DNA of 64,000 nt from a virus (taxonomy: Duplodnaviria > Caudoviricetes): positions 32,001-96,000 of the IMG/VR virus record IMGVR_UViG_3300044694_000082; one strand, written 5' to 3'. The translations under genes were made by a program, and so were the position numbers. The notes beneath the pieces are model-generated. The model was not told the DNA's origin and did not search any database. It saw only the letters and a list, made by a program, of their open reading frames with translations. Positions 1-64,000 of this stretch are shown here, in pieces (positions within the stretch are counted from its first letter, which is position 1; the number at the start of each line of letters is the position of its first letter).

Positions 1-392
1 CGGCAGTCGAACTGCGGTTGCAGGTTGGGGTCCATGCGCAGCCGGTCCAGCACCACCGAGGCGTAGGCCGCGGAGATCGAGGTGATCTTGTCGATCCGGC
101 CGCCGAACCACAGCTCGGAGCTGAGGGTGTCGAAGTCGGTGAGGAGCAGAGAGATCTCGTCGGACTGGGTGTAGGCGAACCGTGCACCCTGGATCTCGCG
201 GCACAGGGCCTCGGCGACGACGTCCATCTGCCTGACGAAGCCTCGATCGAAGGGCTTCTCAGTGTCCTTGAGGTAGGTGTGGAAGGCCCGGCCGTCCAGA
301 CGCAGCAGCGTGTAGGAACGGCGGGGAACCTTGCGCTCGTAGGTCCGCTCATAGACCTTCATCCGGTTGCCGAGCGGGGTGTTGTCGCTCAT
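1..392 (-). CDS. thg1: Thg1-like tRNA(His) guanylyltransferase / 3'-5' polymerase (3' part runs off window)
   Basis: Own translation from ATG 392 (RBS AGGAGA): MSDNTPLGNRMKVYE..LLRLDGRAFHTY..KPFD..FAYTQSDEISLLL..WFGGRIDKITSISAA..FDCR, all hallmark Thg1 motifs; absent from ORF track because truncated. Confidence 0.93.
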   Translation of the reverse strand, partial: MSDNTPLGNRMKVYERTYERKVPRRSYTLLRLDGRAFHTYLKDTEKPFDRGFVRQMDVVAEALCREIQGARFAYTQSDEISLLLTDFDTLSSELWFGGRIDKITSISAAYASVVLDRLRMDPNLQPQFDC

Positions 393-633
393 GGTCTCCT
401 CTCTGTGTTTCACGTGGAACATCGCGGCCGATGTGTCGGCGGACAGCTTCGACGGCGGCCACCGCTTCTTCGTGCATCCACTTCTCGTAGGCCTCGCGCT
501 CCATCACGACGGCGGGCTTGCCGCAGGACTTGACGTTGCGCCCGGCGGCGTGCTTCCACGTGCCCTTGGCGCCCCAGAGGTGGACGGCGCAGCCGCACCG
601 CTGGCAGACGTAGTGACTCTGGCTGGTGGCCAT
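349..633 (-). CDS. hypothetical protein, CxxC zinc-binding
   Basis: 94 aa ORF with RBS GAAGGAG, in the leftward operon. Confidence 0.6.
   Translation of the reverse strand: MATSQSHYVCQRCGCAVHLWGAKGTWKHAAGRNVKSCGKPAVVMEREAYEKWMHEEAVAAVEAVRRHIGRDVPRETQRGDHERQHPARQPDEGL
406..421. promoter_or_regulatory. parS-consensus site 1 (TGTTTCACGTGGAACA)
   Basis: Reverse complement TGTTCCACGTGAAACA fits parS consensus TGTTNCACGTGAAACA; just upstream of thg1 RBS. Confidence 0.8.
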
Positions 634-643
634 GGTGTCTCCT

Positions 644-889
644 TCACTCGTTGTCGACGATGCGATGCCAGCGCTCGATCAGCCGGTCGTTGTGTGGACC
701 CGTGTCGGGATGCGTAGCCGACAGACGGCCCTCGATCTTGCCCATGGACAGGATCACGTCGAGCTTGCCACGGATCTCCGTCTCGCCGATGCGATCGATG
801 GTGTGCTCAGGAATCAGCACGAGGATCGCGTCGTACAGTTCGGCGGTCCTCAGGACTCGTTGCACCTGGTTGCTGTAGTCCCCGTTCAT
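644..889 (-). CDS. hypothetical protein
   Basis: MNGDYSNQ.. start with GAGGAAG RBS, coupled to neighbour. Confidence 0.6.
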   Translation of the reverse strand: MNGDYSNQVQRVLRTAELYDAILVLIPEHTIDRIGETEIRGKLDVILSMGKIEGRLSATHPDTGPHNDRLIERWHRIVDNE

Positions 890-1197
890 GGCTTCCTCTC
901 GTAGCCATCGCCACGGAGATCGGCCTTGGCGATCTTCTCGCTGGCGATGTCGATGGCGGGCATCAGGGTGTCGGCGCAGAGGTCGCCGTAGAAGTGCGGG
1001 TTGACGTCGCGTCCCAGGTACAGGCACCAGCCCGCGTCCAGGATCTTCACCAGCCGGTAGGTGAGGCCGAAGATCTCGGTCTCCCATACGCCGGAGCGGA
1101 CGGACATGGGCACGTACCCGCGCCGGAAGGTCCAGCCGAATCCGTTGTCGGCTTCGATGTACCGCTCTCCCATGTGCGTCTTGCGCTGGGCCATCAC
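886..1197 (-). CDS. hypothetical protein
   Basis: 103 aa, overlapping stop/start with neighbours. Confidence 0.6.
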   Translation of the reverse strand: MMAQRKTHMGERYIEADNGFGWTFRRGYVPMSVRSGVWETEIFGLTYRLVKILDAGWCLYLGRDVNPHFYGDLCADTLMPAIDIASEKIAKADLRGDGYERKP

Positions 1198-1457
1198 TTC
1201 TCCTTGGCCGTTGTTTCACGTGGAACATCGAGCGTGAGGGCGAGGGCGACGGCCTCCCTCTTGCTGGGCCGTGTCCTCCACGGTTCATTCGGGCTGTTGT
1301 AGGGGCGGGCGCCCCAGCGCCGGTAGTAGCTATTGTTGGGTAGATGCTTCACGGTAGCGGTGTACGTGGTGCTGCCGGTGGGCTTGATGTGGTAGGTGGC
1401 CTCTTCGGTTTCGTCGGGGTCGATCGTGTAGTCATCTCTCTTCGGCAACCGGTACAT
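1194..1457 (-). CDS. hypothetical protein
   Basis: MYRLPKR.. preceded by CCGACAAGGAAGG. Confidence 0.6.
   Translation of the reverse strand: MYRLPKRDDYTIDPDETEEATYHIKPTGSTTYTATVKHLPNNSYYRRWGARPYNSPNEPWRTRPSKREAVALALTLDVPRETTAKEK
1212..1227. promoter_or_regulatory. parS-consensus site 2
   Basis: TGTTTCACGTGGAACA, in last codons of the upstream gene, before the next RBS. Confidence 0.8.
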
Positions 1458-1476
1458 GGCAGCCTTCCTTGTCGGG

Positions 1477-1492
1477 TGTTTCACGTGGAACA
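1477..1492. promoter_or_regulatory. parS-consensus site 3
   Basis: TGTTTCACGTGGAACA, intergenic, abutting the GACAAGGAAG RBS. Confidence 0.8.
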
Positions 1493-1517
1493 TCGGGTGG
1501 ATCATCTCGGTCAAGGG

Positions 1518-1556
1518 GGATGCCCCTGCCGCACCGCCACAGGGGCAGGGGCATCC
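1518..1556 (-). terminator. 13-bp stem hairpin, possible terminator/processing site
   Basis: GGATGCCCCTGCC..GGCAGGGGCATCC. Confidence 0.5.
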
Positions 1557-1571
1557 GGCTTGAGGTGACGA

Positions 1572-1730
1572 TCAGGACGGCGGGTCCTCCTCGTCGCGGC
1601 CCATCAGCCACGAGTGGAACAGCAGCCCGAGCAGCATCATGACCGCGGCGAACATCCACGCGTGATCGAGGAGACCGAGGATGACGTCCTCGGCCGTGGG
1701 CTTGACGGTGAAGGTGAACTCGCCGGACAT
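1572..1730 (-). CDS. small membrane protein (52 aa)
   Basis: Own translation MSGEFTFTVKPTAEDVILGLLDHAWMFAAVMMLLGLLFHSWLM..; one hydrophobic helix. Confidence 0.55.
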   Translation of the reverse strand: MSGEFTFTVKPTAEDVILGLLDHAWMFAAVMMLLGLLFHSWLMGRDEEDPPS

Positions 1731-1731
1731 G

Positions 1732-2220
1732 TCACGTCTGGCCCGGCTTGTTGAAGACCCACACGTCGTCGCTGACGTTGACGTCGCCGACGACCCAGAT
1801 CTTGGAGCCGTCCATGACGGACTGCTCGACCTGCTTCTTGCCGTGCTCGTTCAGCCAGTGCCAGCCGACCGGTCCGCAGTTCTCGTCGAGGTACTCCTCC
1901 AGCGGTTCAAGGGAGCTGGGGTAGTAGATCTCGAACTTCGCGGCCATGTCCTTGACCTGGCGGGGCGTGAGGAACGTGCCGCCGTGGAACTGCTGGGCGG
2001 CCTTCAGCGTGGCCAGGACGCCATCCTCGGCGTCGGCCCTCGACCAGGTCTCGGCCTGCCGGTAGACGTGGCGCAGGGCGTTGGCTGCGGCCCTGGCCTC
2101 CTGGTTCTTCTTGTAGACCGCGTCGTCGATGTCCTCCTCCTCCCACGGCGAGCCGCTCAGGGCGCGAAAGAGGACCAGCCAGACGGCGGGGACGGAGAAG
2201 CGGATGTCGTCGGTGCTCAT
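1732..2220 (-). CDS. hypothetical protein
   Basis: 162 aa, GACAAGGAAG RBS. Confidence 0.7.
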   Translation of the reverse strand: MSTDDIRFSVPAVWLVLFRALSGSPWEEEDIDDAVYKKNQEARAAANALRHVYRQAETWSRADAEDGVLATLKAAQQFHGGTFLTPRQVKDMAAKFEIYYPSSLEPLEEYLDENCGPVGWHWLNEHGKKQVEQSVMDGSKIWVVGDVNVSDDVWVFNKPGQT

Positions 2221-2247
2221 GAAGCTACCTTCCTTGTCAGCGGGGAT

Positions 2248-2263
2248 TGTTTCACGTGGAACG
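2248..2263. promoter_or_regulatory. parS-consensus site 4 (TGTTTCACGTGGAACG)
   Basis: 1 bp after Nudix stop codon, before next RBS. Confidence 0.78.
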
Positions 2264-2264
2264 C

Positions 2265-2714
2265 TCAGACATCGGCGTTCGGGAAGTACGTCTGGCCGGT
2301 CTCATAGGCGATGATCAGGTTGTCGACGCCGCCGTAGCGAGGAGTGGGCAGTGCGTCGATCGGGAACCATTGCCAGCCGCCGCACTTGTCCGGCTCCATG
2401 AGTTCCGGCGTACCGTTCCTGTAGCGGCTGATCACGCCGATGTCGATGTAGTGCTTGGGCAGGTAGTTCCTGAGGTTGGTGAAACACAGGACGCGGGGGC
2501 GTGTGGTGCGGAAGTACGGGCCGCACTCCTCGGCCAGTTCGCGCAGCGCGCCCTCCTCGGGGCTCTCGCCGTTTTCCATGTGGCCGCCGGGTGTGCCCCA
2601 CTCGCCGGGGCCGAGGGATCCACGGCGCATACCGAGGAGAACTCTGATGTCGTCACCAGACTCGTCGATGATCAGGTGGCTGATGCCCACCATGGGACGG
2701 GGGTTGTCGGTCAT
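2265..2714 (-). CDS. Nudix hydrolase (MutT/NUDT15-like)
   Basis: Nudix box GGHMENGESPEEGALRELAEECG; EPDKC..WQWF tail. Confidence 0.92.
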   Translation of the reverse strand: MTDNPRPMVGISHLIIDESGDDIRVLLGMRRGSLGPGEWGTPGGHMENGESPEEGALRELAEECGPYFRTTRPRVLCFTNLRNYLPKHYIDIGVISRYRNGTPELMEPDKCGGWQWFPIDALPTPRYGGVDNLIIAYETGQTYFPNADV

Positions 2715-2723
2715 GATGTCCTT

Positions 2724-5700
2724 TCAGAAGGGCGGGCAGCACAGGTGGTTGCTGCAGAAGTGCTGCTTGACCAGGCTGACCGGCGGTGGCGGGGCAGGCG
2801 GGTAGTCCGAGGCGGGCTCGGGGTCGTCGTAGAGGTAGGAGGCGTCGCTGCCGTAGTCCGGGCAGACCGGCCCGCTGTACGGGGGGAGCGTGCCGTTGCG
2901 CTCGTGGAAGGCGTACTCCGCGGAGAAGCAGGCGGGGACGCCGAGTTCCTCGGCTTCGGTCATGGTGATCGGTTGCTGGGTCATGGTCAGTCCAGGTAGG
3001 GGTGTCGGAGGCTGGGGTGGACGGCGATGGCGTCGGCCAGAGTGACGACGTTGAGTTCCGTCTCGGCACCTTCGATCAGGGCGATCAACTCCGCCCTGGG
3101 CATGCCTCGCTCTTCGAGCTGCTCGATGGTGAACTTCACGATCCAGGCATGCACCTCGGGGGTGAACTCCTCCTTGTCGAGGGACGCGCCAAGCAGGAAG
3201 ATCAGGTGCAGGCGCTCGACGTCATCCAGCTTCGACCCTGCCGGATTGGGGCCGGAGAGGCGGCGCAGCCTGTCGAGGAGGTGGCCGGGGGCGGATGATG
3301 TGATCACGAAGCCTCCCATGCGGCGATCTCCTCGGGGGTGGCGGGGATCGGCTGGTCACCCTCGTACGGCTCCCACGCCAGTTGGAACATGTAGGGCATC
3401 GTCTCGCGGCGGTACGCGGCTAGCCCGAGGGCGTTGCCCGGGGCGAACTTCGGCAGCTGGCCGTAGTTGTCCTCCCGCTCCTCACGGTCGTGGACCTCGC
3501 ACAGCGGGCTGCCAGGCTTCTTGAACTCACCGCAGTAGATCGACCACGGCAGCCCATAGGCGGTCTGGTAGCCACAGATCTGGCCGCCGCGCCACGGTTC
3601 ACGGGGCAGTGTCTTCATGATGCTTCCTATCTAGTGTCGGTGGCCGGTGTTCCGTGGCCTTCGTGATGATGGTCCGTGAAGCACAGGCCGCAGTACGGAC
3701 GGTGGCAGACACGGCAGAACTGGTCGCTGGACTTCTCACAGCCGAAGCAGGCGTCGGACAACTCGGCCACGTAGCTGGCCTTGGTGCGCCAGCGCAGGCG
3801 GCACATGTCGAACGAACAGCGGACCTCGGAGTAGTGAGAGGGCGTCCGGCGGTAGCCGTTGAACGCTGACGCGTTGTAGTTGCGCATGGTCACCACCCAG
3901 AAGGGGCGGTGACTCTGGTTGCGACAGGCGATGCCACTCATGCGTCACCGGTCCGAGGGTGGGAAGCCGCCGGTCTTCAGGTACGTCTCCGCCCACGGGA
4001 TCAGCTGCTCCATCCGCTTGATCGTCACCTTCACGTGGGTCCGGTCGGTGATCTGTCCGGCGACGACCTGGGCCGCTGCACTCAACGCGGCCTGCCGGAC
4101 CCACTGGGGGTAGGCGTCGTGGTTGCGAGACGGGATGTCGCTCACGTCGTTGCTCCTCGTTGGCAGAGACAGGCCTTGTGGATCTCAGCCAGCGCCGCCT
4201 TCCGCTCGTCGTCGGCTTTGACCGGGTCGATGTTGAAGTACTGATTCAGCGCGTTGCCGGTGGACAGGTAACCCCTCTCGGGGTGCCAGAGGGCGTACCC
4301 CTGATCAGCCGCCCAGTCGAGGAACTCGCCGATGACCTGGCCGTCTTCGCTGTGCTCGGCGATCTTGTCGAGTTCGGGAGTCTCCACGTCACCCCTCCTT
4401 CGGGCGTGCGGCGTGAAGTTCGGAGTTCTGCTTCCGGTTGTGTTCGGCGGCCTCGCGGTTGTAGGCCACCTCGTCGAGGTCGGCGAACAGGTCAGCGTCG
4501 TCGAGGGTGTTGAAGGCCTGCGCTGCGTCGCCCAGCCCCGTGATGCTGGTGTTGTCGTGGAAGCGGAGGGCGAAGCTGCGCAGGGTGGCGAGAGCCTTGA
4601 CTTGCTCTTCGAGGGTGGGCTTGGACATGTCAGTTTCCTCCTGGGTTGAGGGGCTCGGCGTGTTCCAGATAGGCCAGCAGGGAGTCCAGCTCAGCCACGG
4701 TCGGCGTGAAGAACGTGGTCTTGTGGATCGTCCGGGCTCGCCGGAATGCGTCTGTGAGGGTGAACCGCCTGCGCTTGTAGTCCGCGGGGAGTGCCGGTTG
4801 GCCGTTGCGTACGGTCAGTGTGGCGGCGTCGGTGTTGCTCATGATGAAGGGGTAGCGGGTGCTGACCTTGAAGTCGTTGAAGAAGGGCGTGGCCTCCTGC
4901 CCCTCTTGGAGGCTGGCCAGCTTAGCCGCGTCCTCGGCCGACACGACGTGGAACCACACCAGGTGCGTCGTCCCCTTCTCACGGCGAGCCGAGACGACAC
5001 GCGAGGTGTCCAGCACGCTGCGGTAGGTGACAAAGCCCGAACCGGCCGGGAGGTCTGCTGCGTAGCGGCTCAGAACCTCCCATCTCTTGATCAACTCGGG
5101 GTCCTTCAGCCGCAGGAACTTGTAGATGTACGGCCAGGCGAGCCGGGCCATGTCACTTCTCCTTCTTCGGGTCGACATAGAGGGTCGCCGTCGAGCGCTC
5201 GACGGGGTATACCATACTGGTGAGGAGCTGCTCGTACTGGTCGAGCATCTCGTTGCGTTCCGCCTCCTGCTCGGCCTTGTCCAAGACCTCGTCACCGCAG
5301 CGGTAGCCGACCCTGACGAGGTGCAGATCCTTGTCCCAGCTGCATCGGTGACCCCCGAACGCGATGTCCTTGCGGGAGACCCACGGCTTGAACCCCGCAG
5401 TGGTCAGTGTCCGGCCGATGGTAGTGGCGGGGGTGAAGGTGCCGTGCGGCCTGGTCGGGCGGTCGCTGGGCATGTCACTTCTCCTGTTCAACGGTGATGA
5501 CGTAGCCACTGGGGACGGTGCGCCACTCGCCGACGGTGCGCCATCCGGCGTCCGCCAGTAGCTCTCCAGCCTGCTTGACAGCGTCATCGTGATCGCCGGT
5601 GCGTACGTCCACGGTGGTGGTGGCGTAGAAGTACTCCCACTCGTCAGCGTTGGTGGCGTTGGTGTCGAGGACGACGACGTCGCACACATCGGTGGCAACG

Positions 5701-6430
5701 GATCCACTGTCGGTGGTGAGCCATGCATTGAAGCTCACGTCAGCTCCCCTCACTGAAGGGCGGCTCGATGAACATGACGGTCTGGTCGTCGGTGTACCAG
5801 GTGTTGGTGAGCAGGGTGCCATCGGTGCTGGCCACCCTCAGCGTGCGGTCGATCCGGAAGTAGTCCCGGAACTGGGCTGCCGCCTTCTCGGGGGTGTCGG
5901 CGACGACGGGGACGGTGAATCCGACCAGGTACCTGGGCATGTCAGCCCCTCTTGTCGAAGGTGGCGAGGTAGGCCACCGGGCTGGTGTCCGCGTCCGGCA
6001 GCCACTGAACCAGCGTGGTTGCCCAGCGCAGGTAGCGGGCCCGCCAGTTGCCGACGATGGCCCACTCGTGGTCCGGCCAGTCCATCTCGATCCCGCGCAT
6101 GAGGCCCATGGCGAAGGTCCAGGGGTCCTCGTCGTGGTCGCCCTCGGTGATGGGGGTGTGCATCTGCTCGGGGTCTTCGAGTTCGTCGACCAACTTGATT
6201 GACATCAGCTGGACGCGGCCCTTGACGGTGCCGTCGATGTCGGCCAGGCGCGGCCGTGCGTGTCCTGTCTTGGTGAGCATGGGTGTCACTCCTCGTTGCT
6301 GTCGGCCATCTCGTCGAGCTGCATGATCAGCTCGGCAAGCTGGGCGTTGGTGATCTTGCGGGTGTACTGCACGTGGTCGCGGTCGTCGGTCCAGTAGTCG
6401 AGGGTGACGTCGATCAGGTCGTCCATGGTG
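2724..6430 (-). other. run of ~12 small translationally coupled hypothetical genes (2724-2984, 2987-3307, 3304-3618, 3627-3941, 3945-4145, 4142-4387, 4389-4628, 4630-5151, 5153-5473, 5475-5738, 5740-5940, 5942-6280)
   Basis: Contiguous minus-strand ORFs with overlapping or 1-nt spaced stop/start (frequent TGACATG junctions) and SD motifs. Confidence 0.7.
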
Positions 6431-6506
6431 GGGCGTCCTTTCAGGTCGGGATATGGGAGGACGCGCCCGCGCGGCGAGAAGCGCGGACGCGTCCGGTCTT
6501 ATGGTG

Positions 6507-6764
6507 TCAGGTCGTACTGACAGTGGGTGCTGCTTCGTCCTCGGGCAGCAGCTCCCTGACGTGCTTCCACGTCTCCCGCTGGATGACGGCTCGGCAGGTG
6601 CTGTACTCGATGCCGTACTCAAGGCCGAGATTGAGGATGCTGATCCTCTCGGTCTTGTACCGAAATCGAATCTCCCGCACCTTCTCCTCGGTCAGTTTCG
6701 CCCGGCCGTGTTTCTCGCCCTGGTTGTACGACCGGCGCTTGCGCTTCTCCACCAGTGAGTCCAT
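6507..6764 (-). CDS. stand-alone HTH DNA-binding protein (type found C-terminal to HNH endonucleases)
   Basis: NQGEKHGRAKLTEEKVREIR..LGLEYGIEYSTCRAVIQRETWKHV. Confidence 0.75.
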   Translation of the reverse strand: MDSLVEKRKRRSYNQGEKHGRAKLTEEKVREIRFRYKTERISILNLGLEYGIEYSTCRAVIQRETWKHVRELLPEDEAAPTVSTT

Positions 6765-6801
6765 GACTCTTCCTTGTCTGTCGTGCGTGGAAGCAGTCTG
6801 C

Positions 6802-7110
6802 TCACTCCATCGTCATGGCGTCCAGCCACTGGGCGGCTGGCATCCCGTCGAGGTACCAGTCGCCATCGCCGGTACCGGTGAAGTCCTCCAGTTCCAGGTC
6901 GAGTTCGTGCTTGGCAGCCTCGGCGATGAACTGCTCGCGGGTGGTGAGGTGGGCGTAGGGGCGCTTCGGACAGCCCTGCATCCGCGCGAAGGCCCCGTAG
7001 GTGTTGGTCGCTCCACAGTCGGTGCATCTCCAGAGGGTGAGGGCCATGCCCCGCTGCCCCTCCTTCATGCCGGTGTCCTCGCAGCGGTGGCCGCAAATGT
7101 TGGTAGTCAT
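6802..7110 (-). CDS. hypothetical protein, Cys-rich N-terminus
   Basis: MTTNICGHRC.., RBS GAAAGGA. Confidence 0.6.
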   Translation of the reverse strand: MTTNICGHRCEDTGMKEGQRGMALTLWRCTDCGATNTYGAFARMQGCPKRPYAHLTTREQFIAEAAKHELDLELEDFTGTGDGDWYLDGMPAAQWLDAMTME

Positions 7111-7176
7111 GGTGTCCTTTCCTCGTGACTCCGGAGGGGCCACCGTGCGAGACGGTGACCCGTGCTGGCGCCACGA

Positions 7177-7192
7177 TGTTTCACGTGGAACA
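7177..7192. promoter_or_regulatory. parS-consensus site 5
   Basis: GATGTTTCACGTGGAACATC, directly abutting stop codon at 7193. Confidence 0.8.
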
Positions 7193-7633
7193 TCAGCGGC
7201 AGGCGACGCGCTTCCACGTCAGCTGCGTGCCACCGGGTCGGCCGTCGGCGTCGACCAGGGAGATGACCCACTGGCCGCCCGCGGTGCCGCACTGCTGGCC
7301 GATGGCGTCCACGCTGACCGGCACCGCGGTGACGTTGAGCTGGTAGCTCTTCGCCTCGGCGACCAGGGCGTCATGCATCTGCCGCTGGGTGTATCCCGAG
7401 TGCGTGATCTGGTGGACGAGGGTCTTGCCGCTGGGCTCGGTCCAGGCCCCCTCGCGGTGGCCGTCGAAGGTGCGGCCGTAGGAGTGCTGGAGCTGGACCT
7501 TACGGCACAGGGTGCGGTCGGCGGAGGCGACGCGGTTGCAGTCGTTGTTGCTGCTGGCGCCGACGGCGACCGGAACAGCCACGCCGATGAGCAGAGCTGC
7601 GGCGGCGATGGCGGTCAGGGGACGGTTGATCAC
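7193..7633 (-). CDS. putative secreted protein
   Basis: Signal-peptide-like MINRPLTAIAAAALLIGVAVPVAVGA; 4 Cys; flanked by parS sites. Confidence 0.65.
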   Translation of the reverse strand: MINRPLTAIAAAALLIGVAVPVAVGASSNNDCNRVASADRTLCRKVQLQHSYGRTFDGHREGAWTEPSGKTLVHQITHSGYTQRQMHDALVAEAKSYQLNVTAVPVSVDAIGQQCGTAGGQWVISLVDADGRPGGTQLTWKRVACR

Positions 7634-7652
7634 AGGTAATTCTCCTTGTCGT

Positions 7653-7668
7653 TGTTTCACGTGGAACA
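7653..7668. promoter_or_regulatory. parS-consensus site 6
   Basis: TGTTTCACGTGGAACA between stop 7673 and GACAAGGAG RBS. Confidence 0.8.
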
Positions 7669-7672
7669 TGGG

Positions 7673-10600
7673 TTACAGCTCGGTCCACTTGCCGTTGATC
7701 CAGTACCAGATCTCGCTGGCACCGGCGTTCGGCTTGCCGAAGTCGTCGAGCGGGGCGAAGTCCTTGACGCCCTGCTCGTCCTCGGGGCGGGTGATGATGC
7801 GGCCGGTGTAGTACAGCTCGCCGTCATCGTCCCGCATCTGGAACGGGCGCCCCTCACCGGCCTTGAGCCGGGCCTCGATGGCGGGGCTGATGTTGTGCGG
7901 GCCCGTCACCCCCTTGGCGTTGGCGTTGCTGCCCTCGGGGGCGCTGGTGTCTGGTGCGTGGTCGGTGGTGATGATCCAGCCGTACGACGCGTGCTTCATC
8001 ATGGGTGCTCCTACTGGGGTGGGTACAGGCCGAGGACCTGGCCGTTGCCAGGCTCGGCGAAAGCGATCTCGCGGGGCACGACGCCGTCATGGCTGGCGTC
8101 GATGGCCCAGTTGAGTGGCCCGTCATGCCAGACCACGGCCCACGGCATGACCGGCTCGATCGAGTCGTAGGTCTTCTCCCAGTCCTCGACCAGGGTGGGC
8201 GTGCCGAACGAGTCGCCGAGCAGCTTGTAGTGCCGGGTGATGTAGCCGAAGGCGGCTGCCGCCTGGCCGGGGGTCAACTTGCTCATGTGGTGCGCCTCCG
8301 TGCGAGAAGTTCGGTGTAGTGAGGACAGTCGTCGTTGTGGTAGTCCTGCCAGTACGGACACTCACACCGTGGCAGGGGCTCATCAGTTACTGCATCGGAG
8401 CCGAGACGGATGATGCCGTCCGCATCGGCCTTGGGGTAGCGATCGTTGAGATCGATGCCACGCAGGCCAGCCATCAGGCGGGCGTACGCCTCCTCGTCGA
8501 CACAGGAGCCGTCACAGAAGTCCGGCTCATCCTCGGTGCCTGGGCCGTGACCCGGGCACTCGGGCTTGTCATCGGGCGACTGGTGCTTGTCATTGTTCGG
8601 GTTGGCGCCGCAGAACGTCTCGCCGGTGATCAGGTCGCGGCCGTCCTCGTCCAGTGGATCCGAGCAGTGCACGCACAGCGGGGTGTCGTAGTCCTGGCTC
8701 ACCAGGGCCTCTCCCTCTGCTCGCCGCAGGGGCAGGTCTGGATCACGGGCGGCCTGGGCAACTCTCCTCCTGACGGTGGGCTTTCGAAAACATGGACGTG
8801 CCCGGCGCCCGTCTGGTGCGCCGGGCACCGGTGCTCCTGGGTCGCCGTGTCGTACGCCCAGCCCGCTTGCCGCGCCGACGTGAACGCGGCCACGTGTGTG
8901 CGGTACGTGGTGATCACACCGAGGCACTTGAGCGGGCGGCCGGGATCGAGCCAGCCGCCGCCCACGCAGCGGACCATGTACTGGGCGTGGATGCTCACCG
9001 CATGCTCTCCTCGATCGCTTCGGCTTCGGCGTCCTCGGCGGCGAGGCACCGCTCGCACTGGTTCTCGCCCTCGTCGCAGTTCTCCTGGTCGGCGCCGTTG
9101 ACACAGCGTTCAACCTGGCTCTCGGGGATGAACTTGGCGTCGTCCATGGAGTACCAGGTCTCGGGACCGCCGGGCCGGAGCCAGTGGACCCGCAGCCGTG
9201 TACGCCCGTTCTTCTCCTCGACGGCGATGACGTAGCCCTGCTGGCCGCCCTTGCCCTGGATGTAGACGCGCGGCGCCGTCGGCCGTTCGTAGCGCTCGAA
9301 CCAATCGGCGAACTTGGCCGCAGGCCAGGTCTCGTAACGATAGTCCTTCGGCATGTCCTCACCACGGTCGAACTCAATCAGCAGCTCATCCTTGTTGCCG
9401 CGCGTGCGTCGCAGGACCGTGACGAACTCACCCGCACCGCCCGTGTTCGGCTTGCGCATGCGCCAGGTCGATCCGACGGCGAACTGACCGGCGGGGATGG
9501 GCTTGGGCGGGCACTCGGGGCCGTCGGGGTGGACCTCGACGCGGTTGTCAGCGAAGGCGTACGAGTCGTAGTCGGCGTAGCTCCCGTGCGGGTACTCGCG
9601 CCGCCACATGTACTTCGAACGACCAGCGGTGTACCCGCTGATCATGCCAGGCTCAGGGTTTCGGTAGACCATCTTGCGACGGTCGTCGTCCCATTCGACA
9701 TCGGAGACCAGCACCCGCGTACCCACGGGCAGCAGCTTGTGCTTCGGCTCCGGGGGCGGGTCGGCGTAGTCGCAGTCCTCGGTGTGGCGCTCCTTGCACT
9801 GGGGGCGACGGTTCTCCTTGGACCTGCACTCCTTGAGGGGCGGCAACGGGATGACCTCACGCCACGCCTCGACCTCGTAGGGTGGGTAGTCGCTGTGGTT
9901 CTCTGCCAGCATCACGAGGGCTGCGATGTGGGCCCGCTGTGCCTCGACCTGCGCGGAGAGGAGGGCAGCGATCCGCTCCAGCATGTCGTCAATCGCGAAC
10001 GCGTCGTTGATCTCTGCGTTGATCGCCTTGAAGTACTCGGGGCCGGTCTTGTTGTCGGTCATGATCAGTCCTTCCGTCCGTCGAGGAGCTTGCCGAACAT
10101 CTTGGAGGCGGCGGTCAGGTCGGGCTGAGGCTCGGCCTTGACGATGGCGACGACGGCGGCGCCGTTGTCCCGCTGCTGGCGGGTGAGGCAGGCCTCGGCG
10201 CCTTTGTAGGTACCGGACCACTTCACACCGACGGCGATCCGGCCGTCCGACCAGCGCACGACGGCGGCGTAGTTGTAGGTGTTGGCGGAGGTGCGTTCGG
10301 CGTGGTGGAGCTGGCCGTCCTCGTCGCGGTAGACGGCCACGTACTTGGTCTTCTTGGTGGGCATGTCAGGGCTCCTCGGTGTGGGCGGTGTTGGCGGGGA
10401 GGCACTGCGGGGTGGTGCGGTGCCAGGTGTAGCAGCCGTCGCACAGGCAGTCGTCCTCACCGGCGAACATGGCGTCTTCCGGCGTGACCAGACGGCCACA
10501 GCACGGGCACGAGTTCGGCGGGGTGTCGGCGGGGTCGATGCGGAAAGACCAGCCGGACGGCTCATGCAGCTTCGCAACGGCGGTCCCCAGTTGTGCGAGG

Positions 10601-10919
10601 TCATTACCGAACCGGCGGGCGGCCATGACCGGGACGTCCATGCGGATCAGGATGTCTCCGGCTGCGTCGCCCGCGTGCTGGATCTCGGTGACCTCTTCGC
10701 GCAGGACCACGGCCTTGCCGTAGGCGGCCGGGGCGATGGGCGGGTGGATGACGGACAGGACGTAGCTCATCGCAGCTCCTCGATGTCGTCGGGGTGTTGG
10801 TACTGCTGGATCTCCATGGCCTTCCTGTAGTTGCGAGCCGCGGCCAGCGAGAAGCCAGCCGACGCGATGGACATGACCAGGGACAGGAGAGAGATGATCA
10901 GGGCGACGGTGTCGTTCAT
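7673..10919 (-). other. run of hypothetical genes (7673-8002, 8011-8286, 8283-8702, 8699-8998, 8995-10062, 10065-10364, 10366-10770, 10767-10919)
   Basis: Coupled minus-strand ORFs; 8995-10062 is a ~355 aa multi-domain protein with beta-rich segments and Cys clusters. Confidence 0.65.
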
Positions 10920-11287
10920 CGGGTGGCCTCCAGCTCGGCGAGGCGGGCGGTGATGAGCCGCTTCCAGGCGTCGGTGAGGGGGGCGAATACCTCCGTACGC
11001 TCGGCGTCGTTCAGTCGGTGCGCGAAGACGCCGATCTCCTTGGTTCCGAGGGTGAATCCGTGGGCCATCCTGTCGTCGTCCACGTCCAGGCCGAGTTGGT
11101 CCATGGCGCCCATGTAGGCGCCGTCACCGTCCGAGTGGCAGACGATCTGAGCGGCGACGCAGAACTGGGTGTCGGAAACGTCGAGGGCGCGGAGGTCGAC
11201 GTCCAGCTCCCAGCCGGGGTAGCGGGCGTCGAGGATGCGGGCGCCCTTCAGGACGCGGGCGTCGAGTTCGGTGTCGGTGGGGAACAT
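10916..11287 (-). CDS. hypothetical protein, paralogue of 12219-12563
   Basis: RVLKGARILD..DVDLRALD..CVAAQ..HGF..LTDAW; GACAAGGAAG RBS. Confidence 0.7.
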   Translation of the reverse strand: MFPTDTELDARVLKGARILDARYPGWELDVDLRALDVSDTQFCVAAQIVCHSDGDGAYMGAMDQLGLDVDDDRMAHGFTLGTKEIGVFAHRLNDAERTEVFAPLTDAWKRLITARLAELEATR

Positions 11288-11364
11288 GGTGTCTTCCTTG
11301 TCGTAGTTGGTCCCGTAAGCCGAAGGGGCCGGACACAGTGTGCCCAGCCTGTTCGGTCGGCGGG

Positions 11365-12204
11365 TCAGTCTTTGGTGGGCCAGAGGCAGGCCACGATCAC
11401 CACGATGGCGGTGATCACGGCGATGGCTGCGACGCCCAGGAGTACGGCACCGATCCCGAGACCGATGCCGCATCCTTCTGGGTCGTACTTCCGCATGTCC
11501 GAGGGGCACCAGAAGTTCCAGTACCAGTCGGGGATGCTCACGTGATCTCCGCGATCGTGACCCGATAGCGGCGGGTGTCGTTGCTGCCGTACGGGTCAGC
11601 CGTGACCACATCGATGGCCAGCGGCTCACCCGGGACCGGCGGGACCAGGTCGAAGTGCTTGACCAGCCGGGTCTCCAGGTCACCGTTGAGCAGACCGGTC
11701 ATGGCCGTGTAGATCGCGTAGCGCAGCTCGGCGTCGTTCATCCGGGGTACTCCCCGAGCCTCGTGTCCCAGGCGTCGCCGGGCAGACGGGCCAGCCACTT
11801 GGCGATGACCATCTGGGCGAACTCGTGCGGGATGCCTTCGGCATCGGTGCCCTCGGTCTTCTCCGTCCAGAACTCCAGCAGGGTTCCGGCCTCTTGAAGG
11901 AGGCGTTCGGCGACCTGTCGGCGCATCTGGGCGGCACTGACGCGTGCCGAGGGGGTGGGCGTGTCCATGGTGTCCTTTCGGTCGGCGGGGCTTACGCGCC
12001 CGTGAACTTCAGGTCGATGCTGGCGTCGACCTCACCGTTGCCGAAGACCCCGCCCCGGGCGTTCCCGGCGATGTAGGTCTTGGCGTCGTTCTTGATGTTC
12101 TCGCGGCCTTCGACGCCGAAGGCGGTCGTCCACTGGGACGGGTTGTGCAGGGTGACGGTCAGCTGGACGGTGAAGCTCATCGGGCGGTTGGGATCGCGGG
12201 CCAT
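11365..12204 (-). other. small hypothetical genes (11365-11541 membrane, 11538-11741, 11738-11968, 11992-12204)
   Basis: Coupled ORFs with SD motifs. Confidence 0.6.
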
Positions 12205-12218
12205 CGGGGTGGCTCCTT

Positions 12219-12563
12219 TCAGTCGGCGGCGAGTGCGGCCTTGGCGGTGCGGTGGGTGACCAGCTCGATGACCCACGCCTCGTAGAGGTTGGCGTAGTTG
12301 CCGTCGTGGTCGTCGTTTTCCTCGGCGAGGGTGACCGCGAAACCGTACTCGGCGGAGACGTCGTCGTTCGGGGGAATACCGAGCCGTTGCTGGCCCCGGC
12401 TGTACGAGCCACCACCGATGGCCTGTGCCGACGCGCAACGGGTGGTGCTGTACAGGTCGAGGGTGTCGAGGTCGATCCGGTCGGTGGCGCCCTGCTCGTA
12501 CTCCTCGATCTTGGTGATGCCCTTGCGGACGCGGGGGCGGAACTCTTCGATGGTCGTCGGCAT
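12219..12563 (-). CDS. hypothetical protein, paralogue of 10916-11287
   Basis: RVRKGITKIE..RIDLDTLD..CASAQ..YGF..LYEAW. Confidence 0.7.
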   Translation of the reverse strand: MPTTIEEFRPRVRKGITKIEEYEQGATDRIDLDTLDLYSTTRCASAQAIGGGSYSRGQQRLGIPPNDDVSAEYGFAVTLAEENDDHDGNYANLYEAWVIELVTHRTAKAALAAD

Positions 12564-12594
12564 GGTGAACCTTCCTTGTCGGGTGGTGCAGGTG

Positions 12595-12960
12595 TCAGGC
12601 GGTCTTGGCGGGGCAGGTGTCGGGGCATTCGGTGTGATCGCCGCTGTCATGCAGCCTGATCGCCTTCTCGAACCAGGCCAGCTGGCGCTGTTGTTCGAGC
12701 ATGCGCGGACCGGGACGCCCGATCAGGACCACGGCGCAGTCACGGTCGAATCGCGGTTCATACAGGCGCCCGTCGGCGGCAGGAGTGGCCCGAGTCTTGG
12801 AGACCACATCAACCCCGATCACCGGGTAGCCGGTGGGGCCGTTGACGCCGTCGGTGCGGATCTCGACATAACCGATCCTGCGCGGCAGCTTGATCTTGAT
12901 GACCGCCTCGTCGTCGTGCATGAGCACCGTGCGGTGCTCGCTGGGGTTGAGTTCGGTCAT
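12595..12960 (-). CDS. hypothetical protein, paralogue of 14559-14810
   Basis: IKLPRRIGYVEIRT..VDVVS..PAADG. Confidence 0.7.
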   Translation of the reverse strand: MTELNPSEHRTVLMHDDEAVIKIKLPRRIGYVEIRTDGVNGPTGYPVIGVDVVSKTRATPAADGRLYEPRFDRDCAVVLIGRPGPRMLEQQRQLAWFEKAIRLHDSGDHTECPDTCPAKTA

Positions 12961-14207
12961 GGGGTGCTCTCCTTGTCGAGGTGGTCGGCAAGCGCACGCA
13001 GGGCGTACTGAATGCCGGGACGGGTGCCCAGGCGGATGATCTCGGAGGGTGAGCCGTCCTTGTTCCGGACGGCGAAGCCGTTGGCGGGCAGACCCATCGC
13101 GCCACCGATCATCATGCCGCTGTCGCGAAGCTCGATCAGGTGGTCTTCAACGGCCAGGTGTACGGCCTGCATGAGGTCGGGGTCGTCGGCGATCTGACGC
13201 AGGAGGGCGGCGGCGTTGTCGGGCAGCTTGGGCGTGGTCATCAGATGCCCTCCCTGATCGTGTGGTCGGTGAGGGTGGCGTCGAGGCGGGCGATGAACTG
13301 ACCCGGCACCGGAAAGACGGTGGCGACCAGATCACCGATCACGGTTCCTTCGGGCTTGCTGTAGAAGCGGGTGATGCCGTCATCGCTGAGGACCATGTAG
13401 TCGGCGGCGATGTAGGCGACCGGGTCGTCCGCGTAGCGCTCGATGCGGAAGACGTGGGCGGGCTCGTGGTTGTCGCTCACAGCTTGGGCTCCTTCGTGGC
13501 GAGGCGTTCGCCGTTGAACTTCTTGTACGGCTGGTCGTCGCCGTCGCAGTGGATGTAGTACCAGCCGTCGAAGTACTGGCCGCCGGGTGCCATGATCCCT
13601 TCGTCCATGAACTGTGTCGGTTCAACGACGCCCCACCTGCGGTCGTAGTCCAGCACCCGCAGGCTGGGGGTGATGAGGGCGCGGTCGGAGGTATGGTGGG
13701 CCTCCAGGATGCGGAAGTCGTAGCCGGAGGGGTGGCCCCAGACCGTGCCGACGGGGCGGCGGCCGAGGGCGTCACCGAACAGGCGGGCGTTCCTCGACCC
13801 AGCCACACCGGACCCGATCAGGGAGCCTTTGGCGGCCAGGGCGGCGTGTTCGACGCTGGAGTAGGCGGTGTCTCCGTAGGCGGTGATCTTGCCCAGCGGG
13901 CTGCGACGGATAAGCAGGAGCCCTGGCATGATCACGCCTCCTCGGTGCGGACGGGGACGAACCAGGCCGGGGAGGGCTGCCCGGCGTTCGGGAACCCCGG
14001 GTCGTAGACGGCGGCGTCCTCGACGCGGATCACGCCGTTGGATTCCAGCGCGACGACGGAACCGCGAGCTACGGCCTTCTCGATTTCGTAGGCGACCCCG
14101 GCGGCGTTGTCTTGGCAGATGCGCCGGGACCAGCCGAGGCCGTAGCCGCCCGCCCACTTGGTGTACCAGACGCCGGGGACGGGGGTGGGGATGGATGCGG
14201 TGGTCAT
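12957..14207 (-). other. hypothetical genes (12957-13241, 13241-13480, 13477-13929, 13932-14207)
   Basis: Coupled ORFs. Confidence 0.65.
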
Positions 14208-14288
14208 GGTGTCGACCTTCCTTGTCGGTGTAGCGTGGTGGCGTCTACGTATCAAAGCCCGGCACGGCGGCAACCGTGCCGGGTTTCG

Positions 14289-14304
14289 TGTTTCACGTGG
14301 AACA
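14289..14304. promoter_or_regulatory. parS-consensus site 7
   Basis: TGTTTCACGTGGAACA 6 bp after stop 14311, next to hairpin AAAGCCCGGCACGG..CCGTGCCGGGTTT (14254-14286). Confidence 0.8.
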
Positions 14305-14310
14305 TCGGGC

Positions 14311-15515
14311 CTACTCGGGGGCCGACTCCCGCTGCTGCTCCAGCTGGTAGGCAGCCTCGCGCTCGATGGCCTCGCGGTCCGGCTCCGGCTCGCTGCGGCA
14401 GTCGTGCTCGTTCATGAGCGTGATCAGCGTGCCGATGTTGTCGTCGGGCTCGATGCGGGTGATGACCGTGCCGCAGTGCTCGTGTACCAGGTCGTGATCG
14501 GTCTGCATGTCGTCGTCGCTACGGCGGACGACGAAGCCGTACGGGTCGTTGATCTCCATCAGCTCTCCTCCCTGGTGCCAGTCAGGAAGACGACGCCCGG
14601 ATGGTGTGGCTGGCCGTCCTCGACGGTGTACGAGTAGCCGTCGGCGGCCGGGTCCTGGTAGGTGATGTCAGACATCACGTCGACACGTACGCGTGGGGCT
14701 CCGTCCTCGCGACGGGATTCGGTGTCGATCTCCACGACGCCGATGCCGTCGGGGAGGATGACGCGGAGGCTGCCGCGTCTCATGCGGTACTGGCGATAGT
14801 CGTTGGTCATCAGGCGACCTCGGCCTTGGCGTACTCGTCGTACGCGTCCATGAGCAGGTGGCGGAGCTGGGCGTGCGCGTCGCGGGCGGCGTTGTAGGCG
14901 GCCTCGGTCTCGTCGTAGTCCAGCTTGCCGCTGACCTCGAACCTTTCGGTGATCCACTCCCGCAGGGTGGGCATCTCCTCATACCGGGCGGCGTTCATGA
15001 GGAGTTCGCCGAGGACGCCGGACAACTCAGGGTTCACGTGACGGCCCCCGTTGCTCCGGCGGGACTCGGCCACGGCTCCACCGATGCCCCGGAAGTAGGC
15101 GGTGCGGCGGGTGCTGCCGTCCGTCACCCACTTCTGCGGCTCCTCGGTGGAGCGGATCAAGACCAGGTCCCACACCTCGTACTCGCTGTACGGGCCGGTC
15201 GAGACTTCGTGCGTCCAGAACCAGCGGGCGCGGATGCCGTCGCGGTTGATCAGGTCGGTAAGGGTGGTCATGGTGGTGTCCTTTCGGTGTCGGGCGGCGG
15301 AGTCAGCGGTCCAGCTTCTTGGAGCGCACGCGGTGCCGTGCATCCGGGGATGCGATGGTGTACTCCCTGCACAACCAGTACGCGTAGTCGCGGCCGGTCA
15401 GGGAGTCGTCCGGGCCACCCGTGTCGGTGGGTTCGACCTCGTCCAGCTCCTCCCACTCCGAGCCGGGGCCGGTGGTGTACTTGCCTTCGATGACCCAACC
15501 GTTGACGGTGCTCAT
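14311..15515 (-). other. hypothetical genes (14311-14559, 14559-14810, 14810-15271, 15303-15515)
   Basis: Coupled ORFs with SD motifs. Confidence 0.65.
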
Positions 15516-15531
15516 GATGGTGTCCTCTCGA

Positions 15532-15547
15532 TGTTTCACGTGGAACA
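15532..15547. promoter_or_regulatory. parS-consensus site 8
   Basis: TGTTTCACGTGGAACA 1 bp after stop 15549. Confidence 0.8.
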
Positions 15548-15548
15548 T

Positions 15549-15896
15549 TCAGCGGGCGGGCGGTGTGTAATCGGGGTCGCGGCGGATCTTGTTGTTGACG
15601 ATCCGGGAGACCGTCCCCTTGTCCAGTCCGAACTCCTCCGCGATGGCGGCCAGCGAGACACGGCCGGTCGCGTACTGCGCGCGGATGACCCGGGCCTCCT
15701 TCAGCAGTTGAGCACGCGTGGGTGCGGGCGGGAGATAGTCCGGGTCCGGCCAGGTCTGGCCACGGATGATCGCCGAGATGGTGGCGTGGTGGACGCCGTA
15801 CGTCTCGGCGAGCTGCGGCATGGTCGTGCGGCCTGCCGCGTACAGGGCGCGGATGGTGCGCACCTGCACCCAGGTCAGTACAGGGGCGCCGGGCAT
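15549..15896 (-). CDS. tandem double-HTH DNA-binding protein
   Basis: Two repeats: IRALYAAGRTTMPQLAETYGVHHATISAII / IRAQYATGRVSLAAIAEEFGLDKGTVSRIV, each followed by DPDY. Confidence 0.8.
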   Translation of the reverse strand: MPGAPVLTWVQVRTIRALYAAGRTTMPQLAETYGVHHATISAIIRGQTWPDPDYLPPAPTRAQLLKEARVIRAQYATGRVSLAAIAEEFGLDKGTVSRIVNNKIRRDPDYTPPAR

Positions 15897-15913
15897 GGGG
15901 TCTCCTTGTCGGA

Positions 15914-15929
15914 TGTTTCACGTGGAACG
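15914..15929. promoter_or_regulatory. parS-consensus site 9 (TGTTTCACGTGGAACG)
   Basis: Between stop 15931 and GACAAGGAG RBS. Confidence 0.78.
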
Positions 15930-15930
15930 G

Positions 15931-18900
15931 TCAGGGGCGGTTGAGGCCGCGCGTGTCCTCGAAGATGTCGGTCACGGCGCCGGTCTGGTGGTGGGTCGTC
16001 CACCACACCTCCAGCCACCGGTTGGACGGGGTGCCGTCCGCTGCCTGGGCGTAGAAGCCACGGTGGTGGAGCGCCGATCGCCTGCCGAGGCAGCTGTAGG
16101 CGCTCATGTGCTGCTCGTCCACCTCGAAGGCGTGGGCGAACCCGTCCTCAGAGGAACGCTGGGTGATGCCGGTGTGCTTGGCCATGATGATTACTCCTTG
16201 TAATGAGGGGCCGTCTCGGTCAAGGGCACGCCCCGCCGCGGATGGTCGGCGAGGCGTGCGGCTTGAGGTGACGGACAGGTCAGTCAAACAGATCGGTCAC
16301 CAGGGCGCGGGCTGCATCGAGGCACCGCCCGCAGCTCGGGCCCCGGAAAACCCGCAGCCGTCGGCAGTACCGGCAGCGGATGTGCCAGTGGCGCCACCAG
16401 GTGCAGCGGTTACGGGCGCATGGCTTGCAGAAGCCGTAGCCCATCAGTCGTGCTGGCCGATGATGAGGCGCTCGGACAGGGTCAGCGTGACGTTCTCCCC
16501 ATACGCGCGTTCGATGCGGCGCCGGTGCTCGTCGCACAGGGGCGACGGCCCGTCGCTGGGCTCCCCGCTGACATAGGCAACGTGCACGTAGTGCGTGGCG
16601 TAGGAGTGGCACCAGTCGCCCTCCGCGCAGGCGACGCGGGTGAAGTACTCGGTGTGGAAGAGGTGACGGACCGCGCCGTCTTCCTTCACGATCATGGTGA
16701 AGGCACACCGCTGGCCGTCCGGGTTGACGTCGCGCCAGGTGTAGACCTTGTACCCGAAAAAGGCGGCGTTGCTGACATCGGTCTCACGCTGCAACGGGGT
16801 GCGCACACCCTTGTCAGGGGCGCGGTGGCCCATGTGGGCGTAGTCGACCACGGTCTCGGAGTTGTCGCGGACCTCGGTGGGGATCTCAACGGTGATGGTG
16901 TCGGTCATGGTGGTGTCCTCTCGTTGCCGTAAACCGAAGTGGGCAGACACATCGTGCCTGCCCTGCCACGGTCGGCGGCGGCTACTCGTAATGGTCGGGG
17001 CGATCGGCGTGGTTGTTATAGGGGATGGGGTCGCCGGGGGCGTGAATGTACATGCTGTACGCCACGTCACCGCCCCGGCCGAAGTTCACGGAGTGCAGGG
17101 GGCGGCCACGGTCGGCGTACTCGCCCGCCTCCAGCTCAAGGGCCAGCGCCGTTGCGGCGGCGTCCGTGTCGGCGGTGGCCACGGCGACCAGCTCACGGAA
17201 CGTGAACCACCGGCCGCCTTCCTCCGGGCCGAGGTACTCCATTCCCAACCTGTAGACGGCGACCGTCCAGCTGTCGGCGGTGCAGTGATCATCCTTGGGT
17301 GCGTCGAACTTGATCAACGGCATGGTGTCTTCCTTGTCGGGTGGGCCCGTGGTGGCCCGGGGTGGTGCCCTGCTCTTCCACGGGCCGGGACTAGCGGGGA
17401 GGGTTGACGGCGGTCAGTATCACGGCGGTCACGACCACACCCCACGCGAGGTAGGTCATGAGCCATCGGGCGTCGGATCTCCAAGGGCGGTGGCGCATGC
17501 TCTTCCTTGTCGGGTGGGGCGGGCGTTCACGGGGTGTCTCCCGGCATCCAGCTTTCAAGCGCGTGCACTTCGGTGATCGAGTCCAGGAAATGGTGCTGCA
17601 TGACCACCGTCAAGGTGGCGTACAGGCAGACCAGGTCTCCGATCTTCTGACTCACCACCCAGCGCTCACGCTTGTCCTCCACCCAGCGAAGCCGGTGCCA
17701 GCCGCGCGGGAGCGGCCCGGTGGGTCCGGGCACGGGGTTGGTCATGACTGTTTGTCCTCCAGGAAGGCGGCGAACTGCTCACGGGCTTCGGTCTCGGCGT
17801 AGTCGTAGCCGATCAGCCCCCAGCACGAGCCGTCGTTAACCTCGACCCAACTGGTGTGCTCGTCGGGAAGGGTGACGTCGTCGCCGGGGTCGACGGGCTG
17901 CCAGGTCACGGCTTTTTCGATCACGTAGCCGTAGACCTCACCCCGTGCCCAGGCCATGTACTCGTCGATCTCGCCCCGGATGGCGGCCACGGGGTCGGGG
18001 ACCTGTGCGATGCCGTCGGGCATCAGGTACCAGAGGGCTTCGGCGCCGTCGTGCGGGGCGTGGTATTCGACCACGGCACCGTGGAAGATGCGCGCCCAGC
18101 GGGTGAAGATCTCGACGGCGTCCGGGTGCCCCATGATCCGCTCCCAGCCGTCCTCCAGCGGGCCGCCATCCCGGTCCACGTCGATGTACTGGTGAGTGGG
18201 CAGCGTGATCACGTGGGTCAGTTGATCGAACTCCGTGCGCGGGTTGGACGGTTCCGGGTCCGGCATGAGGCGGACGCGGTAACGCCCGTCGTCGCTGGTC
18301 TCGATGGTGTCGGTCATGGCGATGTCTCCCGTGTCAGTCGGTGATCAGGTGTAGGTTCCGATGATCTGGAACCGGCCGCCCGCTTGTGTCACTTCGGTGC
18401 GGCGCGCTTCAACGCACGCCGCACACAGGGGTTTGATCACCCCTTGGTGTGCTCGACGGGGACCTTGCCGCCACCCCATCTGTACGCGGGCCACTGCGGG
18501 CGGCGGGTCGCTGTAGTGCGCAGAGTCGGCCAGCCAGCCGCACGGCGGGGGGTTCTCGGAAGGGGGCATGGTGATGTCCTTTCACGATGCGGGGCACGGA
18601 CGGCCACCGGGATGAGCGGTGGGCGCCCGTGACGGCACCGGGTCAGTGGCCGCGAGGCGGGTGGAAGCGATAGGTCTTGGACAGGCGCGGGATGCCCGGG
18701 GTGCTGCGGCTGGTGATGGCCGTGCCGACGCGGTACAGGTGCACGGTGTCACCCTCGGTCACCATCTCGTCGGACCAGGTCAGCCGGACGGTGGGGAAGC
18801 GGCGCCCCTGTGAGGCCAGCGGCTGGAGAGGCTTGATCACGATGCCGGTGTCCGTGACCTCGGTGACGCGGGAGCCGTCGCGGCTGTCGCTGATGTAGTC

Positions 18901-20066
18901 GTGATCGGTGATGTCGACCGTCCAGCCCACGGCCACGCGGGCACGCAGTTCGGCCAGGTCGGCGATGCGTTCTTCCCGGGTGATGATCCACCGGTACGCC
19001 TTGTCCGCCTCGGACTCGTGCGGGTACTTCCACAGCTCGGTGTCCGTCTTAGTGTCGTAGTCGTGCTGGGCCACCCGCCACCAGGTGTTGGGGCCGATGT
19101 CGGCGTACTGGAGTTGGGCGCCGGTCCATGGGTGGCTGACGTAGGTGGACCACTCGACGGTGGACCAGTCGAAGGGGGTGGTGGTCATGATCAGTCCTCC
19201 GTGTGGGGCTCGTCGGGGTGGTGGAAGTCGGCGCAGCCGGTGCAGAACGGAATTCCCTCAATCTCACAGGCTGTGACGATCTCCCGTACGTGCGCGGGGT
19301 CGTAGTGGGGACGGGCGTCCAGGAACGCGGCGACAGGATCCACGATCAGCTCTCCCTGGCGGCGTCGAGGCGGGCAATCTCGGCGCGGATGGGGTCGGTA
19401 CCGGTATCGGCCTGCTCGGCGGTGATCACATACCAGCGGTCGCGGTGGGGGCCGCTGCCGTAGCGGAACACCAGCGAACCGATGCGTACGTCTTCGTTGT
19501 GGGGCACCGGAATCTGAGTGGGACCGAACCAGTGCTCGTTACTGTCGAGGGCTTCGATGATCCTGCTGGCCATGGCGCTCCGGACCTGACAGGCGCCGCA
19601 GTCAATGTGATCTTCGGTGTGCATGTCAGTTGTCCTCGGTGATCTCGCGGTGCGCGACGATCCAACCGGCGCTCTCCGACTCGCCGTTGCCGTCGTCGTA
19701 CTCGGGGTCGTCTTCCTTCGGGTGGATCTCGACGGAGAGTGCCACCCAGTACCCGGGGGTCTCGCGGATGTGATCGGCCAGGGCGCCGCCGATGTACTCC
19801 GAGGGGTGCATGATCGGGCCGCTGTACCTGTCCTGGCCGGACCAGCCATCGGCGACGTGCCAACCCTGATCGGCCAGGTACTTGACCATGTCCCGGTCGT
19901 GTTCCTTGGTGATGGATGCCTCGGCGAACGGGCCGTCGTAGTCGCAGTACACCTCCGGGGCGTAGACGCCCAGCGGCTTGCCGTCGGGGGTCTTGTCGGT
20001 GACGGTGCCGTCCGGGAGTACCCGCACGACGTGGTCGATGCTCATCAGGTTGTCGAGATCCATCAC
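15931..20066 (-). other. hypothetical genes (15931-16185, 16444-16908, 16982-17323, 17391-17498, 17527-17745, 17742-18317, 18345-18569, 18643-19188, 19191-19343, 19346-19624, 19626-20066)
   Basis: Minus-strand ORFs, most with clear SD motifs. Confidence 0.65.
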
Positions 20067-20185
20067 GGTGTCCTTTGCCGTCTCGTTATTTTGCCGTTCC
20101 GTGACTTTGCCATCCCGTTACATCCGGGGAGGCGCGGAGCGGAAGGTCAAATCCGGGTAAAGTTGCTGGTCAGCGTGTCAGGGTT

Positions 20186-20256
20186 AGTCCCGGGACTGGC
20201 GTTGGGCAGTCCCGGGACTGAGCCGCAGTCTCTCAAGAGGCCAGGTAGTCCCGGAC
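20186..20256. promoter_or_regulatory. palindromic operator-like repeats AGTCCCGGGACT x2 plus a variant
   Basis: 20186-20197, 20208-20219 (22-bp spacing), AGTCCCGGAC 20247-20256; intergenic. Confidence 0.5.
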
Positions 20257-20363
20257 GGATCGCCGGAAACTCTGACGGTCGGCGCGCTTGAGCTGACGTC
20301 GGCGCACGGTGAGGTCACGTCGGCGCAGGGATATGCGGTCGCGGCGGGTGGCTCGGCGGGTCA

Positions 20364-20822
20364 TCAGTCCTCCGTGGTCTCGTACAGGGCAACGGTCTGC
20401 CCCAGGTCGGTCATGATGCGGGTCAGGGTGACGCGCTCACCCGCGAGGTTCGTGTCGTCCCAGCGCCAGACCATCCAGCCCCGGGCCAGGGCCCATGCGG
20501 TCCCCGCGTTGATGTGCTCGGTGCTGCGGTAGGTGGTGCTGCGCCAGCGCTGAGCCGGAACCGAGCCCAGCAGGCGAAGGCCAGCGGTGTCGGCGAGTTC
20601 CACGCGGAAGCGCAGGCCGGTGGCCACGTGGTGGTAGGTGATCCCCTTTGTGGCGCGAGCCACGGCCATGCCCACCTTCACGGCCTCCCGTTCCGTGGTG
20701 CCCGGGACTGTCTCCTTCACTGCGGAGGCCACGGCCACGACGACCTGAGGGCCGTACAGCAGTTCCGGGGTGGTGGTGCGCGTGCCGTCGGGGCGGGTGA
20801 TGTGCAGAACGAAAGCGAACAT
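20364..20822 (-). CDS. hypothetical protein (N-terminal part resembles 13477-13929)
   Basis: 152 aa, CCCGACAAGGAAGG RBS. Confidence 0.65.
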   Translation of the reverse strand: MFAFVLHITRPDGTRTTTPELLYGPQVVVAVASAVKETVPGTTEREAVKVGMAVARATKGITYHHVATGLRFRVELADTAGLRLLGSVPAQRWRSTTYRSTEHINAGTAWALARGWMVWRWDDTNLAGERVTLTRIMTDLGQTVALYETTED

Positions 20823-20849
20823 GACGGGCCTTCCTTGTCGGGTGGTGCG

Positions 20850-21308
20850 TGTTCCGACCTGTTCCGACCCCCGGAACAGGCCACGGCCAGCGAAGGTAAC
20901 GAACCGATAACGCGTTACCGTTTCGTGATGTTCAAGGTCACGGTTAGGTCACGGCCAGGGAGCGGGGCTCGACCTGGCAGGGAGCGGTGAGGGGGTGGTG
21001 TTCCGAGGGTGTTCCGACCCTGTTCCGGGTCTGTTCCGAGGGGGTCGGAACAGTGTTTTCCCAGGTCAGTGGTGCTTTGTTCCGAGTGTTCCGAGTGTTC
21101 CGAGTAGGAATACAAGTCTTCTAACGCGAGAGGGGTATGTAACGGATGTATATAGGTCACAGATACGTAACGCACACGTACGTATATAAGGGAACCTTCG
21201 AAATACCCGGAACACTCGGAAACCTCGGAACACTTGCGGTCTGACCTGCGAGGATGCTGTTCCGACCCCTCAGAACACGGGTCGGAACACCCCGGAACAC
21301 TCGGAACA
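20850..21308. repeat. iteron-like array (17x TGTTCCG/CGGAACA) forming a large imperfect inverted repeat; putative replication origin
   Basis: Arms ~20999-21105 and ~21205-21308 around an AT-richer spacer with two TATATA; located at a local strand switch. Confidence 0.7.
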
Positions 21309-21357
21309 GCGGGCCGGAAGCTGGCCGCGTCAACCCGGGTTGTCCTACCGTCCGGAC

Positions 21358-21873
21358 ATGAGCACGATCATGGGACGGGCCGACATAGAGCGGCTGTGCT
21401 GGACGTTGTCCGGCTGGAAGGTCGATCAGCGGAGTGTCGATGAGTTGCTGGCCGCGATCGACGGCTATGTGACGGGCGCGGGGGCGCCCTGGCCTGAGGG
21501 GGGCGCGGGGGGCGCTGTACGGCCCGCAGACGGTGCGGAGCATGCTCCGGCGACCATTGACCCGGTCGAGGGCGTTTCAGGCCCGCAGGTGGCCGCTCAG
21601 CCGCTTCGGATCGTGGTTGAGGTCACCGGGACTGTGACGACGGTCCCGGCACCTGCCACCCGCCCCAGCCGACCGGTGAAACCACGTGCCTCGCGCGCCG
21701 CGACGGTAGTCCCGGCCGATCCGAAGCACTGCACACGATGCAAGCGGCACCGACCCCTGACGGAGTTCTCCAGGGATTCCAAGGCACTCGACGGCTACCG
21801 CTACGCGTGCAAACAATGCGAGAGCGAGCGACGGCGCGCGAGTGAGGCCGCATGCAGGGAACGGACAGCCTGA
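21358..21873 (+). CDS. zinc-finger protein (CxxC..CxxC, EndoVII N-terminus-like)
   Basis: KHCTRCKRHRPLTEFSRDSKALDGYRYACKQCE. Confidence 0.6.
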   Translation: MSTIMGRADIERLCWTLSGWKVDQRSVDELLAAIDGYVTGAGAPWPEGGAGGAVRPADGAEHAPATIDPVEGVSGPQVAAQPLRIVVEVTGTVTTVPAPATRPSRPVKPRASRAATVVPADPKHCTRCKRHRPLTEFSRDSKALDGYRYACKQCESERRRASEAACRERTA

Positions 21874-22175
21874 TGGCGATGATCAAGCGGTACGGGGAAC
21901 TCCCCGCCGTGTTCGTCCCTGACGAGGGGGAAGTGGTCATCGCCTCCCGCTCACCAGCCGGGCCGTTCCTGCGGGCCGCCATCACCAAAGTGCGGCGCGC
22001 CCGTGACGGCTTCATACGGGTCGACTTCGTGTGGCTGGAAGCTGCGCCGTATCAGCACAACGGCAAGCCGATCAGTCCCGGCGACAAGGGACACGTCTAC
22101 GTGCGCCGGGATGACCGTGTGCCGCTGATCCGGCGCGTACCGGCCGAACCTGCCGACCGGCCTAAAGCTGTGTGA
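21873..22175 (+). CDS. hypothetical protein
   Basis: Coupled TGATG junction. Confidence 0.55.
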   Translation: MAMIKRYGELPAVFVPDEGEVVIASRSPAGPFLRAAITKVRRARDGFIRVDFVWLEAAPYQHNGKPISPGDKGHVYVRRDDRVPLIRRVPAEPADRPKAV

Positions 22176-23103
22176 CGTTCAGGTGGTACGTCACCGTGGG
22201 GCCGAATGGCTGTCCCACGGGGAAGGACTTCAGCCCGATGTTGCGCAGCTTGGGATGGAACGTGGCTGTATACATCAGACGGGTCGTCGATTTGTCGTCG
22301 ATGATCCAGAGTGCCTTGCTGCCGTAGGGGAACACGTCCAGTCCCCGGAGCACTTCCATCTCGACCCCGACGAACCCGTCATCGGACGGCGGCCAGAGAA
22401 TCTCCTCCAGCATGACCACGTCTTGTCTGCGTGCTGGGGTGTGGTTGTCCAGTTCCACATAGGCGCGGTAGTTCGCGGTCACCGTGGCGCCCGTCGGGTA
22501 GACGTAACCGACCGGCCGCATCTCGCGTACCTCACTCATGATCATGTCCTCTCGCTGAGTCCTGTGCAGACAACAGGGCGCACGTTCCCGTCAGGGATCA
22601 TGCGCCCGATGCGTGCACGGCTCAGACGTTCTTACGCGCGGCCTCCTGTGCGGCCAGCTCATCCGGGGTGATCACCCGGACGCTCGGCCACGCGTTGATC
22701 GTCGGCGACGTGGACGTGTCCATGTGCCAGTCCATGAACGTGACCTTGCTGCCCTTGGGCACCTCCGCCTCGACGGCGCGGATAACGGCCCGCCTCACTG
22801 CGGCCCGATCGTCGCTGTTGACGTTCCACCAGGCGCGTGCCTTGTGAATCCAGCCCGGTCCCGCAGAACGGTCGGCCGGTCCGGCGTACTCAACGATCAT
22901 GACTGCGTCTCCTCACTGCCCGCGCACCCTGCGCGCTGGCATGTCACCGTGATCTTGCGCCCCGACTGGTAGTGCTCGATCGAGAACGGGCCCTTGATCC
23001 CGCACCCGGTCCGCGCGTTGCTGATATTCGAGTAGGCCCAGCCGTCACGGATCTTGTGCGTGGCGCCCTTGCCGGTCACCCGGGCAACGTACTGCGCTTC
23101 CAT
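22162..23103 (-). other. three hypothetical genes (22162-22545, 22622-22900, 22897-23103)
   Basis: SD motifs GAGAGGA/GAGGAG/GAGAGGG. Confidence 0.55.
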
Positions 23104-23314
23104 GATCAGTCCCTCTCCTGGGGTGCATTCTTTCGAGCCTGACACGTCATGTCACCCTGTGTGACGACATGGGGTGTCGCGACGGGGTCGCGATCAACCT
23201 AAAGGGTGTTTGTTTCACGGATGAACAAACGATCAACCCTCAACCTCAGGTTGAGACTTTGAGGCCGGGCCGGGGCGCAGTGCACGCCCCGGTCCGCCGT
23301 GCGTGTGTAGGGGT

Positions 23315-23857
23315 TCAGCCCTTGCACAGAACCTCGGTGTTGATCTTGCTGCCCAGGTAGTAGACCTCCACCCAGCATCCATGCTTGTGGGGCAGGGTGC
23401 GCAGGTTCACGGAGGCCAGACCGGATACGGGGTCGTTGTAGCCCATGCGCAGGCAGTCGCCCTGTGCCGTGTCTGCCACCCAGGCGTTCATGGCCTTGTT
23501 GTTGCGGTACGTGTCGTATGTCATGTCCGTGACCAGTTCGGTTGCCCAGGCGCGGACGCCGCCGTGGCGGGGGGCGTTGGCGCAGATGCTGCGGCGGGTG
23601 TTCATGTCGTCGTGGGTGCGGCGACTGCCCTCGGGGGTGGAGTACCACAGAGCGGCGGCCTGGGCGCGGGTCCCGGTGGTGAGGCAGGCGCGGTCGTAGG
23701 CGGGATCGCCCCGGTGGCCGTGGTGGGCGCAGTCGTAGGCCACGTGGGCGGGGGCGGGGGGTGTCGATGCGTCGGCGGGGGTGGTGGTGGCGAAGGCCAG
23801 GGTGAGCAGTCCCGCGCCGATGCCCGCGAACGCGCGCCGAATGACGTTGAGGTTCAT
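23315..23857 (-). CDS. putative secreted Cys-containing protein
   Basis: MNLNVIRRAFAGIGAGLLTLAFATTTPADA signal peptide with AxA site; 6 Cys. Confidence 0.65.
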   Translation of the reverse strand: MNLNVIRRAFAGIGAGLLTLAFATTTPADASTPPAPAHVAYDCAHHGHRGDPAYDRACLTTGTRAQAAALWYSTPEGSRRTHDDMNTRRSICANAPRHGGVRAWATELVTDMTYDTYRNNKAMNAWVADTAQGDCLRMGYNDPVSGLASVNLRTLPHKHGCWVEVYYLGSKINTEVLCKG

Positions 23858-23984
23858 GTCACTTCCTTGTCTGGTGGTGCAGGGTTACCGCCCAGGTGTT
23901 GAGCCGGTACCGGGCGCGCACGGCTATTGACACGAGTCACCCCGTGCCGGGCCGTGCACCCCGGAGATCGGATCACCCCCTAGG

Positions 23985-24470
23985 TCAGGTGGTGGCGCAG
24001 TCCGCGCACCATTTGTCACCACTCGTGTGTCGCGCGCATGCGTAGCAGTGTGTGTCCGCCACGCATCCCTCCACCGTGCACGGACCGTCATCGGGTGTGC
24101 TGGCCTGGTCGTCTGCTTCGGCCGCGATGGTGTCGCAGTCGCATCCCTCCCCGTTCAGGTGGCCGCACGGCAGGTTGAGAGACCAGGCCGCGCCGATACA
24201 GGGAATGGAGTACATGACATCTCCGGGCGGAGGTGCCAGCTCGGCCAACCGCACACGCACGGTGTGCGTGGTCGCGCACTCGGCGTCATCGGGGTCATCC
24301 ATGAACTCGACCAAGTACGCCCCGCAGCACCGCCACACGAGACGTACGCGCCCGTACAGGCCGGTTTCGGGAACGTGGACCGGACGGCCAGGGTCGGCCC
24401 ACGCAGGACCGTCCAGCGCACCGAGGGGCGCGCCATCGGTGTCACACTGATGAATGCTGTAACTGCCCAT
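23985..24470 (-). CDS. Cys-rich hypothetical protein
   Basis: MGSYSIHQC.. after AAGGGAG RBS. Confidence 0.55.
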   Translation of the reverse strand: MGSYSIHQCDTDGAPLGALDGPAWADPGRPVHVPETGLYGRVRLVWRCCGAYLVEFMDDPDDAECATTHTVRVRLAELAPPPGDVMYSIPCIGAAWSLNLPCGHLNGEGCDCDTIAAEADDQASTPDDGPCTVEGCVADTHCYACARHTSGDKWCADCATT

Positions 24471-24568
24471 GTGTGTCTCCCTTACTGAGTAGGCCAGGAC
24501 CGGGCGGCCTGACGCAACGCACGTGCCCGCAGGGGGCCGTGCGCTGCGACCACTGCCCGGGGGCCGGG

Positions 24569-25126
24569 TCACTTGCTGGCCTTGCCGTTGCCCTGACGGG
24601 CCAGACGCGCGGCCATCCGACGCTGAGCCGTGGCACAGGCCCGGTAGCGACGCTGAGCAGCCTTGGTGCGCTTGGCAGGCTCACGCTGCACAGCCTCATG
24701 GTCGAAACGCTCCCGACCCAGGTTCCCGGACATCGTGTTGGAAACCGGCTTGTCGCCCTTGCGTTCACGCGGTCCGGTGATCTTGGTAGCGTCCATGGCG
24801 CGGCCACGGACCAGGACCGGACCCCGACCGTGACCGGTCGTCACCACCGGGTCGGCAACGCCACCCATGGGCAGCGGCTCTTGCCCAGCGCGGATCTTGG
24901 CACCCATGATCTCTCGGCGGAGCATGGCGTCACGGGGGTCACCGACGCGGGCCCCCTCGTCCGTGAGCGGAACCTGAGGGCCCTCCCCCAGGTCAATCGG
25001 CACCTTGTGCGCGGCCACGAAACCCTTGCCAGTCAGCTTGACCTTGGGTGCGCGGCACTCCGGGCACGACCCGTCAGGGTTCGGCTTGCGCTTCAGCTTG
25101 CCAGTGATCTTGCAGTTCATGTTCAT
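24569..25126 (-). CDS. basic protein with zinc ribbon and C-terminal Arg-rich helix (candidate RNA-binding antiterminator)
   Basis: CPECR..H N-terminus; KRTKAAQRRYRACATAQRRMAARLAR; RBS GAGGGAG. Confidence 0.6.
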   Translation of the reverse strand: MNMNCKITGKLKRKPNPDGSCPECRAPKVKLTGKGFVAAHKVPIDLGEGPQVPLTDEGARVGDPRDAMLRREIMGAKIRAGQEPLPMGGVADPVVTTGHGRGPVLVRGRAMDATKITGPRERKGDKPVSNTMSGNLGRERFDHEAVQREPAKRTKAAQRRYRACATAQRRMAARLARQGNGKASK

Positions 25127-25149
25127 GATCGTTTCTCCCTCATTTTCCA

Positions 25150-25669
25150 TTGACGGGTCGGGGCGGGGGTTGACGCACTCCGGCCGAAACCGGGGGTTGA
25201 CACACTCCGCCCCGACGCACTGTCTTGCGACCCGTTCGCTAAGCGTCCGGGCCTTGCCCCAGGGAACGGCTTGCTAGGCCGCACCCCGGAGAAACGTTGG
25301 CGTATCCCTGGACACACTCCCGCGTAGCATGCGCACGACTCCCGTCGCTGAACGCTTAGCCCTCACGCATCTCACAGGTACCGACGCACTCCGAAAAACC
25401 GGGGGTCGGGCCGCTCGACCGTGGGCAGGGGGTCCCGAGCACAGGACGCACCTGTGCTTACAAGGGATCTTGACTCACTGTTCAGTTAACAATGGGCACG
25501 ACGTGCCCGCGCATGTCCCGACCAAGGGACGTTCTGTCGACGCACTCACCCTCCGGGGAGGGCGGGGTCAACCGCCGTCGGTAAAGCTGGGGGTGACACG
25601 TGGTCACCATGGGAACCGGTACAGGACCGGCACCCGTGGCAACCCCGGTAACCGGGGCGCCCCGTAGGG
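25150..25669 (-). ncRNA. putative structured leader / ncRNA with repeated GUG(C/U/A)GUC motifs and boxA-like element
   Basis: No credible CDS; many hairpins, 8 motif copies, UUCG loop readable on the minus strand. Confidence 0.55.
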
Positions 25670-26098
25670 CTAGGCAGAGACGCTCTCCCTGTGCGCCCGT
25701 TCCATGGTCATCAGGGTCATGGCCAGGTCACGGAGGGACTGGAGGCCCAAGGCTCCGGCATCGGCCAGCATGCTGGCCAGGGTGTCGGGGGTGGACTCCG
25801 ACAGGCGCACCATGGCGTCGAGTGCCAGCCTGCGCTGGCGTCCCGTCATGCCCTCCGCCCCACCCTGGCCCTTGTCGATCATGGACCAGGCTTGCAGGTA
25901 GGCGCCCGACTCGGCCAGGGTGGGGACCGGGTACGGGTCACGCCCCACGCTGGCCACAGCGTCGATCACACGACCCAGCTTGGTGAAGTGATCATCCTCG
26001 GACTCGCCCGGGGTGGGGATCATCGACGGAGCCTCATTGATCACCATCTTGGGGCGCCTGGCGATCTTGCGCAGCACGGAGCTAGGGCTGGCCTTCAT
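25670..26098 (-). CDS. hypothetical protein
   Basis: 142 aa, GAGAGGA RBS; TAGACT -10-like hexamer upstream (~26174-26179). Confidence 0.6.
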   Translation of the reverse strand: MKASPSSVLRKIARRPKMVINEAPSMIPTPGESEDDHFTKLGRVIDAVASVGRDPYPVPTLAESGAYLQAWSMIDKGQGGAEGMTGRQRRLALDAMVRLSESTPDTLASMLADAGALGLQSLRDLAMTLMTMERAHRESVSA

Positions 26099-27033
26099 GA
26101 TCTTGATCCTCTCGGTCGGTCCTGCGGTGGTGGTGCCCGGGGCCGGTGGCCCCTTCTCTCTTGCTCTGCCCCTAGTCTACACCCTGACGGCCCGATTGGG
26201 GCACGGAAAGGGCACGAGGAGGTCACGGTTAGGTCACGACTGGATGAGCGGGGTGGTGCTCAGATGAGCGCTCACATGATCGATGAGCCGCTCACCTGAG
26301 CGGAGGGGATTAAAGATGCAAATCGGACATCTCTGACAATTACCTCAAAAGCGTACAAATCGGGCGGGTCGGTACCGTGAGAAATATATGGGTCAGTACA
26401 ACCTATAGCGATCCCGACAAATGCCACATATCACCCCGGCCCCCTCCGGTGCTTCCCGCCCACCTCGATCACCACGTGCGGACACCCCGGACACGAGTAC
26501 AGCCGCTGCGTGCCGATCCACCGCCAGCCCAGCCACCACAGCTCCTTGTAGCCCCCAGGACCGGGCTCGGGCAGCAGGACACCACACCGTCTGCAGTGAG
26601 GCCCCTCAGGGCCGCTGTGGCCGCTCATGGCCGCCAGGGTAGAGGATGCCGTCCGGGTCCCGCCGTCGGACGGCCGCTCCAGGGTCACCGGCGCCCGACC
26701 CTCCAACAGATCCACCGACACCGGTACATGGCGAGAGCTACGTGAGGCGCGTGCTGCGCAGTCACGCACGGGACGCCTCTGTCCAGCAGGTTACCGCGAG
26801 CATCGTCTGCACACCGTAGAATTCCTGCCCGCGGCGGCTACCGGAACAGCCGCCGTCCCGCCTTCCGCCCGGCTCCGTGCTCTGGTCGCCGGGCGGTCGT
26901 GCGTTTGCGGCCGGGCAACCCCCACGCTTACGGCGGTCCAGCGGCCGTCATGCCTGCCGGGCCCCACGCTTACGGCGGCGCGAGCCCGTCGCATACGGCG
27001 GCTCCTACGGTATTGACGGATCGGGTTATCGCC

Positions 27034-27266
27034 TCATGCCGCTGCGGGCTCCTCGCCCCACAGCCGCTCCATCAGCACCGAGCCGATGTGGCCGTGTTCG
27101 GCAAGGTACTCCAGCGCGTCGCCGTGGATGAAGGTGACGCCTTCTGGGCGGTTGCGTGCGGGGATGGGGCGGATGTCGACGCCGGTGACGTCGAACCCGC
27201 CAGCTGGTAGCCGTACCCGGCACCGTACTGGCCGCAGAACAGGTCCAGCAGGCGTGGCCGTGACAT
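27034..27266 (-). pseudogene. degraded C5-cytosine DNA methyltransferase
   Basis: MSRPRLLDLFCGQYGAGYGYQLAG / 1-nt frameshift / FDVTGVDI..FIHGDALEYLAEHGH, then joins a C-terminus-like tail; PC catalytic motif missing. Confidence 0.75.
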
Positions 27267-27348
27267 GAGAACACCCCCTGCGATCTTTGATTCGATCGTA
27301 GGGGGTGCAATGTGTCTTGTAATCCAAGACGCCAGGGCGCGGAGGTGG

Positions 27349-30085
27349 TTAAGAATCCACGGCCTCGGGCTCGATGTTCAGTACTGCGGCGCTGGGCGAG
27401 TGGACGATCAGCCCCTCGGGGTAGCGCACGAGGAACCAGCCCGGCGGCAGCGCGACCGGATCGCCCTCGGCGTTGTGCACGGTCAGGCGGTCGCCGTGGA
27501 CGGTGATGAGGTCCTGGCCGATCCACTCACGAAGCTCCGGGGTGATGCTGCCCGGCCAGACGCGGACGTCCACGAGCTTGCGGGTGGTCCAGTGCAGGCC
27601 GTCGGGGATGTGGGTGGTGGTCGTCATGATGTCGTTCCTTGTCATCGAAGACGCCGCTCGGGCGCCCTGTTACGAATCAGAGGTGCGGGGTGGGGTGTGG
27701 CCTGTCTTTGCGGCGTCCACGGGGATGAACAGGCAGCCGTACATGTCGGGGTGATTCTCCCGCAGGTGCGCCTGCTTCTGCGCCTGGCCGCCGGTGACGA
27801 CCGGCTCGGTACAACCGGCGGCCCCGCACATGAAGGTACCTGTCTCCTCGGTCATGGCTGTCTCCTCGGTGCGCAGGGTCAGTTCCTCCAGGCGTGCGGC
27901 GAGGTCGCCCTCCCACCGGCTGGGCCACCGGGCCTGGATCATCGCCGCGGTGGCCCGCAGCTCCTGGCTCACCACGGCTTGCCCTCCGGGTACGGCAGGG
28001 CGTGCCAGGTGCCGTCCTCGGCGCGCTGGCGCTGGGTGTAGCGCTGGCCGTCGTCGTCCCAGCGCAGGAAGCCGCGCCCGTGGTCGCCGTCGTGTCCGGC
28101 CCGGATCGCACAGGTCACCGTCTCGATGCCATCCGAGATCGAGGATGTGCAGACTGGTGTCCAGCCAGGCGCTCCGAACCGCTTGGTGCACGGCTCGCAG
28201 AGGCACAGGCCGTCGTGCCCGTCGTCGAGGGTGCACCAGCAGTCCCCGGTCTTCCACACGGTGCCGTCGGGGGCGGTGATCTGCGGAGGGGGTTCGGAGG
28301 CGCACTCCTCGACGGCTGCGATTCCGCAATACACCTCGGGGGTGACGAGAGGTTCCCCGGTCACGGCGTGATCCTGATCGCGGCCAGCTCGACGTCGCGG
28401 TGTATCTGGTCGTACAGCTCCTGCAGGCGCTGCATGGCCTTCATGTCGGTGCGCTTCAGGGCGTTGCGGGCGGACAGCGGCAGCTCGCTCCAGCACTCGT
28501 AACACAGGTACATGTTCTTGCCCTTGACCGCTGTCTCGCAGGCAGGGCACATCGTGCTCACCATCGGTCGCATCCTTTCGAACAGGCGCCGCAGTAGGTC
28601 CGGCAGGTACGGCATGGGCAGCCGCACTTGGAACGGGTGAAGTGTTTGCGCAGCCAGCGCACCGCCCGCTTGCGCCAGGTCGGCCGCTGGACGAGGTGGC
28701 GGATGTCGACGGGCCCGTACGACATCCTGCTCACGACATGCCGGGCGGTTCGTTTTTCGGGAGGCTCTTGCTCTTCCATTTCTGCACCTGCTGGGTGTCG
28801 GCTGGTTCTAGGCTGTTCACGTTGTTGCCGATCGAGTCACCGGGAGAGTCTTGTGGTCATCCAGTCCGTGCCGCGCCGTCGGCCGTCCGTCATCGCCGCT
28901 GTTGCCACGCCGCTGACGGCTGCTCACACCGTGGAGCGTCAGCCTGCTGTGCAGCGGGTCCTGGACGGCAAGGAGTCGCCCGGCCGGGAGCCGCGGCGGC
29001 CGGTCACTTTCGACTCGGCGATCTGACGCGGCCGGACGTCACTCCCAGACCTCGTAGAACCAGGTGTCGGGGGTGACGTCCACGCCGTGGTTCTTCTTGG
29101 CCATGTCGCTCAGGTGGGTCCGCATGACGTCCAGCAGGGTCTTCACCTCGGTGTCGTCGAGGGAGAGCCACCACTCGCGCGGCACCGGCCAGCGGTCTTC
29201 CAGGCGCCAGCCCGGGTAGTCGCTGTTGCGCCAGCGGAAGCCGAGCATCTCGTGCTCGGCCAGGTCCCGACGCCACTCTTTGAATCCGGTGAGCCAGCCC
29301 AGCTGGCGGTGCACGGTGCGCATCATCCAGCGGCGGGCGGCCTGGTGGTAGGCGGTGGTGTGCAGCAGCCAGTCGGAGCCGCCCCACTGCCGTCGCAGGC
29401 CGCATTCCTCGCAGACGTCATTCACGTGTCGTATCCCCGGGGTCCGGTCCATTCGGTGAAGCGGTTCAGCGGCAGGATCCGGACGTTGCGCTGGCCGGTC
29501 CACCGCCACAGGCCGCGGTGGGTGAATCCGTCGCCCGCCCAGTACCAGTTGCGTCCCAGGCGGTACATGGGGCTGCTCACTCTTCCTCGCATTCGTGGTC
29601 GTCGATGCTGATGATGTCGCCGTCCTCGGTCATGAGCGTGGGTCCGTCTTCCTTGGTCCACCAGGCGTCGCCGGATGCCCCGCAGCTTCCGCACTCCCAG
29701 CGTCCGGCGATGGAGATGCCGCCGTAGCCGCCCGGGGTGTCGCCGCGCAGGTGACGGCGTTCGCACTCGTTCTCCTCGGGAACGGTCATGTGCGGGAGTT
29801 CGCAGATCTCGACGGGAGTGCTCCTGGTCATCATGTGGTCGATGTCCTCTTCGGTGAGGTCGGTGTCATCGGGTTCAGTGCTCATACGGTGATGTGGTGC
29901 CATCCGTCGCACAGCTCGCAGGGTTCCTCGGGGACGTGGGTCATGGGCCTGTTGACGGCGCCGGGGCGGGCGATGGCGTTGAACGCGAGAGCGCGGCTGG
30001 CGAAGCGGTACCCCTTGGAGCACGTCTGCCGCTGGCCGAGGGTGCGGGCCGGGTAGCGCAGGGCGGGGCGGGGCCGTCGGCTCAC
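27349..30085 (-). other. small hypothetical genes (27349-27628, 27670-27855, 27969-28365, 28361-28563, 29039-29425, 29577-29885, 29882-30085 and others)
   Basis: Coupled minus-strand ORFs, several CxxC-rich. Confidence 0.55.
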
Positions 30086-30591
30086 AGGAGGATCCTCTCG
30101 ACGTGGATGCCCAGGTTCTCCGCCAGGCGCATACAGCCGCGGGTGCCGTAGGAGGCGCCGTAGGGTGCGGCGATCAGGGCCTTCGGCGTGGGGGGCTTGG
30201 TGAGCATGCGCCGGTTGCGGCGCGGTCCGGCTCCGGGGCAGTAGTCCCTCGCCAGTCCCGGGTGGGCGGTGTCGCCGGGCTTCTTGCGGCGCCGGTGTGT
30301 GGGCGTGACGGGACACTCGGGTGCGCATTGGTCCCAGTCGGCGGGCATGGGGTCTGCGATGATGTTCATGGGCAGGCCGTACGTGGTGATCCAGTCATGT
30401 ACGGCCTGGTCGGCGGAGTACTCACCCGGGCAGGCGCCGTGGCGGATGATCACGGGGCCGGTGATGTTGAGGATGATGTACTCGGCGAGGTGAGCGATGA
30501 CGAGGCCGGTGTTCGGGTGGTCGCGGGAGCCGGTGAACGCCAGCACGGTGGCGTTCACGTAAGGCCCCGCCGTTTCGCGCAGCACTGACAT
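30082..30591 (-). CDS. SLOG superfamily (DUF2493/YspA-like) protein
   Basis: FTGSRD..IIRHGAC..AD..ADW..AGPRRNRRML..S.GT..CMRLA. Confidence 0.85.
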   Translation of the reverse strand: MSVLRETAGPYVNATVLAFTGSRDHPNTGLVIAHLAEYIILNITGPVIIRHGACPGEYSADQAVHDWITTYGLPMNIIADPMPADWDQCAPECPVTPTHRRRKKPGDTAHPGLARDYCPGAGPRRNRRMLTKPPTPKALIAAPYGASYGTRGCMRLAENLGIHVERILL

Positions 30592-30832
30592 AGCGCAACG
30601 TCCCAGTCGGTGTCGGTGTCGTACAGGCCGAGGCCCTCGTTGAAGAAGGTCAGGCGGCAGTCGTCGCACTGGTCCAGATCGGACGGGCACGACCTGCCGT
30701 TGCGGCGGGGCAGCCACACGTGCTCCAGACTGTCGCAGCCCCAGTTGTGGATGCGGATCAGGTCGCGCTGGTTGGTGAAGTGGTCCCCGCCTTCAGGGAG
30801 TTCCAGCCAGCGCTGCGCGTACGTGGACAGGG

Positions 30833-31072
30833 TCACGCGGCGTCCCTCATCTCCGGCACGCTGATCTCGTGGATGCCGATGTCCCCGATGGCGATGGCGA
30901 TGGAGGCGGCATGGGTGATGTTTTCGGCGCCGTACTGGCGGATGATGATGGCGATCATCGATTCGGCCGTGTTCTTGGTGATGCCCATCTTCTGGGCGGC
31001 CTGGGCGTTGGTGTAGCCGTTGGCCTTGAGGACCATCAGCTCTCGCCGACGCGCAGAGAGTTCCTCGATCAC
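30833..31072 (-). CDS. LuxR-type HTH regulator
   Basis: LSARRRELMVLKANGYTNAQAAQKMGITKNTA. Confidence 0.8.
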   Translation of the reverse strand: MIEELSARRRELMVLKANGYTNAQAAQKMGITKNTAESMIAIIIRQYGAENITHAASIAIAIGDIGIHEISVPEMRDAA

Positions 31073-31797
31073 GGCGCCACCCGCCCGTTCTTGTTGAAGG
31101 CCTCGTACGTCAGCGGCATGAGCTTCGCCCACTGGGCCTCCATCTTCTCGCCCACCATCTCGATCTCCCGCTGCGGGAAGGACGGCACCTTCGCGTCTGG
31201 GTGTGTCGTGCGCAGGCCCAGGAAGTGCATCAGCGAACGGGCGTTGCAGGTGGCGTACATGGAGGAGTAGATGTTCACCGGCAGGCACATGCGGGCGACC
31301 TCACGCGCCACACCGATGTCGAGGAGGCCGCGGTAGCTGTCGTAGGCGGCTGTGGAGAGCACCTTGAGGTTCATGTCGACGGCCACGGTCTGGGAGACGT
31401 TGCCGTCCTCGAACCGGTAGGAGCCCGGTTTGCCGACCTGGACGAGCTTGCGGCCGGGGCCCGGTATATAGAACACCGGTTCCATCTCCTTGTAGCGGCC
31501 GGACTCCTCGTTGTAGCTGAATCCGACCCGGTGGCGGTGGAACTCGCGGAAGACGAAGATCGGCGCCTGCACGAAGAAGGTCATCGAGTTGTGCTCGAAG
31601 GGCGAGCCGTGCCGGTCCCGCATCAGGTAGTTGATCAGGCCCTTGGCGCGGTCGCCGCCAGGATCGCCGTGCAGATCGTCGAGAGAGCCGCCGCCGAGCG
31701 TGGAGACCCGGGCGGCGGCGGTGACGTCGAGATCGGACGCGGTGTGCTTGACCAGTTCGACAGTGACGTCCGATCGAAAGGTCACGTGATGGCTCAT
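31069..31797 (-). CDS. thyX: FAD-dependent thymidylate synthase
   Basis: AARVS, HGSPFEH, REFHRHRVGFSYNEESGRY, REVARMCLP, NARSLMHFLGLR, PQREI. Confidence 0.97.
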   Translation of the reverse strand: MSHHVTFRSDVTVELVKHTASDLDVTAAARVSTLGGGSLDDLHGDPGGDRAKGLINYLMRDRHGSPFEHNSMTFFVQAPIFVFREFHRHRVGFSYNEESGRYKEMEPVFYIPGPGRKLVQVGKPGSYRFEDGNVSQTVAVDMNLKVLSTAAYDSYRGLLDIGVAREVARMCLPVNIYSSMYATCNARSLMHFLGLRTTHPDAKVPSFPQREIEMVGEKMEAQWAKLMPLTYEAFNKNGRVAP

Positions 31798-32309
31798 GCT
31801 GCACGCTCCAGCTCTGCCAGGTTGATAACGCCCTTGGGCCAGCGCATCGTGATGACCCTGGTGGTGTTGTAGTAGATCTTCCGGCAGCCGTCGCACGGTT
31901 CCTCGGTGACGAACAGCCGGGCGCCGGGCAGACGACGGCGGTCATCGACGTCCAGAAGCGCGTTCAGTTCGGCGTGGGTACTGATGCATGCCCCGGGCCC
32001 CGTGTCGTAGGAGGAGCCCGGCTCGACCGCCTCCGAGCACGGCCAGCGTCTGCCGCAAGCGCAGACGTACCGGCCGAGGGCGTCCGCTGATACCGACGCC
32101 CCGGACACCGGCAGGTAGTGCCGTCCGCGGGGGCAGTCCCCGGCCAGGCAGCTCTTGCCGCCTGGCCGTGCCCCGTTGTATCCGGCGCCGATGATGCGGT
32201 TGTCGACGTCGAGGAGGACCGCGCCGACCTGGCGGCGGGTGCAGTCGCCGCGTACCTTGACTGCCTCGGCGACGCCCAGGCCGTACTCGTCCCAGGAGGG
32301 GCGCGTCAC
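31794..32309 (-). CDS. dCMP deaminase
   Basis: RPSWDEY..CTRRQVGAV..GYNG..HAELNA..PCDGC. Confidence 0.93.
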   Translation of the reverse strand: MTRPSWDEYGLGVAEAVKVRGDCTRRQVGAVLLDVDNRIIGAGYNGARPGGKSCLAGDCPRGRHYLPVSGASVSADALGRYVCACGRRWPCSEAVEPGSSYDTGPGACISTHAELNALLDVDDRRRLPGARLFVTEEPCDGCRKIYYNTTRVITMRWPKGVINLAELERAA

Positions 32310-32317
32310 AAGGTGCC

Positions 32318-33451
32318 TCACTTCGTCAGGACCATCACCGAGGAGTGCAGGTACAGGTGCCGGTTGAGGGACGTCGATTGAACGTAGATCGTGTAGTCCT
32401 TGTTGAAGTCCGGCTTGACGGTGCGGTCTTCTTCGGGCAGGCCGAGCATCTGGCGCACGCCGTCGCCGAGGTAGACCTTGCTGGTCTTCTTGTCGAGGAT
32501 GGCGAGTTCCTTGTTGCCGCGGATCCGTTCGGTCTTGACCAGCTCGTAGTAGGCCTTGCCGACGTGGAACGGTGGGTGGACGCGCTGGATGAACGGCTCG
32601 ATCTCCATGTAGGCGACCATGGGCCGGTTGTCGGGCCTGCCCGCGGCGGGCTTCTTGCCTTCCGGCTTCTCCTGGACGAGGCCCTGGATGGGGGTGACGG
32701 GGACGATGGCGTACGCGTCCTTCGCCAGAGGCGTCAGCCGGGCCTGCTTGATCGTCGCGGCGCTGACCTGGCCGCCGACGGCGAATGCGCTGCGGGTGCC
32801 GCGGACGCCGGTGGCCGCGCGGGTGGCGACGTAGGAGGTGTACGAGGTCTTGATCTTCTCGACGGCCTGCTCCAGACCGGCTTCCGTGGAAGCGTCCCAC
32901 AGGGCGACGTTGTCCCTGGCGAAGCCGAAGCCGTACAGCTCCTTGGCCGACCGGGAATCCGGCGCCAGCCCCAGCATGGTGCGATTGTCGGGCAGCTGCG
33001 CGAACCGCTTCTGCATCTCCTCCTGCAGCACCTCGACAGGGATGCTGCCGAAACCCGGGTGCCGTCCGCCCCGCAGGCGGCTCGCGTTCTCGAAGCCGTC
33101 GGTGAGCAGGTAGTACGTCCAGTCGTGGGTGCCGTACTTCTCTGGCACCATCTCGGTGTCGTCGAGGGAGGTGTGGACGGCGTCCGCCATGGCCGTCATG
33201 CCCTTGATCTTGTACAGGCCCTTGACGCTGGGGAGCCGGAAGACGTCCATGTCCCAGACGTGGCATTCGACGTCGTCGGAGAAGGAGTAGACCGAGATCC
33301 GGGTCTCCTCGTTGTCCTCTCGGGACTTCTTCGCCAGGAACGCCACCAGATCATCGGTGACCTTCACGACCTTCTGCTGCAGGTGGCCCATCGAGCCGGA
33401 GGCATCCAGCAGGAGAACGACATGGTTGATGTAGTTCTGTTTCGTCGACAC
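32318..33451 (-). CDS. vWA (MIDAS) domain protein
   Basis: LLLDASGSM, T in GMTA, LLTDGFEN. Confidence 0.88.
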   Translation of the reverse strand: MSTKQNYINHVVLLLDASGSMGHLQQKVVKVTDDLVAFLAKKSREDNEETRISVYSFSDDVECHVWDMDVFRLPSVKGLYKIKGMTAMADAVHTSLDDTEMVPEKYGTHDWTYYLLTDGFENASRLRGGRHPGFGSIPVEVLQEEMQKRFAQLPDNRTMLGLAPDSRSAKELYGFGFARDNVALWDASTEAGLEQAVEKIKTSYTSYVATRAATGVRGTRSAFAVGGQVSAATIKQARLTPLAKDAYAIVPVTPIQGLVQEKPEGKKPAAGRPDNRPMVAYMEIEPFIQRVHPPFHVGKAYYELVKTERIRGNKELAILDKKTSKVYLGDGVRQMLGLPEEDRTVKPDFNKDYTIYVQSTSLNRHLYLHSSVMVLTK

Positions 33452-33537
33452 GGTGTCGTGCCTTCCTTGTCGGTGATGCAAGTGGTGCGGTGGCCGGATC
33501 CTATGCCCGACCGGGTTGACGCGGCACTAGGGCGCGC

Positions 33538-34635
33538 TCAGTTCCTCGGCAGGATCGGGGTGATGATGTCCTGGGCGATGCACCATCCGCAGGACCCGCA
33601 CACGCAGCCCGGCGCGTAGCCCTGGTTGAGCACGATCTGCTGCTGGTACTCGGTGATCAGGCGGGCGTGCAGATCGAGGTAGCTCTTGAACCAGCCCCGC
33701 TCTTCGGGGTCGAGGTCGTCGAGGACTTGCTGGGTGGGGTGTTTCATGTGATCTCTTCTCTCACGTCGGCGGCGAGGGCGACGGCCGCGGGGCCGACCTC
33801 GTCGGGGAACATGTCGGCCAGGGCGATGACGCGCTGGCAGAAGTCGTTCTCGTTCAGCTGGTAGATCCGCGGGCGCGGCCCCCAGGTGGCGAACAGGGTG
33901 AAGGTGATCCAGTAGCAGCCATAGCCGACGCTCCAGTCCACCTCCCAGTCGGGGCCGATGATCCCGGCCGCCTGCCACTCCCGCATCACCTCGACGTAGC
34001 CCTGCCGGACGGTCTCGTCGCCACCGGGGATGACGCCAGTCATCAGTCCTCGCTGGGGATGGTGAACCAGCCGGGTCCCTCGACGATGTCCAGCCCCAGC
34101 CGGTCCGCGGTGTCCCGCAGGTCGTCGTTCCAGCGGTCGCGCTCGAACTTGCTGGCGTTGGGCTTCTCGCCGGAGTGGAAGACGTACTCACCCGGCACGA
34201 CGCGGCTGCAGCTGATCGCGAGGAATGGCATGTGCTTGCCGTAGGCACCGGCGCGGAAGATGCCGGGTGAGCCGTTGTTGAGGCAGTGCCCCGGGTCTTC
34301 CTCCAGGGCGTCGATGTTGTGCAGGGTGTCGTCGGCGAGACGTACGCCGTAGATCGTGTAGACGATGGTCTCGATCAGCCTCCCCCCGAAGACGGCGTTC
34401 TCGGTCATCCGGGCGTTCCGGTAGCGCTCGTACGCGGTGATGTCGCTGGTCTCTTCGTGGCTCATTAGGAGAACTCCACTCCGCTGTGGGGTGTCTGCTT
34501 CAGGTCGCGGATCATCTTGACCAGGTCATCCACGTCGGACATGACGCGGCGTGCGTCGCTGGCCGGAATGAACTCCTCGACGATCTCAGCGATGGAGTTG
34601 CGCAGCTGCTGTACACGATCCTGCTTTGCCGTCAC
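33538..34635 (-). other. hypothetical genes (33538-33747, 33744-34043, 34043-34465, 34465-34635)
   Basis: Coupled ORFs. Confidence 0.6.
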
Positions 34636-34868
34636 GCCAGCTCCCAGTCGTCGGCGAGGAGGTAAGGATCGAGCATGACGAACGGGCTGATCTTGCCGTC
34701 GCTGCGCATGGCCATGATGGACGGCATCCACCCGTCGCGGTCCTCGTAGTAGAGGTAGATCCAGGTGGCGAGGTCGATCTCCTCGCAGAAGTCGGTCAGC
34801 TGCGGCCAGCCCGCCCGCCGCACCCTCTCACCGTTCTTCATCGCCTTGATGGCCCAGCCGATGTCCAC
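34632..34868 (-). CDS. DUF2829 / Tad2-like protein
   Basis: MDIGWAIKAMKNGERVRRAGW..P.I.M...DG.I.P....LLADDW pattern. Confidence 0.75.
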   Translation of the reverse strand: MDIGWAIKAMKNGERVRRAGWPQLTDFCEEIDLATWIYLYYEDRDGWMPSIMAMRSDGKISPFVMLDPYLLADDWELA

Positions 34869-34869
34869 G

Positions 34870-35139
34870 TCAGTGCTCCGGGATGATGACGTCGGAGTCG
34901 TCGAAGATCCGCACGACCAGGACGACGAGCTGTCCGGCGTGGACGCTGTACTCGATCAGGATGCGGGAGGTCAGCCGGACCTCCCGCCAGTCGCCGCCGA
35001 GCGGGTGGGAGACCTCGGTGAAGGGGTCCTCACACAGGGCCTGGATCCCCTTCTCGAAGATCTGACGGCGCTCCGGGGGCAGAGCGTCCCGCTTGGCCGC
35101 GGCCTGCTCGGTGTACATGACGGTGTAGGTGGTGTTCAC
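34870..35139 (-). CDS. RelE/ParE-fold protein
   Basis: YTVMYTEQAAAKRDALP..LCEDPF..S.PLGGDWREVRL..ILIEYSV..LVVLVVRI. Confidence 0.7.
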   Translation of the reverse strand: MNTTYTVMYTEQAAAKRDALPPERRQIFEKGIQALCEDPFTEVSHPLGGDWREVRLTSRILIEYSVHAGQLVVLVVRIFDDSDVIIPEH

Positions 35140-36783
35140 GCTGGCCCTTCCTCGGGTGCCACTTCCATGGACAGAATGCTATTGACCGACAGCAGGGCAC
35201 CCTGGTCGTCCGTCTTGAACAGGGTGACCTTCATCGTGCGCCACTCCGGGTCGTCGATCTCGAAGTGCTCGGTGACGTCGGCGCCGTCAGGGAATCCCAT
35301 GATGAAGTCGTAGAACTCCTGCGGCACGAGCCACGGTTTCTGCTCGCTCAAAACAGCTTCTCCTGGTCTCCGCAGTATCCTGGCTCCCCGGGCTGCGGCT
35401 GGTGCAGTGCCCACGATCCGCTGCAGCTGCGCAGCTCGGGGTCCCGCTTGGGGGGATCGTGCCGCCAGATCCGCCCGGCGCGGGGTGCGATGGCGGTGTC
35501 TCGTTTGCAGACGGGGCAGTTGGTCCTCGGGTAGCTCATGGCTGCAGGTTCTGGACGATGTCCTGGGCCGCGGCGTGCATGACGTCGGCCGGAACGAACA
35601 CGGCCTGCTCGTCGTCGCCGATGCTGGCTCCGTGCTCGGCGAGTTCCTGGGCCGTGACGCGAGGAGCACGGGGCGTCTTGCCGATGACGAGGTAGCCCCC
35701 GCTGGACAGTTCGAGGACGTCTGGGCAGGTCTGGCCGGTCGTGCTGCCCCGCTCGGCCGGGGAGACCCCTACACGGCGAATAATGGTCACGTTGACTCCG
35801 TTTCCTGGTGGCAATTGCAGGCGCACAGCACGCCGGTGAACTTGTTGTTCAGGCGGCACCGGTCGTGCATCTTCTTCTTCCACGACGACAGTTCGTCCAC
35901 GTGGTCGGGGTGGCGGACGGCCGCCGACTGCAGCGCTCTGGCCGTCTCGCACGCGGTGGAGAAGTAGGGCCGCGGCACGATCATGCCGAGGATGTGGTCG
36001 GGGAGCTGTTCCTCGGTGCTGCCGGGCGGCGGCGGATGCTCGGTGTCGGCGATCTTGATGACCACTTCGGCAGTGCGTTTCCATCCCACCCAGTTCGGGT
36101 GGCTGGCGTCCGGGAGCGGGTATTTGTGGTCGTCACCGAACACATAGTTGAAGTCGTCGTGAGCGATGGCAGTGGCGTACCGCATGAGTCTCTGTTCGCT
36201 GATCATCAGGTGTTCTCCACGATGAGGTAGATGCCGCCGATCACTCCCCAGACGGCGATGGCCATGATGGTGAGCCCGGCGGCGAGGGTCCGGCCGATCG
36301 GATCGCTGAGGATCCCGTTGATCCAGATGGCGGCCACGATGACGATGAGGAGAGCGAGGATACCCACGCCGGTCCATGCGACGATCTCCATCAGTCCTCT
36401 TCCTGGTGCAGGACGCCGTAGGTGTAGGTGCAGTCCGGGTTGGCGGCGAGACGCGCCATCGCCACGCCGCAGAAGCTGACGGGCACCCACTTTCCCGCCT
36501 TGGGCTCCGAGCAGGTGTCGCAGACCTCGGCGGGGACCGTGTGCCGGTGCTGCCAGCGCACGTACATGGGCCAGTGACGTTCCGAGGGTTCGAATGCGCA
36601 CCGGTCGAGGGGTGCACCACAGTCTTCGCAGCGCATGTGGGCCGTGTCGCAGGGGGCGGCGCAGATGCTGCGGTCGAAGGAACTGCCACCCTGATGCGGG
36701 CAGTTGACGGGGATATGGACCTCTTCGAGGTTGCATGCCACGTAGTTCAGCAAGCCGTCGAGGCCCGGGGGGCGTTCGGTCAT
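35136..36783 (-). other. hypothetical genes (35136-~35350, 35348-35539, 35536-35790, 35787-36206, 36206-36391 membrane, 36391-36783)
   Basis: Coupled ORFs. Confidence 0.6.
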
Positions 36784-37205
36784 GACTCTTCCTTGTCGGG
36801 TAGTGCGAGCAGGACGCGCCTGCGGTTCACGGAGCGGATCACGCCGCGTCCTTCGAGCCGTGCCAAAGCATTGCGCAGAGTGGGGCGTGTGGTGCCGAGT
36901 TCGGCGCACAGCGCATGCTCGGAGGGGATCTGGTCTCCCGGCTTGAAGCGGCCGGAGCCCAGCAGTTCCCCCAGCCGTACATCGAGGGGACGGCGGTCTC
37001 CTGAGCCGGTGACGAACCAGCCGCTGCCCTGGACGGGCTCGATGATGCCGTCGGCCCGCAGCAGACTCAGTCCGGCCCGCACGGTCTGACGGCTCACCGC
37101 GTAGCGTTCGGCCAGTTCGGGCTCGACGGGCAGCTGATCGGTGATCTCCCCGCGCTCGATCGCCCCGCGGATGTCGTCGTAGACGCGGCGGTAGACCGGT
37201 GTCAC
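36780..37205 (-). CDS. GntR-family regulator with two tandem wHTH domains
   Basis: LPVEPELAERYAVSRQTVRAGL..G.G.FV and IPSEHALCAELGTTRPTLRNAL; no effector domain. Confidence 0.88.
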   Translation of the reverse strand: MTPVYRRVYDDIRGAIERGEITDQLPVEPELAERYAVSRQTVRAGLSLLRADGIIEPVQGSGWFVTGSGDRRPLDVRLGELLGSGRFKPGDQIPSEHALCAELGTTRPTLRNALARLEGRGVIRSVNRRRVLLALPDKEES

Positions 37206-37365
37206 AACTCTCTCCCTACCTGTAAGACACGTATGGATATCTTGGCGGACTCCAGCGGTACCGTCAATGCTGAGCAAGTGATGTGCGTCACACCCTATTT
37301 GTGTCTTGTAATGCCTCAGTACACTGGAAGCGTCAGCTCCATCATGGAGTCATGACCCACGCCGA

Positions 37366-37400
37366 AAAGCCCCACAGGACGCCGACTCCTGTGGGGCTTT
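37366..37400. terminator. intrinsic terminator, probably bidirectional
   Basis: AAAGCCCCACAGGA..TCCTGTGGGGCTTT. Confidence 0.75.
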
Positions 37401-37412
37401 CGTCGTTGCTGT

Positions 37413-37718
37413 TCAGCTGTCGTAGGTGAGCAGGTCGCCGGGCTGGCACTGCAGCTCCCGGCAGATCGCCGCCAGCGTCGTCAGCCGGATGAAGGTGACG
37501 TCGCTGTTCTTCAGGCGGGAGAGATCCTTCGCCCGGATGCCGATGGCGTCCGCGAGGGCCACGTTGGTGACGTTGTGCCGGGCCATCAGTTCCGCGAGGT
37601 GGATACGGATGGGCGGCGCTGTCGTGCCTGGCTCCCCCTCGTCGAACGCCTTCTTGATCTTTTCGGGGGCTTCGTCCTCTTCGTAGAAGTCCCGGGCTCG
37701 CTGCCGGTCCATCGTCAT
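37413..37718 (-). CDS. Xre/Cro (YozG-like) HTH regulator
   Basis: IRIHLAELMA..LADAIGI...LSRLKN....IRLTTLAAICRELQCQPGDLL. Confidence 0.88.
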   Translation of the reverse strand: MTMDRQRARDFYEEDEAPEKIKKAFDEGEPGTTAPPIRIHLAELMARHNVTNVALADAIGIRAKDLSRLKNSDVTFIRLTTLAAICRELQCQPGDLLTYDS

Positions 37719-38254
37719 ACGCCCTTCTCCAGCTCCTCGTAGGCGTGACGGGCCTTGTGGTGGATACGCCCCATGGTGGACACGATGGCGGACCCCAGGA
37801 GACCGATCAGGATGGCGGAGTTCATGCCCGTGTCGATGCTGTGCCGGTAGGCGTGCCACATGTGGTGACCGAGAGCGATGGGTGCCACCATGGACAGCAA
37901 GAGGGCGGTGAAACCGCTGCCCACCAGCCACTTCCCGGCCTTCGTCAGAACACGTCCGTCCTTGGGCGTGATGGGGTGCGCACGGTTGGCCGCCACGTTG
38001 ACCTCGATGCGCCACAGCGCGTAGCTGGTGTACGCCAGGGCGGCGCCGATGATCGCTGTGGGCGCCACCGTGGCGACGAGCGCCTGCCAGGGCATGGACA
38101 CGCCGGTGGCTGTCAGCGTGTATCCCGCGGGCATCAGCGGCATCATCCACAGGAACACGTGCTCCATGCGCTTCTCCCTAAACCACCGCTTGCTGCCCAC
38201 GGGCGCGGGCTCATCGGTGAACCACTGACGCTTGGTCGCCGGACTTCCTGACAT
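37715..38254 (-). CDS. 4-TM membrane protein (DUF2975-like)
   Basis: Four hydrophobic segments, ..ELEKGV end, coupled to YozG-like HTH. Confidence 0.6.
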   Translation of the reverse strand: MSGSPATKRQWFTDEPAPVGSKRWFREKRMEHVFLWMMPLMPAGYTLTATGVSMPWQALVATVAPTAIIGAALAYTSYALWRIEVNVAANRAHPITPKDGRVLTKAGKWLVGSGFTALLLSMVAPIALGHHMWHAYRHSIDTGMNSAILIGLLGSAIVSTMGRIHHKARHAYEELEKGV

Positions 38255-38299
38255 AGCTGTCCCCTCAACTTCCTTGTCGTGCGGTGCTGATGCATCCAC

Positions 38300-38345
38300 A
38301 GTACCCCATCGCATGGGGTACTCACACCATTTCTTGGGTTACCCA
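38300..38345. promoter_or_regulatory. palindromes in the divergent early/late intergenic region
   Basis: AGTACCCCAT-CGC-ATGGGGTACT (38300-38322), TGGGTTACCCA (38335-38345). Confidence 0.5.
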
Positions 38346-38381
38346 CACCATCTGTGGACTTCCTCGGCAGGAGACCACCCC

Positions 38382-39002
38382 ATGAGCGACGAGCTGTCCT
38401 TCGGCGAGCGCCCCCTCATCACCGACGAGGACGACGATTTCCTTCCCGCCGAGAGGCCCGACGGCTACCCCGCCTACCACAACTACAAGCGGGACAGGGA
38501 AGCGGTCCGCCTCAAGGCCATGGGCTACGCGCCCGAGGAGATCGCCGAGAAGCTCGGCCTCACCAGCGACCGCGCCGGAGGCCCCGACCCCCAGCGCGCC
38601 ATCGCCGCCATCAAACGCGGCACCGCACTCCTGCACACCGTCGCCACCGACGAGAAACGCCTCGAACAGCTCCAGGCCTACGAGATGATGAAGCGGCACA
38701 TCTGGGAGTCCATCGACAAGGAACACGTCCTCGTCCAGCAGGGCAAGGTCGTCTTCCAGGACGGCGTCCCCGTCGAGGACCGCCGCTTCGCCCTCGAAGC
38801 CTTCGACCGGCTCAACCGGATCGAGGAATCGATCTCCAAGCTGCTCGGCACCCACGCCGCCCAGCGCTTCTCCGTCGAGGCCGACCAGCTCGGCTCGGAG
38901 ATCAGCGAACTCATCGCCATGATCAACAACACCGACACCATCACCGCGACCACCGAACGCCTCGACCGCCCGGCCCTCGAAGCAGGAGACGGCGATGCTT
39001 GA
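38382..39002 (+). CDS. putative terminase small subunit (HTH)
   Basis: AVRLKAMGYAPEEIAEKLGL HTH, ..IEESISKLLG; first gene of the rightward module. Confidence 0.6.
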   Translation: MSDELSFGERPLITDEDDDFLPAERPDGYPAYHNYKRDREAVRLKAMGYAPEEIAEKLGLTSDRAGGPDPQRAIAAIKRGTALLHTVATDEKRLEQLQAYEMMKRHIWESIDKEHVLVQQGKVVFQDGVPVEDRRFALEAFDRLNRIEESISKLLGTHAAQRFSVEADQLGSEISELIAMINNTDTITATTERLDRPALEAGDGDA

Positions 39003-39809
39003 GTTCGGCCGTCTCGCAGTGATCTCCGAGGGCCTGATGGACATGATCCGCGACCTCGAAGCCCGCTCCAAGAACCGGATCGACCGCGGAGAGATACCCA
39101 CCTTCGAAGCAGGCTTCATGCTCGGCCTCACCGCCGCACACTCCCTCATCAAGGGACTGACCGTAGACGAGACATGGTCCGTCATCGACCGCCTCAACCA
39201 GCTCTGGCTGGACTACGAGCAGGAAGCAGGACGAGCATGAGCGAACAGTGGATGCGTACCGTGTGGGACGCCACTGTCGACGACTGCCTCACCGGCCACG
39301 ACGACTGCACCTACGGCGGTATGACACCACAGTCCGGGTACTGGCTCGCGGCCGACGGATGCACGCGTCTCCATGATGAGCGGTGCGCCTGGTGCCTGGA
39401 GGCCGCCGAGACAGGTTTCTCCGACTGGGCGCCCGACGGCTTCTCCATCTACCGCGTACCCGCCTGCATGTCCTGCGCGCTGCAGTGGACGCAGATCGAC
39501 CCGCGCTGGAAGAGAGCCACCGTATGAGCGACGAACTGCCCGACAGCGAGTTCACCCCGCTCAACGAGAACGCCGTACGCCTCCACGAGCTGTACCTAGG
39601 CTGGATCGAAGCGGGCTTCCCCGAGGAACGCGCCTTCGACCTCGTCACCACGACCTGGCTGAACTACCTCGCGGACGACTGACATGTCGACAAAGACACC
39701 TGAGCAGAAGCTCGCCCGGCAGATCCAGCGCGAGACCGGCGAGAAGTACATGGTCTGCCTGCGCATCGCCCGCGCCCGCATCAAGGCCGCGGGCAACTGG
39801 GTCGCCTGA
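38995..39809 (+). other. four small genes (38995-39240, 39237-39527, 39524-39682, 39684-39809)
   Basis: Coupled plus-strand ORFs. Confidence 0.6.
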
Positions 39810-39893
39810 CACACGGAAGGGCCGCCCCCACCGGTGCGCAGGGACGGCCCTCACCTCAACGAGTTCCTCACTACTGGAACACCGCGGAGCGTA

Positions 39894-40214
39894 TCACCGC
39901 TTCCGGCGGTAGCAGGGGAGCGTCCACACGATCGAGCGGCGCGTCTTGTCCTTCTGCCGCCAACCCGCGTACATGCTGTCCCGCATCCTCTCCACCGTCG
40001 AGGAAGCGCCGGTCGGCAGGAGCGCGTAGTGCCGGTCCGGTGTCCACCCCATCCTGATGAGGCAGTCCCCGATCTCCGCCCCGGGGAACGGCTCCAGGTC
40101 AGGGTCACGGTCCCGGTACAACAGCTCGCAGATGTCGGTGCCCTTCACCCGCAGGATCCAGTCGTAGTTGTTGTTCACGCGGACGTAGGCGGTCCGCCAC
40201 TCCAGCTCGCTCAC
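39894..40214 (-). CDS. hypothetical protein coupled to the recombinase
   Basis: GTGA overlap, GGAGGGG RBS. Confidence 0.55.
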   Translation of the reverse strand: MSELEWRTAYVRVNNNYDWILRVKGTDICELLYRDRDPDLEPFPGAEIGDCLIRMGWTPDRHYALLPTGASSTVERMRDSMYAGWRQKDKTRRSIVWTLPCYRRKR

Positions 40215-41239
40215 ATCAGCCCCTCCGTCACGCTGGCCTGGTCCTCCGGCCGGTTGTACAGGTGTACTTGAGTGCCTTTCAGTGACCACCCACCGTGGCG
40301 GGCGATCTCGGTCGTGGGCTTACGGGCCCGGAATGCCATGGTTGCCCCGGATGCGCGGGTGGAGTGAGCACGATACCGGCGCCCGGACGGCGCCGAGAGG
40401 CCCGCGGCCAAAGCCGCATTCTTGACAACCCGCCCCAGCCACGCCCCGTCCATCCGGTAGGGCAGCACCTTGTGCGTCACACCGGTACTGACCAGGCGAC
40501 GGAACAGGGGCCCCTCGAACTGCCCCCGCGTCTCCAGGGTATCGACCCACAGCCGCAGAGCGGAGACCGCGTCGGACAGAGGATGCGAGCCGGGGTCGAT
40601 CACCAGGTGACGGCCCCGTGCCCGCTGGTCCTCCTTGGACTTCGCGATGTAGAGGACGACCTTGCCGCGGGTGAAGCGGACGTCGCCGCAGTCCAGGCCC
40701 ACCAGTTGGGAGCGCCGGGCGAACGCGCCGGTCGCCACCAGCAGCGCGGCCCGGTCCCGGATACCGAGGACATCGTGGCCGATGGTCGCGGACATCCGCC
40801 GCAGCTCGTCGATGGTGTAGGTGGCTGCCTCGTCGCGCCGCCAGCCTGCCTCGACCAGCTGCCTGCGGTACGCTCCGACCACCCGCCACGCGTCGTCCCG
40901 GTTGGGCATGTGCTTCTTGGGCACGTCGTACTGGTCCTGGAAGAACACCACCGCGGACAGGCCCTGTTCGATGATGGACAGCGAGTGCCCGAGGTCGCAC
41001 CGCTCGGCGATCCAGTTGGTCAGGTCGTCGGAGGAGACAGGCACCGGCCGCACACCGTTGTCCAGACACCACGTCAGGAACTTGCGCCACTCGCGCTTGT
41101 AGGCCTTGAAGGTCTCCACCGGTACGGACTCGCGCAAGCGACGCGCCGCGGACTCTGACAGATTCCTCCGCCGGGGCGGCTGCGGCGTCGGGAGAAGATC
41201 ATTTACAGCGTTCGTCCACTCGAAGTTGACGAGAGTCAT
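40211..41239 (-). CDS. tyrosine recombinase, Cre-like
   Basis: T..AY...W..F..WC N-terminal domain; RDRAALL..RRSQL, SKEDQ, HSTR, GGW, Y catalytic set. Confidence 0.9.
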   Translation of the reverse strand: MTLVNFEWTNAVNDLLPTPQPPRRRNLSESAARRLRESVPVETFKAYKREWRKFLTWCLDNGVRPVPVSSDDLTNWIAERCDLGHSLSIIEQGLSAVVFFQDQYDVPKKHMPNRDDAWRVVGAYRRQLVEAGWRRDEAATYTIDELRRMSATIGHDVLGIRDRAALLVATGAFARRSQLVGLDCGDVRFTRGKVVLYIAKSKEDQRARGRHLVIDPGSHPLSDAVSALRLWVDTLETRGQFEGPLFRRLVSTGVTHKVLPYRMDGAWLGRVVKNAALAAGLSAPSGRRYRAHSTRASGATMAFRARKPTTEIARHGGWSLKGTQVHLYNRPEDQASVTEGLM

Positions 41240-41507
41240 AGTAAGGCATCTTACAACCACTCCCGTCAAAGGCGAGTTGACATTTCGAAGATCGTTTCAG
41301 CTGGAGTACCGGGATCATCGCCCTCGTCGGCTGGCGTCGCTGAGCCCAGACATACGAGCGCCCCGCCTTGCGGTCACCATGTGCCTGGACGGCTGGCTCC
41401 TACGACGGGGCGCTCTGGATGAACCAGGCTCAGGGGCCCGGCAACGCCTAGGACCCGAAGGTCCCGACGTGCGCAGTATCCCACACCACCATGCAAAGGG
41501 ATTCCCC

Positions 41508-42215
41508 ATGTTCGTCGCCGTCCAGAACCACTCGACCCGCGTGAGCGATGCCGATGTCTCCCTGATGGTCCGTGCCGTCGCGCACCAGGTCCGCTACGAC
41601 GTCGCCCCGGCGTGGGGCTCGAAGACGGCGGCCGTGGTGTTCGTGCCGGTGGGTTCGGCTGTCCCGGCAGGATCCTACGTGATCACTGTCTACGACGACG
41701 CCGACCAGGCCGATGCGCTCGGGTATCACACCGAGGACGAGAACGGCACGATCTACGGCAAGGTCTTCGTCTCGCCGGTCCTGGACAACGGCGGCACGGT
41801 CAGTGTCGGTGAGCTGTCCGTCTCCGCGGTCCTCTCCCATGAGGTGCTGGAGACGTTCGCCGACCCGCACGTGCAGCTGTGGTCCTCCGACGGCACGGAC
41901 GGTTTGTACGCGTATGAGATCTGCGATGCGGTCGAGGACGGCGCCTATGCCGTGCACATCGCGGGCAAGCGGGTCTCGGTGTCGAACTTCGTGCTGCCCG
42001 CCTGGTTCGACAGCCAGACTCCGGCTGGTGAGCGTGTGGACTTCCTGGGCCAGCTGTCGCGGCCTTTCGAGATCTCCCAGGGCGGGTACGCCGTGAAGAT
42101 CACGCTGGGCAAGGACACGAAGGTGGATCAGGTATTCGGCGAGCGTTTCCCGGAGTGGAAGAAGGCGTCGAAGCGGCACCCGCTGGCGCGTTTCTCGCGC
42201 CGTCATTCTTTCTGA
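41508..42215 (+). CDS. zincin-like metalloprotease candidate
   Basis: ALGYH, SHEVLETFADP, EICDAVE, VSNFVLP.WF. Confidence 0.6.
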   Translation: MFVAVQNHSTRVSDADVSLMVRAVAHQVRYDVAPAWGSKTAAVVFVPVGSAVPAGSYVITVYDDADQADALGYHTEDENGTIYGKVFVSPVLDNGGTVSVGELSVSAVLSHEVLETFADPHVQLWSSDGTDGLYAYEICDAVEDGAYAVHIAGKRVSVSNFVLPAWFDSQTPAGERVDFLGQLSRPFEISQGGYAVKITLGKDTKVDQVFGERFPEWKKASKRHPLARFSRRHSF

Positions 42216-42220
42216 TGCTC

Positions 42221-42291
42221 GGGAGCTTGGTGTAGCGGGAACACGGTCCTCTCCAAAGGGACAGTCAGGGGTTCGATTCCTCTAGCTCCCG
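42221..42291 (+). tRNA. trnW: tRNA-Trp (CCA)
   Basis: GGGAGCT/AGCTCCC acceptor, GTGT/ACAC D stem, GTCCT-CTCCAAA-GGGAC anticodon arm, AGGGG-TTCGATT-CCTCT T arm. Confidence 0.93.
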
Positions 42292-42630
42292 CCCACTCGT
42301 CTTCCCTGACGTGCCAGACGGGCTTTTCTGTACAGCTCCAGCAGGCGCGCACGTGACGCTTCTCGCGCGGCTCGTTGGGTCTCGGAGTTCCACCAGTCCG
42401 ATGCTGTCCCGTGTTTCGGGCATTCCGGGTTCCAGTTGAGTGCACCGCCGATGGACAGGCGCTGGCACGCGCAGTTTGCCACGAAGCAGCGCTTCAGGTG
42501 CTGTTCCAGTCCGCGACGGACGTACTGCTCGCAGTGCGGGCATTCCGGATTCCGTCGTCTTTTTGAGGCTTTGCGGCATTTACCCATGGCGCTGGCCTTT
42601 CTCTGTGAACTCTCACAAAGGACATCATCC

Positions 42631-42900
42631 ATGAGTTTCCACATTCATGCGGCAGGCCGTGTGGCTGACGCCGTCGAGCAGGTCAAGAACATCCAGTGGG
42701 TTCCTGAGAATCCGCAGGCCGAGCGGACGCGGGACTTCGTTCTGGCGCAGCTGGAGGCGTGGCCGGTGCATGCGAACTCGCCGAAGGGTGTGCTCGTGGA
42801 GGCGTCGGGTCACCAGGATTCGTTCAGCCAGAACCTGACGCTGACGATCCGGCCGCTGTACATCCAGGAGCCGCGGCAGGAAGCCGAGGGCGATGCCTGA
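42631..42900 (+). CDS. hypothetical protein
   Basis: AAAGGA RBS, 89 aa. Confidence 0.6.
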   Translation: MSFHIHAAGRVADAVEQVKNIQWVPENPQAERTRDFVLAQLEAWPVHANSPKGVLVEASGHQDSFSQNLTLTIRPLYIQEPRQEAEGDA

Positions 42901-43109
42901 TGTCTTCTCCGTGCGATTCCATGATGCGGTATTTCGAGTTCTCGCATCTGCCCGCCAAGCTTCAGCAGGTGTCGCGGCACTTCTACACGGTGGCCGATCT
43001 GGTGCGGAACACCGTGCCGGACGGGCCGGAGAAGACGGTGTGCCTGCGGAAGTTGCTGGAGGCGAAGGACGCGGCGGTGCGGGCGGCGCTGGATCTTCCG
43101 GATCTGTGA
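42900..43109 (+). CDS. small helical-hairpin phage protein (Acb2/Tad1-like candidate)
   Basis: YFEFSHLP..LQ.VS..F...A......PDGPEKTVCLRKLLEAKDAAVRA. Confidence 0.6.
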   Translation: MSSPCDSMMRYFEFSHLPAKLQQVSRHFYTVADLVRNTVPDGPEKTVCLRKLLEAKDAAVRAALDLPDL

Positions 43110-43815
43110 TGCTTGCGTGCTACCGGGTGGTGGCGCCGCGGATGAATGAGATGGCGACGTGGCTGACGTGCAATGACGTCGAGCCGAACCTGGTGCCGTA
43201 CCGGTCGGATGTGTTCGTGGAGTCGGCGGACGGCGAGAAGTGGATCATCCGTCACCAGGTGTATGTGCGTACCGAGTTGGGGGCGCTGACGTATGACGCG
43301 GCGTCGCGGGAGTACGTGTGTGAGGAGCGGGTGGTCCCACTGCTGAATGATCCGCCGATGTGGTGGCTTGAGGAAGCCGCCCCGACGGGTGGCGGGGCGG
43401 CTCCTGCCGGGCCCACCGGAGCGGAGGCTGCGGTGAGTGAGGAAACCGTAGCAGAGAGTGCTCCTGATTGTGACTGACGCGCCGAGCCGTTGATTCTCAT
43501 CCGGCCGCGCGGGCGGGCGTCTTCGAAACGAAGGCGCCCTTCTTCATATCCCTAAGGAACATCAGCATGGCGAGGACGACAACCGTGACCTACACCCCTG
43601 CGTCGGTGGTGCTTCCGGAGTGGGAGTACACCGTGCACCTGTTCCCGGTAAGCGATCTGCGCGTGGAGCCGGTGGATGACATCGTGGCCGCGTACTTCCA
43701 GGAGCAGGGCTCGATGATCCTGTTCAAGGACGCCGAGCACACCGTCGTGCGTGCCTTCCAGGCGTCGTCAATACTGCAGATCGTGCGCGGGGACGATCCC
43801 GTTGACGACGAGTGA
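43109..43815 (+). other. two hypothetical genes (43109-43477, 43567-43815)
   Basis: Coupled / RBS AAGGAA. Confidence 0.55.
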
Positions 43816-45310
43816 CGATTTCGACCTGGAGTACCTGAAGGGTCAGGTCGAGGCGCTGGTCCGGACCGGGGACACCAAGCGGCTGAAGCTGGTGCATGCG
43901 CAGCTGAAGGCGGCGGTGGACCGCAAGCAGGCCGCGGACCGTACGGCGCGGTGGGCGAAGGATCCTGCCTCGTGGGTGCGGGACCGGCTGGGTCAGACGG
44001 TGTGGTCCAAGCAGGCCGAGATCATGGAGTCAGTGCGGGACCACCGCAAGACCGCCGTCCGCTCCTGCCATGGTGCGGGCAAGTCGCATGTGGCGTCGCT
44101 GGTGGTGTCGTGGTGGCTGGACGCGCACCCGCCGGGCGAGGCCTTCGTGGTGACGACGGCGCCGACGACAGCGCAGGTCCGCGCGATCCTATGGCGCTAC
44201 ATCCGGCGCATGCACAAGTCGGCGAGTCTGCCGGGGCGTGTGAATCAGGTTGAGTGGCTGATCGACGAGGAACTCGTCGCGTTCGGCCGCAAGCCCGCGG
44301 ATGCGGACGAGTCCGCTTTCCAGGGTATTCACGCGCCGTATGTGCTGGCCGTTCTGGACGAGGCGTGCGGCATCCCGGAGTCGCTGTGGATCGGCGCCGA
44401 GGCCATCACGACCGGTCCCTGGTGCCGGATCCTGGCGATCGGCAACCCCGACAACGCGGCCACGCACTTCTTCAAGGTCTCCCAGCCGGGCTCCGGCTGG
44501 AACTCGGTACGCATCTCCGCCTACGACACACCCAACTTCACCGGCGAGAAGGTGCCCGAGGTGGTGGCCGCCTCCCTCATCTCCAAGGAGTGGGCGGAGG
44601 AAAAGAAGCAGGAGTGGGGCACCGAGAACGCCCTGTACCGCTCCAAGGTCGAGGGTGAGTTCACCCTGGACTCTGCAGACACCGTCGTGCGGTCCACGGA
44701 CGTGGCGACCTGCCGCCTGGACACCGAGGCCAAGTACTCCCCCGTCGACCTTTCCCCCGTGGAGCTGGGCGTTGACGTCGGCGGGGGCCTGGACGAGACC
44801 GTCATCCGTGAGCGGTGCGGGATCCTCGCCGGGCGCGAGTGGCGCATCCGCACCGACCGGCCCGAGAAGATCGCACCCTTGGTGCTGCGGGCGATACGCG
44901 AGTCCGGCGCCACCACCGTGAAGATCGACTCGATCGGTGTGGGCTTCGGCGTCATCGGTGAACTGCGCAACGCCGCCTCCCGGGGCGAGCACAACGCGCG
45001 GATCATCGGCGTCAACGTCTCCGAGAACCCACGGGACAAGAAGAAGTTCGCCAACCTCCGCGCGGAGATGTGGTGGACGATCGGCCGCGAGCTGTCCGCC
45101 AGCGGTGGCTGGGACCTGTCCCGCATGGACAACGGCGACGTCACCTGCGCGCAGCTGCTGCAGCCGCGGTGGGACCTGGATACCAAGGGCCGCATCCTCG
45201 TCGAGCCCAAGGACAAGATCCGTGACCGGATCGGCCGCTCCCCGGACAACGCCGATGCGTTGCTGCTGGCCTACTTCACCGGGGCCAAGCCCCGGATGCG
45301 TTTCCTGTAA
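43802..45310 (+). CDS. terL: terminase large subunit
   Basis: VRSCHGAGKS Walker A, VLDEA Walker B, IGNP, GVDVG..D, SPD.ADA nuclease motifs. Confidence 0.95.
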   Translation: MTTSDDFDLEYLKGQVEALVRTGDTKRLKLVHAQLKAAVDRKQAADRTARWAKDPASWVRDRLGQTVWSKQAEIMESVRDHRKTAVRSCHGAGKSHVASLVVSWWLDAHPPGEAFVVTTAPTTAQVRAILWRYIRRMHKSASLPGRVNQVEWLIDEELVAFGRKPADADESAFQGIHAPYVLAVLDEACGIPESLWIGAEAITTGPWCRILAIGNPDNAATHFFKVSQPGSGWNSVRISAYDTPNFTGEKVPEVVAASLISKEWAEEKKQEWGTENALYRSKVEGEFTLDSADTVVRSTDVATCRLDTEAKYSPVDLSPVELGVDVGGGLDETVIRERCGILAGREWRIRTDRPEKIAPLVLRAIRESGATTVKIDSIGVGFGVIGELRNAASRGEHNARIIGVNVSENPRDKKKFANLRAEMWWTIGRELSASGGWDLSRMDNGDVTCAQLLQPRWDLDTKGRILVEPKDKIRDRIGRSPDNADALLLAYFTGAKPRMRFL

Positions 45311-45337
45311 CCACCATCATCAAGCACAGGGACCACG

Positions 45338-46042
45338 ATGAACTACCAGAAGACCGATGCACCTCCGTCACGAACGACGGTGCGACCGGCCGCTGTGCCG
45401 TCGCCGTCGATCATGGGCAGGCTGATCGTGCTGGCGATGGAGATCCCGCCCGCCACCTACATCGCCGTCACCGGTCACGCGCCGGTGTGGGCGAGGCTGT
45501 GGCTGGGCGTGTTCCTCTCGACGTGGCTGCTGGCCACTGTCGTCCAGGCGGCGAAGGCCCAGCAGGGAGGCTCTCGGTGAGCGAGGAGACCTTCGTCATC
45601 CCCTGCAAGCCGCGTACCGTGCGCCAGGTCGCCGAGTGCGTGGACCCCGGGGACCATCACGCCAAGCACCGGAAGCTGACCGATCTGTGGCACTTCTCGT
45701 GCAACTGCGGCTACTCCAGCGGCTGGCGCCCCGAGGACGAACTGCCGATGTCATCGACCGACTTCATCATGCTGCACCTGCCCGACCGGGACTTCCTGGA
45801 GCGGGAGAGGATACAGACGCTGATGGAACTGGGGTGCACGTGCCATGAATGACAACACCACCAACCGCACCCTGCTGCCGAAGCTGTCGCCGAAGGCGCT
45901 GTCGTCACTCGGTGCCGGAGTCTTCGCCCTGGCCGCCGTAGCGCTGATCGCCCTGGGCGTCGGCCTGATCTACATCCCGGCCGGTGTCATCGTCGCCGGG
46001 CTCGGGCTGCTCGCCTTGCAGTACCAGTTCTTCGCGGGCTGA
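45338..46042 (+). other. three small genes (45338-45580 membrane, 45577-45852, 45845-46042 membrane)
   Basis: Coupled ORFs between TerL and portal. Confidence 0.55.
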
Positions 46043-46342
46043 TTCGCCCCGCATGCGCTGGATACCGCGGCGGCTGGACGACTCCATCCATTCCCGGGTG
46101 GCTTCCAGGTTCGGGTCGGCGCCGATCTGGTCGAGGTCGACTTCCAGGTCCTTCACGGTGAGCCGCATGTGGCCGCCGATGGCCTGAAGGTATTTGACCA
46201 GGGTGTCATAGCGGACGGCCGGGTACTTGGCCTCGATCTGGTTGACGCGCTTCTTGGTCACGCTCATGTGCTCGGCGACCTGTACTTGCGTCATGCCCGC
46301 GGCACGCCTGAGGTCGGACAGCAGGTAGGTGCGTTCGGTCAT
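45905..46342 (-). CDS. Xre-family HTH (HigA-like)
   Basis: LSDLRRAAGMTQVQVAEHMSVTKKRVNQIE....TL.KYLQAIGG.MRL. Confidence 0.75.
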   Translation of the reverse strand: MTERTYLLSDLRRAAGMTQVQVAEHMSVTKKRVNQIEAKYPAVRYDTLVKYLQAIGGHMRLTVKDLEVDLDQIGADPNLEATREWMESSSRRGIQRMRGESAREELVLQGEQPEPGDDDTGRDVDQADAQGDQRYGGQGEDSGTE

Positions 46343-46513
46343 GGCGCCGCCTGGGGTGAGCGTGATGGTCAACGTCGTGCTCCTCTTCCTGGTGATCGCT
46401 TCCATTATGCGTCACCGATTGCTGCCCGCCCTCCCCCCGGGATCGGCGGGTTTTTCCTTTGAATTGAAGACGCCCGTCGGGGCGGCTCTTACGAATTGAA
46501 GACGGAGGGTCCT

Positions 46514-47902
46514 GTGGCGCGCACACTCCTGGGATCCGTCATCAATCGCAGCCCCGTGCCCTACGTTCCGAGTGGTGCGGGCAAGCGGACCTGGCTGCCG
46601 TCCACGGCCAACCCGGGCGGTATGGGCGCCCAGATGGATGCGCTGGGCCGGGTCGGCACGCTGTTCTCGATCGTGGACCGGATCGTCACCGCGTACTCGC
46701 AGGTCGAGTGGCGGCTGTACCGGGTCCCCAAGGACGGGCGGCGCCGGTACGAGCCGGGTACCTCCAACGCCCTGGACGGGCGGGTCGAGGTCACCAAGCA
46801 TCCCGCGCTGGACGTGTGGAAGCGGCCGAACCCGTTCTTCATGGGCACCGCCTTTCGTGAGTCGGCGCAGCAGCACGAGGAACTGGTCGGCGAGCAGTAC
46901 TGGGTCGTCAACAAGAACGCCTACGGCATTCCGACCGAGCTGTGGTTCGTGCGGCCGGACCGCATGGAGCCGGTCCCCGACGCCGAGAATTTCCTCGCCG
47001 GATGGATCTACCGAGGGCCCGCGGGCGAAGTGGTGCCGCTGCGGGTCGACCAGGTCATCTACCTGCGCCGCCCGCACCCCAAGGACCCCTACCGGGGCAT
47101 GGGCGCGGTGCAGGCCATCATGGGCGACCTCGACGCCCGGTATCTGTCCAGCGAGTACAACCGGAACTTCTTCCTGAATTCGGCGACGCCGGGCGGTGTC
47201 ATCGAGTCCGACAACAACATTTCGGACGAGGACTTCAACCAGTTCCAGGCGCGCTGGGCGGAGGCCCACAAGGGCGTCACCAATGCGCACCGGGTGGCCA
47301 TCCTCGAAGCCGGAATGCGCTGGGTCGACCGCAAATACACGATGGACGACATGCAGTTCGTGGAACTGCAGGAAGCCTCCCGCGAAACCATTCGCGAAGC
47401 ATTCGGATTCCCGAAAGCCATGACCGGCGCCACCGACGACGTGAACAAGGCCAACGCCTACGCGGGCGAAGTCATGTTCGCGAGATGGATGACGAAGCCG
47501 CGTCTGCTGCGGGTCAAGGAAGCCCTGAACTGCATCTACCTGCCCATGTTCGGCCCGGCCGCCGCGAACCTGGAATTCGACTTCGTCAACCCCGTTCCCG
47601 AGGACGACGAGATCTCCGCCCAGGTGCTGTTCAACAAGGCGCAGGCCCTCAAGTTCATGGCGGACACCGGCCTGTTCGAGGCGAAGGACATGGTCGAGGC
47701 CTGCGGGCTGCCGCCCATGACGGAACTGCCCGAGCCGCGCACCGCCGCGCCCGGGGCCGGAGCACCGCTGCCGGAGCACCCCCAGAGCCCGGAGCACGAC
47801 GAGGACGAGAACGCGCCCGTCCACCCCGATCAGAAGCCGCAGCTGAAGCCGCCACCACCCACCGGCTGGCACAGCCCCGCCGACGACTGGCTTCACACCT
47901 GA
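46514..47902 (+). CDS. HK97-family portal protein
   Basis: PNPF, GEQYW, PDRM, PYRGMG, FF.NSATPGGVI, DDMQFVE, AFG.P. Confidence 0.95.
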   Translation: MARTLLGSVINRSPVPYVPSGAGKRTWLPSTANPGGMGAQMDALGRVGTLFSIVDRIVTAYSQVEWRLYRVPKDGRRRYEPGTSNALDGRVEVTKHPALDVWKRPNPFFMGTAFRESAQQHEELVGEQYWVVNKNAYGIPTELWFVRPDRMEPVPDAENFLAGWIYRGPAGEVVPLRVDQVIYLRRPHPKDPYRGMGAVQAIMGDLDARYLSSEYNRNFFLNSATPGGVIESDNNISDEDFNQFQARWAEAHKGVTNAHRVAILEAGMRWVDRKYTMDDMQFVELQEASRETIREAFGFPKAMTGATDDVNKANAYAGEVMFARWMTKPRLLRVKEALNCIYLPMFGPAAANLEFDFVNPVPEDDEISAQVLFNKAQALKFMADTGLFEAKDMVEACGLPPMTELPEPRTAAPGAGAPLPEHPQSPEHDEDENAPVHPDQKPQLKPPPPTGWHSPADDWLHT

Positions 47903-47924
47903 ACTGCCGCCGAGGAGGCGACCC

Positions 47925-49703
47925 ATGCCATTCATTGAGCTGGTGGCGCAGCGCCGCTCTCCGGGACCCCCGGCAGGCCTGCAGCCCCCGGAGAACGCCC
48001 AGGACTGGTACCGCATCGACAACGCCGTGGAGGACGAGGACACCACCGACGTCCACGTCTACTCCAGCATCGGTGGCTGGTTCGGCATGTATGCGGACGA
48101 GTTCATCGAGGACATCAAGCAGATCACCACGTCCAAGATGAACATCCGGCTGAACTCCCCTGGCGGCAGCGTTTTTGAGGGTATTGCCATCGCCAACGCG
48201 ATCCGCAACCACCCCGCGACCGTCACCGTCTACGTCGACTCGCTGGCCGCGTCCATCGCCTCCGTCATCGCCATGGCGGGCGACCGCCTCGTGATGATGC
48301 CGCAGTCGCAGATCATGGTCCACAACGCCTCCGGAGCCTGCTACGGCGACGCCTCCGAGATGACGAAGATGGCCGACCTGCTCGACAAGCAGAGCCTGAA
48401 CATCGCACAGGCCTACGCCGAGCACTCCGGGCGTCCGCTCGCCGAGTGGCAGCAGTACATGGACGCCGAGACCTGGTTCACCGCCGAAGAGGCCGTCGCC
48501 GTCGGCCTTGCCGACGAGGCGATGCCGATGAAGCCGAAGAAGACCGAGGACGCCGACGACGCGGTCCTCGCCACCACCGCGGCGGCGCGGACGTGGGACC
48601 TGTCGATGTACCACTACGCGGGCCGCGAGAAGGCACCCGCACCGCGCATCACTGTCCCCGCAGCGCCCTTCACGGCGGGCGGCATTCTCACCGCCAGCAT
48701 GCTCCGCGGACTGAAGAAGCCCGTCGTCAACGGAGTGCTGCGGCAGTTCGACGAAGGCGACCGCGTGGCCGCCATCGTCAAGCACGAACCCGAGCACGAC
48801 CAGGGCACCATCGCCGTCGTCAACGGCAACGCCTACGGCGTCATCTGGGACAAGCCCGATGACGACACCGTCGAGAACGACACCGACGTCTACCGCTGGT
48901 ACACCGACGACGAACTGCAGTGGCTCGGCGGCGGCGAAGACCACGACCCCGACGAGGCGAAGAACTCCGAGCCCACCCGCGAAACGGTCAAGCCCGGCAT
49001 CTCCCACCCCAAGGGCGTCCCCCTGCCCCCGCACGCTGCAGCAGACCCCGTCGTGGTCTTCAACGGCTACAGCTCGGACCTGGTCCGCATGATCCAGGAC
49101 GCCATCCGCGCCGAACTCGTGGTCGAAGGCACCGCCTGCCCCTCGCACTCCACCGCCGTCAAGGACGGCACCTGGGACGCAGGAGCCAACGAGGGCCACC
49201 TGCCCTCCCCGGTGCCGCTGACCGACGTCAAGAAGACCTACGCCTACTACGACGAGAGCCAGGTCGCCGACGGCGCGGTGCCCAAGAGCGCCGCCAAGTT
49301 GCCGCACCACTTCGTCTCCGCCGACGGCACCCCCGGCGCCGCATCCATCAACGGCGTCCGCAACGCCCTGGCCCGTCTCCCACAGACCAAGGGCCTGTCC
49401 GACGAAGAGCGCAGCGCCGCAGAAGCGCACCTGCGCAAGCACCTTGACGCCTACTCAGGCGACAGCGAAGACGAGGACCACGTGCACGAGGAAATCGACG
49501 ACGCCTCAAAGACTTCACCGCCCCCGGACGAAAACGAGCCGGACACGGATGAGGACCCGGACGCCGAGCCGGACGAGGACGAAGACGAGCCCGACGACAA
49601 GGCCAAGGCGCCGGTCGACGAATGGGCCGGTGTCGTCAGCTCTCTCACCACACCGTCGCCCAGCGCGGACGACGTGTTCAACAGCCTGAAGGAGGCTTGG
49701 TAA
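47925..49703 (+). CDS. ClpP-type capsid maturation protease with long C-terminal extension
   Basis: LNSPGGSVFEG, AASIAS, MVHNA, ETWFTAEEA. Confidence 0.92.
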   Translation: MPFIELVAQRRSPGPPAGLQPPENAQDWYRIDNAVEDEDTTDVHVYSSIGGWFGMYADEFIEDIKQITTSKMNIRLNSPGGSVFEGIAIANAIRNHPATVTVYVDSLAASIASVIAMAGDRLVMMPQSQIMVHNASGACYGDASEMTKMADLLDKQSLNIAQAYAEHSGRPLAEWQQYMDAETWFTAEEAVAVGLADEAMPMKPKKTEDADDAVLATTAAARTWDLSMYHYAGREKAPAPRITVPAAPFTAGGILTASMLRGLKKPVVNGVLRQFDEGDRVAAIVKHEPEHDQGTIAVVNGNAYGVIWDKPDDDTVENDTDVYRWYTDDELQWLGGGEDHDPDEAKNSEPTRETVKPGISHPKGVPLPPHAAADPVVVFNGYSSDLVRMIQDAIRAELVVEGTACPSHSTAVKDGTWDAGANEGHLPSPVPLTDVKKTYAYYDESQVADGAVPKSAAKLPHHFVSADGTPGAASINGVRNALARLPQTKGLSDEERSAAEAHLRKHLDAYSGDSEDEDHVHEEIDDASKTSPPPDENEPDTDEDPDAEPDEDEDEPDDKAKAPVDEWAGVVSSLTTPSPSADDVFNSLKEAW

Positions 49704-51061
49704 TGTCCACGCCCACGATTCCGCGCAATGACGCCGAACTGGAAGAGATGTTCAACGACGGTTCCACCGTCAAGGACGTCTTCGCCTCGCGTCAGGGCGC
49801 CCTCGACTTCATCAAGTCCTACGCCAACCAGTTCAACAAGGCCACCGGCGGAGACCTCGACTCCCAGATCGAGGCAGCCGTCCAGGACGGCCTCATCAAG
49901 TACCTCGCCGCACAGGGCTCCACCGACGCCAAGGGCGACGCCAAGCGCCTCGACCTGCGCCCCGCCAACTCCGTCAAGCACGCCCGCCTCGGCGACAAGT
50001 ACAACCCGCAGGCCCCGGGCGCCAAGCTGGACAACATGTTCGGCGACGTCAAGGAGTTCATGGCCGCCATCTGGCACGGCACGCGCACGCCCGAGGCGGT
50101 CGCCACCCAGCACCAGATCAAGCAGATCATGAACTCGTTCGGGTCCACGGTCCCGGCCGACGGTGGTTTCTTGATCCCGGAGACGCTGCGCTCGGAGCTG
50201 CTGCGTGTCGCGCTGGAGAAGGCCGTCGTCCGCTCCCGGGCCCGCGTCGTCCCGATGGAGACGCTGACCGTCCCCTTCCCGATGATCGACTCGACCTCCA
50301 ACGCGTCGAACATCTACGGCGGTGTCACCGCCTACTGGACGGAAGAGGCTGCTTCTCTCACCGACTCTTCGCCGACCTTCGGTCGCGTGAAGCTGGAGGC
50401 GAAGAAGCTCACCGCCTACAGCGAGATCCCGAACGAGCTGTTCGCGGACTCGATCATCTCGCTGCAGATGTTCATCAACGAGATCTTCCCCGAGGCCATC
50501 GCCTGGTTCGAGGACATTGCTTTCATCCGCGGCACCGGCGTCGGCGAACCCCTCGGCTTCCTCAACGCCGCGGCGACCGTCACGGTCAACAAGGAGACCG
50601 GCCAGCCCTCCACCACCCTCGTGTGGGAGAACCTGGTCAAGATGTACGCCCGCATGCTCCCGTCGAGCCTCTCCTCGGCCGTGTGGATCGCGCACATCGA
50701 CACCTTCCCGGAGCTGGCGACCATGTCGCTCTCCGTCGGCACCGGCGGTTCCGCCATCTGGCTGAACAACGGCGTCGCCGGTCCCCCGATGACCATCCTC
50801 GGCCGCCCCGTCTTCTTCACCGAAAAGGCGAACTCGCTGGGCACCGCGGGCGACATCAACTTCGTCGACCTCAGCTACTACCTGATCGGCGACCGCCAGG
50901 CCATCCAGGCGGACACCTCCCCGCACTACCGGTTCCAGAACGACCAGACGACTGTTCGGTTCATTGAGAGGGTCGACGGCCGTCCCTGGATCCAGTCCGC
51001 CATCACCCCCAACCAGGGAAGTAACACCCTCTCGCCCTTCATCCAGCTGCAGACTCGCTGA
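49703..51061 (+). CDS. HK97-fold major capsid protein
   Basis: DGGFLIPE, A.W..E, KKL.A...I..EL..DS, G.G.GEPLG, TILGRPV, F..DQT..R.I.RVDG.P. Confidence 0.95.
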   Translation: MSTPTIPRNDAELEEMFNDGSTVKDVFASRQGALDFIKSYANQFNKATGGDLDSQIEAAVQDGLIKYLAAQGSTDAKGDAKRLDLRPANSVKHARLGDKYNPQAPGAKLDNMFGDVKEFMAAIWHGTRTPEAVATQHQIKQIMNSFGSTVPADGGFLIPETLRSELLRVALEKAVVRSRARVVPMETLTVPFPMIDSTSNASNIYGGVTAYWTEEAASLTDSSPTFGRVKLEAKKLTAYSEIPNELFADSIISLQMFINEIFPEAIAWFEDIAFIRGTGVGEPLGFLNAAATVTVNKETGQPSTTLVWENLVKMYARMLPSSLSSAVWIAHIDTFPELATMSLSVGTGGSAIWLNNGVAGPPMTILGRPVFFTEKANSLGTAGDINFVDLSYYLIGDRQAIQADTSPHYRFQNDQTTVRFIERVDGRPWIQSAITPNQGSNTLSPFIQLQTR

Positions 51062-51093
51062 GCCACAAACATAACTGAATAAGCGTCACCCCG

Positions 51094-51126
51094 AAAAGGC
51101 TCCGGAATTCCCCGGGGTCCTTTTTT
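51094..51126 (+). terminator. intrinsic terminator after capsid gene
   Basis: GC stem followed by T-run. Confidence 0.65.
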
Positions 51127-51224
51127 GTGCCCGGCGAGGCATTGAAACCCCTCGCCGGGCATTGCAGCGCAGGCAGTGGCACCCCTGCGTCAAGTCTTCG
51201 TGCCGTACATGAGGAGCAATTCCC

Positions 51225-54200
51225 ATGTCTATGACTGCTCTCGGGCGGGCGTTCAACGTCCAGCCCGCCTGCGATGGCGTGTGGATCAACCTGAAGGATG
51301 CCGGGGGTGTGGCCTTCCTGGGCTACCTCGCTTCCACGGGTGACACGTACACCCTCCAGGAGGCGAAGGACAACGCGGGTACTGGTGCGCAGAACCTGGC
51401 GAAGATCACCACGTACTGGACGAACACGGGTAACGCGTCGGACACCTGGACTCGTAACACCCAGGCTGCGGCTGCGACTGTCACCACGACTTCTGCTGCG
51501 GCGCAGTCGGCGGTGGTGTTCGAGGTGAACATGGCGTCTCTGTCGGACACTTACAGTTACGTGAAGGTGACTTCGACGGGTGCCGGTACGGTCACTGCGA
51601 TCCAGCGTGATCTGATGGTTCAGCGTCGGCCCAGCAACCTGACGAAGATGGGCTGATAGCCATGAGTACTCTCATTCAGGGCGATCAGCTGCGGGCGCTG
51701 CGGTACGGGCAGAAGGTGGACCGTGCGACGGCCACTCTGCCGCAGACGACGGCTGGTTCGCTTTTCACTGTCACGGGTGGCCGCGTTGTGGTCACGTCGA
51801 TTCTGGGCGAGGTTACGACCGCGATCCAGAACCAGGCGAACAACACGAAGCTGCAGTCGGTGCCGACCACGGGTTCCACGGTCGACCTCTGCGCCGTCGT
51901 GGACATCGCCGCTCTCGAAGTCGGCGGCTTCCTGTCGCTGACGCCGGACCTGGACGCCACGCCGTTTTCGGTGGCGCTGCAGAAGCAGAACGCGGGTGCG
52001 ATCTCGCTCCCGGTGACCGGTCTGATCATCCCGATCGGGGCGATCAAGCTCAACTGTGCCGCGTCCAACACCGGTTCGGTGAAGTGGAGCGTGACTTACG
52101 TGCCGTTCGACAACGGTGCGTACATCACTGCGGCCTGATCAACCACCTCGGAGTAACTGATGTCATCTGTGCGGACGTGCGCCGACTGCACCACGCAGTA
52201 TGCGCTGGATTTGGCTGCATGCCCCCACTGTGGCAGCAGTGACTACGCCGGAGAAGGGGGAGCCGTGACCAAGCGGTTCCCCCTCTTCGTTTCTCTTTCC
52301 TGTCCCGGTTGCGGGCGCGGGCCGTGGACGGTGCGTCTGCAGTCGGTGCTGACCGGGCTTGTCGAACTTCCGACTCTGGCCTGCGCCTCGTGCGGTAGCC
52401 GGGTGCCGGTCACCTGGCCTCCCGAGGAGGAGCCGATGTCTCCGAAGATCACCGTCCATGGCGGTGCCACGAACGCCCGCGAAGCAGACGTCTCCCCGGC
52501 TGCTGACGCGGGTCAGCCGCCCCAGGCCGTAGCCGAGGACGGCCTGGGGCGCACCAACCCGTCTGACCCGGCGGCTGAGGTGCCGCTGGGTGAGCTGCTG
52601 CCTGAGGCACCCGTCGAGGCGGTTGTGAGCGAGCCGGATGCGGACCCGTATGCGGGGATGTCCCTGGCTGAGCTGCGGGCTGCGGCCGACGCGCGCGATG
52701 TCGCTTCCTATGGTTCCAAGGCGCAGATCGCTGAGCGGCTGCGTGAGGCCGACGAGCAGGCGAAGGCCGAGTCGTCCGAGGATGAGAGCGAGTAAGCCAT
52801 GGCCCTCGGATTCTCTACCGCGGCGGCGAACTCCGCCCTTGACTCCCTGGGCAGCACCTACTCGTGGATCAAGCTCCACACCGCTGCTCCTGGTGCTGCT
52901 GGTACCACTGCTGCGGCCACGGAGACCACGCGTAAGCAGGTGACCTGGGCGTCGGCGTCGAGTGCGTCGAAGGCCTCGTCGGCGGACTTGGTGTGGACGT
53001 CGGTGGCGGGTACGGAGACGTACACGCATTTCTCGTTGTGGACGGCGTCGACCGCTGGCACGTTCGGTGGTTCGGGCACGATCACGGCGAATGGTGTGAC
53101 GGCTGGCGATACGTTCACCATCCCTTCGGGATCGCTCACGCTGACGCTGCCTGTCGCCACCTGATGTTAGGGAGGTGACCGGTTGTGACGAGCTTCTCCG
53201 ACAACTTCAACCGGGCTGACAGCACCGATCTGGGTGCCAACTGGGTTGAGGTCAGCGGGGATTGGAGCATCGTCTCCAATCAGCTCTCGCCGGGCAACGC
53301 GGGCGGCACGATCATTCTGCGGTGTGCCACGGCGATGGCGACGAACGATCACACGGTCCAGATCACCATCGCCGCGACCGCTGCAGTCAGTCAGGGCATT
53401 TGGGCTCGCGGCAACTCGAACATCACATCGGGTTACCTGTGGCGTAACAATGGGACGAGCTGGGACTTGTTCTCCGTCGTGGGCGGGTCCTTCACCAGTA
53501 TCGGAACGTTCGCGGCGGCAGCCTCCCCGGGCGACATTGCGAAGTTGCAGGTCCAGGGCACCACCATCACCGGCTATGTCAACGGTGTCGCCAAGGTGAC
53601 TGTCACGGACACGGCCGTCTCCACCGGCACGTCTGTCGGTGTGCGGGGTGAGTCGACGAACTCACTGCGCTATGACGATTTTTCGGCCGCGGACTTGACG
53701 GGCAGTGTCTCCGGCACCGCCACCGCGTCACTGGGCGGTCTCACAGGGGCTGCCTCTGGTACGCCGACGGTGAGTGGCACGGCGGCCGGTTCCCTGGGGG
53801 CCCTGTCCGGTGCAGCCAGTGGTGTGCCGACGGTCCGTGCCACTGCGTCGGGATCCTTCGGAGTCCTGGCGGGCGCGTCGAGTGGTACGCCGACGGTCGT
53901 TGCGGGGGGCGCGTTCAGTGGCGGCGCACTCACCGGCGGTGCGGGCAGTGTCCGTACCGTCGTCGGCTCAGCCAGCGGCTCCCTTGGGGGTCTGGTGGGC
54001 GCTGCCGGTGCACCCGCGCATGTGAATGGCACGGCCAGCGGCACGTTCGGAGCGCTCGTGGCAACCGGATACACCAACACACAGTCCTCCTCCTCGTCGT
54101 CCGGTTCGGGTGGCTGGTACCAGATGCTGAGCATCAAGGCCGAAGCCGTGGCGTGGAAGGTGTGGGAGCTGACCAATCCGCCGCTGGCCTGCCCGTATGA

Positions 54201-54956
54201 CGGTGAGCCGCTGCGGGACACTCCGCGTTCGCAGCCCGGCGGCAAGTACTGCCCGCTGGGTGATTACCGCTGGCCGCAGCAGCCGCGCATCATCTGACCT
54301 TTTGAAGGGGTGAACAGTGAGCAGAGTCGGTGTCCAGACCGCGACCTTGGCGAATGTCGCCTCTTCCGCCACGAACGTGACCGTCTTCGCCGCCAACGGT
54401 GCCGCACGTATGCGGACGGTCTTCAATGACTCGACCGCCGTGCTCTATCTCAAGTTCGGTGCAACGGCGTCGTCTTCGAGCTACACGGTGCAGCTGGCCG
54501 CGGGTGCCTACTACGAGTTCCCGCAGCCCGTCTACGCCGGGCAGGTCGACGGGATCTGGGCCTCGGCCAACGGCAGCGCACGTACGACGGAGTGGTGATC
54601 CCATGCCTCTGTACCCGTCGCCGGGCAGCGTCTCCAGCGCGCTGAGTGTCTCCGGGGATGTCACCAGCCAGGGCCACGTCATTGTGGCCGTCGCGGGAAA
54701 GACTCTGAAGGTCAAGGAAGGCAGCAATGCGTGCATGGGCACCGCGACGCTGACCGCCGGGGCCGCCACGGTCTCCACGACGGCCGTGACCGCCAACTCC
54801 CGTATCCAGCTGACGATTCAGTCGCTGGGCACCGTCACCGCACCGAAAGCCGTCGCGGTCACCGCACGGTCGGCGGGCACCTCGTTCACCATCACCAGCG
54901 CGGACGCGACCGACACCAGCGTCATCGCCTGGACCCTGCTCGAACCCAGCCCCTGA
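51225..54956 (+). other. seven virion-associated genes (51225-51656, 51662-52138, 52160-52795 zinc ribbon + HeH/SAP-like, 52799-53164, 53185-54297, 54317-54598, 54603-54956)
   Basis: Thr/Ala/Gly-rich beta proteins between capsid and adaptor, each with SD. Confidence 0.7.
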
Positions 54957-54982
54957 TGTGACCTCGCGAGAAGGGCAGCCCC

Positions 54983-56059
54983 ATGGCCATCACGACGGGT
55001 GTCTACACGACTCGCGAGATCATCAAGCGTGGCCTGGACATCGCCCCGACCGCGCGCAACGACCGGCAGATCGACCGGTGCATCGAGTCCGCCGCCCGCC
55101 GGGTTGACGGTCTGTGCCACCGGATCTTCTACCCGAGACTCGACACGAAGTATTTCGACTGGCCGAACTACCAGCGGGCGATCCCCTGGCGGCTGTGGCT
55201 GGACGACACCGAGCTGATCTCCGCCTCCAACGTCATCTCCGGTGGCGTCACGGTGCCTTCCACGAACTACAACCTGGAGAGCAACCGCGTCGGGCCGCCG
55301 TACGACCGGCTGGAGATCAACATCTCCACCAGCTCGGCTCTCAGTGCGGGCTCGACTTACCAGCGCTCGATCGCCATCACCGGCCTGTGGGGCTACAGCA
55401 ATGACGAGGACACCCTCGGTGCGGCGGTCGAGGCCCTGGACGACAGTGAGACCGCCCTGGACGTGGATGCCGAGACGTCCGCGGAGGTGGGTGTCGGCGC
55501 CATCATCCGCATCGATGACGAACGGATGATCGTCTCCGGGCGCAGTCAGCTCGACACCGGCCAGACGCTCGGCGGATCCGGTCTGAGTGCCAACAAGAAT
55601 GACGTCACCGTACCTGTGAGCAGCGGTGCGGCGTTCGCCGTGGATGAGATCGTCACCATCGACGCCGAACGGATGCTCATCGTTGACATCCTCGGCAACG
55701 CCCTCGTCGTCAACCGCGGCTACGACGGATCCGTCCTGGCCAGCCACACAGCCGGTGCGGCCGTCTACGCCCCGCGCACCCTGACCGTCATCCGTGGCGC
55801 TTTCGGCACCACCGCGGCCAGCCACAGCAACGCCGCGACGATCTACCAGTGGAAGCCGCCGCCCGGCATCCGCCAGCTCAACACCACCGAAGCGATCCAC
55901 GAGCTGATGCAGGAACAGACCGGGTGGTTTCGGACCATGTCCGCTTCGTCCAATTTCGGTGGCACCGCGAAGCGGTCGGCATCCATGGACGCCATCATCG
56001 ACCTGCGTGAATCGGTGTACCAGCAGTACGGCCGCAAAGCGCGAGTGAGGTCCATCTGA
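54983..56059 (+). CDS. head-to-tail adaptor
   Basis: Y.T...IK..L..IESAAR.VD.LC.R.FYP, ITGLWG, P.GI. Confidence 0.8.
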   Translation: MAITTGVYTTREIIKRGLDIAPTARNDRQIDRCIESAARRVDGLCHRIFYPRLDTKYFDWPNYQRAIPWRLWLDDTELISASNVISGGVTVPSTNYNLESNRVGPPYDRLEINISTSSALSAGSTYQRSIAITGLWGYSNDEDTLGAAVEALDDSETALDVDAETSAEVGVGAIIRIDDERMIVSGRSQLDTGQTLGGSGLSANKNDVTVPVSSGAAFAVDEIVTIDAERMLIVDILGNALVVNRGYDGSVLASHTAGAAVYAPRTLTVIRGAFGTTAASHSNAATIYQWKPPPGIRQLNTTEAIHELMQEQTGWFRTMSASSNFGGTAKRSASMDAIIDLRESVYQQYGRKARVRSI

Positions 56060-56469
56060 TGGCAGGCGACTTCGAGGTTTCCTTCCGATCCACGATGCGC
56101 AACCGATCTTTCACGAACGGGAAGATCCAACGGGACATCAAGGCATACGAACACGACGTCGCCTCTGCCATCGCCGACTCCGGCAAGGACGCCTGGCTGC
56201 ACAACCTTGAGGGATCCATCCGCCACCCCACCCCGTACTACACCACGCGGATCGCCAAGCGGGAACTGTCCCCCACCCTCTACGAGATCCACGACCACGG
56301 CGTCATCTACGGCCACTGGCTCGAAGGCACCGGCTCCCGTAACGCCCCCGTCACCATCTTCCCCGGCTACCACGCCCTCGCACGCGCCAAGGAAACCACC
56401 AAGGCCAAGCGGGCGTCCATCGCACGCCGCATCCTGCGCCGCTACCGCTCCAGCGGACGCCTGACCTGA
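56059..56469 (+). CDS. HK97 gp10-like neck protein
   Basis: IYG.WLEGTG..FPGY, position. Confidence 0.65.
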   Translation: MAGDFEVSFRSTMRNRSFTNGKIQRDIKAYEHDVASAIADSGKDAWLHNLEGSIRHPTPYYTTRIAKRELSPTLYEIHDHGVIYGHWLEGTGSRNAPVTIFPGYHALARAKETTKAKRASIARRILRRYRSSGRLT

Positions 56470-56482
56470 GAAGGAGGAGACC

Positions 56483-56938
56483 ATGGCCCTGGACATCACG
56501 GGGATCCTGAACGCCATGGTCTCCCACGCTCTCAGCATCGGCTACTTCGACCAGGTCAACCAGCACGAGAGCAAACAGTCCGCGTTCGACGGTCTGACCT
56601 GCCAGATCTGGATCGAACAGATCAACCCGGTCCGCACATCCGGCCTTTCCACCACCTCGATCCGTATCCAGTTCGAAGTCCGTCTCTACAACGGCACCAT
56701 GTCCCAGCCCTACGACGACACCGACTCCGACCTCGCAGAAGCCCTCGACGCCCTCATGCGGGACTACATCGGCGACTTCACCCTCGGCGGCCTCGTCCGG
56801 CATGTCGACGTCTTCGGCGCCTATGGTCCCGGCGTATCCGTGCGCACCGGCTTCATGAACCAGGACGGAAAAGAGTTCCGCGTCTTCTCCGTCAACGTCC
56901 CCGTCATCGTCGACGACTTGTGGGACCAGGCACCCTGA
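56483..56938 (+). CDS. tail terminator
   Basis: DFTLGG.V motif, acidic, position. Confidence 0.7.
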   Translation: MALDITGILNAMVSHALSIGYFDQVNQHESKQSAFDGLTCQIWIEQINPVRTSGLSTTSIRIQFEVRLYNGTMSQPYDDTDSDLAEALDALMRDYIGDFTLGGLVRHVDVFGAYGPGVSVRTGFMNQDGKEFRVFSVNVPVIVDDLWDQAP

Positions 56939-56956
56939 CACAGCTTCATCTGATCA

Positions 56957-56980
56957 AGGCCCGCACCCGCGGGCCTTTTT
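56957..56980 (+). terminator. intrinsic terminator
   Basis: AAGGCCCGC-ACCC-GCGGGCCTTTTT. Confidence 0.7.
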
Positions 56981-57004
56981 CATGTCCCGAGGAGGGCAGT
57001 AGAC

Positions 57005-57769
57005 ATCGCAAAGACTAGCGGCCTCGGCGACAATTTCTACGTCGGGGGCTACGACCTGTCCGGCGACACCGCGTCCCTCGACAGCATCAGCGGCGGCCCG
57101 GCCGTCATCGACGTCACCGGCATCAACAAGTCCGCCTTCGAGCGGATCGGCGGTCTGCGCGACGGCAACATCGAGTGGACGTCGCACTGGAACCCGGACA
57201 CCGTCGGTGTCACCTTCACCGAGCACACCGCACTGGCCGGTCTGCCCACTGCCGACGTCGGCCTCATGTACTTCCGTGGCACGACCCTCGGCAGCCCGAC
57301 CGCGTCCATGGTGGGCAAGCAGATCAACTACGACCCCACCCGCGCCGACGACGGCAAGATGACCTTCAAGGTCCAGGCCCAGGCCAACGCCTACGGCCTG
57401 GAATGGGGTGTCGGCCTGACGGCGGGCATCCGTACCGACACGGCGGCCACCCTCGGCACCGGCGTGGACCTGGGTACCGGGCCGCTGTCCTTCGGCGCGC
57501 AGGCGTATCTGCAGGTCTTCGGCATGACCGGCACCGACGCCACCGTCAAGATCCAGGACAGCGCCGACAACGCCACCTTCGCCGACGTCGCTGGCCTCGC
57601 CTTCACCCAGATCACCACGACGGCGCGGCAGACCCAGCGGATCTCGGTGTCCAACACGACCACGATCCGCCGCTACGTGCGCGCGGTCACGGTCACCACG
57701 GGCGGCTTCACCAGCCTGCCGTTCGCGGTCGCCTTCACGCGCAACGACACGGCCGCAATCGTCTTCTGA
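57005..57769 (+). CDS. tail-tube-like structural protein with apparent ATC start
   Basis: GGAGGG + 8 nt + ATC GCA AAG ACT AGC GGC CTC = (M)AKTSGLGDNFYVGGYDLSGD..DVTGINKSAFERI.GLRDG, in frame with track ORF 57266-57769. Confidence 0.8.
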   Translation: MAKTSGLGDNFYVGGYDLSGDTASLDSISGGPAVIDVTGINKSAFERIGGLRDGNIEWTSHWNPDTVGVTFTEHTALAGLPTADVGLMYFRGTTLGSPTASMVGKQINYDPTRADDGKMTFKVQAQANAYGLEWGVGLTAGIRTDTAATLGTGVDLGTGPLSFGAQAYLQVFGMTGTDATVKIQDSADNATFADVAGLAFTQITTTARQTQRISVSNTTTIRRYVRAVTVTTGGFTSLPFAVAFTRNDTAAIVF

Positions 57770-57794
57770 TCCATCGCATCCCGGGGAGAGACCG

Positions 57795-58235
57795 ATGCAG
57801 CGCATGAACCGGATCGAGCCGCAGGGCCGCGTCCAGGACTACAAGACCTACCAGATCGTCTCGCCGCTGAGCACCCACTGGGAACCGGCGACCTGTGCCC
57901 AGGTCGACTGCCCGGAGTACCTGGGCGGCTGGCGGATGCGGATCGAGGGGCTGCCGCCGGAGATGGTGCACGCGGCCCGCACCTCGGGCCGGAAGTACAC
58001 CGAACTGGAAGTCACCGCCGACGAGCACTGGCTGGTCTTCGAGGCCGGTCAACCCTGCTTCCGTGCCCCGCTGCACCGGCGGCTGCTGGACAAGCAGGAG
58101 ATCTACATCGCCCGCGACGGCGACTACCGAGGCAACCCAACCGGGCATGTGCGCAAACACACTCGGCCCGAGTTCTGGGTCGAGGACTTCTCCGAGCACC
58201 AGGACCGCCTCGCCAGACAGATACAGCAGGGGTGA
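57795..58235 (+). CDS. hypothetical protein in tail module
   Basis: 146 aa, GGAGAG RBS. Confidence 0.7.
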   Translation: MQRMNRIEPQGRVQDYKTYQIVSPLSTHWEPATCAQVDCPEYLGGWRMRIEGLPPEMVHAARTSGRKYTELEVTADEHWLVFEAGQPCFRAPLHRRLLDKQEIYIARDGDYRGNPTGHVRKHTRPEFWVEDFSEHQDRLARQIQQG

Positions 58236-58642
58236 GTGTCATGAACGCAGTGAAGAAGCCGTTGTGGGACGACCACCCGGCCGTACGTACCGGCGGTGAC
58301 CTCGATCTCGGTGAACGCGCTTCCGATCTGCTCAAGTTCGCGTTCGGTACCTGGACCATGCTCGGTCTCGTCGCCGCGTTCGTCGCCGCATGGCTGCTGT
58401 TCGTGAATGACCCAGGCGAACTAAGGCTGAATCTCGGCCTCTCCTGCACCGCGGCCGTCCAGGGAATCATCCTGCAGATCGCCGCCAACCGCGGCGACCG
58501 GATCGCCTCGGAACTCGCACTCGCCACGCACGAAAACTCCCAGGAACTCCTGGACATCAACCAGCGTCAGCTGGAAATCCTGACCGCTCTTCGGGAGATC
58601 CGTTCGGAGTTGATTGAGCGTTCGAGTGACGAACCAGCCTAG
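58232..58642 (+). CDS. membrane protein (DUF1003-like)
   Basis: GER.SD....FGTW, DP..L.LNL.LS..AA.Q..IL..A.NR. Confidence 0.65.
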   Translation: MSVMNAVKKPLWDDHPAVRTGGDLDLGERASDLLKFAFGTWTMLGLVAAFVAAWLLFVNDPGELRLNLGLSCTAAVQGIILQIAANRGDRIASELALATHENSQELLDINQRQLEILTALREIRSELIERSSDEPA

Positions 58643-58662
58643 AGTTCGTATATGATGATCGC

Positions 58663-59226
58663 ATGGCAAAAGGAGAACAGAGCGATCAACTCTGCGGGTG
58701 CGGTTGTGGGGAGTACACCACGCGGTACTCCAACGGAACCGTCAGTCAATTCCGTCGAGGACATGCCGCGCGCGTCAAGACCGGGGACGAGGCGCCTCGG
58801 TACAGGCATGGGATGTCCAGCACGCCTACCTGGTATAGCTGGTCGAACATGATCAATCGGTGCACGCGGCCCGCCAATCCCGCCTACGGACGCTACGGCG
58901 GTCGTGGAATCACCTTCTGCAGTCGCTGGCAAGGAATCGACGGGTTTTCCAACTTCTACGCCGACATGGGCGAGAAGCCGGACGGCTACACGCTGGAGCG
59001 GATCGACAACGACAGAGGATATTCGCCCGACAACTGTCGATGGGCCACGCGGAAAGAGCAGGCGCTGAACACGAGGAATGTTCGGCTCACCGATGTAGAT
59101 GTTGAGTGGATTCGAAAGCACCCCGAACTCTCTCGTTCGGAGATCGCTAGGCGCTTCAGCATAAGCGACGCAACGGTCTCAAACATCAGAAATCGGAAGG
59201 GTCGTTTCAGCGACCCGTCCATGTAG
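58663..59226 (+). CDS. HNH homing endonuclease
   Basis: CGCGCG; W..M..RC..YGGRGI..W..F..F..DMG..LERIDN..GY.P.NCRWAT..EQ..N; C-terminal HTH. Confidence 0.9.
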   Translation: MAKGEQSDQLCGCGCGEYTTRYSNGTVSQFRRGHAARVKTGDEAPRYRHGMSSTPTWYSWSNMINRCTRPANPAYGRYGGRGITFCSRWQGIDGFSNFYADMGEKPDGYTLERIDNDRGYSPDNCRWATRKEQALNTRNVRLTDVDVEWIRKHPELSRSEIARRFSISDATVSNIRNRKGRFSDPSM

Positions 59227-59299
59227 ATAGACGGACCCCAAGGCCCGAGGCACACCGCCTCGGGCCTTTGCCATGCCCCAAAACGGACAAGGAGGGACA

Positions 59300-59707
59300 A
59301 TGGCTAAGAGTTCAGGTCTCGCGTGGACAACCCTCTCAGTGGATGACAGTGGGGGCACACCACGCGATATCAGGAATGATGTGACGAATCTCGAATTCGC
59401 CACACCTCGGGCAACCCAGGATGTCACCGGTATCGACAAGTCCGCGATGGAGCGTCTGCTTCTGCTGGCGGATTTCACGATCACGCTGAATGGCGTGTTC
59501 AACCCGGCCTCGAACGCCTCGCATGACGTTTTCAAGACGGTTCCGTCGACCAGCGTTCTGCGTACCGTTTCCATCACGGTGAACGGCAAGTCCCTGCCCA
59601 ACGAGTGCATCTTCACTGACTACCCCATCACGCGCGCCGACTCTGGTGAGCTCACGTTCGCGGTTCCGGGGCAGCTGGCTGATGGCACGGTACCTACTTG
59701 GGCGTAA
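59300..59707 (+). CDS. major tail (tube) protein
   Basis: MAKSSGL..DVTGIDKSAMERL.LLAD..; precedes chaperone and TMP. Confidence 0.8.
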   Translation: MAKSSGLAWTTLSVDDSGGTPRDIRNDVTNLEFATPRATQDVTGIDKSAMERLLLLADFTITLNGVFNPASNASHDVFKTVPSTSVLRTVSITVNGKSLPNECIFTDYPITRADSGELTFAVPGQLADGTVPTWA

Positions 59708-59775
59708 TGTCCGTTTCGTAACTCGGCAGTCCATCGCTTTGCGGTGGGCTTTTTTCATGCATCCGGGGAGGATTC

Positions 59776-60314
59776 ATGGCCGGTTTCCGGCGCAAGCGCA
59801 AGACGTACATGCTCGATTTCTCCGACACCGAGTGGGACGGTCTGCAGGTCAAGGTCAGGGGCCTTACGACCGGCGAGTACCTGCAGATCGTGTCCCTCAG
59901 CGGAGCGACCGACGAGGACAGCAAGGAGACGGAGCTGATGCTCCGCATGCTCTCCTCGCACATCGTCTCCTGGAACCTCGAAGACAACGGTGAGCCCGTG
60001 GGTGTCTCCTTCGAGGAGATCAAGGAGAACGACTTCCTGATGAACATGGCGATCGTCAATGCGTGGGTCGCGGCGATTTCTTCTGTTCCGGAGGACGTCG
60101 CAAAAAAATCGAGGACTGGAAACGATTCCCTAGTGGCGTCGATTCCTACGGAGATGTTGTAGCAAAACCCCCCGCGCTTATCCGCGCCCAGTGGCTCCTG
60201 GGTGTGGGTGAGCGTTTCGGGAAACTCCCCAGCGAAATCCTGGCTGAAGACGCCGAGCTGTTTCAGCTGCTGAACATCGAAGAACTCGGAAAGGGTGATG
60301 ACTCCCGTGGCTGA
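59776..60314 (+). CDS. tail assembly chaperones G (59776-60162) and GT via -1 frameshift
   Basis: Slippery A-AAA-AAA at 60102-60108; -1 frame open to 60314 (..RFGKLPSEILAEDAELFQLL..). Confidence 0.85.
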
Positions 60315-63300
60315 GGACATCACTATCTTTATCCGGGTTCGCGATGCTACGCAGGGCGCCATCGGCCGGGTCACCCGTGACCTCGGGCGTCTGCAGACGC
60401 GTCTGCGTGCGGCGTCCAACGGCCGCAATGTCTTCGACCGTATCGGTGACAGCCTGCGCCGTACTCAGGACCACCTGCGGCGGTCCGAGGCGTTCGTGGG
60501 TCGTTTCCGTGGTGCACTGAACCGGCTGGGCGCTGCCGGTCTGACACCTCTGGCGCGCCTGTCGGACGGCCTGGGCAACCGGATGCGCCGCGTCTTCGGT
60601 GACGCCTCGCGTGCGGTCGGCATCTTCCGCGGCAACCTGGGGCGCGTCGGCCCCATGTGGAGCCGACTCATCGCCGGTGCGCGAGCGTTCGGTGACCGTA
60701 TCGAGCGAAGCAGCCGCCTGACCAAGATCTTCCTGGCGATCATCGCACTGCTGGGTCCTGCGGCACAGCTGGCCGGTGCGCTGCTGATCACCGCCCTGGG
60801 CGCCTCGTTCATCGCGCTGGGCGCCTTCGCTCTGCGCGGCAGCGCGCAGGTGAAGAACGCTTTCCAGGGCATGAAGACCACGATCGGCAGTGTCGTTCGT
60901 GAAGCGGCTCAGCCGATGGAGGGCGCCCTGGTCGGCGGTATGCAGCAGCTGGCGCAGGCCGCCCGCGTTCTGCAGCCGCTGCTGACGCAGGCATTCACTG
61001 CCACAGCGCCTCTGGTCAAGAGCGTGGCTGGAGCAGTGACCGACTTCGCGGCCGGTGCGCTGCCCGGCATGACGACTGCACTGCAGCACGCCGGTCCTGC
61101 CATGGAGGGCTTCCGCACCGCCATGGGACAGGTCGGCCAGGGCATCGGCGACATGTTCAAGAAGATGACGGTCGGCAACGAAGCAGGACTGGCGAACGCC
61201 TGGAAGCTGGTCGGCGAGGAGCTGGACAACTTCCTGAGCAACCTGGGCGACTTCATCAACACGATGACAAACAGCGCCAGCGCCACCACACTCCTGCTCG
61301 GCGTCTTCCGTTCCTTCAGCGGAATCCTGCACATCGTCGAGGCCGCCTTCCAGGCCATCGACGAGGTTGCCTCGCCGCTGTTCCAGAAGATCAACGGCTG
61401 GGTCCAGGGCATGTCCGGACTCTCCGGCGTCTCGAAGCAGGTCGCGGCCTCCTTCAGCTACGTCGGCCTGAGTTCTGAACAGCTGCAGCAGAAGCTGGCC
61501 ACGGTCAACCAGAAGATTCAGGATCTTCAGGAGAGCTACGGCAATATCAAGGGGCCCGCCAAGAAGGGCTTCATGGACAAGCACGGCTACAGCCAGCTTG
61601 TTGCCGAACGCGATGCCCTCGAAGGCGCCATTGCTGCTGCAGCGAACGGTTCGGCGTCCGCGAACGCCAATGAGACCAAGTCCATCAACGATCTCATCGA
61701 CGCAACGCGGAACCTGAACGAGGCGAACCGCAACAACCTCGACGCCCGCGCCACTCTCGAACAGTCCATCGATGACGCCGACAAGAAGTACACCAAGTAT
61801 CGCCACACCCTGAAGATGACCAATGGTCAGCTGGATCTGGGCAAGCAGTCTCAGCGCGATGCTTACGACCTGTTGTCGAAAATTGCTTCGGCGACGAATG
61901 ACGCCACGAAGAAGGCTGAGGACTCGAAGGCGCCCTGGGAACAGGTCAATGCGGAATGGCAGCGCGGTCACGGCAGTATCGCGAAGCTGGCCGAGGCAAT
62001 GGGCCTCAGCAGCACCGAGGCAGCAGCGCTCGCCGATCAGCTGGTCAAGATGCCCAGCCCCAAGGTCAAGTTCCGCATGGACAAGGCGGACGCCACCACT
62101 GACCTCAATGCCTTCAACGCGGCACTCAAGAAGACACCGAACGCGCACAAGGTGACGCTCAACGCGCTGTCTGAGTCCGGCGAAGCCGTCCTCGCCGCTT
62201 TTGGCCTCAAGATCAAGCGCCTGCCCAATGGCAAGGTCGTCATCACGGCCAAGAACGGCCAGGCCCTTTCTGCCATCGCCAGTGTGCAGAATGCGGTCAA
62301 CGGTCTGCAGGGCAAGAGCATCGGCATCGGCATCTACAAGACGACGTACCTGAACACGGTGCGCGCCCCCGGAACTGCTGCCGACGGAAAGAAGTACCCC
62401 GGTGTCACCCCGAATGCGAAGGGCGGTCTGATCCGCAGGTTCGCCGAGGGCGGCGGGGTAGCCAACATTCCGTACGGCGGTTCAGTGACGGGTCCAGGGA
62501 CCGGGACCTCGGACAGCATTCCTGCTCTGCTGTCGAACGGTGAGTACGTCATCAGGGCGGACTCGGTCCGTAAGTACGGCCTGGGCCTGTTCGACCGTAT
62601 CAACGCTGGCAAGTACGCCAAGGGCGGCAAAGTCAGCAAGGCGACACAGGCGGAGCGGGATGCCGCTTCGCAGATGCGCGGTCAGTTCGGCATCTCCTAT
62701 TTCGGGAAGATCGCCGGGTACACGCACACGCCGTACGAGAGGAACACGGCGCTCCCGCAGGATCTGGGGTCGTTGGTCTCCGCCCTGAATGACCTGCGCA
62801 ACCAGATCAAGTCGGCTTTCCACGGCAGCAAGGAAGCCGGTCTGCTGAAGCAGTTGACCAAGGCCGGTAAGGCTCTGATCAGTTACGAGAAGAAGCTGAC
62901 CGACGTCAACAAGAAGCTCGACGCCGCGAAGACGAAACTCAGTGACCTCAAGCAGGCTGCTGCCTCTTTGAACGACACCGTGAAGTCGGGTGTCATGACG
63001 GCCACCGACATCACGCAGGTGGCCACCGGCGAGGACAAGAACATCACCCTGTCCGACGTCATGGCGCAAATGCAAACCAGCGTCGACAAGTCGACATCCT
63101 TCTCGAAAGCGCTCAGCGATCTCAAGAGCCGCGGCGTTTCGAAAGACATCATCAACGAGATCGCGCAGGCCGGTATCTCCGGCGGCGGTCTGGAGACTGC
63201 GGGCGCCATTCTCAGCGGCTCCGACAGCGACATCGCCAACCTCAACGAGATGCAGAAGAAAATCAATGCCAACGCGGCCAGCGCTGGCAAGACGGCCGCC

Positions 63301-63714
63301 GACGCCATGTACGCGGCCGGGATCAAGGCTGCACAGGGTCTGGTCGACGGTCTGACGAAAAAGCAGAAGGACATCGAAAAGGCGATGATGAAGATCGCCA
63401 AGTCGATGGAGAAGAGCCTGAAAAAGGCTCTCGGTATCAAGTCCCCTTCTCGCGTCATGATGCAGGTCGGCCATCACACCGCGGAGGGATTCGCACTCGG
63501 CATCCAGAAGAACCGCCGGGTCCCGAATGCCTGGTCTTCGATGCTCAACGTTCCCTCCGGGGCCCCCACGGGCGGAGCGCAGGGAGGCGGAAGCGGGGTC
63601 TACACGATCCCGATCTACCTGGGCGGGAAGCTTTTCGAAGAAATCGTCCTGGACACCAACCGGCGCATCGTTCGTACGCGCGGCGGTGACGTCCAGAAGG
63701 TGTTCGGACGCTGA
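60307..63714 (+). CDS. tape measure protein
   Basis: ~1135 aa Ala/Gly-rich helical; GPGTGTSDSIPALLSNGEYV; LGIKSPSRV. Confidence 0.93.
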   Translation: MAEDITIFIRVRDATQGAIGRVTRDLGRLQTRLRAASNGRNVFDRIGDSLRRTQDHLRRSEAFVGRFRGALNRLGAAGLTPLARLSDGLGNRMRRVFGDASRAVGIFRGNLGRVGPMWSRLIAGARAFGDRIERSSRLTKIFLAIIALLGPAAQLAGALLITALGASFIALGAFALRGSAQVKNAFQGMKTTIGSVVREAAQPMEGALVGGMQQLAQAARVLQPLLTQAFTATAPLVKSVAGAVTDFAAGALPGMTTALQHAGPAMEGFRTAMGQVGQGIGDMFKKMTVGNEAGLANAWKLVGEELDNFLSNLGDFINTMTNSASATTLLLGVFRSFSGILHIVEAAFQAIDEVASPLFQKINGWVQGMSGLSGVSKQVAASFSYVGLSSEQLQQKLATVNQKIQDLQESYGNIKGPAKKGFMDKHGYSQLVAERDALEGAIAAAANGSASANANETKSINDLIDATRNLNEANRNNLDARATLEQSIDDADKKYTKYRHTLKMTNGQLDLGKQSQRDAYDLLSKIASATNDATKKAEDSKAPWEQVNAEWQRGHGSIAKLAEAMGLSSTEAAALADQLVKMPSPKVKFRMDKADATTDLNAFNAALKKTPNAHKVTLNALSESGEAVLAAFGLKIKRLPNGKVVITAKNGQALSAIASVQNAVNGLQGKSIGIGIYKTTYLNTVRAPGTAADGKKYPGVTPNAKGGLIRRFAEGGGVANIPYGGSVTGPGTGTSDSIPALLSNGEYVIRADSVRKYGLGLFDRINAGKYAKGGKVSKATQAERDAASQMRGQFGISYFGKIAGYTHTPYERNTALPQDLGSLVSALNDLRNQIKSAFHGSKEAGLLKQLTKAGKALISYEKKLTDVNKKLDAAKTKLSDLKQAAASLNDTVKSGVMTATDITQVATGEDKNITLSDVMAQMQTSVDKSTSFSKALSDLKSRGVSKDIINEIAQAGISGGGLETAGAILSGSDSDIANLNEMQKKINANAASAGKTAADAMYAAGIKAAQGLVDGLTKKQKDIEKAMMKIAKSMEKSLKKALGIKSPSRVMMQVGHHTAEGFALGIQKNRRVPNAWSSMLNVPSGAPTGGAQGGGSGVYTIPIYLGGKLFEEIVLDTNRRIVRTRGGDVQKVFGR

Positions 63715-63725
63715 GAAACCAACGA

Positions 63726-63758
63726 AAAGAGGGGGCCTTCGGGCCCCCTCTTCTTTTC
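63726..63758 (+). terminator. intrinsic terminator
   Basis: AAGAGGGGGCC-TTCG-GGCCCCCTCTT followed by CTTTT. Confidence 0.8.
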
Positions 63759-63792
63759 TGCCGCTCGGCAGCAGACATAAGAGGTGGTCACC

Positions 63793-64000
63793 ATTCACCG
63801 GTATAAGTGCTACAACGCGCCGATGGCCACAACGGCTGCGACAGCTTCCGTGGCAACGGGCACCTCGATCAAGACGATGCTGCAGATCGCCACGCCGTCC
63901 ACCCGGCAGGCCCAGCTGATCTCGTGGGGCTTCAATATCGAGTCGGGTCCGGCGACCGGTCCTCTCAAGATCGAACTGGTGCAGACGGACGTGGCGGCCA
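63793..64000 (+). CDS. minor tail/structural protein (truncated by window), possible ATT start
   Basis: GAGGTG + 6 nt + ATT CAC CGG TAT AAG TGC..TSIKTMLQIATPSTRQ..WGF. Confidence 0.6.
   Translation, partial: MHRYKCYNAPMATTAATASVATGTSIKTMLQIATPSTRQAQLISWGFNIESGPATGPLKIELVQTDVAA

Follow-up and report, generated by a model that had tools for sequence, protein, structure and literature searches.

Chromosomal ParB proteins load on parS sites near the replication origin of their host, and the question raised by the locus described here is which protein reads a dense array of such sites in a phage genome, and to what end. We analysed a 64-kb window, positions 32001-96000 of a 104,344-bp virus record (G000), together with the remainder of the record and related phages.

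RESULTS

Number and placement of the sites

Genes for a portal protein, a family-A DNA polymerase and a primase, together with an ORF next to the portal gene that matches annotated capsid maturation proteases, identify the element as a phage. An earlier note on the window had listed nine sites of the form TGTTTCACGTGGAAC(A/G) in one orientation, and all nine were confirmed (Table 1). The chance expectation for this number was 0.06, and the largest count among 100 shuffles was 1. The note had placed no sites past 16 kb, which holds for the 64-kb window at up to two mismatches. The genes of the region lie on the minus strand, so that the sense-strand reading of the site is the reverse complement, TGTTCCACGTGAAACA, an exact fit to TGTTNCACGTGAAACA as had been claimed. 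When the count was extended to the whole replicon, as the note had proposed, 32 sites were found at record 22,194-47,929, all on the minus strand and thus on the gene strand. The nine window sites are therefore the right-hand third of a larger array that is restricted to a 26-kb stretch of small genes, with 23 further sites left of the window (record 22,194-31,624).

At seven of the window sites, the SD and start codon of a minus-strand gene come 13-27 nt further downstream; the other two (7177 and 14289) stand between a stop codon, which they directly follow, and a terminator-like hairpin. Across the array, most sites are located 10-30 nt upstream of a start codon, and the SD often abuts the site. 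Some sites are kept within ORFs at amino-acid cost, including one gene in which the peptide DVPRETS is encoded four times, which argues for an array acting at the DNA level rather than for a signal serving each RBS.

Table 1. Sites and genes of the array region and its surroundings (window positions unless marked as record positions)
Feature	Position	Strand	Remarks
parA (Soj-type ATPase)	record 22,849-23,646	-	AAA_31 E = 1.8e-60; inside array
HU-like, PadR-like and MarR-like genes	record 29.1-31.6 kb		left of window edge
Thg1-like gene	record 31625-32392	-	site 406..421 lies 13 nt upstream of ATG
Window edge	1..392	-	array runs on leftwards past edge
parS-type site	406..421	-	sense TGTTCCACGTGAAACA; 13 nt upstream of ATG of Thg1-like gene
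parS-type site	1212..1227	-	14 nt upstream of start, ORF 886-1197
parS-type site	1477..1492	-	19 nt upstream of start, ORF 1194-1457
parS-type site	2248..2263	-	CGTTCC variant, 14-bp core intact; 27 nt upstream of ORF 1732-2220
NUDIX gene	2265-2714		stop directly before site 2248..2263
parS-type site	7177..7192	-	abuts TGA stop of ORF 7193-7633, then hairpin; nearest start codon 66 nt downstream
parS-type site	7653..7668	-	19 nt upstream of start, ORF 7193-7633
parS-type site	14289..14304	-	just past stop of ORF 14311-14559; strong G+C-rich terminator-like hairpin immediately after
parS-type site	15532..15547	-	16 nt upstream of start, ORF 15303-15515
Tandem-HTH gene	15549..15896	-	115 aa, two HTH motifs; first gene of site-bearing region
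parS-type site	15914..15929	-	CGTTCC variant; most upstream of array; 17 nt upstream of tandem-HTH gene
Tyrosine recombinase ('Cre-like' in the earlier note)	40211..40924	-	237 aa, catalytic domain only

Identity with chromosomal parS

The 16-bp consensus tGTTNCACGTGAAACa is fitted at all 16 positions by 25 of the 32 record sites, and the remaining seven deviate solely at position 1 or 16, leaving the 14-bp core unbroken throughout. The actinobacterial parS is defined by a 14-bp core with the outer positions 1 and 16 free (PMC7022226), and the confinement of the phage variation to these two positions matches that definition. The likeness to parS put forward in the earlier note is borne out, the phage core being that of Streptomyces save one tolerated position, and the phage 16-mer is letter-for-letter the parS site within Bacillus subtilis parB that has been used in ParB binding studies (PMC4333373). 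The literature containing this 16-mer included no phage papers, and a 31-nt probe also matched phi29-like phages, at four places each. Five Streptomycetaceae genomes each had 11-22 origin-proximal parS sites near parAB, including one to three copies of the one-mismatch C variant borne by the phage, and an 18-mer with the A/T flanks of the phage sites, found in both orientations, was present in 74 of the 401 Streptomycetaceae genomes examined. The C variant is a minor natural parS variant of Streptomycetaceae chromosomes, and the phage sites, judged by their sequence, are genuine chromosomal-type parS.

A ParA without a ParB

The earlier note had stated that the window contains neither parA nor parB. 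This holds for the window itself; inside the array, however, 8.3 kb before the window start, there is a parA gene. Its product, which has the deviant Walker A motif KGGVGKT, without variation across the alignment, is 64-67% identical to the chromosomal ParA of Streptomyces and Kitasatospora. In the tree, 17 phage-type ParAs formed one clade (support 99) joined to the Streptomycetaceae (support 98). By this phylogeny, the phage ParA is host-derived, from the Streptomycetaceae lineage, and the host itself probably belongs to this family. The phage protein has 265 aa and no long N-terminal extension, compared with about 310-375 aa in host ParA.

An ordinary cognate ParB elsewhere on the replicon, which the note had named as a possible explanation of the sites, was sought by HMM and tblastn, and none was found. 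The six-frame ParB_N HMM search gave nothing in G000 or in the relative G002 and, in the relative G001, only a sub-threshold match far from the array (E 0.018, 12 bits); the six-frame HTH_ParB HMM search of G000 gave nothing, and tblastn with host ParB gave nothing significant (best E 0.44). No neighbour of parA is conserved across seven lineages. A complete parABS cassette was thus rejected, a ParA being present and these searches for its ParB negative. An orphan host-derived ParA on the replicon strengthens the idea that ParB is borrowed.

Related phages

At least six further phage lineages carry the sites, some of them known from short contigs only. G001, G002/L125, L123 and L124 have 20-26 sites each, and the short contigs L323 and L324 have four and five, respectively, each including one core variant. 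A parA gene is present in all of these, and no ParB is detectable in any lineage with enough sequence to judge. The proteins of the array-bearing lineages are only 40-70% identical, though the site sequence is conserved, and a site that stays constant while the phages diverge is consistent with a host binder that evolves slowly.

The earlier note had linked the 'Cre-like' recombinase to a plasmid-prophage state. This reading found no direct support: no array turned up in the 401 Streptomycetaceae genomes, where neither a lysogen nor a plasmid form was seen, and the gene in question encodes a short tyrosine recombinase, 69% identical in G001 and G002.

An extended, oriented element

The conserved phage element is 22 bp, c(G/A)A-16mer-TCg, with palindromic flanks, and is longer than host parS, the flanks of which are only 39-67% conserved. 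Furthermore, of 138 phage sites, 135 carry the C variant and point the same way with respect to the genes (p = 2.5e-36), whereas about 90-97% of parS sites on host chromosomes are perfect palindromes. This uniformity of variant and orientation argues against a reading by host ParB, as a symmetric ParB dimer needs neither. As RNA, the 22-nt element folds with -5.8 kcal/mol, compared with -9.8 and -10.3 kcal/mol for the alternatives; the observed variant and orientation thus form the weakest possible hairpin, suggesting selection against RNA structure rather than for it. We tentatively attribute the C variant and the single orientation to selection against an mRNA hairpin, to copy-paste spread with gene cassettes, or to both.

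A role as a phage promoter of the sigma-70 or phage-polymerase type was rejected, neither the two-block or start-site layout nor a matching polymerase being found: there was no information content upstream of position -3 of the site, window 1-16500 yielded no sigma-70-like site, and a search for a T7-type RNA polymerase, run without a positive control, found none.

DISCUSSION

The explanation that we favour, and to which we give about an even chance, is that the phage DNA is loaded with host ParB and is positioned or segregated by the phage ParA; ParB occupancy may also damp the downstream genes. ParB of the host, absent from the phage, would nucleate on the 32 sites and, as a CTP-dependent clamp, spread over the 26-kb block of small early or middle genes. 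The ParB-coated DNA would then be the cargo of the host-derived phage ParA, and possibly of host ParA, which would position or segregate it along the multigenomic hyphae and, by analogy with phi29 in Bacillus, allow its capture into prespore compartments. Where ParB is abundant, as in sporulating hyphae, it would probably damp the genes just downstream of the sites, given that most sites precede a start codon so closely; ParB of Pseudomonas aeruginosa represses genes adjoining an intergenic parS (PMC7022226). ParB binding in the real host, the partnership of ParA with ParB and the biological purpose are what we infer from this material.

Several other accounts have to be weighed against this explanation. 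About 30 genes may form an operator- or stoperator-like regulon, transcribed as one temporal class under a phage-encoded regulator that binds the 22-bp palindrome before them; we consider this unlikely, though a serious rival. The foremost candidate for such a regulator is the conserved PadR-like winged-helix protein, with an asymmetric or tandem-HTH protein as the alternative, and the parS likeness would exclude or compete with ParB, or let the same protein also target host parS. Each lineage with enough sequence (G000, G001, G002, L123, L124 and L125) has a PadR-like gene, and the flanks beyond parS produce ATGT-N10-ACAT, the canonical PadR operator (PMC3506622). The phage also encodes several other HTH proteins, the strict asymmetry of the site suits an asymmetric binder, and the sites are co-oriented with transcription, mostly in short gaps just upstream of the RBS, as stoperators are. 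However, the parS core is present in every record site but the full ATGT-N10-ACAT in only 20 of 32. Conservation is thus strict in the spacer and weaker in the arms, the reverse of PadR operators, which are ATGT/ACAT inverted repeats with an 8-10 nt spacer, defined by their arms and not by the spacer (PMC3506622). With any other spacer, ATGT-N10-ACAT was absent from G000, G001 and the metagenome loci and occurred once in G002, far from the array. Identity among the PadR-like proteins is only 43-51%, with differences in the recognition helix, though the site is invariant. The tandem-HTH protein, a candidate phage DNA binder by its motifs, is poorly conserved (40% identity, in G002 only), with no relatives besides G002 in a search of 5.8 billion proteins. 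A phage regulator also leaves the conserved orphan ParA unaccounted for and the fit to 15 specified parS positions to chance (~1e-9), and abundant host ParB would bind the sites anyway unless actively excluded.

The predicted binding of ParB could also make the array a sponge: replicating phage DNA, with 32 sites per copy, would titrate ParB off the host origin region and, together with the truncated phage ParA, derail host segregation, SMC loading or sporulation septation to the benefit of the phage. The evidence for ParB binding is shared with the favoured explanation, the 20-32 sites per phage genome equal or exceed the 11-22 per host chromosome, and the missing N-terminal extension of the phage ParA would be in keeping with interference; yet a sponge needs no fixed orientation, RBS-adjacent placement, single 26-kb block or ParA, and perfect palindromes would serve at least as well. 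We hold this account to be quite improbable. We rate still lower the idea that the 22-bp elements are joints for swapping small genes between related phages, by short-homology recombination or by the small tyrosine recombinase, like integron attC arrays, their uniform sequence and orientation reflecting copy-paste descent. The array region shows extreme mosaicism among relatives, the sites are direct repeats throughout, the 8+6+8-bp layout suits a minimal core site for a tyrosine recombinase, and G001 and G002 both retain the recombinase. Of 144 HSP ends, 54 fall no more than 25 nt from a site, compared with 11.7 +/- 3.3 at random, an enrichment that does not discriminate, since homology stops at gene boundaries under any model and the site itself anchors HSPs. 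Against such joints, the recombinase lies about 24 kb away from the array, the central CACGTG is symmetric, and neither the parS identity nor the orphan ParA is explained; cassette recombination is better seen as the route by which the sites spread than as their function. Least of all do we expect an RNA element, in which the transcribed palindrome would form a hairpin 5' of the RBS as a processing, stabilising or translational signal. Sense transcription does run through the element immediately before the SD, and the RNA does fold, but the hairpin is the weakest possible one, some sites, inside ORFs or before terminators, have no RBS, and the identity with parS would go unexplained.

Known systems offer partial parallels. 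Phage phi29 carries five parS sites, through which host Spo0J entraps its genome in the spore (Meijer et al. 2005, via PMC2731898), a published precedent for the idea of segregation into spores. The two phages, phi29 and the present one, are alike in having host-chromosome-type parS, no ParB of their own and a spore-forming host, here an inferred one. In phi29, there are five sites on 19 kb and no ParA of its own, whereas the present phage and its relatives have 20-32 on 104-117 kb and a host-derived ParA is kept; lytic silencing in phi29 works through separate Spo0A boxes, whereas here the parS sites themselves front genes; and the use of Spo0J by phi29 is reported, whereas for our phage the use of host ParB is a prediction from sequence. 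The hosts differ in phylum and cell biology, the present one being hyphal and multigenomic.

The chromosomal ParABS of Streptomyces and other Actinomycetota shares with the phage the 14-bp core save the one tolerated position, the ParA lineage (in Streptomycetaceae) and, in Streptomyces, the many clustered sites. The phage differs in having no parB, a ParA without N-terminal extension, about one site per 450 bp where chromosomal parS are spread over about 200 kb, a uniform variant and orientation, and conserved palindromic flanks. In KorB/IncC of plasmid RK2 (IncP-1), with its 12 OB operators, and in silencing by P1 ParB and F SopB, a ParB-type protein with a ParA doubles as a global regulator through many palindromic sites at or near the promoters and genes of the element itself; these elements encode their own ParB homologue and their site sequence differs, whereas the phage has none and a host protein would serve. 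The stoperators of cluster A mycobacteriophages are asymmetric 13-14-bp sites recognised by the immunity repressor that the phage itself encodes (L5 gp71); two to three dozen copies are spread over a block of phage genes, in short intergenic gaps and in one orientation relative to transcription. The phage array resembles them in number, placement and orientation, but was not classed with them: its site, a 16-22-bp palindrome with one mismatch, has the sequence of host parS, and an immunity repressor was not found. Extrachromosomal prophages, namely P1, N15 and cluster A mycobacteriophages, carry parABS cassettes (PMC7157519); a phage-borne partition system with a ParA ATPase is common to them and our phage, but they have a cognate ParB and a few private parS by the operon, in place of host-type sites without ParB.

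Going further, we consider it possible, though doubtful, that one host protein, ParB, is both sensor and handle in a lysogeny-free cycle of dormancy and dispersal in Streptomyces. In vegetative hyphae, scarce ParB would leave the roughly 30 parS-fronted phage genes expressed; in sporogenic hyphae, the developmentally induced host parAB promoter would raise ParB, whose clamps would cover the 26-kb block and turn the lytic programme off, after which the phage ParA would partition the silenced genome into prespores. The parS sites alone would then do what phi29 divides between parS sites and Spo0A boxes.

Searches of the literature with the motif and targeted searches returned no actinobacterial phage that borrows the chromosome-segregation machinery in this manner. 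If host ParB does load on the array, the phage would, to our knowledge, be the first such case, and the array, by analogy, would be an actinobacterial, scaled-up counterpart of the phi29 system, more elaborate in that ParA was captured, ParB discarded and a centromere placed before almost every gene of the block. In genome annotation, host-type parS should be looked for whenever a phage carries an orphan ParA. The compact, high-density parS array and the minimal ParA may serve as tools, and the array would offer a natural test of whether chromosomal ParB-CTP clamps silence transcription. With ParB loaded on the array, the development of the phage would be tied to the sporulation programme of Streptomyces.

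Results

The earlier note had described nine co-oriented TGTTTCACGTGGAAC(A/G) sites in the window; all nine were recovered in a single orientation, and its statement that none lies beyond 16 kb was borne out, with zero additional matches anywhere in the 64-kb window when up to two mismatches were allowed. The chance count in a shuffled window was 0.06, versus the nine observed; the observation is real and strongly non-random. The genes of the window lie on the minus strand according to GC3-based ORF calls, and the sense-strand form of the site is therefore TGTTCCACGTGAAACA, which fits the consensus TGTTNCACGTGAAACA exactly. The window corresponds to bases 32001-96000 of an IMG/VR virus record of 104,344 bp. 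The complete record carries 32 sites, 25 of them exact and seven deviating at position 1 or 16 only. The nine window sites thus make up only the upstream third of the array, which has approximately one site per 450 bp at record 22-34 kb and is sparse at 34-48 kb.

The record, of linear topology and with a CheckV value of 100%, represents a tailed phage with a portal gene and an adjoining ORF matching annotated capsid maturation proteases. It further encodes a family-A DNA polymerase, a D5-type primase and ThyX, and small ORFs without known relatives fill a long leftward arm. The gene previously called Cre-like encodes a tyrosine recombinase of 237 aa. A WhiB-like gene, sought as a link to sporulation, was not found. 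Several genes in the parS-fronted set have recognisable functions (Table), and the Thg1-like, RlaP-type and NUDIX proteins may form an RNA/tRNA repair or anti-defence set. Candidate DNA-binding proteins include HU-like, PadR-like and MarR-like winged-helix, tandem-HTH, tandem GntR and XRE proteins, and the XRE-type gene may encode a repressor. The tandem-HTH protein was rejected as a universal binder of the sites because it has no relatives outside the related IMG/VR record G002.

Table. Features of the phage record and its relatives (L009 and L010, pieces of the record; L123 and L124, related metagenome contigs)
Feature	Coordinates	Strand	Remarks
Family-2 glycosyltransferase and UDP-glucose/GDP-mannose dehydrogenase	record 9,190-12,035 (L009)	minus	adjacent to each other, among replication genes; glycosyltransferase chitin/hyaluronan-synthase-like
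Array of all 32 sites	record 22,194-47,929	minus	
Soj/ParA ATPase	record 22,849-23,646 (L010:4849-5646)	minus	AAA_31, E = 1.8e-60
Conserved 190-aa ORF	record 25,261-25,833 (L010:7261-7833)	minus	traverses four sites, each encoding DVPRETS
RlaP-type RNA-repair nucleotidyltransferase	record 26,176-26,904		among parS-fronted genes
Thg1-like 3'-5' nucleotidyltransferase	record 31,625-32,392 (extends into window 1-392)		among parS-fronted genes
NUDIX hydrolase	window 2265-2714		among parS-fronted genes
Tandem-HTH gene	window 15549-15896		
Tandem GntR protein	window 36780-37205	minus	141 aa; two GntR-type winged-helix domains
XRE-type HTH gene	window 45905-46372	minus	155 aa; opposite orientation to adjacent structural genes
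AcrVA2-like protein (PF26125)	L123:11314-12450; L124:11069-12265		directly downstream of parA in both
Reversed sites	L123:5375-5390; 6403-6418; 7312-7327		

The parA gene lies within the array, 8.3-9.2 kb ahead of the window start, and is flanked by two sites, one 27 nt ahead of the ATG and one abutting the stop codon. The phage ParA is 64-67% identical to its chromosomal counterparts in Streptomyces and Kitasatospora, does not exceed 61% identity with other Actinomycetota, and is without the N-terminal extension present in host ParA. In a quick maximum-likelihood tree, 17 phage-type ParAs formed a single clade (SH-aLRT 99) that attached to Streptomycetaceae (98). This is evidence that the phage ParA probably derives from a host lineage, as a Streptomycetaceae chromosomal type, and the phylogeny points to Streptomycetaceae as the likely host group.

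Six-frame searches gave nothing over threshold with the ParB_N HMM in the record, G001 (a further IMG/VR relative) and G002, or with the HTH_ParB HMM in the record, and tblastn of Kitasatospora ParB against six phage sequences gave a best E of 0.44. Among the relatives, these searches covered G001, G002 and contigs L123-L125, and no ParB was found in any of them. The idea of host-type parS sites without a phage ParB, for which the earlier note had named a ParB gene elsewhere on the replicon as the refutation, survived this search by HMMs and tblastn. The neighbours of parA change in every related phage; a small centromere-binding gene adjoining parA was rejected, as no neighbouring gene is conserved across seven lineages. 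At the record position homologous to the AcrVA2-like gene there are just two parS sites and short ORFs.

The relatives comprise G001 (116.7 kb), G002 (111,555 bp, with direct terminal repeats) and the metagenome contigs L123, L124, L125, L323 and L324, L125 being approximately the same phage as G002. All carry a parA orthologue and an identical 14-bp core, with 20-26 sites in each longer sequence. The sites are oriented with the genes in 135 of 138 exact-core cases (p = 2.5e-36), a count that leaves out the perfect palindromes found once each in G001 and L323. The only three reversed sites are in L123; one of them lies 14 bp from a forward site, the two being divergently arranged. Gene content between sites is strongly mosaic, and proteins common to the lineages are 40-70% identical. 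DNA-homology ends cluster at sites (54/144 vs 11.7 expected); such enrichment arises under any gene-boundary mosaicism and is therefore not discriminating. The gene order of G002 is a circular permutation of that of the record, with the junction in the region matching record 56-60 kb, which suggests that the genome may be circularly permuted or circularising.

Window 1-16000 had no Megablast match among 50,697 phage records, and protein searches with the primase and the portal-adjacent ORF returned distant matches only (<60% identity); the INPHARED collection thus holds no isolated relative. Profile scans of IMG/VR recovered no close relatives besides G001 and G002 with ParA, and G001 only with the primase. 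At least 119 viral contigs contain the 16-mer itself, with 1-4 copies per contig outside the clade among the matches listed. With a 31-nt parS probe, isolated phages had a maximum of 4-5 partial matches per record, and phi29-like Bacillus phages were matched at four places each. Among isolated phages of other Actinomycetota, single or few host-type parS sites were seen in Arthrobacter phage Emotion, Microbacterium phage RobsFeet and Gordonia Woes-group phages (H63, H73, H87, H79; L326:4006-4019), the match in RobsFeet being 23/23 and within a 'DNA binding protein' gene. Phages may thus carry host-type parS more often than is appreciated.

An alignment of 138 sites from six sequences defined the conserved element as a 22-bp near-palindrome, c(G/A)A-TGTTCCACGTGAAACA-TCg, in which 125 sites have A at -1 and 116 have T at +16. 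Further upstream the information content is zero, and a two-block promoter is therefore excluded; with sigma-70-like matches also absent from window 1-16500, the promoter reading was rejected. No T7-like RNA polymerase was found in a search run without a positive control. Typically, a stop codon is followed by the site and then by the SD and start codon of the next gene, which begins 11-33 nt past the site. According to heuristic gene calls, seven of the nine window sites have this layout, and those at 7177 and 14289 follow a stop codon ahead of a terminator-like hairpin. The layout has exceptions, in that approximately one-third of upstream ORFs end within the site, at an internal TGA, or traverse it. 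All traversing ORFs use the DVPRETS frame, the other open frame (FHVKH) never being used. That sites are retained within coding sequence suggests that selection acts on the DNA word and on how densely it occurs rather than on individual RBS signals.

Five Streptomycetaceae genomes carry 11-22 parS each near parAB, approximately 90% of which are perfect GTTTCACGTGAAAC, with 1-3 copies of the phage C variant (one mismatch) per genome; at 25 host parA loci, 109 of 112 sites are perfect. The flanks at these loci are weakly conserved: counted from the centre, position 8 is T in 67% of half-sites and position 9 is A in 39%. The 18-mer ATGTTCCACGTGAAACAT was found in 74 of 401 Streptomycetaceae genomes, at 0-5 copies per genome in both orientations, and the phage word is thus a natural but minor host parS. 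Among the 401 genomes, ATGTTCCACGTGAAACAT never formed an array, and neither a prophage nor a plasmid carrying the phage array turned up. Inverted C-variant pairs 17-49 bp apart occur near the origin of host chromosomes.

Discussion

The 16-mer is the coding-strand form of the parB-internal parS of B. subtilis (PMC4333373) and a standard substrate of ParB/Spo0J biochemistry, and none of the 13 papers found to contain it is about a phage. A 15-position parS match that recurs 32 times and is invariant across diverged phage lineages excludes chance. A captured chromosomal ParA is kept in every lineage, and no ParB is detectable. That host ParB binds these sites at all is probable. The most economical reading goes further, and we give it even chances: host ParB would load on the phage sites, and the ParB-coated phage DNA would then be acted on by the phage ParA.

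Some features fit this reading poorly. The phage sites are almost all of the C variant and in a single orientation, versus mostly perfect palindromes in hosts, and the flank-extended phage palindrome exceeds anything in host parS. In the sense transcript, the hairpin of the C variant, with a C.A mismatch, is the weakest (-5.8 kcal/mol), compared with -9.8 kcal/mol for the reversed site (G.U wobble) and -10.3 for the perfect site. Selection against mRNA structure near the RBS, at a position tolerated by ParB, is possible and predicts exactly the observed orientation; contrary to it, the conserved flanks strengthen the hairpin. Copy-paste spread of the 22-bp unit with gene cassettes is likewise possible and would give uniformity without selection. 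With the same flanks the site also becomes a canonical PadR operator, ATGT-N10-ACAT (PMC3506622). Every lineage of sufficient sequence has a PadR-like gene, so that a phage-encoded PadR-like protein could be the primary occupant of the sites. We consider this unlikely, given that it is the spacer, i.e. the parS core, that is invariant, whereas the PadR-type arms are less conserved and complete in only 20 of the 32 sites, sites with another spacer are almost absent, and the PadR-like proteins have diverged, recognition helix included. A dual ParB/PadR site is possible.

The proposal that the phage borrows host ParB is supported by the orphan ParA and by Bacillus phage phi29, which has five parS sites and uses host Spo0J for spore entrapment (PMC2731898). 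The phi29 precedent means that the principle is already known, and it lowers the novelty of host-type parS without ParB; what is new here is how densely the sites lie, that ParA is retained, and that the sites are placed before genes. The actinobacterial parS consensus and the role of Streptomyces ParAB in sporulation have been reviewed, together with evidence that P. aeruginosa ParB acts as a direct repressor at intergenic parS sites (PMC7022226). The purpose of the array could be hyphal positioning, capture into spores, for which phi29 is the model, damping of downstream genes, or titration of ParB.

Follow-up and report, generated by a model that had tools for sequence, protein, structure and literature searches.

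Genome setting and the question raised by the locus

The locus analyzed here raises the question of how a long, hairpin-dense, untranslated RNA and the small, very basic protein encoded directly after it work together in a large phage, and whether a short string within that RNA that resembles the boxA element of ribosomal RNA (rrn) leaders marks it as an antitermination site. The window, a stretch of 64,000 nt, comprises bases 32001–96000 of a 104,344-bp IMG/VR virus record (approximately 66% GC), and its source is an uncultured 104-kb actinophage. On the plus strand, a terminase, a ClpP-type head protease and a tape-measure-sized gene follow from about 38 kb; on the minus strand, small genes run leftwards from about 37.3 kb to the end of the record. 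Since the leftward array starts at about 37.3 kb, the cassette lies about 12 kb into it, with about 57 kb still downstream.

Searches of 50,697 phage records, at the DNA level and by tblastn with the region and three family members as queries, found no relative in cultured phages, and IMG/VR protein and profile scans returned no relative of the protein. No prophage was found in the 401 Actinomycetota genomes searched, and exact leader patterns searched against viral and genome contigs gave chance matches only, in unrelated taxa. The comparison of leaders presented below is based on two independent loci, the window and contig L003, the latter being near-identical to contig L002.

Co-inheritance of the leader and the downstream gene

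L002 and L003 are Hainich groundwater contigs that encode a protein 37–38% identical to that of the window. In L003, a non-coding leader of 695 nt (4307–5001) precedes the gene and a hairpin follows it. Only the leader, the gene and the post-gene hairpin are conserved between the window and L003; the flanking ORFs on both sides are unrelated. The two leaders align over their full length, with common blocks consisting of GCCGGUCCUGU, two hairpins before an AU-richer patch, the series A.CUGAA.A.UG ... AGAUCC ... UAAG, and ACGCCAACGUU. The first-pass annotation had treated the leader and the first gene downstream as belonging together, and their co-inheritance in L003 amid unrelated neighbours bears this out.

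As a separate feature of L003, the segment 4300–4800 is rich in GATC, with 13 occurrences in one 500-nt bin versus 1–6 elsewhere on the contig; the window leader has two. This cluster may represent a methylation or SeqA-type signal specific to that phage.

The leader RNA and its covarying 3' domain

The third-position GC excess of the flanking genes is absent from positions 25151–25669 on the minus strand, which identifies these 519 nt as non-coding. This untranslated, hairpin-dense leader RNA has no codon bias, and it matched none of the Rfam 15 covariance models even at E ≤ 10, the only match in the window being a tRNA.

The best-defined structure is a 3' domain (25127–25305, minus strand) composed of the ACGCCAACGUU block, two short hairpins and a long terminal hairpin. 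In hairpin A (25259–25289), the loop CCUAGCA is kept and 7 of 12 pairs are compensatory. In hairpin B (25229–25253; GACGCUUAGCGAA), GACGCUU.GCGAA is kept while the outer stem covaries, and the long terminal hairpin (25157–25216), which carries copies 5–7 of the repeated word described below, covaries as well. RNAalifold assigned 14 of 45 pairs in the domain as compensatory, and the same architecture appeared in separate folds of the window and of L003. Measured against column-shuffled alignments, the consensus energy of the domain gave z scores of -5.2 and -6.6 on the sense strand, versus -2.1 and -4.1 on the antisense strand. The 5' and middle parts of the leader showed no significant consensus structure in the alignments used, so that hairpin homology there is tentative; a MAFFT realignment of the middle part was misaligned and gave no structure signal.

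The closing helix of the domain, 9 bp long, covers the Shine–Dalgarno sequence and spacer. Its upstream strand, CGUUUCUCC (25288–25296, minus strand), directly follows the conserved ACGCCAACGUU block and is the perfect complement of GGAGAAACG at 25130–25138; the helix is present in both the minimum free energy (MFE) and centroid folds of the window. For L003, a 6-bp pairing can be drawn by eye between UUCCUG, which follows that conserved block, and CAGGAA before the start codon; it is in another register and absent from the MFE fold.

A repeated word clustered in the leader

Seven of the ten minus-strand copies of GTG[CT]GTC in the genome lie inside the 519-nt leader, leaving three in the other 103.8 kb. 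The longer form AGTG[CT]GTC occurs six times in the leader, always on the minus strand. Most copies sit just 3' of small GC hairpins. Copy 1 (GAGUGCGUC, 25539–25547) immediately follows the hairpin CCCUCC-CC-GGAGGG; copy 2 (GUGCGUC, 25445–25451) occupies the loop of the hairpin GCACAGG/CCUGUGC; copy 3 (GAGUGCGUC, 25383–25391) lies 3' of the small hairpin CCG-GUUUUU-CGG, within CCGAC/GUCGG; and copy 4 reads GAGUGUGUC (25311–25319). Copies 5–7 (25214–25220, 25199–25207 and 25172–25180) belong to the terminal hairpin, where two of them face each other across an internal loop.

L003 instead carries (C/A)(U/A)GUGCAG(C) as its word. Five of the seven copies on that contig are in the leader, at equivalent places, and here too the internal loop of the terminal hairpin has two copies on opposite sides. 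The word thus differs in all copies at once with the architecture kept, as expected for a co-evolving trans-acting binder. Its embedding in RNA helices that covary speaks for RNA, not DNA, as the form in which it is recognized. Pairing of the word with the phage tRNA-Trp was considered and rejected, the two having no complementarity.

The zinc-knuckle, Arg-rich protein

The gene downstream of the leader occupies an ORF at 24569–25150 (minus strand). Its likely start is the ATG at 25126, 8 nt after GAGGGAG, as in the homologues, giving a 185-aa basic protein (24569–25126) whose CCCH zinc knuckle is followed by a disordered middle region and, at residues 155–179, by an Arg-rich C-terminal helix. 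Its very basic character, already remarked upon in the first-pass annotation, is evident from a pI of 10.8 and from the last 35 residues, which contain 12 K/R and no D/E and include KRTKAAQRRYRACATAQRRMAARLAR.

Protein relatives comprise 28 near sequences and 64 clusters at 50% identity, all metagenomic. Across the family, the invariant or near-invariant residues of the zinc knuckle are C5, C21-P-x-C24 and H40; the conserved linear motifs are TDEG.RVGDPRDA, TTGHGRGP.LVRGR and G.LGRER; and the basic tail carries a recurring R(S/T)..Q(R/K)(R/K)Y(R/W). The AlphaFold (AF2) model has an N-terminal knuckle at pLDDT ~85, a helix at 64–79, a disordered segment at 94–138 and a confident helix at 155–179. 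The N-terminal part modelled alone was poor (pLDDT 62).

Pfam, PHROG and NCBIfam gave no match for this protein, and the longer relatives likewise carry no Pfam domain. A profile of 20 relatives searched against PDB sequences matched no entry, including no N chain at E ≤ 1. Foldseek and VIA-align returned single-helix matches only, and the ESM Atlas returned nothing above 0.81. Three longer relatives (P0032, P0039 and P0048) have in common an insert of about 60 residues (GTVKIPVKG..GR.KL..VPATE.NVR.ALAYW) between conserved motifs; the family has a modular build centred on short linear motifs.

Promoter, upstream ORF and post-gene hairpin

The leader follows an upstream 142-aa ORF (25670–26098, minus strand; GC3 ~0.9) with no Pfam, PHROG or NCBIfam match. 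This ORF lies outside the conserved cassette and does not resemble its positional counterpart in L003. Upstream of it, TAGACT (26174–26179, minus strand) is a -10-like hexamer and, in a regex search, the only minus-strand TANNNT between 26260 and 25127. We infer from its sequence and position that it is the promoter of a unit composed of the 142-aa ORF, the leader and the Zn/Arg protein; a strict sigma-70 scan of 24300–26300 called no promoter. L003 has TANNNT hexamers at 3764 and 3769, upstream of its own, non-homologous ORF. Since such hexamers precede the preceding ORF in both phages and none occurs in the window leader, the leader is probably transcribed as part of the operon.

A nested hairpin follows the stop codon of the protein gene (24480–24568, minus strand; inner stem 24514–24547); it contains the conserved CGUUGCGU.AGGCCG and has no U-tract. 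It is conserved in L003 (5562–5637), with a consensus-structure z of -5.7 in the column-shuffle test, and is a candidate weak terminator or processing site. The conserved ribosome-binding site GGGAGACA(C)ACAUG of the next gene comes after the hairpin in both phages, the next genes themselves not being detectably homologous. The hairpin together with this site may constitute a separate regulatory element (24480–24568; 5562–5637 in L003). Stable folding was confirmed for the three terminator-like hairpins proposed earlier, with z scores of -2.8 (24514–24547), -3.6 (14254–14286) and -4.9 (1518–1556).

A putative leader switch proposed to bind its own protein

Taken together, the ~520-base leader and the small zinc-binding, Arg-rich protein are probably an RNA–protein control switch. 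An RNA of 520–700 nt with 6–7 repeats and a helix over the ribosome-binding site goes far beyond a nut site, which suggests in the first place that the gene controls its own expression. In the reading that we tentatively favour, while giving it somewhat less than an even chance, the gene product recognizes the repeated words in the leader of its own mRNA and regulates its expression through the helix over the ribosome-binding site. Under this scheme, the promoter-distal, folded leader of ~520 nt would display seven (A)GUG(C/U)GUC words, and the Zn/Arg protein would bind them, several copies per RNA. Binding would stabilize or remodel the 3' domain with its several hairpins and its closing helix over the Shine–Dalgarno sequence. 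The protein would thereby feed back on its own translation, and it might also affect the fate of the transcript at the post-gene hairpin. We infer both the identity of the binder, namely the Zn/Arg protein, and the translational-feedback output.

Several sequence features suggest feedback: the clustering and strand bias of the words, their concerted change, the sense-strand covariation, the co-inheritance and the 9-bp Shine–Dalgarno helix. The predicted structure, a basic protein with a confident Arg-rich helix and a zinc knuckle, also suggests it. That a remote leader site can exert feedback has a precedent in lambda N, which represses its own translation through nutL approximately 200 nt upstream (PMC5725501). 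Against the feedback reading, seven sites and 520–700 nt exceed the needs of simple autoregulation, the Shine–Dalgarno helix of L003 is in another register and not in the MFE fold, the 5' and middle leader lack significant consensus structure, and the comparison involves two independent loci. With known autoregulatory leaders, such as those of ribosomal-protein operons and T4 translational repressors, the cassette has in common a helix over the Shine–Dalgarno sequence, co-inheritance of leader and gene, and a basic protein. It differs in that the phage leader is much larger, carries many repeats and shows no mimicry of a known primary target; binding here is putative.

If the pairing of leader and protein is true, both the RNA and its RNA-binding partner would found new families whose recognition code can be read, and the fact that the word differs between the two phages with the architecture kept suits a specificity-swap test. 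To our knowledge, the control of very long early transcription units in large lytic actinophages is almost unstudied, and the switch, if true, would open this question. Autoregulation alone would still leave an unusually large and repetitive leader.

The 17-nt string and antitermination

The first-pass annotation had proposed an N/nut-like antitermination system on the basis of a boxA-like string in the leader. The string, TTGTTAACTGAACAGTG, is located as claimed on the minus strand (25492–25476). It lies in the least GC-rich patch of the leader and, in a single-sequence fold, is predicted to be mostly paired in a weak 7-bp hairpin. On one side it is flanked by the hairpin GGGCAC-GUC-GUGCCC and on the other by a covarying hairpin; the hairpin just downstream of the AU-richer patch has a z of -3.1 in the column-shuffle test. 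Folds around the patch contain no GNRNA pentaloop (boxB-type) hairpin, the flanking loops being GUC and UGCGU.

Reference rrn leaders were taken from Actinomycetota genomes, in which the elements lie approximately 170–190 nt before 16S. The Streptomyces-type leader contains CCTTGAGAACTCAACAGCGTGCC and GTTCCTTGAGAACTCAACAGCGTG, the mycobacterial-type leader TGTTTGAGAACTCAATAGTGTG and GTTGTTTGAGAACTCAATAGTGTG. In large Actinomycetota genomes, GAGAACTCAAYAG has multiple copies per genome, with a control pattern near zero. The first 11 nt of the actinobacterial element are the counterpart of E. coli boxA, the NusB/NusE site, and agree by eye at 9 of 11 positions with GYTCTTTAANA, the gamma-proteobacterial boxA consensus (PMC5725501). 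The sequence CUCAAYAG falls in the NusA-binding boxC region described for the M. tuberculosis rrn leader (PMC2724277).

Measured against these references, the claimed likeness to rrn boxA did not hold up. The boxA half of the string (GTTCCTTGAGA) agrees by eye with the Streptomyces-type rrn boxA at 6 of 11 positions, or 4 of 11 at the aligned place in L003, and the string agrees with the gamma-proteobacterial GYTCTTTAANA at 6 of 11, also by eye. The second half fits well (AACU.AACAG), and AACUGAACAGUG agrees with the rrn GAACUCAAYAGYG core at 11 of 13 positions, but this remainder is within chance genome-wide. For the 13-nt core GAACTCAAYAGYG, five sites in the 104-kb genome score 11/13, the window site among them, and the 9/13 site of L003 is one of 25 such sites on its contig. 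The best genome match to the Streptomyces 30-mer is indeed the window site (20/30); shuffled queries reached at least 20/30 in 50 of 300 trials (p ~0.17). Compared with Actinomycetota rrn leaders (boxA GTT(C/G)(C/T)TTGAGAA, then CTCAAYAG; PMC2724277), the phage patch is similar in its 11/13 core and in lying where a long untranslated RNA is less rich in GC, and it differs in lacking the U-rich boxA part and any 16S context, with a match at chance level that falls to 9/13 in L003.

Conservation of the motif next to a homologue was found only in part. At the aligned place in L003, A.CUGAA.A.UG followed by AGAUCC and UAAG is kept. One aligned triplet in the patch is ACA, the Streptomyces type, in the window and AUA, the mycobacterial type, in L003. 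Within this large cis-acting leader RNA, the 17-nt string makes up a single short patch that is partly conserved, and its sequence likeness to rrn is suggestive through its location alone, not in itself.

Three further candidates were rejected at this patch. An identical AACTGAACAGTG in an Acidimicrobiales MAG was judged to be chance because no rRNA adjoins it. A promoter within the patch was discarded, the window leader having no TANNNT and the TACTGT of L003 not being conserved. A conserved upstream ORF ending at the UGA in the patch was likewise set aside: the frame is open in both leaders, but without codon bias, and the encoded peptides are unrelated.

Alternative explanations

Processive antitermination of the N/nut kind, in which host factors (NusA on the AACUGAACAG patch) join the leader and the Arg-rich protein in altering RNA polymerase, is in our view rather unlikely. 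So altered, the polymerase would read past the weak post-gene terminator and the numerous hairpins encountered over ~57 kb of leftward genes, and translational feedback could coexist, as in lambda. The order promoter, small ORF, leader, protein and conserved hairpin does head a very long co-directional array, and long untranslated RNA in an operon requires protection from Rho, as the leader would. With its small size, basic character, mostly disordered chain, conserved linear motifs and Arg-rich helix, the protein is N-like in style, and that part of the earlier proposal stands. The 11/13 likeness of the AU-richer patch to the rrn GAACUCAAYAG box, within the NusA-binding boxC region of M. tuberculosis (PMC2724277), and the ACA/AUA exchange between the two phages at the aligned place also speak for it. 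Against the proposal, the boxA half is mismatched, the boxC-like match has four equals in the genome, shuffled queries score as high in 17% of trials, the Arg-rich helix is C-terminal, no boxB-type pentaloop is present and the protein has no homology to N. Moreover, the RNA exceeds a nut site more than tenfold in size, and it is a single site in the genome, with none at other operons.

The same balance emerges from direct comparison with lambda N/nutL. In both systems, a leader element precedes a small, basic, disordered protein with an Arg-rich helix, a hairpin directly follows the gene, and a long co-directional early array lies downstream. The two have no sequence relation, and the phage leader has no boxA match. 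The boxB-binding Arg-rich motif of N is N-terminal, whereas the phage protein has its helix at residues 155–179 of 185 and a zinc knuckle at the N-terminus. The lambda nut site spans approximately 40 nt, in contrast to 520–700 nt with 6–7 words at the one site here, and nutL lies directly after pL, whereas the phage leader follows a first ORF.

A more elaborate version, which we consider distinctly unlikely, is an actinophage antitermination particle: the 0.5–0.7-kb leader, bearing several copies of the Zn/Arg protein via the 8-nt word plus host NusA on the rrn-like patch, would ride the polymerase through ~57 kb of early genes and also throttle its own translation. We know of no such phage antitermination system described in Actinomycetota. 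Such a particle would do the work of lambda N/nut with unrelated components, and if antitermination is true, this would be the first N-like system outside lambdoid proteobacterial phages.

It is improbable that the leader is instead a stand-alone large non-coding RNA, serving as a scaffold or as a decoy that titrates a host RNA-binding protein, with a link to the Zn/Arg protein that is merely positional or that of a chaperone. Its 520–700 nt, many hairpins and 6–7 words do resemble a multi-site sponge or the large phage RNAs, and it matches no known RNA family. Like ROOL, GOLLD and HK022 put, it is a long, hairpin-rich phage RNA without a known catalytic or coding role; unlike them, it has no Rfam match, is fused to a ribosome-binding site and is paired with a dedicated protein family. 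The leader has no promoter-like hexamer of its own, no terminator separates it from the gene, and its 3' domain runs into the ribosome-binding site. Its co-inheritance with the gene also weighs against a free-standing role, as does the difference of the word between the phages, since a host target would tend to fix the word (the hosts may differ). There is, in addition, a small chance that the explanation lies outside those considered here.

Finally, it is less probable still that the repeats act at the DNA level, as co-oriented operator, roadblock or iteron sites through which a DNA-binding protein, perhaps the Zn/Arg protein, would control transcription or replication: the 9–13 bp direct repeats GGAGTG(C/T)GTC(A/G)AC do share one orientation and a basic helix could bind DNA, but their spacing is irregular (15–97 nt), the words lie beside covarying hairpins and opposed across an internal loop in both phages, the structure signal is greater on the sense strand, and copies are not scattered through the genome (3 of 10 same-strand 7-mers outside the leader). 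The asymmetric, co-oriented repressor sites of mycobacteriophage L5, known as stoperators, offer a resemblance that we treat as a lead only. As for an iteron origin, no AT-rich unwinding element adjoins the repeats: GC content is 58–71% in 100-nt bins throughout the leader, with no AT-rich segment, compared with a drop to 45% at 21100–21199.

Additional features of the window

Several features elsewhere in the window were recorded. The gene after the cassette (23985–24470, minus strand) encodes a Cys-rich 161-aa protein, and the product of the next gene on (23315–23857) has a signal-peptide-like N-terminus; neither matched a family. At 14235–14300 (minus strand), CACGUGAAAC, half of a parS-type palindrome, stands directly before the terminator-like hairpin at 14254–14286. 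At 27034–27327 (minus strand), two overlapping ORFs in different frames resemble parts of one DNA methyltransferase (LLDLFCG..G.G, then GVDI...FIHGDALEYL), an arrangement that suggests a frameshift; neither has a Pfam match. The first rightward gene (38232–39002, plus strand) has no Pfam match; PHROG links it weakly to 'Rnase E' (phrog_645, E 3e-6), and its product is 52% identical to that of the L003 ORF at the same divergent position. A candidate RNA-processing enzyme in the same phage as a large-RNA cassette may be of interest.

Follow-up and report, generated by a model that had tools for sequence, protein, structure and literature searches.

Among the closest described counterparts of the locus reported here are signals that modify RNA polymerase from the nascent transcript. 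The rRNA (rrn) leader signal has the order boxB-boxA-boxC, and its rrnTAC comprises NusA, NusB, NusE, NusG, SuhB and S4. BoxA is both necessary and sufficient for the recruitment of Nus factors, and the N protein of phage lambda, which has an Arg-rich motif, binds beside boxA (PMC10250234, PMC2724277). BoxC has been described as a specific NusA site in M. tuberculosis (PMC2724277), and its general role has been called unclear, even in E. coli (PMC10250234, PMC2724277).

The locus considered here, a gap between two genes of an uncultured actinobacterial phage, resembles the rrn leader signal in that a diverged box on the presumed transcript strand is followed by a GU-rich boxC core, stands ahead of a putative long transcription unit and is present as the exact element in two relatives. 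It departs from this signal by belonging to a phage and by lying inside a 0.5-kb, phage-specific folded RNA; besides, the boxC core occurs eight times, the 5' half of boxA is not retained in the window (the whole 64,000-nt stretch of DNA that was analysed) and no leader-trailer partner is evident. With the nutL/nutR sites of lambda, made of boxA and a boxB hairpin, and with their N protein, the locus shares a host-type box and extra RNA elements beside the gene of a protein that is small and strongly basic and has an Arg-rich helix, and its order of promoter, small gene, RNA site and long operon resembles that of lambda pR-cro-nutR, the promoter being a candidate here. Unlike the lambda system, the window displays neither a single boxB hairpin nor a conserved small hairpin flanking the box; it has eight GU-rich repeats in linear form, and another lineage has as many as six small hairpins; the RNA is about ten times the size of a nut site, and the protein combines a CCCH zinc ribbon with an Arg-rich helix that is C-terminal.

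Other folded RNAs offer parallels too. The HK022 put RNA and the Bacillus EAR RNA, of ~70-120 nt, act in cis to make polymerase resistant to termination, do not require boxA and have no reiterated motif. The likeness lies in a folded nascent RNA proposed to modify its own polymerase, but the gap RNA has no sequence or Rfam similarity to put or EAR. The CsrB and RsmZ sponges bind CsrA through GGA motifs in hairpin loops; the gap RNA similarly carries many copies of a short motif on a folded RNA, but this motif (RGUGYGUC) mostly occupies the segments that separate helices, and the RNA continues into a gene. Finally, the leaders of Streptomyces phages such as Nanodon, Coruscant and Yosif use the same host-derived element at the head of a co-directional block, although they are short and simple (promoter, one hairpin, box) and lack both the two-hairpin domain (R1, Table 1) and the zinc-ribbon protein.

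The gene-free gap and its relatives

The gap belongs to a phage genome of 104,344 bp from IMG/VR that is rated complete and of which the window covers bases 32001-96000. Its gene content includes a tyrosine integrase, ThyX, a portal whose closest match is that of a Streptomyces phage (46% identity), a ClpP-type protease and an HK97-type capsid. Third-position G+C reveals leftward (minus-strand) genes from window position 1 to ~41 kb and rightward structural genes from 43.5 kb, in agreement with the original prediction that the RNA stands ahead of a long block of leftward genes. Intrinsic-terminator-like sites on the gene strand number only three in the next 20 kb, and Rho-dependent terminator sites are not predictable.

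Two minus-strand genes flank the gap (Table 1). The non-coding stretch had been placed at 25150-25669; its gene-free nature was upheld, since no ORF of the gap shows the high third-position G+C typical of the genes of this genome, but its lower edge had to be moved. As the downstream gene most likely begins at the ATG at 25126, after GAGGGAG, the true non-coding span is 25127-25669. A 112-aa plus-strand ORF within it has no Pfam or PHROG match, and the equivalent gap is left empty or nearly so by gene callers in relatives. The product of the 142-aa upstream gene has no family match in Pfam or PHROG either.

No sigma-70-type promoter was identified inside the gap. A dip to 48% G+C is seen at 26300-26399. 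A 19-bp box (AGGTCACGGTTAGGTCACG, plus strand) occurs in identical form at 26220-26238 and 20935-20953, upstream of two leftward gene blocks, and its 26.2-kb copy is positioned ~40 nt upstream of a -10-like TAGACT (26174-26179). This TAGACT could drive the 142-aa gene and the RNA.

Table 1. Features of the gap and of its surroundings, ordered along the minus strand (positions in the window)
Feature	Position	Strand	Remarks
Candidate promoter region	26174-26238	-	-10-like TAGACT 26174-26179; 19-bp box CGTGACCUAACCGTGACCT 26220-26238; read from sequence
142-aa gene, upstream of RNA, co-directional	25670-26098	-	homologue directly upstream in 5/11 relatives
Gene-free gap, proposed structured leader RNA	25127-25669	-	543 nt; collinear gaps in 11/11 relatives
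5' hairpin CCCCGG-UUA-CCGGGG	25643-25657	-	folds; kept in L003, L012
Hairpin CCGGU-CCUGU-ACCGG	25616-25630	-	L003: CCGACC-GUU-GGUCGG, same place
Hairpin GGUGAC-CACGU-GUCACC	25592-25608	-	GGUGAYC...GAUCAC-type hairpin at equivalent place in most relatives
Motif copy 1 (GUGAGUGCGUCG)	25539-25546	-	12-mer invariant in the four closest sequences
Hairpin GUCCC-UUGGUC-GGGAC	25515-25530	-	between motif copy 1 and box
Hairpin GGGCAC-GUC-GUGCCC	25494-25508	-	between motif copy 1 and box
BoxA-boxC-like element UUGUUAACUGAACAGUG	25476-25492	-	14/17 vs canonical actinobacterial leader 17-mer
Motif copy 2, boxC core of box element	25472-25479	-	same offset in 27/51 host leaders
Hairpin GCACAGG-UGCGU-CCUGUGC	25439-25457	-	folds; motif copy 3 in loop; partly kept in L002
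Motif copy 3	25445-25452	-	loop of hairpin 25439-25457
Motif copy 4 (CGGAGUGCGUC)	25383-25390	-	L002: GGGAGUGUGCC, same place
Motif copy 5 (GGGAGUGUGUC)	25311-25318	-	kept in L002, L008, L012
Two-hairpin domain (R1)	25226-25305	-	single-stranded ACGCCAACGUU 25293-25303; H1; H2
Hairpin H1, loop CUAGCAA	25257-25291	-	part of two-hairpin domain
Hairpin H2, enclosing CGC-UUA-GCG	25229-25253	-	part of two-hairpin domain
Terminal domain (R2)	25149-25226	-	outer stem 25207-25216/25157-25166; motif copies 6-8; apical hairpin
Motif copies 6, 7, 8	25214-25221, 25199-25206, 25172-25179	-	terminal domain
Apical hairpin CCGGU-UUCG-GCCGG	25180-25193	-	within terminal domain
RBS and start codon of downstream gene	25124-25141	-	GAGGGAG 25135-25141; ATG 25124-25126; read from sequence
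Gene of 185-aa basic protein	24569-25126	-	pI 10.8; CCCH zinc ribbon; Arg-rich helix

The protein encoded downstream has ~28 metagenomic homologues, around which 11 distinct relative loci were retrieved (12 with the window). A gap of 0.5-1 kb without genes is found directly upstream of the homologue in all 11 relatives and is collinear with that of the window, with sequence blocks and hairpins in common, so that the protein gene adjoins the RNA in 12 of 12 loci. A check of positions 24000-27000 against Rfam, with E up to 10, gave no match within 25127-25669, and the RNA family is absent from Rfam.

Wider searches yielded little. No cultured phage resembles the locus at the DNA level; IMG/VR scans with either flanking protein or with the family alignment returned no relatives, and the family alignment gave no match in a genome scan and two loci with one and the same sequence in a metagenome scan. 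A conserved 15-mer of the RNA had 96 matches in IMG/VR, of which 80 were screened as loci and one passed covariance model R1; this sole locus is a false positive, as it lies inside a 1,429-aa gene. Two 30-bit matches of R1 among 101 Streptomycetaceae genomes were likewise discarded as false positives, with no protein or box nearby. Two relatives (L008 and L015) contain a second, partial 5' module, made of a CCAGGCGA-type hairpin and UGUGAUCUUGGA, 700-800 nt upstream of the homologous gene, where it precedes an additional small ORF. In some relatives, the RNA region thus seems to have its 5' part duplicated.

Conserved helices on the gene strand

Comparison of these loci leaves us highly confident that the minus strand of the gap specifies a structured RNA that is conserved. 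Twelve independent folds of the 80-nt domain at 25226-25305, whose stems differ widely in sequence, all yield the same two hairpins, and model R1 matches all 12 loci with E <= 2e-7. After realignment of the 12 sequences to R1, both partners change in 18 of 22 pairs, 86% of the cells are paired versus 37-51% with partners slid, and none of 500 shuffles reaches any of five measures; as the covariation alignments were model-fitted and comprise related sequences, the slid and shuffled controls here and below are indicative and provide no formal probabilities. For the terminal domain, model R2 matches eight loci and independent folds agree. Its outer stem displays double changes at 9 of 10 pairs, with 83% of the cells paired versus 42-54% when slid (eight sequences). 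Covariation among homologues, on which the original prediction had staked the RNA, is therefore present in two domains.

The orientation of the fold is indicated by the non-canonical pairs. Since G-U outnumbers A-C (29:4 in the two-hairpin domain and 7:2 in the terminal domain), the fold belongs to the gene strand (minus). Taken alone, this test is compatible with single-stranded DNA of the gene strand too. Together, covariation and G-U excess support the proposal of a single-stranded, RNA-level element with conserved helices on the minus strand.

Most of the stems initially put forward proved sound. The hairpins at 25439-57, 25494-508, 25549-62, 25592-608 and 25643-57 all fold, as does the stem 25157-66/25207-16, which is backed by covariation. 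A long-range stem between 25238-46 and 25352-60 was, however, rejected even though the two segments are a perfect 9-mer complement: 25238-46 is the core of H2, which covaries in 12 sequences, and the complementarity is missing in the closest relative (L002). Hairpins of the 5' half show compensatory changes in the two to three closest relatives, a depth too low for statistics. Such a change distinguishes the 25616-25630 hairpin from its counterpart in L003 (judged by eye), and the hairpins 25515-25530 and 25494-25508 are kept in L002 and L008 with changes from U-A to C-G and from G-C to U-G (depth of three sequences).

Thermodynamic z-scores (-2.1 for the minus strand, -2.6 for the plus strand) are not informative, and the box and motifs are predicted to be only a little more accessible than average, with no clear excess over background. 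RNAalifold applied to plain MAFFT alignments recovered only part of the structure, which calls for structure-aware realignment. A terminator-like hairpin, GGUCG-AGCGGCC-CGACC followed by CCCGGUUUUU, is also present on the minus strand inside the RNA (25404-25420, ~55 nt downstream of the box); it is absent from L002.

The rRNA-leader-type box, the reiterated motif and the adjacent protein

Judged from its sequence, the central block of the gap descended from the boxA-boxC element of actinobacterial 16S rRNA leaders, of which it is a diverged copy. The canonical leader 17-mer (TTGAGAACTCAAYAGTG) is found in at least 120 genomes, nearly all of Actinomycetota; in the four loci with rRNA detected, it precedes the 16S rRNA by 155-230 nt and has the same orientation. 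The box of the window has three differences from the host type over 17 positions; no other site, in the 64 kb (0.05 expected) or genome-wide, comes within three mismatches of the 17-mer. At the homologous place, L004 and L015 harbor TTGAGAACTCAACAGTG, which is the exact canonical 17-mer, and the block of L003 and L011 is one change away from it. The window and L002 share TTGTTAACTGAACAGTG, L008 and L012 share TTGTTAACTCCAYAGTG, and only a degenerate, interrupted box can be recognized by eye in L005, L007, L010 and L013. The exact variant of the window is absent from 401 sampled Actinomycetes genomes and from cultured phages, and outside the box block the phage RNAs have no similarity to host leaders.

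Because the flanks of host leaders (...GUUCY-UUGAGAAC...) align with the E. coli rrn boxA (UGCUCUUUA), the phage block probably corresponds to the 3' half of boxA plus the start of boxC; the window has not retained the 5' half GUUCY. The GU-rich AGUGAGUC overlaps the box at its 3' end, at the offset observed in 27 of 51 host leaders, in which RGUGHGYC occupies +10 to +19 at the 3' edge of the 17-mer (31 sense matches versus 1 antisense). Two further records stand apart: an actinobacterial locus (L126) has two leader 17-mers on one strand, 125 nt apart (5534-5550 and 5659-5675), and a cyanobacterial MAG (Phormidesmis; L030, 6709-6725) has the 17-mer once, as the only clearly non-actinobacterial record among the matches listed.

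The box is also found in other leaders. A 43-nt probe around the L004 box matched 141 cultured phage records, including 130 of Streptomyces phages, and the matched sites mostly lie in unannotated DNA close to one end of the genome. In phage Nanodon (L241, NC_031078, 49271-50082), which has consensus-like promoters, TTGACA-17-TAGAGT is followed by a small hairpin, the box and, ~125 nt after the box, the first gene of a co-directional block, an order that, as read from the letters, is the textbook layout of an rrn or nut leader. The Streptomyces phages with the host-type box contain no R1 domain. Our literature search, of incomplete coverage, found no published description of boxA in actinophages. 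A bacterial case was noticed in a chromosome of Kitasatospora sp. (L027 5845-5861, the same as L137), in which the exact rrn-type 17-mer belongs to the leader of a non-rRNA operon: TTGACC-17-TATGTT and a hairpin precede it, small membrane-protein genes follow, and a GntR-like regulator is oriented divergently. This locus looks like an integrative or conjugative element.

The GU-rich core is not restricted to the box. All eight sites of the motif GACDCACY listed in the original prediction (Table 1) were confirmed, all on the plus strand, and four of them read GGAGUG on the minus strand. They fall within 370 bp and account for 8 of the 10 plus-strand matches in the 104-kb genome; the 64-kb window contains 18 on both strands, a total at or below chance, of which eight are in the gap. 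Their spacing is irregular (27, 15, 97, 72, 62, 27 and 67). The direct repeat also predicted there is real and spans 22 nt (25164-25185/25191-25212, 91%). Motif positions are kept in the closest relatives, and copies 7 and 8 oppose each other across a large internal loop, a layout kept in eight sequences even where the motif differs. Since the motif equals the GU-rich boxC core of host leaders, the eight repeats of the window amount to a reiterated boxC core. A pairing of the leader-trailer type was dropped, as sites complementary to the motif occur at chance frequency on the downstream transcript.

On the same scaffold, other lineages reiterate a different element, either GUGCAG (4-5 copies) or GUGUGGYG (3-4 copies), on the sense strand only, and lineage C has two to six small GGGCR-N4-YGCCC hairpins in place of the linear motif. 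The change of the reiterated element from lineage to lineage speaks for a partner encoded by the phage and against a conserved factor of the host. The 185-aa protein encoded next to the RNA contains 39 Arg and Lys residues, invariant C5, C21, C24 and H40 and conserved Arg-rich blocks; its AF2 model displays an Arg-rich C-terminal helix (155-179) at pLDDT ~90, with residues 94-138 disordered. Searches gave no Pfam or PHROG match (and no N-family signature in either), no PDB match in sequence or fold, no informative language-model neighbour and no homologue in cultured phages. The hairpin-type repeat class tracks a distinct C-terminal module of the protein (4/4 versus 7/7), a weak link that is only suggestive because it follows phylogeny.

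Readings of the locus and their biological meaning

The best-supported mechanism for the locus, to which we give moderate credence, is a nut-like role in antitermination with the adjacent protein as partner. The gap would be transcribed leftward as a ~0.5-kb structured leader RNA and function as a nut-like (N-utilisation-like) site of enlarged size; the 104-kb genome has no second site of this kind, and this one precedes a run of co-directional genes. Its central single-stranded block would load host Nus factors on the polymerase, with boxA receiving NusB/NusE and the boxC region NusA, while the covarying helices would display around the box the eight copies of RGUGYGUC, the GU-rich boxC core. 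These repeats may bind a lineage-specific partner, for which the downstream zinc-ribbon/Arg-rich protein, then a counterpart of lambda N, is the likeliest candidate. Once assembled, the complex of RNA and protein would travel with the polymerase and enable it to read through terminators of the long leftward block. The antitermination leader that the original prediction had offered as one option is specifically backed by the rrn-leader-type boxA-boxC, which that prediction had not mentioned, whereas transcription of the gap, its binding by Nus factors and protein, and its effect on termination are steps that we infer.

Two other explanations are each unlikely in our view and could in part be true together with an antitermination role. 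According to the first, the gap is an autoregulatory 5' UTR, in which the protein binds the repeats of the leader from which it is expressed and thereby represses or activates its translation or the stability of its mRNA, with no role in processivity. The adjacency of RNA and gene in 12 of 12 loci, the terminal stem that ends 16 nt before the ribosome-binding site and the co-occurrence of repeat class and C-terminal module all fit such a control, but a multi-domain RNA of 0.5 kb with a host rRNA-leader signal far exceeds the needs of known translational operators, and the distance from the box to the start codon, ~365 nt, is almost constant. Autoregulation is compatible with antitermination, and both could co-exist.

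The second explanation, of similarly low probability, makes of the RNA a decoy or a stand-alone non-coding RNA. It would titrate a factor of the rRNA leader (NusA, NusB/E or a processing enzyme) and shut down host rRNA synthesis, or serve as a scaffold unrelated to the transcription of phage genes. Eight copies of the boxC core on a stable scaffold would suit a sponge, and the terminator-like hairpin and U-run at 25404-25420 could release a shorter RNA that bears the box. However, this internal hairpin is missing in L002 and the window has no terminator between the RNA and the next gene; the reiterated element varies among related phages, whereas host factors are conserved, and cultured Streptomyces phages use the box in a plain leader position. 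Titration does not exclude antitermination by the same RNA.

That the gap acts as double-stranded DNA, as an operator or iteron array (origin, partition site or transcriptional control region), is hardly credible: eight repeats of the same orientation in 370 bp, the 22-bp direct repeat and a basic adjacent protein with a zinc ribbon would accord with it, but compensatory changes with G-U tolerated on one strand only are not needed by dsDNA sites and favor RNA over the operators that had been named as the alternative, the irregular spacing and a repeat region of 58-71% G+C without AT-rich dip do not agree with an iteron origin, and a far better origin candidate exists at 20850-21310. There, TGTTCCGA iterons in 11- and 9-bp phase are mirrored in inverted orientation around a core of 45% G+C (21100-21199), an arrangement that makes this segment a likely replication origin.

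Going back to the antitermination role of the gap RNA, the locus represents a concrete and testable candidate for a lambda-N/nut-like system in actinobacterial phages. Our search of the literature, with incomplete coverage, retrieved no published description of phage-encoded processive antitermination in these phages. The candidate combines an RNA family absent from Rfam, an embedded host rRNA-leader signal and an invariably linked protein of RNA-binding type that belongs to no known family. More tentatively, and as a possibility that we hold for doubtful at this stage, RNA and protein may form a new large ribonucleoprotein, in which a 0.5-kb scaffold bears many lineage-specific elements beside one host-type boxA-boxC. 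Such a 'super-nut' would reprogram or capture the host rRNA transcription machinery in Actinobacteria, with a specificity swapped between lineages by co-evolution of the repeat and the C-terminal module.

The host boxA-boxC element is unannotated in the early leaders of ~130 cultured Streptomyces phage records. On this basis, mimicry of the rRNA leader may be a general strategy in Streptomyces phages, which may matter more broadly than the present locus, and the cultured phages with the box offer tractable model phages and hosts. In addition, the reiterated boxC-like motif could help to reveal what boxC binds.
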